Assembly (NCBI GenBank): GCA_963840855.1
Contig: CAWJBB010000023.1
Coordinates: forward strand, 1 to 26,561
Length of the DNA: 26,561 nt
From: an uncultured delta proteobacterium
Lineage (GTDB): Bacteria > Desulfobacterota > Binatia > UBA9968
Reading direction: 5' to 3'
The notes below the pieces were generated by a model. The model was not told where the DNA came from. It was given only the letters and a program-made list of their open reading frames with translations, and made no database searches. Of the stretch, positions 1-26,561 are shown in pieces (positions within the stretch are counted from its first letter, which is position 1; the number at the start of each line of letters is the position of its first letter). Position numbers and translations under genes: made by a program.

Positions 1-192
1 GCGCAGGCTGCGCAAAAAATCTCAGCGGCGCGGCGCGCCGTTCTCATTTTGGTGTTCGTCGTTGGACAAGGTCACGACCCTGAGCAACGTCGAAGGGTGG
101 CTCGTATTTGTCCGAGCACGAGCACGAGAAACAAGCACGATTTCCGCGAGGCGATTGAGCGCAACGAAACATATGAGATCTTTGGTAACCTG

Positions 193-963
193 CTAGAGCA
201 TGATCGCCGTCATGAAATAGTCCCAGACCAGAATGAGAACGAAACAAAGCACCACGGATTCGGTCGTCGCTTGGCCCACGCCGGTGGCGCTTTGAGGCGC
301 GTTAAATCCCTTGTAGCAGCACACCCAGGTAACGATCAGGCCGAAACTAATGGATTTGAGTAAACCGCTCCAAACGTCCTCGAAGACCACGCTGTTTTCC
401 ATGCCGGAAAAGTAACTCCCGGAGCTGACGCCCAACAGCCCGACCCCGATGACGTAGGCGCCGTAGATACCGACGACATCAAAAATCGCCGTTAAGAGAG
501 GCATCGAGATAAGCCCGGCGATGATGCGCGGCGTGGCCAGATATTGAACCGGATTGACGGCCATGGAATAAAGCGCGTCGATTTGTTCGGTTACTTTCAT
601 GCTGCCGATTTCCGCGGCCATGGCGGAGCCGGTTCTACCGGTGACCATGAACGCGGACAACACCGGTCCGAGCTCCCGCAGTAAGCTCAACGCCACCGCC
701 GAACCGAGAAAGCTTTCCGCGTTAAATTTTCTGAGGCTATAGTAGAATTGGAGCCCCATGACCATGCCGGTAAAAGCGCTGGACAGCAGGATCACGGAAA
801 GCGAATCGACGCCTATGGTCCGAATATGATGAACAATCAGGCGGAGGCGCATAGGCCGCCGAAACGCCCAGGCGAAGGCCGACAGCAGAAACAAAAACAT
901 TTCACCGATGCCGGCGACTCGCTGGATGGTAGACCGGCCGATATGAGCGATGATAGAAAGCAT
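193..963 (-). CDS. mlaE: MlaE-family ABC transporter permease (lipid asymmetry maintenance)
   Basis: 256-aa hydrophobic ORF with the MlaE signature LLRELGPVLSAFMVTGRTGSAMAAEIGSMKVTEQIDAL and GVGQATTESVV. Confidence 0.95.
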   Translation of the reverse strand: MLSIIAHIGRSTIQRVAGIGEMFLFLLSAFAWAFRRPMRLRLIVHHIRTIGVDSLSVILLSSAFTGMVMGLQFYYSLRKFNAESFLGSAVALSLLRELGPVLSAFMVTGRTGSAMAAEIGSMKVTEQIDALYSMAVNPVQYLATPRIIAGLISMPLLTAIFDVVGIYGAYVIGVGLLGVSSGSYFSGMENSVVFEDVWSGLLKSISFGLIVTWVCCYKGFNAPQSATGVGQATTESVVLCFVLILVWDYFMTAIML

Positions 964-1098
964 TTCGGGTGAATGAGAAAACGCGGCACCAGACTCACGC
1001 TATAAAGAAAACTTTACTGGTTTTCAAGCAACTAGAGAAAAATGGACAATCAAAGACCCAGGCCCAACGGATCGGCCCGCGCGCAAAGGCGGGTCGCT

Positions 1099-1887
1099 GT
1101 GACTAACGAATCCGAATTTGCCCGTTTTCGCACCAGCGTTCCGCCGCTCGCTGACGATGAGACGGTTGATGCATTGCTCGACGGCCGGATCAAGCTTTAC
1201 CAAAGCCGCGGCGGCTACCGCGTTTCTCTCGACGCGGCGCTGCTCGCGCATTTCGTCCGAATCAAACCCGACGCGAAGATCATCGAATTGGGCGCCGGAA
1301 ACGGCGCGATCATACTGATGCTCGCTTACCGGCATCCTTCGGTGCGGCTGACCGGCGTAGAGATCCAAGCGGCGATGCTCGCGCGCGCGCGCCGCAACGT
1401 TGTCCTGAACGGTTTGCAAGAACGGGTAAAAATGCTCGGTGGAGATGTGCGTGCCGTCGCCGCGTTGGCGCCAGCGGGAAGCTATGATCTGGCGATCTGC
1501 AACCCGCCCTACCGCTCGGCGCTAAGCGGTCGCGTCAGTCCCAATCCGGAAAAGCGTATCGCGCGCCATGAGTCCGAAGGTGCCCTGGCACATTTTCTTC
1601 GAGCCGGGAGCTATCTCCTGGCCAAGCGGGGACGGATGACGCTAGTCTATCCGGCGTTTCGCTGTGTCGACTTGCTTACTGCCATGCGCGCCGCGGGAAT
1701 CGAGCCCAAGCGTCTCAGAATGGTGCACTCGTTTTATGGCTCCGTAGCGTCGCTGGTGCTGGTTGACGGCGTCAAAGGAGGCAAAAGCCAGATTGTCGTG
1801 GAAGCGCCGCTGATCGTCTATGACGATCAGCGACGGTACACGGCCGAGATAATCGCGATGCTTAGTGGCACAGCCGGTAAGATGTAA
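1099..1887 (+). CDS. tRNA1(Val) adenine(37)-N6 methyltransferase-like (TrmN6/YfiC family)
   Basis: SAM motif ELGAGNG, catalytic-type CNPPY, and the YQxxxGYRxSLDA and RIARHE motifs. Start uncertain: GTG at 1099 or ATG at 1042. Confidence 0.85.
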   Translation: MTNESEFARFRTSVPPLADDETVDALLDGRIKLYQSRGGYRVSLDAALLAHFVRIKPDAKIIELGAGNGAIILMLAYRHPSVRLTGVEIQAAMLARARRNVVLNGLQERVKMLGGDVRAVAALAPAGSYDLAICNPPYRSALSGRVSPNPEKRIARHESEGALAHFLRAGSYLLAKRGRMTLVYPAFRCVDLLTAMRAAGIEPKRLRMVHSFYGSVASLVLVDGVKGGKSQIVVEAPLIVYDDQRRYTAEIIAMLSGTAGKM

Positions 1888-1896
1888 CCATCAAGG

Positions 1897-2364
1897 TTAT
1901 TTCTTGCGGCGCGCGTAGCCGCGCAGGAGTTTTTTAAACGCCTGGCGGACCTCGGGATCCTGAATCGACTCAAGGAACGGTTCATCGATTTTCCCGTCGT
2001 TGTCAGCCGGTGTTTTTGCGCTCGCCGGTTCTTCCTCCGGTTCGGCATCGGTTTTGGCCAGTGTTCCCACGACAAAAAAAATGCTCTTGACGACGTCAGC
2101 GCGCAACCGCTCATTGATTTTTTCCGCTAACAGATCCTTCATGAACTGCAGTTGCTGCATCCACACGGGGCTCGATACTTTGACGAACAAAGTTCCGTTG
2201 CGGATTTTTTCCGGCTGGGCGTTAAGTGCGACGGGCTTACCCACGACGTCGTGCCAAATGTTCCAGATGCCATAGGCCTCCAATTGGGGCGCCAAATCCA
2301 GCCTTTTTAACGACTGATCGAGAACCTCGCCGAGCCGCGCAATTGGATAATCGTTCTTAGCCAT
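1897..2364 (-). CDS. DUF721/DciA family protein (replicative helicase loader-like)
   Basis: WHDVVGKPVALNAQPEKIRNGTLFVKVSSPVWMQQLQFMK is typical of DUF721; GGAG RBS upstream. Confidence 0.85.
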   Translation of the reverse strand: MAKNDYPIARLGEVLDQSLKRLDLAPQLEAYGIWNIWHDVVGKPVALNAQPEKIRNGTLFVKVSSPVWMQQLQFMKDLLAEKINERLRADVVKSIFFVVGTLAKTDAEPEEEPASAKTPADNDGKIDEPFLESIQDPEVRQAFKKLLRGYARRKK

Positions 2365-2491
2365 TTTGCTCCTTTATTGGCAAATTAACAGAACTTAACA
2401 CCGGACTCCATCAGAAATGTTTTAACCGCACTTTTGGTGTTGCCAGAAGTATTTGAAATATAAAAAGAAAATAACGGGAAAAAAATTTTCA

Positions 2492-2520
2492 TTGACAAAA
2501 ATGACAATTGCTCTTACAAA
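2492..2520 (+). promoter_or_regulatory. Putative sigma-70 promoter of nrdJ
   Basis: TTGACA (2492-2497), 17-bp spacer, TACAAA (2515-2520), with an A-rich UP-like tract upstream. Confidence 0.6.
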
Positions 2521-2566
2521 TACAAAATCTAGTAGCTTTCGAATCGTTGCACACCATATATTGATA
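2520..2566 (+). promoter_or_regulatory. Tandem NrdR boxes
   Basis: ATACAAAATCTAGTAG (2520-2535) and ACACCATATATTGATA (2551-2566) fit acaCwAtATaTwGtgt, start 31 bp apart, and lie directly upstream of an RNR gene. Confidence 0.85.
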
Positions 2567-2594
2567 TTCCGTAAACGCAGTCAGAGGAGGAGCT

Positions 2595-5357
2595 ATGGCC
2601 ACCAAGAGGTCTCAGGCGAGTGATTTTCATTCGGATCATCCAGTGCTTAGGCCGAAAGCGGGCTTAAAGATAGAGCGCCATTTTACCCGATCGGGAGTGA
2701 GCCCATACGACGAAATTGAATGGGAGCAACGTTCCGCGTCCATTATCAACGAAAAGGGCAAGGTGGTTTTCGAGCAGGCCAACGTCGATATCCCCAAAGC
2801 CTGGTCCTTGATGGCCACCAACGTGGTGGTTTCCAAATACTTCCGCGGTCCCCTTGGCAGCCCGCAGCGGGAGCATAGCGTGCGCCAAATGATCGGCCGC
2901 GTGGTCGATACCATCGCTGGCTGGGGCAAAAAGGACGGCTATTTTGCCACCGAAGAAGATGCCCAGGCCTTTGCCGACGAGTTGACCCATATCTTGGTCC
3001 ACCAAAAAGCCTGCTTCAATAGTCCGGTATGGTTTAATTGCGGCATCGAAGAAAGACCGCAGTGCTCCGCCTGTTTCATTCTGGCGGTCGAAGATACGAT
3101 GGAATCGATTCTGGACTGGTACCGTAAGGAGGGAATAATTTTCAAAGGCGGCTCGGGTTCGGGTGTCAATTTGTCAAAAATCCGCTCCGCCAGGGAACAA
3201 CTCGGTGGCGGCGGGACGGCATCGGGACCGGTGTCTTTCATGAAGGCGGCGGACGCCTCGGCCGGGGTGATCAAATCCGGCGGCAAAACCCGGCGCGCCG
3301 CAAAAATGGTGGTGCTCAATATCGATCATCCGGATGTCGAAGAATTCATCAAGTGTAAGGTCGAAGAGGAGAAAAAAGCCTGGGCTTTGATTGAAGCGGG
3401 TTACGATGCCAGCCTCGATGGGCCGGCCTACGGCAGCGTTTTTTTCCAGAACGCCAATAACTCAGTGCGCGTCTCCGACGATTTCATGCATGCTGTCGAA
3501 GAGGACCGGGAATGGAAGACGCGCTATGTCAAGTCAGGCGAGACCTGCGAGACTTACCGAGCCCACGACTTGCTCCGCATGATCGCCGAAAGCACCTACT
3601 TCTGCGGCGACCCCGGTATGCAATACGATACCACCATCAACGACTGGCATACCTGCGCCAATACCGGACGGATCAATGCCTCCAATCCCTGCTCCGAGTA
3701 CATGCATCTCGATAATTCGGCGTGCAATTTGGCGTCGCTCAACCTGCTCAAGTATCTCCGTGATGACGGCGTTTTCGATACCGAGTCGTTCCGTCGCGCC
3801 GTCGATATTATTATCCTGGCGCAGGATATTTTGGTAGATAACTCTTCGTACCCAACTGCGGAGATCACCGCCAATGCCCACGCTTACCGCGAACTGGGCA
3901 TGGGATATGCCAATCTCGGCGCTTTGCTGATGTCTCTCGGGTTGCCTTACGACTCGGATGCGGGCAGAGCGTATGCGAGTGCGGTGACGGCGCTGATGTC
4001 GGGAGAGGGTTATTTGCAATCCACGCGGGTGGCGGCGGCGACGGGAGCTTTCTCAGGTTACGAGAGCAATCGCCAGCCCATGCTGCGCGTCCTTAACAAA
4101 CATCGTTCCCACGCGCACAAGATTCCCTCGTCTCATGTGCCGTTGGACCTGCTCAAGGCGGCGCGCGATGTCTGGGACGAGGCTTGTGGGGAAGCCGAGA
4201 AATACGGCGTGAAAAATTCCCAGATCTCTGTACTGGCGCCCACCGGCACCATCGCTTTCATGATGGACTGCGACACCACCGGCGTCGAACCCGATATCGC
4301 GCTGATCAAATATAAAAAACTCGTGGGCGGCGGCCTGTTGAAAATCGTCAACCATACGGTGCCACGGGCGCTCAAGCGGTTGGGATACGATGTCAAACAG
4401 ATCCAGGACATTGTCGAATATATCGAAGAACATGAAACCATCGAGGGCGCGCCGCATCTCCGGGACGATGACCTCACGGTGTTCGATTGTGCCTTTAGGC
4501 CGGCCAATGGCAGCCGTTCGATCCAGTATATGGGGCATATCAAGATGATGGGCGCGGTGCAGCCTTTCATCTCAGGCGCCATATCGAAGACCATCAATAT
4601 GCCCAATGAGGCCACCGTGGACGAGATCATGCGCGCGTATATGGAGTCGTGGAAGCTCGGTCTAAAGGCGGTGGCCATCTACCGAGACGGCTCCAAGCGG
4701 ACCCAGCCGCTCAACACCTCTAAAGACAAAGAAGAGCAGAAGGCGGCGTCGGTGGAAAACAAGGAAGCGCGGCCACTGCGCCGCAGGCTGCCGGACGAGC
4801 GCCGCTCAATCACGCACAAGTTCGATATCGCCGGCCATGAAGGCTATATCATCGCTGGTATGTACGAAGACGGCCAGCCCGGTGAAATTTTCATCACCAT
4901 GTCGAAAGAAGGCTCGACCATCTCTGGTTTGATGGATTCCTTCGCCACGGCGATTTCCATAGCACTTCAATACGGGGTGCCGCTCAGGGGATTAGTCGAT
5001 AAATTCAGCCATATGCGTTTCGAGCCGTCGGGCTTCACTAAGAATCCTGATATCCCGATGGCGAAATCGATCATGGATTACATCTTCCGTTGGCTCGCGA
5101 GCAAGTTTCTCGACGGCGACGCGCAGCAAGAAGTGGGAGTCGTAATGCGGGACCCGCCGGACGACGCGGCGGCCAAAAAGGTCGTGCAGTTGGCGGCACA
5201 GGTGCCGCGGGGCGGGGCGCCGATAACCAGCATCAGCAGGATCACGAGCCTCTATCAACAAGACGCGCCGCCCTGTCCGGATTGCGGCACAATCATGATC
5301 CGCAGCGGCGCATGCTACAAATGTATGAACTGCGGCGCGGTGAGCGGCTGCTCTTAA
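2595..5357 (+). CDS. nrdJ: Class II (adenosylcobalamin-dependent) ribonucleotide reductase with C-terminal TSCPD and Zn-ribbon domain
   Basis: CSACF, NPCSEY (NxCxE), APTGT, GAISKTIN and C-terminal CPDCG...CMNCG..SGCS motifs; RBS GAGGAGG. Confidence 0.97.
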   Translation: MATKRSQASDFHSDHPVLRPKAGLKIERHFTRSGVSPYDEIEWEQRSASIINEKGKVVFEQANVDIPKAWSLMATNVVVSKYFRGPLGSPQREHSVRQMIGRVVDTIAGWGKKDGYFATEEDAQAFADELTHILVHQKACFNSPVWFNCGIEERPQCSACFILAVEDTMESILDWYRKEGIIFKGGSGSGVNLSKIRSAREQLGGGGTASGPVSFMKAADASAGVIKSGGKTRRAAKMVVLNIDHPDVEEFIKCKVEEEKKAWALIEAGYDASLDGPAYGSVFFQNANNSVRVSDDFMHAVEEDREWKTRYVKSGETCETYRAHDLLRMIAESTYFCGDPGMQYDTTINDWHTCANTGRINASNPCSEYMHLDNSACNLASLNLLKYLRDDGVFDTESFRRAVDIIILAQDILVDNSSYPTAEITANAHAYRELGMGYANLGALLMSLGLPYDSDAGRAYASAVTALMSGEGYLQSTRVAAATGAFSGYESNRQPMLRVLNKHRSHAHKIPSSHVPLDLLKAARDVWDEACGEAEKYGVKNSQISVLAPTGTIAFMMDCDTTGVEPDIALIKYKKLVGGGLLKIVNHTVPRALKRLGYDVKQIQDIVEYIEEHETIEGAPHLRDDDLTVFDCAFRPANGSRSIQYMGHIKMMGAVQPFISGAISKTINMPNEATVDEIMRAYMESWKLGLKAVAIYRDGSKRTQPLNTSKDKEEQKAASVENKEARPLRRRLPDERRSITHKFDIAGHEGYIIAGMYEDGQPGEIFITMSKEGSTISGLMDSFATAISIALQYGVPLRGLVDKFSHMRFEPSGFTKNPDIPMAKSIMDYIFRWLASKFLDGDAQQEVGVVMRDPPDDAAAKKVVQLAAQVPRGGAPITSISRITSLYQQDAPPCPDCGTIMIRSGACYKCMNCGAVSGCS

Positions 5358-5390
5358 TAACCAAACCGTGGCAAGAGCTTCGAACAAGCG

Positions 5391-5432
5391 GCGGGCCGGT
5401 GGAGGCTTCTCCACCGGCCCGCGTTATTTTTT
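5391..5432 (+). terminator. Intrinsic terminator, probably bidirectional
   Basis: 14-bp perfect stem GCGGGCCGGTGGAG, GCTT loop, CTCCACCGGCCCGC, then TTATTTTTT, between convergent genes. Confidence 0.85.
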
Positions 5433-6026
5433 CTCCAGGTGAACGATCCCCTTCTCGGTGTCGATATCCAAGCGAAAGTTGGTTAGGAAGTTAAGCCCAA
5501 GAAGACCCGCGACAGTGGGGTCGGGCATAACGTCGTGCACGGCGGCGGTGAGATTTTTCAACTCGAGACCCGCCACCGAGATGGAGTCCAGGCTGATCAA
5601 AGGAGCTTGGATCATTCCGTTGGCGGTTTGAAACGGCATCGTACGGGTATTTTGGCTCGGGTCGATATCAAGCTGCTTGGCGGTAGCGCTGGAGATCATG
5701 GTGAAACTGGCGCCGGTGTCGAGGACCAGTTTTACCGCGGTTTTGCCGTTCAAGGTCGCGCCGACAATGACGACGGAGCCATGCTTCTCAAAGGGGATCG
5801 ACGCCTTCGTCGGCGCCGCTGCCGGCGGCGGTTGGCTTCTGTTGCCTTCGCTTCCCTGTATGCGCCTCGCCGTGCCGCGCCGGTTTTCCGGAATGTTGTG
5901 TAGATTGTCGGTTAAGTGAACGGTGCCTTTGTCATCCACCCAGCGGTAGAACTCTGCCGCGAAAACCGGAACAGACACAAGCCAAAGGGCAAACGCTAGG
6001 AGCGAACTGCTTCGGACGATTTTCAT
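5424..6026 (-). CDS. Secreted retropepsin-like (clan AA) aspartyl protease with N-terminal DUF4124 domain
   Basis: Signal peptide MKIVRSSSLLAFALWLVSVPVFA, DUF4124 motif YRWVDDKGTVHLTD, catalytic LDTGAS and GLLGLNFL. Confidence 0.9.
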   Translation of the reverse strand: MKIVRSSSLLAFALWLVSVPVFAAEFYRWVDDKGTVHLTDNLHNIPENRRGTARRIQGSEGNRSQPPPAAAPTKASIPFEKHGSVVIVGATLNGKTAVKLVLDTGASFTMISSATAKQLDIDPSQNTRTMPFQTANGMIQAPLISLDSISVAGLELKNLTAAVHDVMPDPTVAGLLGLNFLTNFRLDIDTEKGIVHLEKK

Positions 6027-6141
6027 AGATGGTATTTTAACACAACACGCCGGAGGGCGATACGCGATTGATCGCCTTGAGGGGAAAGTTTCTTGTCGCA
6101 CTTGACAATGTTTGGCGGTGGACCATATTCTTGTCATTGAA

Positions 6142-6354
6142 ATGGGTCGGCTCATCCAGATCGAGGAACTACACAAAGCCCGGCGGCGCCGTTCCGAAAA
6201 GGTCAGTATGGAACAGTGCGTGGAGCTCTTGGAGTGGAATTTGAAAAAGAGTCTCGACGATTATTTTTCCTCGCCTCCTGAAGAGCGGTCTATGCGGGCG
6301 ACTCAGATTCGTAAGCTCAGCGAGATTCTTGAGTACGCTGTCCGGCTGGTCTAG
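6142..6354 (+). CDS. Small hypothetical helical protein (70 aa)
   Basis: Fills the gap between two genes with protein-like composition (MGRLIQIEELHKARRRR...). TTGACA at 6102 and TATTCT at 6126 lie upstream. Confidence 0.6.
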   Translation: MGRLIQIEELHKARRRRSEKVSMEQCVELLEWNLKKSLDDYFSSPPEERSMRATQIRKLSEILEYAVRLV

Positions 6355-6423
6355 ACGCGATCCAAAAATCGTGAGATTTTTTAGCCGGCAAGTCGTGCAA
6401 AGCGGCGATTCTCCGAACGACGT

Positions 6424-7860
6424 ATGAGCCTCTTCTCACGTCTGGTGATCGGATTTCTCGTGGTGTTTGCCCTGGTTTCAGGGGTGAGTCTCTATATCCT
6501 CCAAAACCTGCAGCATTTCGACCGCATTACCCGCTCGATCCTTGAGAACGAGATCCGGGTGGGGGACTACGAGAAGAAATTATCCGACAGCCTGCTATCC
6601 GAAATTCGCTACGAGCGTAAATACGTGATCGTCAAAGAAGAAGCGCTTTACCGGGAATTTCAGAAATTCGCCGGGGATTTTCAAAGTGATCTCGACGAAG
6701 CGCTCGTCGTGGCGGACGCCGGCGCCGCGCAGATCCTGACTGAAATCAAGCAAAAGCATGATCATTACCAGGCAATCATCGACAAAGAACGGGGCCATCT
6801 AAACGCTCGCCAAGATTATCCCCAAGCCCGGTATGAGGCGGAGAAGAGCAAAGTGACCGATGAAATCTTTGCCGCCTTGGAGCGCATCACATCATACCGG
6901 CAAATGGACACCTATCGCAAGATCCGCGAGCTTGCGGACGTAGGCGCGCAGGCGCGCCAGACCGCGGTTATTATCACCAGCGCCTCGTTGATATTTATCC
7001 TGTTGCTTTCGCTGGTGATAACCCGGAGCGTCACCAAACCGATCGGTGCTCTCAAACAAAAGACCCAGGAAATCTCTAACGGAAAGTTCGAAGCAAACCT
7101 GCGTATTGCCTCGCCGCCGGAACTTCGGGACCTGGCGGCGTCGTTTAATTTGATGTGCCAAAAATTGAACGATCTGGAAAAAATGAAGGCTGATTTCTAC
7201 GCGTCCATGTCCCACGAGCTGCGCACGCCGCTGACTTGCATCAAGGAAGGAACCGGACTATTGCTCGACGGAGTCGCCGGAAGCACCACTGAAAAGCAGC
7301 GAAAACTTCTTACCATCGTCGCCGAAGAAAGCAATCGCTTGATTACTCTGGTCACGTCCCTGTTGGATCTTTCGAAAATGGAGGCGGGGATGATGACCTA
7401 TGGCTTGGAGAAAAGCGCTCTGGCGCCCCTCATTCACAAGGCGGTGGTTGAAATTGCTCCATTGATCGAGGCCAAAGAGATCGAGATCGAAACGGAGGTC
7501 GCCGCCGAATTACCGCCGGTCAAAATCGACCGCGAGCGGATCCTGCAGGTTCTGCGGAACCTGCTCGGCAACGCCGCGAAGTTTACACCGAAGTCCGGAA
7601 AGGTTAAGGTGAAAGCAAGGACAATTAACAGCGGCATTGAAGTTTCGGTATGGGACACCGGCCCGGGCATCGCCGCAGAAAATCTCGACGCGATTTTCGA
7701 AAAGTTTCAGCAGGGGAGGGCCGACGGCGCGGCTTCAGGGAATGGTACGGGATTGGGTTTGGCAATCGCCAAACAAATTATCACATCGCATGGTGGCCAG
7801 ATATGGGCGGAAAATCAGGCGGAACGAGGAAGCACCTTCTTTTTTGTTTTACCTTCATGA
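6424..7860 (+). CDS. Membrane sensor histidine kinase (HAMP-HisKA-HATPase), GlrK/QseE-like
   Basis: Two TM helices, HAMP domain, H-box SHELRTPL, N-box NLLGNAAKF, DTGPGI and GTGLGL. Confidence 0.95.
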   Translation: MSLFSRLVIGFLVVFALVSGVSLYILQNLQHFDRITRSILENEIRVGDYEKKLSDSLLSEIRYERKYVIVKEEALYREFQKFAGDFQSDLDEALVVADAGAAQILTEIKQKHDHYQAIIDKERGHLNARQDYPQARYEAEKSKVTDEIFAALERITSYRQMDTYRKIRELADVGAQARQTAVIITSASLIFILLLSLVITRSVTKPIGALKQKTQEISNGKFEANLRIASPPELRDLAASFNLMCQKLNDLEKMKADFYASMSHELRTPLTCIKEGTGLLLDGVAGSTTEKQRKLLTIVAEESNRLITLVTSLLDLSKMEAGMMTYGLEKSALAPLIHKAVVEIAPLIEAKEIEIETEVAAELPPVKIDRERILQVLRNLLGNAAKFTPKSGKVKVKARTINSGIEVSVWDTGPGIAAENLDAIFEKFQQGRADGAASGNGTGLGLAIAKQIITSHGGQIWAENQAERGSTFFFVLPS

Positions 7861-8373
7861 TGTTCGGCTCGGGCTGCGCGCTTTTTGGCGCGCCAAGCGC
7901 CCCAGAGCCGAAGCCTTTGCCGCCGCAGGTGATTATCGAGCGGCTGCCACCCCCCCCCGCCCCCGCCCGCGCCTCCGCCGCCCGCGCCTCCCCCACCTGC
8001 GCCGCCGGTGGAACCCAAAGAAATTCGAGAACTACGCGAGGCGGACGCGCACTTGCAGTTAGCTCAACAATTGCTGGGCAAAGGGGATTATGAAAGCTCA
8101 TTGAGAGAGAGTCAAAAGGTGCTGACGTTGGCCAAAGACAACGCCCCGGCGGATGCCGCGGTGTTTCACATGGGACTTATCTACGCCCATCCCAACAATC
8201 CGAAAAAGGACAACAAAAGGGCCATCGGGTTTTTCAGCCGCGTGATCAAGAGTTATCCCGAAAGTCCGTGGGTCGAACAGGCAAAAATTTGGGTCGGTGT
8301 ACTTGATAGCGTGGAGAAGCTAAAGCGGGTGGATATCGAAATCGAAGAAAGAAAACGGGACCGCACGAGGTAA
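7803..8373 (+). CDS. Proline-rich TPR/BamD-like lipoprotein (QseG-like position); frameshift in C9 run at 7950-7958
   Basis: N-terminal frame has a hydrophobic stretch and lipobox-like GSGC. Removing one C in the homopolymer joins it through a poly-Pro linker to the TPR-like ORF 8008-8373 (AIGFFSRVIKSYPESPW). Confidence 0.7.
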
Positions 8374-8383
8374 TGCAACGATT

Positions 8384-9809
8384 ATGGCGATGAATAGAAT
8401 CCTGGTCGTCGATGATGATCCGAATATCATCGAGCTAGTTAAAATGAGACTCGAGTCCGCTGGTTACGACGTAACCGCCGCTCAGAAGGAAGAGGACGCC
8501 ATCGACGCGGTCAAGGCAGAGCCGGTGGACCTCTGTTTGTTTGACCTGATGCTGGAAAATCGAGATGGCATTTCGCTCATGGAAAGCGTCCATGCTATCA
8601 CCCCGGATGTTCCGACGATCATACTTACTGCCCATGGCACCATTGAAACCGCCGTGGAGGCGATGCGCAAAGGCGCTTACGGCTATCTCACCAAGCCGTT
8701 CGAACCGCGGGATCTATTGGCGCAGATCGAACGGGCGCTGGAGCACCGCCGGCTCAACTCGGAGATCAAACGGCTCAAGGGGCTCGTGCGAAGAGCGCTT
8801 CGATTTTGCGAATATTGTGGCGCGGAGCGCAAAAATGCGGTCCGTGCTGGACATTGTCATGCGCATCGCCAAGCTCGACTCCACAGTTCACGTCCAGGGC
8901 GAGAGCGGTACTGGTAAGGAGCTCATCGCCAAAGCCATTCACATAGCGAGCGATAGAAAAGACCAGAATTTTGTCGCCTTGAACTGCGCGGCGTTGCCTG
9001 AATCGCTCTTGGAAAGTGAGCTTTTCGGACATGAAAAAGGCGCCTTCACGGGCGCGGTCAAAACTACCAAGGGATTGTTTACCCAGGCTCATGGCGGAAC
9101 TTTGTTCTTGGATGAAATAGGAGACATGCCGCTGGCGACTCAGTCCAAGCTCTTGCGCGCATTGCAAGAGCGTCAATTTTATCCCGTTGGCAGCCAGGCC
9201 CCTGTCGAAGTCGATGTGCGCGTGATCGTTGCGACAAACAAGGATCTTGAAGAGCAAGTTAAAAAAGGTTTGTTTCGCGATGATCTGTTTTACCGGATTC
9301 ATGTGATTCCGATTTATCTGCCGCCCCTGCGCGAGCGCAAAGAGGATATCCTTCCACTGGCTGATCACTTCCTCAAAAAATGCATCGTGCAGATGAAAAG
9401 AGATGTCAAGGCGATTGCGCCTGAGGCGTTGAGAAAAATGATGCTCCACGACTGGCCGGGCAACGTGCGCGAGTTGGAGAATGCGATTGAATACGCCGTG
9501 GCAATGACGCAGAAGGACACCATCACCGAAGACTATGTGTTGCCGACGAAGATTAATGTGCGGGAGGAGGAAAAATCGTCGACGCCGGATCGGGCGTCGC
9601 CTACGGATGAAATGATCAAGCCTCTCAAGGACGCGCGCGACGCCTTCGAGCGAGACTATCTGGTGCAGGTGCTTGCCTTGACGGAGGGAAACGTCAGTCA
9701 AGCGGCGAAGCTAGCCGGCAAATACCGTGCGGATTTCTATGATCTGCTAAAAAAACATCAACTGAAAGTAGATGAATTCAAGAAAGTTAAACCCACCTTT
9801 ACGATCTGA
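8384..9809 (+). CDS. Sigma-54-dependent response regulator (REC-AAA+-Fis HTH), GlrR/NtrC-like; frameshift near 8788
   Basis: Receiver domain in the 8384 frame; GESGTGKE, GAFTGA, LFLDEIG, WPGNVREL and HTH in the 8565 frame. One extra base at CTCGTGCGAAGAG splits them. Confidence 0.92.
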
Positions 9810-10070
9810 TGCCGACTGAACTTTTCAACTTATCGAACTTCGCAGCCAGGTCGTCTTCCAACATTGTGTTAGGGACGGCGTGAAGAACCCGCATGTTGCC
9901 GGGTACTGCGTGCTAATGGGCTTGACCATGCCAAATTGGTTTTCGCATTCGAATTGTTTGATCCCAATCCAATATGGTTGTAACCGGGTTTGGTTTGTGA
10001 AGGACGTAAAGTTTGTTAACAATTAGTTGGTTAAATCCTTCGATTTGTCTTCTAAATAACTTCATTGCAG

Positions 10071-10087
10071 TGAAGGAAATTCCTTCA
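10071..10087. promoter_or_regulatory. Palindromic candidate enhancer (UAS) for a sigma-54 activator
   Basis: Perfect inverted repeat TGAAGGAA-A-TTCCTTCA, about 75-90 bp upstream of the -24 element. Confidence 0.55.
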
Positions 10088-10159
10088 TTTGCTCGTTAAC
10101 TATTCAACAATGATTTGGCAAAACCCAGAAATACAATTAGATAGAACTTCATTTTGCCG

Positions 10160-10175
10160 TGGTATGTGATTTGCT
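10160..10175 (+). promoter_or_regulatory. Sigma-54 (-24/-12) promoter
   Basis: TGGTATG-TGAT-TTGCT matches TGGCACG-N4-TTGCW with exact GG-N10-GC spacing, in an AT-rich intergenic region. Confidence 0.8.
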
Positions 10176-10210
10176 CTAACATTAACCGGCGATTTTGGAG
10201 CGAAACTCAT

Positions 10211-10618
10211 GTGGTAAATCCGCATAGCGTACTTGTCGTCGATGATGACGAGAATCTTGCCTATACGCTGAGCCTTTTATTGCGTGTCTACGGCTATGAA
10301 GTTTTCACGGCTTTTGACGGCTTCCAAGGCTATGTGGAATACTTCAATCATCCGACGGAGTTCGTGGTCACGGATATTCAAATGCCAGCGATGGACGGGT
10401 TCGAGATGATGCGCTGCATTCGCTCTATTAATCCCAAGGTGAAAACCATCTATGTAAGCGGCGCGCTCGAGCGTTTCGAAAAAGATGTCGAATCCGAAGG
10501 GCATCAGTTTGACGTTGCCGGTCTGCTGAAGCCTATATCGACAACGGCCTTATTGGCACTGATGTCCACGGAATTCGACAAGGCGCAAGCTTCGTACAGG
10601 GCAGACCTGGAAGACTAA
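10211..10618 (+). CDS. Single-domain response regulator (receiver)
   Basis: VLVVDDDE, TDIQMPAMDG, SG and LLKP motifs; GGAG 10 nt upstream of GTG 10211. Confidence 0.88.
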   Translation: MVNPHSVLVVDDDENLAYTLSLLLRVYGYEVFTAFDGFQGYVEYFNHPTEFVVTDIQMPAMDGFEMMRCIRSINPKVKTIYVSGALERFEKDVESEGHQFDVAGLLKPISTTALLALMSTEFDKAQASYRADLED

Positions 10619-10741
10619 GCAATCCTCGTGTGCATATAGCCAAAAGGATTTCGGAATAGCCGCGGGGCGGTAATCATCGATTCAGATGGAAAAGTTCAGC
10701 AAAACAAAATAGGCTCAATCAAAGGAGAATTAGGAGGCTAT

Positions 10742-11521
10742 ATGAAAAGATCTAGTGCGAATACTGGTTTATTATGGCACAGCGGATTGCTGGTTGCGGC
10801 ATTTCTTCTGTCCGGCTGTTTGGCAACCCGTGACTGGGTGCGCGGGCAGATGGACCCGTTGTCCGGCCGCGTGTCAGAAAATGAAAACCGGATTGGAAAA
10901 GCGGAAGGCCAGATCGGGCAACTGGGCAGCAGAATGACTGCCGCCGAGGGCAAGCTAGGCAGCGTCGAAGGCAAGCTCACCGGCGTCGAAGGTAAGGTGG
11001 GCGAAGTAGACGGGAAAGCGGAGCGGGCGCTGACAACCTTGGGCAACCTGAAGCTCGAACGCCGCTTGGTTGTTGATATGAAAGAGGGCGCCAACTTCGG
11101 ATTTAACTCCGCGGCACTGCCGCCCCAGGCGAGAAAGGAGATCGATGGTTTTCTAAGCGATCTCAAGGGAGATCTGGCGGGTGGAGAAAACGCGGTGTTT
11201 GTGGTGGCCGGCCACACTGATAACGCGGGTTCCGAAGACTTAAACTATGAACTCGGCAAGCGCAGGGCCGATGCGGTTAGCCGCTACCTGGTGACGCAAA
11301 AGAAAATGGACCCGCTACGTATCGTGACTGTCTCCTACGGTGAAAACTCTCCTGCCACCGATAATAATAGCCGTGACGGGCGGGCCAAGAACCGGCGTGT
11401 CGAAATCCTGGTCTACCGGGAAGCGATCAATTCTAACACCGCCGCGAATGCTGCGCCGCAACAACAGGAGCAGAAAGGCTCGCAGGTTTCCGATGGCAAA
11501 CAGATGACACGCAGTTATTGA
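10742..11521 (+). CDS. OmpA-family peptidoglycan-binding lipoprotein with heptad coiled-coil stalk
   Basis: Lipobox LSGC, (A/V)EGK heptad repeats, OmpA motifs GHTD..GS...N..LG.RRADAV and RAKNRRVEI; RBS AGGAGG. Confidence 0.92.
   Translation: MKRSSANTGLLWHSGLLVAAFLLSGCLATRDWVRGQMDPLSGRVSENENRIGKAEGQIGQLGSRMTAAEGKLGSVEGKLTGVEGKVGEVDGKAERALTTLGNLKLERRLVVDMKEGANFGFNSAALPPQARKEIDGFLSDLKGDLAGGENAVFVVAGHTDNAGSEDLNYELGKRRADAVSRYLVTQKKMDPLRIVTVSYGENSPATDNNSRDGRAKNRRVEILVYREAINSNTAANAAPQQQEQKGSQVSDGKQMTRSY
10943..11020 (+). repeat. Degenerate 21-bp coding tandem repeat (heptads AEGKLGS/VEGKLTG/VEGKVGE/VDGKA)
   Basis: GCCGAGGGCAAG, GTCGAAGGCAAG, GTCGAAGGTAAG and GTAGACGGGAAA at 21-bp period. Confidence 0.8.
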
Positions 11522-11549
11522 TAGGCGAAACGCGCTTCGGGGGCGTGGG

Positions 11550-11582
11550 AAAAGGCGGAGTCGTAAGACTCCGCCTTTTTTT
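11550..11582. terminator. Bidirectional intrinsic terminator
   Basis: AAAAGGCGGAGTC-GTAA-GACTCCGCCTTTTTTT. Confidence 0.9.
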
Positions 11583-11802
11583 ATTGGTATAAACGGTTGA
11601 TGTAGCCGCTGTCCTCAAGTTCGCGCAAGGAATGGGTATTCCATAACGCCAATGGGTTGAAACCGGCGATTTCAGGATTATGGCACGGCGAGCTATCGAC
11701 CGCCAGCCCGTGTCTTGCCCAAGCGCCTGATTTATCCGCGACGATCCAAAGCGGGGCGTGGGAATTGGAACGATAAATAACTCTCAAAGAATCATTTGCT
11801 AT
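11581..11802 (-). pseudogene. Internally deleted ABC-type (SsuA/NMT1-like) substrate-binding protein remnant
   Basis: An SBP-like N-terminus (LRVIYRSNSHAPLWIVADKSGAWARHGLAV) joins directly to an SBP-like C-terminus (LRELEDSGYINRLYQ). The RBS GGAAGGA sits 8 nt before an in-frame ATA, where ATG would be expected. Confidence 0.55.
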
Positions 11803-11896
11803 GTAGACTATCCTTCCCCCTATTCTGACATCGACCTTGGATTGACCGCCTGGGTCGAGACCTGAGTAAAATTTCCTGTGCGGGCAATTCCCGTGC

Positions 11897-12370
11897 TTAC
11901 TTAGTCAAACGCAGTCCAAACCATAGGGTGATTAAAGCAATGGGAACGATAAGCCAGTTCGTGCTCCTGAGCCGCCTCAGCACACCGTCAAGTTCTTGCT
12001 CAGTGACTGGATCGCCGCCTTCATGCCGTTTGACGAACCTGTGTCCGATGCCCATAGACTGATAGACGCTAAAAAGCACGACCAAGAAAGCAAGGGCAAG
12101 CTTGATGGCCAATTGGTAGCCTAGTTGTTGGACGAAGGTCTCACGGTAAGCTGCTTTGAGCTCGGTCAACTGGAACGCGCCGCTAAAGAGCAACACGCCG
12201 AGGGCGCCCACCTGGAGCGGATTGTAGAACTTTAGGCCGCGGGCTAAGAACCGCGCTTTGTCTTCGTGATCCTGGAGGGTCGCCACTGCCGGCAGTAGAA
12301 CAAACCAGAATCCGAGCACCGCTCCAAGATAGACGACCAGGGACAGGACGTGAAGCCAGGAGTTGAGCAT
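11897..12370 (-). CDS. Four-TM membrane protein, CopD/DUF4149-like
   Basis: WLHVLSLVVYLG start, four hydrophobic helices, LAIKLALAF motif. Confidence 0.7.
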   Translation of the reverse strand: MLNSWLHVLSLVVYLGAVLGFWFVLLPAVATLQDHEDKARFLARGLKFYNPLQVGALGVLLFSGAFQLTELKAAYRETFVQQLGYQLAIKLALAFLVVLFSVYQSMGIGHRFVKRHEGGDPVTEQELDGVLRRLRSTNWLIVPIALITLWFGLRLTK

Positions 12371-12382
12371 GGGAGCGAGAGA

Positions 12383-13197
12383 TCAGGCCCAGGTGAACCG
12401 CGCCCCTTTTTTGACTGGTCGCCCAGGCGCATCGTAGGTTTCGCCGATGGCGTCAAGTTGCTCGCGTATCAGCGCCAGTTCCTTTTGTTGGCGGGTTTCG
12501 AAGATCTGGGCTTCTTTGGCGCGCCGTTCGTTGAACTCAGCCAGCTCTCGCGCTCTGCGGTCAATGAATGCGTTTTGCTCCTGCTCCCATTTGGCGTAGG
12601 AGTCTTTCAAAAGGGTGCGGATTTGAAAGTTGAGGTTATCCCGCACCACTATCGATTTATAGCAGTGGGGACAGAAGATCACGTTGCCGATCATAAAGTT
12701 GCTCACAGGCTCGTCGTGGGTTTTGTCGCACTTGAGGCAACGGAGTGGAATCTTCCAGGAGTCGATTGGGGGAGCGGCACAAAATTGACTTCCGGTTCGG
12801 CGCAGGCGACCGCCGTCGCTACCGGAGCAGCGACGCTTGCCACCGTGCCCCGAGCGGAAGCCTGACTTGGAGCCGCTTTTGCCACTGCCTGCTCGCCGCT
12901 TTTTCCTTGCCCCTTGCGGAAACGCGACTCATAATTGTCGTCGAACTGGACTTCGGGGTGGACGACGCGGGCGCGCGCGATGAGCGCCTCTTCGCTTTCG
13001 ATGTTATTAGGGTCTGTAACGCAGCAGTCCACCGGACAGACGGCGGCGCAGGCTTCATAATCGTGAAAACCCACGCACTCGGTGCACAGCAGGGGATCGA
13101 TGACAAAAATGGTTTCGCCCTGCGAAATGGCGTTGTTGGGGCACTCCGGCTCGCAGGCGCCGCAGTTGATGCACTCGGTCGTAATCATGGTTGCCAT
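12383..13197 (-). CDS. YfhL-type 2[4Fe-4S] ferredoxin fused to a Zn-ribbon and coiled coil; frameshift at G5 run 12768-12772
   Basis: CINCGACEPECP and CTECVGFHDYEACAAVCPVDCC motifs; GGAGG RBS. Adding one base in the homopolymer reads ...PIDSWKIPLRCLKCDKTHDEPVSNFMIGNVIFCPHCYK... into ORF 12383-12706. Confidence 0.8.
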
Positions 13198-13253
13198 GAA
13201 CCCGATCCTCCTAAAGATTCCGATGGAAATTCGATTGGCCCAAAGACCAAAAT

Positions 13254-13282
13254 ATTCTAGATGAAAAAACCTGGGGTTGCAA
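13254..13282 (-). promoter_or_regulatory. Putative sigma-70 promoter of the ferredoxin gene
   Basis: Minus strand TTGCAA, 17 bp, TAGAAT. Confidence 0.55.
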
Positions 13283-13331
13283 ATCAACTTTGTCAAACCG
13301 GCGCGTGCGTTTCGCTTGAATGCTTTCAGAT

Positions 13332-13949
13332 ATGACCGCTGCTTCGAACCGGCAATTTAACGTTGGCACTTGCGGCTATTCTTACCCGGGCGGACCGCCG
13401 CGGGGTTGGAACGAGATATTTTATCCGATGGCGGTCGGGCGCCGCCTCAACGAACTGGAGTTTTACGCCTCGTATTTCAATTTGGTGGAGATCAATTCGA
13501 CATTTTACCGCCCGCCCAAGCCAACAATGACGCGCGCCTGGGTGTCGAGAACCCCGGACGATTTCAAATTCGCCGTGAAAGCTTGGCAGAAATTCACGCA
13601 CGCCAAACGGCTGGGCGGAGAATCCAGTGACCTTCGGCCCTGGGAACCGTTTGCGGCGAATGACGTGGAGTTGTTTTCCGGCGCGTTGATGCCATTGGCG
13701 GAAGTAGGCAAGCTTGCAGCGCTGCTGTTTCAGTACCCCGCTGGTTTCCATTTCGCCCCGGAAAATGTCGAGCGCATCGAGCGCACGCTGGAAGCCTTCG
13801 CTGAATTTCCCAAGGTCATTGAACTGCGGCACCGAAGCTGGAGCGATCATGAGTCTGAAACCCGCGCTATGTATGCGCCGCGGAGGGTGCCTCGGTCCAT
13901 GATCCAACGCTTTCCCGATCTCAGTGATTTTGTGGCGGTCAGCCTGTAA
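13332..13949 (+). pseudogene. DUF72 family protein, apparently internally truncated
   Basis: GTCGYSY, VEINSTFYRPP, FAVKAWQKFTH, LLFQYP and ELRHRSW are present, but the later YxRxHG and FNN motifs are absent. Confidence 0.7.
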
Positions 13950-14058
13950 ATCCATTCTTCGCCGATCTATTATCAATGCTGAGCTTCATTGATATAGTTC
14001 AGTTGCGCTCACTATTACCTATCTCAAAGCCAGCTAACATATTCTCGAGGAGTCTCGG

Positions 14059-15234
14059 ATGGCAAAGATTATCCATGACGAACAAATCCACCTGGAACCA
14101 GGACTCTTTTCCCAAGGTTTCGTCGCCGGGGAATTTGCCTTCGTGGCTCAAGACGCCCGGCTTTCGCACGGCGCTCTTACCGACGAAAGTACCCGTGATC
14201 AAGCGCGGCAAACCGTGGAAAATCTTGACGCCGCGCTCAAAACCGCAGATATGAATCTCACAGACGTCGTCAGCCTGATGGTCTATTTGCCTGACTACTC
14301 GGACGCTGGGCTGGTTTGCGAAGTCTTGGACGCGGCCTTCGGGAAAGATGGCGAAACCCGCCCCGCGGCGACGCTGGTCGGCATCGCGGGCCTCGACGGC
14401 AACTGTCGCGTGCGCATGGACGCGATCGCGACGGCGACTGAAGACCGCCAGTATTTTCACCTGCCCGAATTGCCGCTGGCTCGCGGCAGCCGATGCCACG
14501 GAGTACGCGCCGGAAATTTTGTCTTTTTGTCCGGTGTCGACGCCGCTGATGGTGATGGGAGAATTTCACCGCCGATTGCAATCCAGACGCAAACAACCGA
14601 AGTTCTCGGCCGAATCAACGATATCCTGGGCCGACAGGATTTGTCGCTGCGCGATCTCTGCCGCACGTTCATGTTTATGCCGAGCACGGATTATCGGCCG
14701 GGCTATGGCGAATCGCGCAGAGCCGTTTACGCGGGAATCTTTTCTGCGGACGAGTTTCCGCCCAACTCCGGAATTTATATTCGCGATTTGGGGAAAGATA
14801 TCCTGCTCCGCTCCGTCGCAATTGCCTATCGCGGCGAGAAACAGATCGTCGCTAGCCCCAAGGTAAGAAAATCTCCCGGCTCTTTTTCGCAGGCCGTGCG
14901 GGTCGGCGACTGGCTGTTGATTGCTGGTCAAGACGCGGTGGGATTCCAACGCGAGGTGCTGGCAGAGGGCGATCTGGCGGGACAAACGGAAATCACGCTG
15001 CGCCATGTGCAGCACATCGTCGAGGAAGCCGGGGGAACCTTGGACAACGTGGTGAAAACAACCGTGTATTTAACGGCTGGACAAAACCGCAACGAGTTTG
15101 CCGGCGCGTATTGCAACTTCTTCAAGCAACGTGCAACGACACTCCCAGCGGGTCTTACTCTCGAGGTCGTCGAGTTGTCTCCTGGTTGTCTTGTCGAGAT
15201 CGACGCCGTGGCTTACTTGGGACGCCATCGATAG
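14059..15234 (+). CDS. Rid (YjgF/YER057c/UK114) family protein with three tandem domains
   Basis: Three ~130-aa repeats: FSQGFVAGEFAFVAQ, HGVRAGNFVFLSG and FSQAVRVGDWLLIAGQ; ends in LVEIDAVA; RBS GAGGAG. Confidence 0.88.
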   Translation: MAKIIHDEQIHLEPGLFSQGFVAGEFAFVAQDARLSHGALTDESTRDQARQTVENLDAALKTADMNLTDVVSLMVYLPDYSDAGLVCEVLDAAFGKDGETRPAATLVGIAGLDGNCRVRMDAIATATEDRQYFHLPELPLARGSRCHGVRAGNFVFLSGVDAADGDGRISPPIAIQTQTTEVLGRINDILGRQDLSLRDLCRTFMFMPSTDYRPGYGESRRAVYAGIFSADEFPPNSGIYIRDLGKDILLRSVAIAYRGEKQIVASPKVRKSPGSFSQAVRVGDWLLIAGQDAVGFQREVLAEGDLAGQTEITLRHVQHIVEEAGGTLDNVVKTTVYLTAGQNRNEFAGAYCNFFKQRATTLPAGLTLEVVELSPGCLVEIDAVAYLGRHR

Positions 15235-15355
15235 ACAATCAGGACCTGATTGGATCGGAGGACGCAGGAGCGCCGCGCCGGGCGAACTGCCGCGGCGGCG
15301 TTGGATTGTCATGGCGGCAAACTCGCTTCGCCGCGGTTGCCGCCGCGGACTCATC

Positions 15356-16391
15356 CTAATTCCCCAGGACTTTCTTGAGACGCTCGATGATATCCGGCGG
15401 CTGGGTCGTTACGTCTTTAGCAAGTTTCTCCAATTCTTCGCCGCCGACCGGATCGAATTCGTAGTTTCGCTTCTTGACTTCGGTGCGGAACTGCTCGTCG
15501 CTCATGGTCTTTACAAACGCGTCCCTGAGAATCTTGAGACGGTCACGCCGGCATGCCCGGAGGGCCGAACATCGGCCGGCCCATGTCACCGGCGGCGAGA
15601 AGCACATTACTCAGACGCCTTCCCGACTCTGGAGTTTTGTGTCGATCCATGATTTCCGCAATGGTGGGAACATCCGGCAACCGTTCGTCCCTTTTGCTTC
15701 CCGTCTGAAACAGGTGTCGAACAAAATTCTTCTTGCGCCAGGTATGGTACGGCTCGCGGCCAAAAAACGCTTCGATGGTAAACGCGCGGCAGTGAATCTC
15801 GCCGCGCTCGACAGCGAGGTCAATGTCTGTTCCGCCCGGATAGCCGGTGACGATGGCGAACTTCGCGCCAACGGTGTCTTGCAATAATTTGGGCAGGTAA
15901 GAATCCGGCCCGGTGACTCCTGTAGCGCCGCATTTCGGCGGCTCTTTGGCCGTGCGGACATCTTCGATGGTTTTATACGGCGTGTCCGCGCGCATATACA
16001 TTTGGCTATCACCGCGCGCCGGCGAACCGATCCAGGTAAACTTCGCCCAGTCGAACTGAATCTCAGATCTGCCGAGCAACTGATTTAGATACAGCGAAGG
16101 GATAACTGAACCGATGATCGTCAAGCCATCCGGTTTTACATTGCTATAAAGATGATTCACCGCGACTACATGGCCCGCGCCGGGCATATTCTGCACGATG
16201 AAATCTGGGTTTCCCGGAATATGCTTACCCATGTACGTGACAATGAGCCGCCCCCACAGGTCGTAGAGGTTCCCCGGCGGCGTGCCAATGATGACCTTGA
16301 TGGTTTTTCCCTGGTAAAAAGGCGCCTGGGCATGTGCAGCCGGCAAACAGGCCAGCAGACAAAGAATAAACGGCACGGAGAGTTTTTTCAT
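15356..16391 (-). CDS. Tripartite tricarboxylate transporter substrate-binding protein (TctC/Bug); frameshift near 15548
   Basis: Signal peptide, FYQGKTI, VQNMPGAG, PDGLTI and GYPGGTDIDLAVERGE. The C-terminus (DRLKILRDAF...) continues in the adjacent frame to 15356. Confidence 0.88.
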
Positions 16392-16518
16392 GTTTACACC
16401 TCGGATTGAGCTGAGCCCGCGCGCGTCGCAGCATCGGGCCGTGAATCGCCGCTAACGTAGTCCAACTCGCAGATGAGCGTCAAGTGAAATAGCCAGCGCC
16501 GAAAAGATGCGGGGATCT

Positions 16519-17424
16519 TTACAGCGCCCCTACGTAATTGACCATGCGCTCGCGCATCCCGGCGTCGGGAATAATCCCCATGCCTCCTTGCATATTGTCG
16601 ATAAGGTGCGCGATTTTACTCGTCGCCGGTATCGCGCAGGTTACAGCCGCGTGCGAAATGACAAATTTGAGAAAGAATTGAGCCCAGGTCGTGCAGCCGA
16701 TGTCCTTGGCCCAGGAAGGCAATGGCTTGCCGCGCACCTTGCTGAAAAGCGGGCCGCCGGCGAATGGCCGATTAACCAGCACTGCGATCCGTCTGTCGGT
16801 GGCGAGAGGCAAGAGACGCCGCTCCGCTTCACGCTCGGCGACCGAGTAATTGAGCTGGACGAAATCGAGCTCTTCTGTTTCTAATATGCGCGCCAAATCG
16901 TCGTAGGCGCTGGCGGTGTAGTGAGTAACGCCGATATAGCGAACTTTCCCTTTCTCTTTCCACTGGCGCAGCGTGGCCAGATGGGTGCGCCAGTCAACCA
17001 GATTGTGCACCTGCATCAGGTCCATGCGCTGGGCACGCAATCGACGGAACGACTCTTCCATCTGCCGGATACCGGCTTCCCGCCCGCTGGTCCAGACCTT
17101 GGTGGCGATAAAGAGATGCTTTCTAAGTTTAAGGTCGCCGGCAAGATCGCCGGCGACGCTTTCCGAACTACCATACATCGGCGAGGAATCGATGACGCTG
17201 CCGCCGAGCCGCGCGAATTCGCCGAGGACCTCTTTCAGCGGCGCCCGCGCCGCCGCATCGGCGCCCACATCAAAAGTCTGCCATGTCCCAAGGCCAATCA
17301 CCGGCAGCGATTCTCCCGAACGCGGGATCGGCCGACGGATAATCGACGCGGCCATTGAGTAACCTCCAGTCAGCGCAACGGTGCCGGCGCCGAGCGCCAG
17401 GCGAAACAACTGCCGACGCGACAT
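16519..17424 (-). CDS. Aldo/keto reductase with possible Tat signal peptide
   Basis: IGLGTW, IDSSPMYG, ATKV, DLMQVHNL and IPATS motifs; N-terminal SRRQLF. Alternative start at 17355. Confidence 0.9.
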   Translation of the reverse strand: MSRRQLFRLALGAGTVALTGGYSMAASIIRRPIPRSGESLPVIGLGTWQTFDVGADAAARAPLKEVLGEFARLGGSVIDSSPMYGSSESVAGDLAGDLKLRKHLFIATKVWTSGREAGIRQMEESFRRLRAQRMDLMQVHNLVDWRTHLATLRQWKEKGKVRYIGVTHYTASAYDDLARILETEELDFVQLNYSVAEREAERRLLPLATDRRIAVLVNRPFAGGPLFSKVRGKPLPSWAKDIGCTTWAQFFLKFVISHAAVTCAIPATSKIAHLIDNMQGGMGIIPDAGMRERMVNYVGAL

Positions 17425-17536
17425 GCCTCTTGTGCGGATTAAGATCGCCATTCGCATCAATCTTGGTTACAATCTACGCCCTCGGCACCCCCGGCGGCAA
17501 GCGCCGAGTGTTCGGCATCGGCCCATGGCCCAACCG

Positions 17537-17562
17537 GGAACCATGCAGCGTCTTGGGTCGTT
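17537..17562 (+). promoter_or_regulatory. Putative ECF sigma factor promoter upstream of msrA
   Basis: GGAAC-N17-CGTT about 40 nt upstream of the msrA ATG. Confidence 0.5.
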
Positions 17563-17602
17563 ATGTTCTCATCGAAGCTCGCAAAACGCAGGGAGAAAAA
17601 CA

Positions 17603-18220
17603 ATGAGAATCAAAAGACTTATGAATCTATGTCTGGCGCTCGGGTGGATAACAATCTCGCAGTCGGGCACGCTTCATGCGGCAAGCGCCAACGCGGAAAC
17701 GGCCAAAGCGACTTTTGCTGGCGGGTGCTTTTGGTGCATGGAGCCGCCGTTCGATAAGCTCGACGGCGTGTTTGCGACAATTTCCGGTTATGCGGGCGGC
17801 AAGAAGAAAAATCCGACCTATGAAGAGGTTTCTGCGGGCACCACGGGACACACCGAAGTCGTACAGGTGACCTACGATCCGAATAAGATCAGCTACTCCA
17901 AGTTACTCGAAGTTTTCTGGCATAATATCGACCCGCTGACCTCCAATCGGCAGTTTTGTGACGCCGGCAGTCAATACCGCTCAGCGATCTTTGTCCACGA
18001 TCAGAATCAAAAACGCCTGGCTGAAGAATCCAAAGCAACCATTGCCAAGCGATTCAAAACACCCATCGTCACGGAAATTGTTCCGTTCACGGAATTTTTT
18101 CCAGCGGAGGACTACCATCAGGATTATTACAAGAAAAATCCTGTTCGCTATCAGATTTACCGCTACGGTTGCGGCCGCGACCAGCGGCTCGAGGAGCTGT
18201 GGGGCGCGGCGCCAAAGTGA
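17603..18220 (+). CDS. msrA: Peptide-methionine (S)-S-oxide reductase with signal peptide
   Basis: GGCFWCME active site, GHTEVV and AEDYHQDYY motifs; N-terminal signal-like segment; GGAG RBS. Confidence 0.95.
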   Translation: MRIKRLMNLCLALGWITISQSGTLHAASANAETAKATFAGGCFWCMEPPFDKLDGVFATISGYAGGKKKNPTYEEVSAGTTGHTEVVQVTYDPNKISYSKLLEVFWHNIDPLTSNRQFCDAGSQYRSAIFVHDQNQKRLAEESKATIAKRFKTPIVTEIVPFTEFFPAEDYHQDYYKKNPVRYQIYRYGCGRDQRLEELWGAAPK

Positions 18221-18256
18221 TCCAGCTCGAAAAATCGCTGGGCAAGAAAATATGCG

Positions 18257-18667
18257 CTATGTGTGCGAGCTTCGTTGGCGCGCGCCGTCGATGCTCCAGA
18301 TGCCCGCCCCTTGGGTCGCCACGTAGAGAAAGACAAAACAAAATAGCACTGCCGGCTCGCCTTTGTTTTCGAGCGGCCAAAAGCTTGTGGGAAAATGGGC
18401 CATGAAGTAGGCAACCGCCATCTGCCCGCTGGCGATGAACGCCGCGTATCCGGCAAGGAACCCGATCACGATCAAAAGCCCCGTGATAATTTCGATTATG
18501 CCAGCAACGCCGAGGAGCGAGCTTAGCAACACCGCGGTTCCTTTGCCGTCGATACCGCCGAACCAACCGAAAACCTTCTGCGCGCCGTGGCAAACGAAGA
18601 GCAAACCGACGACGATACGCATCAACGCGTAGGCGTAGGGACTGGAGCTATCAAGCCATTTCTCCAC
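18257..18667 (-). CDS. DoxX family membrane protein
   Basis: RIVVGLLFVCHGAQKVFG, MAVAYFMAH and GAGIWSID motifs. Confidence 0.92.
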   Translation of the reverse strand: MEKWLDSSSPYAYALMRIVVGLLFVCHGAQKVFGWFGGIDGKGTAVLLSSLLGVAGIIEIITGLLIVIGFLAGYAAFIASGQMAVAYFMAHFPTSFWPLENKGEPAVLFCFVFLYVATQGAGIWSIDGARQRSSHT

Positions 18668-18718
18668 AGTGAGTTACTTTCCTTTCTTGTTTTATTCCCG
18701 AGGGCGTCCGTCCGATTC

Positions 18719-18763
18719 CGAGACGTTTTGGACGACTTGAACGATTTGAACTGCTTGAACGCC
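18719..18763 (+). repeat. 9-bp GAAC-core tandem array A
   Basis: cgagacgtt ttggacgac ttgaacgat ttgaactgc ttgaacgcc, abutting the stop codon at 18763. Confidence 0.85.
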
Positions 18764-19780
18764 TATTCAATCCTAGTCGTTTGCAAGTGCGTCCCGGTTC
18801 GCCCGGGAATATAGGCCGACTTGGCGCCTGCGCCGCCGGCGACGACGATCCAGATATCTTCCGGCCGATCAACAGCGCCGATTTCCCGCGCATCATTCTT
18901 AAACCATGACGGCCGCCGTTTGGACAATAGTTTTAGATTATCATCGGAGATTTTCTCATAAGGGACACGAGCCATCGTGAAGAGGTCCTGGCGGATGTCC
19001 TGTTTTGAATAGCCGTTTGTCGATAATATCACGGCATGCTCCGGGCAAAGGATTAGCATAACTTCGGTGGAAGTAACGCCACTGGTCATTCCGCCGATCA
19101 TGGTTAAGGCGAATGTTTTCAACAGCCCTTTGGCGTTTTGGCTAGCCATATCGACGGCACTATTAACACCGCTGCAGCCGAACATGACTTATCGCGTCGG
19201 CCTCGCGGTTAAATCCGCGTTCGACGTGGAGTGACTCCCAAGGATTCTCTTCCTCGTTTTCTCCGATGCAGAACGTATACTTCGCCGGTTGGCCGACGGT
19301 TGATTTGTCGTACAGACCCGGCACAGCTCCACCGATGTTGGTCATTACGAACCTGATCGCTCGCCCGATGGTCGCATTGGCGCGCCAGCCCTGGCCGAGC
19401 ACGTTGGCGCCGCAGTTGATCTCCAACGTCTTCCGGCACGGACCGTTGACGATCACGAGTGGCGCGACATTTCCCGTGGTCGTCTGCACGCCATCGAGAT
19501 TGAATCCGGGCTGAAGCATCCCCGTCACCCCCGCGAGCACTAGCGGAAAATACTCCGGCAGACAACCGGCCATCACCGCATTTGCGGCGATTTTCTCCAC
19601 GGTAGCGATACCATTCAAAGGCGGCATCGTGCCAAGCACATGATCTCTTTTCAGTCCGCACGCTCCGATCATTGCGCTGACCGCAGCCCGCGTCGGCGGC
19701 AGAACCGGTAAACCATCCGACCAACCCTGTGCCATAACGAAATAAAACAGTGCCGCCGGATCACTTGGCACGGTGATCAA
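18763..19780 (-). CDS. Conserved UGSC-associated protein (DGLPVxPPT type); frameshift near 19185
   Basis: GWSDGLPVLPPT, ATVEKIAANAVMAGCLPEY, RANATIGRA and GENEEENPW motifs; continues in ORF 18763-19185 (IVVAGGAG). TTG start with GGGAGGT 7 nt upstream. Confidence 0.8.
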
Positions 19781-20369
19781 TTCCCCGACCTCCCGGTGAT
19801 GCGACGCCTCGGCGCCTTCACTGCGGATTCAACGCTGCCGTTTTTCCGCGTTAACCCAGCAACAATCGACTCGACGGCGCTTTCCGCCATTTTTTCAGCG
19901 CGTCAGTGGGAATCGTCCCCACCGGATGCGGCACCTCAACCAGCGGCAGGCCGCCCATGCCGCGCGTCGCACTTTCAGTCTTCGCCAGCGTCATAAATTC
20001 GTCCGTGACGATTGTAGCTGTGGGAATACCTGCCTGTTCTAGCTGCACCGAGTCGTGGACACTCCACGACGTGCAGGAGCCTCAATCAGCAAAGGCATTG
20101 ATGACCACGTCGCAGTGCTCGGCCAACTCTTTAAGGCAGTCCGCTTCGATGCGCGTCATCTTCCGCTTCGAGACCAGCTCCATGCCCTCGTACCGCTTCT
20201 TAAGCAGCGCCCCGACATGATCGAGAAATTTGTCGGCATTGGGCTTATTGTTGTCGAGCAACCCGATGCGTACGCCGCCAAGATTATCGTGTTTCCTCGG
20301 CGCAAGCCGGATCCGCTTGGAGGCACGGACTCCGGTCGGATTCAAAATTTCGATCATTTCGTCATTCAT
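19777..20369 (-). CDS. UGSC-family selenoprotein (in-frame UGA at 20082-20084); probable frameshift at T6 run 19890-19895
   Basis: ORFs 20082-20405 and 19851-20048 are in frame: NAFAD-UGA-GSCTSWSVHDSVQLEQAGIPT; also LLDNNKPNADKFL; GGAG RBS. As written the ORF stops at 19851; one extra A extends it to a TTGA overlap with the next gene. Confidence 0.88.
20043..20076 (-). promoter_or_regulatory. Bacterial SECIS-like hairpin
   Basis: mRNA reads UGA GGCUC CUGCAC-GUCGUGGA-GUG-UCCACGAC-UCG-GUGCAG: a 6+8-bp stem whose GU-starting apical loop lies 19 nt after the UGA. Confidence 0.75.
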
Positions 20370-20388
20370 GTTGTCGGCTCCGATATCT

Positions 20389-20424
20389 TTAGACGTTTTG
20401 AACATTTTGAACGATTGGAACGCG
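20389..20424 (+). repeat. 9-bp GAAC-core tandem array B
   Basis: ttagacgtt ttgaacatt ttgaacgat tggaacgcg. Confidence 0.85.
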
Positions 20425-20448
20425 TTTGATCCAGGCCACGTGACTGAC

Positions 20449-22083
20449 TTATATTCCTTCGATGGGACAGATTACGTCCAACAGTACTGGCTTGCGAAGT
20501 GCCAACGCCCGTTTGATCGCAGGCAGCAGCGCTTTGGGTTGGACCACTCTTTCCGATTCGATGCCATAGGAACCGGCGAGGGCGCAGAGATCGGGCAGGT
20601 GAAGGTCTGTTCCGATGACCCTGCCGCCGTAGTGTTTGATCTGGTCCCGCTTCATGTTCCCGTAGGCGTCGTTGCGAACTACGATGATCGTAATCGGCAG
20701 CTTGAATGCCGCGGCCGTGGCTAGTTCCTGGCTTTCAAGCATGAAAGAGCCGTCGCCGCTCACGCACGCCACGGGCTGAGCTGGGAAGGCGAGACTTAAA
20801 CCAATCGAGGTTGAAAGACCGAAACCGATGGCGCGCATTTCCCCCGAGTGATACGCATAAGATGGCGCGACAAAGCGCCTGATGAGTTCCGCCGTGCCTC
20901 CTGCACCGACAACGACCGCATCTTCGCCGATGGCTTCTTTCAACGCCCGGTAAACATGCCACTGATCGATCGGGCCGTCAACGTCGTAAGTATGAGTTTG
21001 AATTTTCTCGCGCCAGCTGGTTTTTTCTCCATCGAGCCTAACGACGCGAGACGGATCTCTTTTTTCGGCGCCAGCTTTTTTTAACCGCGCGATGAGCCCT
21101 ATGAGAACGGCTTTTGCGTCGCCGCACACCGACAGATGAGTCGGGTATATTTTGCCGAGCTCCCGCGGATCGGCGTCAATTTGAATGATTTTCGCGCCCG
21201 CCTGAATCACTTTGTCGCCAAAGCCAAGCGTGAGACCCTCACTGAAAGTCACTCCCACCGCCAAAATCAAATCCGACTCGATACTGAATGCGTTGGCAAA
21301 GGGAAATGCGCCGAAACCCAGCACCCCCAGCGAAAGTGAATGATCTTCGGAAATCAAGCCTTTGTGCGATGGCGAGGTGCCAAAGGGTATGGAGAGAAGC
21401 TCCGCCAGCTCGCGCAGTTCTTGTTCAGCCCTCGACCAGTAGACGCCTCCGCCGGCTATAATTATGGGAAAAGATGCTTTTTGCAGCTCTTCCGCTGCTC
21501 GGTCCAAGACAGCCCGGTCAGGCTCCACAGTCGGCGCAACGGTGCCCAGCCACCCAGGTTCGGGAGCTTCGATTTCTTCCTCCTGAATGTCACGTGGAAT
21601 GCCGACGTAAACCGGCCCCATTCTTCCCGTTGTTGCTTGGCATAGCGCCTGGCGCAAAATCTCGACGGCGTCATCTTCACTCTCAAGAGTGACGCTCATT
21701 TTCGTGATCGGCGCAAAAATCTCGCGCTGCGGTATTTCATGCCACGACGACGCGCCTTTTCTTCCGTGACGGCGTGATACATCGGCGGCAAGCACAATCA
21801 CGGGGATCGATTCTTTGTACGCGTAAGCGATTCCCGTCAGAAGGTTGGTAACGCCCGCGCCGGCAGAGGCCGTGCAGACACCAAGCGTCCTCGTTCCCTT
21901 GGCATAGGCGGCGGCCATGTAAGCGGCGGAAAGCTCGTGCATGACCGGTACGAACCGGATATTAGGCTCGGAATAGAGAGCGTCGGTGATAGGAAAAATC
22001 GAATGGCCGGTCAGGCCGAAGAGGTATGGGGCTCCAGCCTCTTTAAGGAAATTAGCGATCAGACGCGCCACCGAAATCTTCAC
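20449..22083 (-). CDS. Thiamine pyrophosphate-dependent enzyme (acetolactate synthase/Xsc superfamily)
   Basis: MHELSAAYMA (catalytic Glu), GPVYVGIPRDI, IQIDADP and TPP motif GDGSF...RNDAYG. Confidence 0.92.
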   Translation of the reverse strand: MKISVARLIANFLKEAGAPYLFGLTGHSIFPITDALYSEPNIRFVPVMHELSAAYMAAAYAKGTRTLGVCTASAGAGVTNLLTGIAYAYKESIPVIVLAADVSRRHGRKGASSWHEIPQREIFAPITKMSVTLESEDDAVEILRQALCQATTGRMGPVYVGIPRDIQEEEIEAPEPGWLGTVAPTVEPDRAVLDRAAEELQKASFPIIIAGGGVYWSRAEQELRELAELLSIPFGTSPSHKGLISEDHSLSLGVLGFGAFPFANAFSIESDLILAVGVTFSEGLTLGFGDKVIQAGAKIIQIDADPRELGKIYPTHLSVCGDAKAVLIGLIARLKKAGAEKRDPSRVVRLDGEKTSWREKIQTHTYDVDGPIDQWHVYRALKEAIGEDAVVVGAGGTAELIRRFVAPSYAYHSGEMRAIGFGLSTSIGLSLAFPAQPVACVSGDGSFMLESQELATAAAFKLPITIIVVRNDAYGNMKRDQIKHYGGRVIGTDLHLPDLCALAGSYGIESERVVQPKALLPAIKRALALRKPVLLDVICPIEGI

Positions 22084-22087
22084 GGCA

Positions 22088-23191
22088 TTACTTCTTCTGC
22101 CAAATGTCTAAGACCAATCGCCGGACTGATTCGAGATCGCTATAGCCGACATCATCGCTGAGAGTATACTTGCCTCCCGGTTTGATGCGCGCGTGGAGCG
22201 GCACATCGTCCTTCGGGATATCGATCCTGAGAGAGTTTCTGCCGCCCTGGACAAATTTTTGATAGGCGATTTGGCCTTCTCGTGAGAGGAACCAGTTGAT
22301 AAAAACCTTCGCTGCATTGGGGTTAGGGGCTCGATTGATCAAAGCGATGTTGCCGCCGCCGGAGCCCACCAGGCCGCCTTCCTTGAATTTGTCGGTTTCG
22401 AAAGCGTTCACCGGCAAGCCTTGCTTTCTCGCATCCCACAACCGTATTCGATCCGTGTTTTGCAAAGCCGACATCGCATATTTACCTTGGGCGACCCAGT
22501 CCAAGAGCTGTCGCATATCACGGCTTACGCCGAGATCCATTTCGGTCAGAAATCGCCGGACAAATTCAGAGCCCAGTTCCTTGTTGTGATACAAAAACTG
22601 CAACGGCTCTTGCGTTCCACCCGTCAGTGGTTCAGCAACGACCATTTTCCCCTTCCACTTAGGATTGAGAAAATCCCAATAGGATTTGAATTCCTGGGGA
22701 TTTACTAGCGTGGTGTTGTAGTGGAAATAATAAAGTGGGGTGCCAGCGAAGGATAAGATATATTTGTCCTCGTCGTCGCCGTAGACATGCTTGCCCTGCC
22801 ACCATTTCGACTCGTCCAAAACCTCTGGGAGAATCAGCGCAGGTTTGATGGGTTCGAGGAGCCCGGCTTTGAGCAGGCCGGACTGGGCGGAACCGACTCC
22901 GCCGATAAGGATGTCTGCGAGGTACTTGCCTGCCCGCCGTTCAGACATAATTCTTGTCACCCGTTCCGACCCTCGGACGGTCACTTCGACCAGCTTGATG
23001 TCGGGAAACTTTTTTTGAAACTCCTGGAAAACAAGCTCCTGTCCCGGAAAGGTGTAAAGGACGAGTTTCCCTTCTTGTTTGCCCGCGCTGAGGACTTTCT
23101 CCCATTCTTCGCGCCGATCGCTCGCAGCCATGATCGGCAAGGCAATTGTGAGAAGCAAAAAATAAGCAAGTGTGCTGAAAAGCAACTTCAT
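22088..23191 (-). CDS. Extracellular solute-binding protein (Fe3+/AfuA-like ABC SBP fold)
   Basis: Signal peptide, GKQEGKLVLY, FQKKFPDIK, YNTTLV, LNPKWKGK and APNPNAAKVFINWFLSREGQ; GGAG RBS before ATG 23191. Confidence 0.9.
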   Translation of the reverse strand: MKLLFSTLAYFLLLTIALPIMAASDRREEWEKVLSAGKQEGKLVLYTFPGQELVFQEFQKKFPDIKLVEVTVRGSERVTRIMSERRAGKYLADILIGGVGSAQSGLLKAGLLEPIKPALILPEVLDESKWWQGKHVYGDDEDKYILSFAGTPLYYFHYNTTLVNPQEFKSYWDFLNPKWKGKMVVAEPLTGGTQEPLQFLYHNKELGSEFVRRFLTEMDLGVSRDMRQLLDWVAQGKYAMSALQNTDRIRLWDARKQGLPVNAFETDKFKEGGLVGSGGGNIALINRAPNPNAAKVFINWFLSREGQIAYQKFVQGGRNSLRIDIPKDDVPLHARIKPGGKYTLSDDVGYSDLESVRRLVLDIWQKK

Positions 23192-23275
23192 CGCACGCAT
23201 CTCCATGAGAGCTGATAGCTCATTGTCCGCTCGTAGACGCGGATGTGGTTCGAGCTGTGCGAACCGCACAACGTG

Positions 23276-23317
23276 TGGAACTTGAACGGCTTGAACGTTT
23301 GGAACTACTGGAACGGT
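23276..23317 (+). repeat. 9-bp GAAC-core tandem array C
   Basis: tggaac ttgaacggc ttgaacgtt tggaactac tggaacggt. Confidence 0.85.
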
Positions 23318-23339
23318 TTTGCAGAGTTTACGCGCCTCG

Positions 23340-23735
23340 CTACGTCAAAAGCTTGAATCCGTATTGCTGAAAGTGCGGATCGCAACCGAATGCGACGCTA
23401 ATCCCGATGCGCGCCATGACAGCGAAACTCGTCGCGTCAGTGTAAGAGAAAGACTTGTCCGCGTATTTGCGAATGATATCTTTGGCAACCTCTTCGTCCC
23501 GCGCCTGTACCGCTTCAATCTGCCACGTTTGACCCAAGAGCCAGCGACGGGCCAGCGCCGCACCCATTCGAGACAATAGCAAAGCATGAGACTCGGCGAC
23601 AATGAAATTCGTCAGCAGCGGGGCTAGGCCGCGCCCCGGCATTGAGCGAAGAGTAGCCACCGCTTTTCGATGAAAGGCGTCATTGTGGTCGACAAGAGCA
23701 TAAATGGCGCTGGTATCCACTAAGACTTGCGCCAT
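23340..23735 (-). CDS. vapC: PIN-domain toxin (VapC family)
   Basis: VLVDTSA, IVAES, SYTDATSFAVM and D.HF.QYGF PIN motifs; overlaps the antitoxin gene by 16 nt. Confidence 0.92.
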   Translation of the reverse strand: MAQVLVDTSAIYALVDHNDAFHRKAVATLRSMPGRGLAPLLTNFIVAESHALLLSRMGAALARRWLLGQTWQIEAVQARDEEVAKDIIRKYADKSFSYTDATSFAVMARIGISVAFGCDPHFQQYGFKLLT

Positions 23736-23989
23736 CTCTTGCGCTCACCTTGGGCGAGGTAATAGTCGTGACGGGCGGCAACGTCACGCTTGCCGCTCGA
23801 ACCCTGGCCGATCATATTCCAAATGGGATCTTCGCCGCTTAGGGCCTTGGCGCGGGACACTTTGTGTAGCGTTAAATACTCTCCGTCGCTCTCTACCACC
23901 AGATAGTCGTCTTTAGTAATCCCTAGCTTGCGGCGAAGATTGATGGGGAGCGTTATTTGCCCCTTTTCCGTGACCTTTACGATCGCCAT
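23720..23989 (-). CDS. vapB: AbrB/MazE/SpoVT-family antitoxin
   Basis: KVTEKGQITLPINLRRKLGI AbrB motif; C-terminal DVAARHDYYL; GAGGA RBS. Confidence 0.9.
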   Translation of the reverse strand: MAIVKVTEKGQITLPINLRRKLGITKDDYLVVESDGEYLTLHKVSRAKALSGEDPIWNMIGQGSSGKRDVAARHDYYLAQGERKRWRKS

Positions 23990-24003
23990 GTTTAAGTCCT
24001 CAA

Positions 24004-24049
24004 GTAAGGAATTCTTACCTAATGTATACCTAAGCTCATCTTGAATCAA
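24004..24049 (-). promoter_or_regulatory. vapBC promoter with palindromic operator
   Basis: TTGATT-17 bp-TACATT on the minus strand, followed by the inverted repeat GTAAG-N5-CTTAC (24004-24018) over the expected start site. Confidence 0.65.
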
Positions 24050-24076
24050 GACAAACGTTTCGATGATGGGATCACC

Positions 24077-24153
24077 TTGAACATTGAACAGCGCGCCGCT
24101 GCGCGCGCTTGAACGACTCGAACTACTGGAACGATCGGAACGGCTCGAACCGT
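24077..24153 (+). repeat. GAAC-core tandem array D with an internal GC hairpin
   Basis: ttgaaca ttgaaca [gcgcgc-cgct-gcgcgc]gc ttgaacgac tcgaactac tggaacgat cggaacggc tcgaaccgt. Confidence 0.85.
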
Positions 24154-24154
24154 T

Positions 24155-24859
24155 TTACAGCGTCATCGCTATCCGAAACCCATAATCCGCGTACTTGAAA
24201 GCGGGCGGCAAAGAGCTGCGCGCGGCGCAGCGGCTGAATTTGATCCGGTGGCGCCATGAGCCGCCGCGCGAGGCACGGCGCTGGCCGCTGGCGGGGCCTT
24301 GCGGATTTTTCTCCGGCGCATAGCGATAATAGTGATAATCAAAGTAATCGCTGCACCACTCGTGCACGCCTTCGCTCATGTCGTAGACGCCGAAGCCGTT
24401 GGGCTCGCCCACGCCGACCTGCTGCGGGCCGCCGGTTTCGCCGTCAAATCCCGGATACGGTCTTTCCCACGGCGGCTCGTCTCCCCACGGATAGAGCGCG
24501 CCCTCGCGCCGGCCGCGCGCGGCGCGCTCCCATTCCGCCTCCGTGGGCAATCGAAAGGCTTGCCCCAGCCGTTCGCTCAACCACTGGCAGTACGCCGTCG
24601 CGTCATCCCAAGTGACTCCGACCACCGGCTTCTCGGGGTGGGCAAACATCGGCTCGGTCCAAAACGGCGGCGCTGGCGCGGCCTTGTCTTCAACGTATAT
24701 TTTGTATTCCCGGTTGGTGACGGGAAATTTGCCGATGGCGAAAGCATCGATACAGACGCGGTGCACGGGTTGTTCGTTTTCCTGTCCCTGATCGCTTCCC
24801 ATCAGAAAGCTTCCCGCGGGAATGATAACCATCTCGGGATTCACAACGGAGCGAATCAT
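24155..24859 (-). CDS. Formylglycine-generating-enzyme (SUMF1/EgtB/PvdO) family domain protein
   Basis: IPAGSFLMGS, E.PVHRV, RLPTEAEWERAARG, NGFGVYDMSEGVHEW, RGGSW and GFR motifs. Confidence 0.9.
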   Translation of the reverse strand: MIRSVVNPEMVIIPAGSFLMGSDQGQENEQPVHRVCIDAFAIGKFPVTNREYKIYVEDKAAPAPPFWTEPMFAHPEKPVVGVTWDDATAYCQWLSERLGQAFRLPTEAEWERAARGRREGALYPWGDEPPWERPYPGFDGETGGPQQVGVGEPNGFGVYDMSEGVHEWCSDYFDYHYYRYAPEKNPQGPASGQRRASRGGSWRHRIKFSRCAARSSLPPAFKYADYGFRIAMTL

Positions 24860-25021
24860 ACGGGGAGATTAATGACTGCCGTATTGACGTTGTCAAGACA
24901 GTCCCGGATTTCCGCGCCCGCGGCAATGACCAGATCGGACTCCCGGCTTGTTGAAGAACTTTGATCCGTCTCGCTTTAGACTTTGTTTTCAGGCTGCTCA
25001 AAAGATTCCGAGAGAATCTTA

Positions 25022-25070
25022 CGAAACGATTTGAACGTTTTGAACGACTGGAACGTAGGCGCGAAGCGCC
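25022..25070 (+). repeat. 9-bp GAAC-core tandem array E with adjacent GGCGC-GAA-GCGCC hairpin
   Basis: cgaaacgat ttgaacgtt ttgaacgac tggaacgta. Confidence 0.85.
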
Positions 25071-25078
25071 GCTATTAT

Positions 25079-26537
25079 TTAGTTTTCCCAGCCGCCGCCT
25101 AACGCCTTGTATAGCGCGACGAGATTCGTCGACATCGTCGCCTCGCTCTGGGCGAGATCGTTCTCGGCGGCGTTAAGTGCGCGTTGGGAATCCAGCACGT
25201 TGAGAAAGTCGATGAGCCCGTTTTTGTAAAGGTCGTCAGCCAGGGCCAGGGCACGGCGGTTGGCAACCACTGCATCCGTCAAAGACCGATAGCGCGTCTG
25301 TTCCTTGACGTAGCTCACCAGCGCGTTTTCCACGTCTTCAAAGGCCGTAAGCACGGTTTTTTCGTACTGCGTCAAGGCCTGCTCTTGCCGCGCCGTGCGC
25401 ACTTCGATGTTGGCGCGGATTCTTCCGGCGTCGAAGACAGGCCAGCGAATGGTCGGGCCGATGGACCAGAAGCGGCTTGGCGCTGAAAACCAATCGCTGG
25501 CGGAAATGCTGGTTACGCCAAAGGCGCCGGATAGGGAGAACTTCGGATAAAGATCGGCAGTCGCAACGCCTATCTCGGCATTGGCCGCGGCGAGCAGGCG
25601 CTCCGCGCGCCGGATATCGGGACGCCGCCTTAGAAGTTCCGACGGCAAGCCGACGTGAGCTTGGGGAGGAAGCGCGGGAATTGGCGCATCCGCCGATAAC
25701 TCAGTCCACAGGGCGCCGGGCTGAAATCCAAGGAGCACGTCGAGGCGGTGCGCGGCTTGTTTCGCCAGAGCTTCTAACGCGGGAATCTCCGCCGCCGTCG
25801 TATTGACCTGTGCCTCCGCCTGAGCGACTTGAAGATCGCTCGCCATCCCGGCTTGAAAACGCACTCGAACGATTTCCAGCGAGTCTTGTTGCGCCTTGAG
25901 ATTGTTTCCGGCCACGGCCAAACGGCGTTGAAAACCGCGCAGGTCTATGTAGTTTCTCGCGATGTCGCCAAGCAGTGTCACCAAGACATCGCGGTGGTCC
26001 TCTATCGTCGCCTCGACCGTGGCCTCGGCAGACTCGACGCTGCGCCGCACGCCGCCAAGACATCGATCTCCCAGCTCGAGTCAAATCCGGACCGGAAAAG
26101 ATCCTGTCCATTGTTACTGCCGCGAAAGAAAGGCGAGCCGCCGCTCCCTTGCGACGAGGGCGCAATCGCGTTCTCGCTCGTGCGGCTGCGGCTGTAAGAG
26201 CCGCTCACATCGACGCTCTGGCCGATGCCTCCCTCTCGGCGACTCGCCGCAATGCCCGTGCTTCGCGGATGCGCGCCTCGGCCGGCGCGCAAATCTAAAC
26301 TGGAACCCGCCGCTCTATTTGCCCAGCCTCTGTCAACACCGGATCGTTGAACTCTTCCCACCAGCGCGCCAGACTGGGCCTGGCGGGTGTCGATGCTCCC
26401 ATAACGCGCTTCGCTCCACATGGCGGGGACCGGAGTGTCGGGACGGCGATAATCGGGACCGACGGTGTACCTGCTGTCAGTAGCGCGAGGACGGCGACGC
26501 CGGCGCGCGACGCTGCCGTTAGACGGATGCGTTTCAT
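25079..26537 (-). CDS. Efflux outer-membrane lipoprotein (OprM/NodT/TolC family); multiple frameshifts in the 5' third
   Basis: LPSELLRRRPDIRRAE, AFEDVENAL and LYKALGGGW motifs. N-terminal pieces (TVGPDY, WWEEFNDPVL, GFDSSWEIDV) are scattered over different frames. Confidence 0.88.
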
Positions 26538-26561
26538 CTCACGCTTTCCTTCCGTTAACGA

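Follow-up and report, generated by a model that had tools for sequence, protein, structure and literature searches.

The window, the whole stretch of 26,561 nucleotides that was analysed, is contig C23 of the 7.1-Mb metagenome-assembled genome (MAG) of a Candidatus Binatia bacterium (G000). Toward its right-hand end lies a run of minus-strand genes with Pfam matches to DoxX, UGSC (with a TGA read as Sec), TPP enzyme, SBP, PIN, MazE/AbrB, FGE-sulfatase and OEP. These matches agree with the gene names given in a preliminary description of this DNA, and the gene named there as the UGSC partner has no Pfam match. Five short tandem arrays punctuate the run, as follows, with core positions given on the plus strand.

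18257..26050, minus strand: co-oriented genes with arrays at 3′ ends, namely DoxX, a 140-aa ORF, a 205-aa ORF, the UGSC selenoprotein, TPP enzyme, SBP, VapC (PIN), VapB (MazE/AbrB), FGE-sulfatase and OEP
18728..18760, minus strand: array 1, four cores at 9-nt spacing (18728, TTGGAC, degenerate; 18737; 18746; 18755), reading GTTCAA three times and GTCCAA once on the minus strand
20389..20431, minus strand: array 2, four cores at 9-nt spacing (20389, TTAGAC, degenerate; 20398; 20407; 20416) plus one degenerate core (TTGATC at 20426)
23276..23314, minus strand: array 3, four cores at 9-nt spacing (23282, 23291, 23300, 23309) plus one at offset 6 (23276)
24077..24109, minus strand: 3′-side continuation of array 4, with two 7-nt-spaced cores (24077–24089) and a GC hairpin (24090–24109), in the same orientation as array 4
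24109..24150, minus strand: array 4, five cores at 9-nt spacing, 4 nt past the FGE-sulfatase stop (24155–24157)
25022..25054, minus strand: array 5, one degenerate core (25022) and three good cores (25031, 25040, 25049) at 9-nt spacing, 24 nt past the OEP (OprM-like) stop (25079–25081)
25058..25070, minus strand: GC hairpin GGCGCGAAGCGCC, between array 5 and the OEP stop

The cores were read off the plus strand and the contig was scanned automatically by two methods. Five co-oriented arrays are indeed present, with the core T(T/G)GAAC at 9-nt spacing, and the minus strand reads GTTC in 5/5. Array 1 lies 2 nt past the stop (18763–18765) of the 140-aa ORF (18763..19185). Array 2 occupies a 77-nt gap, 17–27 nt from the TPP-enzyme stop (20449–20451) and about 17 nt from the UGSC start at about 20371, and array 3 is 25 nt away from the PIN/VapC stop (23340–23342). 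The arrays thus begin 2–27 nt past minus-strand stops, close to the 0–25 nt first described, and the number of cores is 4–5 per array, not the 4–7 copies first counted. The scans find exactly five arrays on C23 and none within positions 1–18700, so that the opening 18 kb, already described as array-free, is free of them up to 18.7 kb. The statement that every sizeable gap of the run has an array holds with one exception by our ORF calls, the stretch of about 70 nt between genes at 19781–19850.

No partner arm for any of the five arrays is found anywhere on C23, nor does the contig have a match to PF05635. An Rfam search of 8.5 kb, with E up to 1, returned only a sub-threshold Acido-Lenti-1 match, at the GC hairpin. 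Owing to their repetitive nature, the arrays cause the metagenome and metatranscriptome contigs that cover the region to stack and break there; the joints between arrays seen in such contigs are repeat artefacts, and the RNA-library contigs show no transcript ends.

Number, spacing and conservation of the arrays

The preliminary description called for a genome-wide scan, and what the scan brings out is a non-random, oriented system that extends over the whole genome. There are 705 GTTC arrays, with cores spaced by 7 nt (917 steps) or 9 nt (809 steps), and both spacings occur within one array in only 15 of them. Runs of at least three exact GTTC at period 9 make up 290 arrays, versus 0.33 in shuffles, and 387 arrays compare with 15 for a reversed-motif control. 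A chance origin of the arrays is excluded. The arrays are scattered over the contigs with mild clumping only (variance/mean 1.38), and the midpoint falls inside a called gene in 37 of the 661 period-7 or period-9 arrays, the genome-wide gene calls being the product of crude ORF scoring.

At both periods the runs of exact cores peak at four: runs of three, four and five cores number 93, 165 and 4 at period 7 and 113, 138 and 6 at period 9. The core positions are 98–99% conserved and the spacers are variable, giving GTTCMARNC as the 9-nt unit. Identical adjacent units are rare, with 1 observed versus 25 expected at period 9 and 24 versus 116 at period 7. Since identical neighbouring units are avoided, the copy number of the arrays is stable. 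The fixed number of four cores, the restriction to two spacings and the non-identity of the spacers make the arrays look like engineered modules, not slippage products. In addition, 137 of the 149 four-core 9-mer arrays are distinct from one another, which gives no hint of recent transposition.

Several known motifs were compared with the unit and set aside. After array masking, GTTCAA is only 2.3-fold enriched in intergenic DNA, which does not suit an uptake signal. ECF-type promoters, Rho-loading sites and RNase E sites, judged by consensus motifs, do not fit both orientations. The 9-nt unit also resembles the tRNA T-loop motif, GUUCNANNC. A C stands at the tRNA purine position in 26% of the units, however, and the 7-nt form does not have the last two positions.

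The 9-nt form is present in 23 of the 24 other genomes of the same Binatia family and in none of the 299 phylum-sample genomes from outside the family. The core is found across 20 of the 21 genera of the family; G010 (92% complete) has one match and G022 (100% complete) has none. In the congeneric genome G002, array 1 has an orthologue at the identical site (L011, 9020–9046), where it is a composite of a 9-mer array, a GC hairpin and a 7-mer array, like the composite of array 4. The orthologue of array 4 itself is at L011, 12470–12505. Unit number varies between orthologous arrays. In related strains represented in two metagenome runs, arrays 3 and 4 differ by 1–2-nt indels only, with unit number unchanged, and DNA contigs of two such runs bridge array 3 with only a 2-nt deletion. 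A scan of 80 related loci found the end of an FGE gene followed by an array in 9 of them; across genera, FGE orthologues have an array at the same 3′ end and unrelated DNA downstream. The cores stay conserved in solo arrays and at orthologous sites, which pure decay does not predict.

These data bear on two ways in which the arrays might have come about or been kept. The first is slippage, by which they would be simple-sequence repeats of the contingency-locus type. Their short tandem units and the unequal unit numbers of orthologues are what slippage would give, but the strong avoidance of identical neighbours, the sharp stop at four cores, the constancy of unit number in related strains and the recurrence of one core at hundreds of loci in nearly all genera of the family leave this origin almost no probability; the preliminary description had likewise argued against recent slippage. 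The second is that the four-core array is a host-selected tetravalent site, an RNA or DNA cis-element through which an oligomeric protein specific to the lineage marks the limits of genes (for insulation, processing or stability), and that the IVP cassettes described below only use such sites or insert into them. Quantisation at four cores at either period, conserved cores with varying spacers, the avoidance of identical neighbours, the near identity of arrays 3 and 4 in related strains, the arrays at FGE 3′ ends and the conservation of the motif across the family are all consistent with such selection. We nevertheless consider it unlikely, as no candidate protein was found besides IVP, two discrete spacings fit one rigid DNA binder poorly, orientation with respect to transcription is near random (134:119), and G010 and G022 have one match and none.

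A third possibility, raised in the preliminary description, is that gene cassettes, integron-like or other, are bounded by the arrays, which would act as recombination joints where gene blocks are exchanged. The comparison with G002 is suggestive only. Differences of 4.7 kb, of 3.5 kb for 1.45 kb and of 2.0 kb abut arrays 1, 2 and 5, homology stopping at 20381/20382, beside array 2. All three gene-scale differences in the array-bearing 8 kb are thus at array gaps, but another two are in gaps of the array-free 18.7 kb, the sample is small, and insertions can fall only in gaps. At the site of a second IVP cassette in G002, both genomes keep the GTTC array and the DNA past it differs, and neither a clean empty counterpart nor the boundary of an insertion or a target duplication could be read there; similarly, the array moves with the FGE gene while the DNA downstream differs. 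The genome does encode an integron integrase (intI, C1:45987–46880), and an element at a gene 3′ end that travels with the gene is reminiscent of attC. Unlike attC sites, however, the arrays do not occur beside intI, with no GTTC array in the 13 kb beyond it; their core order, GTTC...GAAC, is the reverse of R″...R′ in the attC consensus; and they are spread over the contigs rather than gathered in one co-oriented cassette array. Integron attC sites are accordingly ruled out, and a role as recombination joints of whatever kind seems to us very improbable.

Convergent pairs, solo arrays and gene boundaries

Neighbouring arrays within 150 nt of each other are in the order GTTC-then-GAAC in 155 cases and GAAC-then-GTTC in 1. 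The paired arms are mostly of one period (7-7, 88; 9-9, 45; mixed 7/9, 7). Of 346 arrays classed as "solos", 153 keep at least one inverted core on the 3′ side, versus 21 on the 5′ side. At the variable positions, complementarity is 0.714 for the arms of a pair versus 0.762 for arms from different loci at period 7, and 0.66 versus 0.69 at period 9. Pair arms are no more complementary than arms from different loci, so nothing points to selection for perfect stems or to a recent duplication in palindromic form. We saw no transposase, target-site duplication or clean empty site. Clustering of loci by flank similarity (165/520 loci vs. 74/520 controls) was inflated by unmasked degenerate partner arms and was therefore dropped as evidence of mobility.

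One rule of position holds genome-wide: the 5′ end of an array points towards the nearest ORF boundary. The 5′ (GTTC) end is the one nearer the ORF in 232 of 310 strict solos (p = 7e-19), and the bias persists in symmetric gaps, both convergent (49/61) and divergent (38/51). Such a bias is what the decay of convergent pairs would predict. In contrast, the strict association with stop codons and the sense strand, which the window had suggested, is local to the window, as the tandem-gap solos of the whole genome face a stop in 134 cases and a start in 119.

It could also be argued that the arrays, and pairs above all, are REP-like elements of transcript 3′ ends, which end or stabilise mRNAs past stops by means of exonuclease-blocking hairpins or factor-dependent termination. 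The median distance from stop to array is 12–21 nt, pairs are found in 34 of 624 convergent gaps versus 14 of 722 divergent ones, and the predicted folding energies of pairs are −20 to −60 kcal/mol. For Xanthomonas, PMC4692102 reports that starts and ends of transcripts coincide with such arrays more often than with controls. The five window arrays, however, fold no better than shuffles (z = −0.2, −0.2, +0.3, −1.8 and −1.8), and a minus-strand terminator-like site, that is, a GC-rich hairpin with a U-run, is absent from all five, so that the termination signal proposed in the preliminary description finds no counterpart in them. Moreover, array 2 is located only about 17 nt before the start of the next gene, a gene start is faced by 119 of the 253 tandem-gap solos, and 62 solos lie in divergent gaps. 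We regard a 3′-end function as improbable. As for processing, which had been proposed as well, it fits the paired form, by analogy with rRNA intervening sequences excised by RNase III.

Repeat arms around S23p/IVP genes

The preliminary description pointed to genes of the TIGR02436 four-helix bundle as possible companions of the arrays, and the link is real. Among the genes of relatives for the S23p, or "23S rRNA intervening-sequence protein" (IVP; PF05635/TIGR02436), those of the lineage at least 70% identical to the copy in cassette L092 have a GTTC arm on the left and a GAAC arm on the right in 12 of 13 cases. The other IVP genes have such arms in 0 of 14 cases and have other repeat units instead, GGCGTGA among them. 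The proteins group by arm type, with a mean identity of 0.73 within the GTTC-armed set and of 0.37 to the rest. All the IVP loci examined are between protein-coding genes, and none is in helix 25 or 45 of 23S rRNA. When the RNA of the intact cassette L092 is folded in silico, the arms pair with each other around the ORF and its RBS, in the MFE structure as well as in the centroid (z = −3.0; none of 100 shuffles folds as well).

In G000 itself, the five IVP loci examined by eye are flanked by inverted tandem-repeat arms of various units. The copy on C21 has GTTC/GAAC arms, the IVP gene on C40 is split by about 105 nt of inserted DNA with a GAAC array, and the genome's own GTTC-type copy carries a TAG stop. 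Both GxxExxY genes of the genome, whose co-occurrence with the arrays had also been suggested, are likewise between inverted tandem-repeat arms, as judged by eye.

GTTC-type IVP genes are found in 11 of 25 genomes of family f1. Array-rich MAGs G005, G013, G019 and G020 (93–99% complete) have none at 70% identity or more, and PF05635 of any lineage (f1, 23/24; f2, 5/5; f3, 0/11) is more widely spread than the GTTC arrays. Arrays and IVP genes are therefore not cleanly matched across genomes. In the PDB, the GTTC-type IVP has its best relative in XCC0516 (2GSC, E 1.3e-13), and a published Xanthomonas table puts a four-unit array directly beside this crystallised S23p homologue (PMC4692102, supplementary file 2, row 27).

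A proposed repeat system and its known relatives

On balance, we favour the proposal that the five window arrays are solo arms, or half-elements, of a repeat system of one Binatia family, the complete copies of which enclose an IVP gene. The basic module would be four GTTCAA cores at 9-nt spacing, and the 7-nt form would be a younger variant, mostly at genus level. A complete element would be a convergent pair made of a GTTC arm, a loop and a GAAC arm, with the full-length loop holding the PF05635/TIGR02436 gene and its RBS. This would be the architecture of an rRNA intervening sequence, set here between protein genes of uncultured soil bacteria. Fold prediction has the arms of the transcript form a stem of about 25–35 bp around the gene, and the stem may be a substrate of RNase III, as in rRNA intervening sequences (IVSs). 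The gene-less pairs (at least 155 loci) and the solo arms (about 200–350 loci) would then be old derivatives lying against ORF boundaries. A lone arm is unable to fold by itself.

Solo arms persist, their cores are conserved, their units number exactly four and their spacers are not identical, all of which suggests that something still recognises the cores. We infer that the cognate IVP protein is a candidate for this role. The arrays may derive from the IVP cassettes, or hairpins may have come first and received IVP genes later. More tentatively, and with considerable doubt, it can be imagined that each S23p/IVP lineage, a four-helix bundle that is pentameric in solved relatives, binds its own four-unit arms and drives or maintains the intergenic spread of the unit, as RAYTs do with REPINs.

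To our knowledge, neither the S23p/IVP family nor the intervening sequences of rRNA have had a known function or origin for decades, and we know of no function for the TIGR02436 family outside diversity-generating retroelements. The dispersed four-unit short-repeat arrays of Xanthomonas, cyanobacteria and sulfur bacteria have been reported without explanation. The present analysis adds to this in three ways: within a single genome family a particular repeat unit goes with a particular IVP lineage, the arrays look like engineered modules, and a Xanthomonas array is found in a published table beside the crystallised S23p homologue. Among the matches listed in our literature search, which covered sources other than subscription journals, no publication links four-unit arrays with IVP. 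If IVP is the partner of its own arms, one explanation would cover the rRNA intervening sequences, the four-unit heptamers found in Xanthomonas and Nostoc and the 700 GTTCAA arrays of this genome, and the TIGR02436 family would gain a role. The hypothesis is a concrete one: a protein and its cognate four-unit arm, with processing of the RNase III type.

The GTTCAA arrays are a variant of the four-unit repeat class of the Xanthomonas type, with a new unit and the IVP link. According to the account of the GGGAATC arrays of Xanthomonas and the GGGGA(C/T)T heptamers of Nostoc (Rehm et al. 2015, PMC4692102), these too form hundreds of intergenic arrays of one lineage-specific unit, with a preference for four units. 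The Xanthomonas arrays hug the ORF on their 5′ side, and in both groups the 5′ side is towards the ORF whatever the orientation of the ORF. Tandem inverted repeats occur among them, and the arrays are genetically stable. The Binatia arrays differ in that the unit is GTTCAA followed by one or three variable bases, the spacers are non-identical and there are two discrete periods. GTTCMARNC has no G-tract, and therefore no G-quadruplex is possible, unlike in the Xanthomonas/Nostoc type. In addition, the link with an IVP lineage is seen over 27 Binatia loci, whereas the Xanthomonas and Nostoc arrays are reported in that paper to be generally unassociated with mobile elements.

The 23S rRNA IVSs of Coxiella and Leptospira share with the Binatia element a stem-loop, a PF05635 gene in the loop, short tandem repeats upstream of it and an RBS in or beside the stem (PMC4990558). 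In the Coxiella IVS, according to the same paper, three tandem heptamers and one degenerate unit precede the S23p ORF, the terminal stem is of 28 bp, and RNase III cuts at the first repeat. Unlike the rRNA IVSs, the Binatia element is between protein genes, has hundreds of gene-less and half copies and has arms that are partly complementary, and a role of RNase III would be by analogy.

The REP/REPIN-RAYT systems resemble the Binatia system in having dispersed intergenic repeats, inverted doublets along with many singlets, and one protein-coding partner flanked by the repeat. In contrast to REPs, the Binatia units are not palindromes, single arrays folding no better than shuffles, and the partner is a four-helix-bundle protein of about 105 aa instead of an HUH transposase; the genome has 10 matches to PF01797. 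Finally, the TAACTGA repeats of Beggiatoaceae, cyanobacteria and Bacteroidetes, for which a protein-binding role has been proposed, likewise consist of one heptamer in many intergenic sets (169 sets of 2–6 copies; MacGregor 2015, PMC4679880). Unlike the Binatia arrays, most of them are described there as directly preceding start codons, and inverted pairs are hardly ever seen among them.

The five arrays of the window and their genes

Direct reading of the sequence confirms that the window carries five co-oriented arrays, with a T(T/G)GAAC core on the plus strand repeated at 9-nt spacing, behind minus-strand stop codons, and two automatic scans of the contig return exactly these five.

Arrays of the window (plus-strand coordinates; GTTC sense on the minus strand in each)
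18728-18760, minus: array 1, four cores, 2 nt past the stop of a 140-aa ORF
20389-20431, minus: array 2, four cores (20389-20421) with a degenerate TTGATC at 20426 stretching the span to 20431; 17-27 nt past the TPP enzyme stop
23276-23314, minus: array 3, four cores and a fifth at offset 6; 25 nt past the PIN/VapC stop
24109-24150, minus: array 4, five cores, 4 nt past the FGE-sulfatase stop
25022-25054, minus: array 5, four cores, 24 nt past the stop of the gene for an OEP outer-membrane protein

Outer cores are degenerate in some of the five. The host genes identified by Pfam encode the TPP enzyme, a PIN/VapC toxin, an FGE-sulfatase and OEP, all on the minus strand; the 140-aa ORF before array 1 has no Pfam match. 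Neighbors of the array-bearing genes encode DoxX, a putative UGSC selenoprotein, a solute-binding protein and a MazE/AbrB antitoxin. In the UGSC gene (19851-20405, minus), a TGA codon near 20070 lies in frame within the motif F-A-D-U-G-S-C; with this TGA read as Sec, the gene matches Pfam UGSC at 2e-48. As described previously for the first 18 kb, the contig is free of arrays in its first 18.7 kb in both scans. The claim that every sizeable gap of the array-bearing run holds one is nearly true, the exception being at 19781-19850, where the ORF calls leave some 70 nt between genes with no array.

Arrays 3 and 4 are spanned by DNA contigs of two metagenome runs, with differences of just 1-2-nt indels. 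A partner arm in the inverse sense is absent from all five arrays, their RNA folds are not better than those of shuffles (z of -0.2, -0.2, +0.3, -1.8 and -1.8), they match no Rfam family, and a scan found no terminator-like site on their strand at any of them. At 25000-25021 (minus), 3' of array 5 on the mRNA strand, an AU-rich hairpin, AAGAUUCUCUCGGAAUCUU, is followed by a U-run; it resembles a terminator and falls under the scan's GC threshold. At array 4 (24077-24150), a 9-nt array, a GC-rich hairpin and a 7-nt array follow one another in one orientation, and the same composite is found at the orthologue of array 1 in the congeneric genome G002 (stretch L011, 8960-9046).

Unit structure, polarity and distribution

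The genome-wide scan proposed in the preliminary description was run on the MAG G000, to which the contig belongs (7.10 Mb, 93 contigs, 94% complete, 8% contaminated). Period-9 arrays with at least three exact GTTC number 290, versus 0.33 in shuffles, and a tolerant scan gives 387 arrays versus 15 with a reversed-motif control. The 9-nt unit is GTTC[A/C]A[A/G]NC, with G, T and T conserved at 98-99% and positions 5, 7 and 8 variable. When spacings of 6 to 10 are permitted, 705 arrays are found, in which the steps between cores are 7 nt (917) or 9 nt (809), with 8 nt rare (110). Pure-7 arrays (282) and pure-9 arrays (272) are kept apart, only 15 being 7/9 mixtures. The genome also holds other families of short-unit repeats.

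Exact-core runs have their peak at four cores and stop sharply thereafter: for two, three, four and five cores, the counts are 226, 93, 165 and 4 at period 7 and 188, 113, 138 and 6 at period 9. Identical adjacent units are depleted, with 24 observed versus 116 expected at period 7 (minimum of 500 permutations, 87) and 1 versus 25 at period 9 (permutation minimum, 12), and the 149 four-core arrays of the 9-mer include 137 distinct ones. The arrays are modules rather than products of slippage, which bears out the earlier argument from the variable trinucleotides. The conserved positions 1-4, 6 and 9 of GTTCMARNC are those of the tRNA T-loop/TruB-type motif, GUUCNANNC; compared with that motif, 26% of the units show C in place of the purine of tRNAs, and the 7-nt unit is without the last two positions.

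Genes were called by our own codon-usage scoring of ORFs, and start calls are unreliable because TTG occurs within arrays. Arrays in G000 are intergenic, and those whose 5' side faces a stop lie at a median distance of 12-21 nt from it. The stop-codon bias seen in the window does not extend to the genome: among solos (single arrays without a partner) in tandem-gene gaps, 134 face a stop and 119 a start, and divergent gaps hold 62 solos. The rule that applies genome-wide concerns the two ends of an array, of which the 5' (GTTC-sense) one is the closer to an ORF in 232 of the 310 strict solos (p = 7e-19), with 49/61 in convergent and 38/51 in divergent gaps.

The way in which convergent pairs are laid out accounts for this polarity rule. 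Among neighboring arrays at most 150 nt apart, the order is GTTC-then-GAAC in 155 cases, same-sense in 29 and GAAC-then-GTTC in 1; across a gene (400-3000 nt), it is inverted, 59 versus 12. The arms of a pair agree in period (7-7, 88; 9-9, 45; mixed, 7), and their loops are short, with perfect head-to-head junctions in 13 of 75 and several recurrent loop motifs. At least one inverted core lies within 120 nt on the 3' side of 153 of 346 apparent solos and on the 5' side of 21, and therefore many solos are decayed pairs. Complementarity is only partial, and at variable positions the arms of a pair are no more complementary than arms of different loci (0.714 versus 0.762, sd 0.015, at period 7; 0.66 versus 0.691, sd 0.017, at period 9).

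Of 24 other genomes in the window's Binatia family, 23 have the pattern of four units at 9 nt, covering 20 of 21 genera; the tally counts the unpublished genomes G009 and G015 and is 21/22 without both. Two sister families give 1/16, that single match being of another kind, and a stricter pattern is found in 0/299 genomes of other families in a sample of the phylum. The 7-nt form occurs in 12 of 24 family genomes and lies mostly within the window's genus (G000, 163; G001, 152; G002, 41; G004, 44). In two contigs labelled Verrucomicrobiia and Chloroflexota (loci L025 and L046), an FGE gene is followed by a GTTC array, as in Binatia loci; these may be mis-binned Binatia contigs.

IVP genes between repeat arms

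The preliminary description proposed a search for co-occurring genes of the TIGR02436 and GxxExxY types; TIGR02436 is the S23p "23S rRNA intervening-sequence protein" (IVP, PF05635). G000 has seven PF05635 and two GxxExxY matches, and each of the seven IVP/GxxExxY loci inspected by eye, both GxxExxY matches included, is flanked on its two sides by short-tandem-repeat arms in inverted orientation, with various units.

IVP/GxxExxY loci of G000
C21:60108-60368: IVP copy with GTTC and GAAC arms and an internal TAG
C19:25217, C12:2467, C58:104745, C40:72297, C55:24641, C83:58808: other loci, each between inverted arms of its own unit (by eye)
Arm units at these other loci: GGCGTGA, GAGATCA, CGTG-type, CACGAAGG, GCGCAAAG

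The arm units of the other genes also make tens of gene-less arrays in G000. Among 20 IVP loci fetched from relatives, 6 have GTTC-left/GAAC-right arms and the remainder other units. The seven GTTC-armed proteins share a mean identity of 0.73 (minimum 0.67), versus a mean of 0.37 (maximum 0.57) to 17 other IVPs, and the nearest-neighbor IVP has the same arm type or a similar unit in most cases. We predicted beforehand that IVPs at least 70% identical to that of L092, a locus with an intact GTTC-armed cassette, would share its arms. This was true for five of six new loci; the sixth is a pseudogene in a complex arrangement. In total, GTTC/GAAC arms flank 12 of the 13 genes for GTTC-type IVPs, which span at least five genera, versus 0 of 14 other IVP genes. 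G000's own GTTC-type copy is broken, no GTTC-type IVP was found in the array-rich MAGs G005, G013, G019 and G020, and PF05635 of any lineage is more widely distributed than the arrays. The earlier interpretation stands in part, as to a genome-wide system and the IVP link, but not as to a tie to the sense strand.

Folding, origin and gene-scale differences

In the L092 cassette RNA, the two arms are predicted to pair over at least 25 contiguous pairs in both MFE and centroid structures (z = -3.0, equalled by 0/100 shuffles), the stem surrounding the IVP ORF and extending into its RBS. According to PMC4990558, intervening sequences of rRNA that carry an S23p ORF are stem-loops, which RNase III excises; that of Coxiella has three tandem heptamers and one degenerate unit ahead of the ORF and a 28-bp stem, with an RNase III cut at the first repeat. 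By analogy, paired GTTC/GAAC arms would be RNase III-type processing stems, gene-less pairs would be cassettes with an internal deletion, and solos would be half-remnants of cassettes. Decay fails to explain the solos' conserved cores, four-unit quantum and avoidance of identical neighbors, features that point to cores still being recognised; the obvious candidate recogniser is the putative cognate IVP protein.

Cassettes may have given rise to arrays, or IVP genes may insert into existing hairpins. On contig C40, an insert of some 105 nt splits an IVP gene (C40:72414-72529), and about 7 codons are missing there. The insert bears a GAAC array with a motif that recurs, GAACGGAGCGCAGCG, and gives evidence that arrays are able to enter sequence already in place. 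Searches for recent array copies, a transposase, a target duplication and a clean empty site found none. The 741-nt stretch without a convincing ORF at C50:159499-160275, bounded by a GTTC and a GAAC array, may represent a decayed cassette or else a gene for an RNA.

In the PDB, the GTTC-type IVP has its closest relative in 2GSC, a five-chain entry for the X. campestris protein XCC0516 (E 1.3e-13). The supplementary table of Rehm et al. (PMC4692102) places a four-unit GGGAATC-type array 6 nt past bccP (XCC0517), overlapping the annotated XCC0516 start, and has no second such array on the far side of XCC0516. The GTTC arrays add a new form to a repeat class already known but still unexplained, and their link to the S23p/IVP family can be tested.

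Arrays 1 and 4 are present at matching sites in G002, with cores conserved and spacers altered. An array follows the gene end of FGE orthologues at 9 of 80 loci by scan and at 11 of 31 inspected by eye; unit numbers and spacers vary between these loci, and the DNA further downstream is unrelated. The array-bearing 8 kb differs from G002 at gene scale in three places, every one at an array gap: 4.7 kb additional in G002 at array 1; 3.5 kb from array 2 to within vapB (20382-23885), holding the TPP enzyme, the solute-binding protein, vapC and part of vapB, in place of which G002 has a different 1.45 kb (L011, 10669-12118) that shares just a 73-nt vapB-like stretch with the window; and 2.0 kb additional in G002 at array 5. 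Differences of this scale also fall in the array-free 18.7 kb, where there are two: a switch of contig at 13291-13939 and an additional 2.1 kb at 16490-16532. The coincidence of gene-scale differences with arrays is suggestive only, the sample being small and insertions being possible in gaps only.

G000 also encodes a full integron integrase (C1:45987-46880; 442 bits, above the cut-off), with no GTTC arrays in the 13 kb beyond it on C1. A C-terminal fragment of an integron integrase lies at C21:55442-55882, and the IVP locus with GTTC arms on that contig is some 4 kb away.
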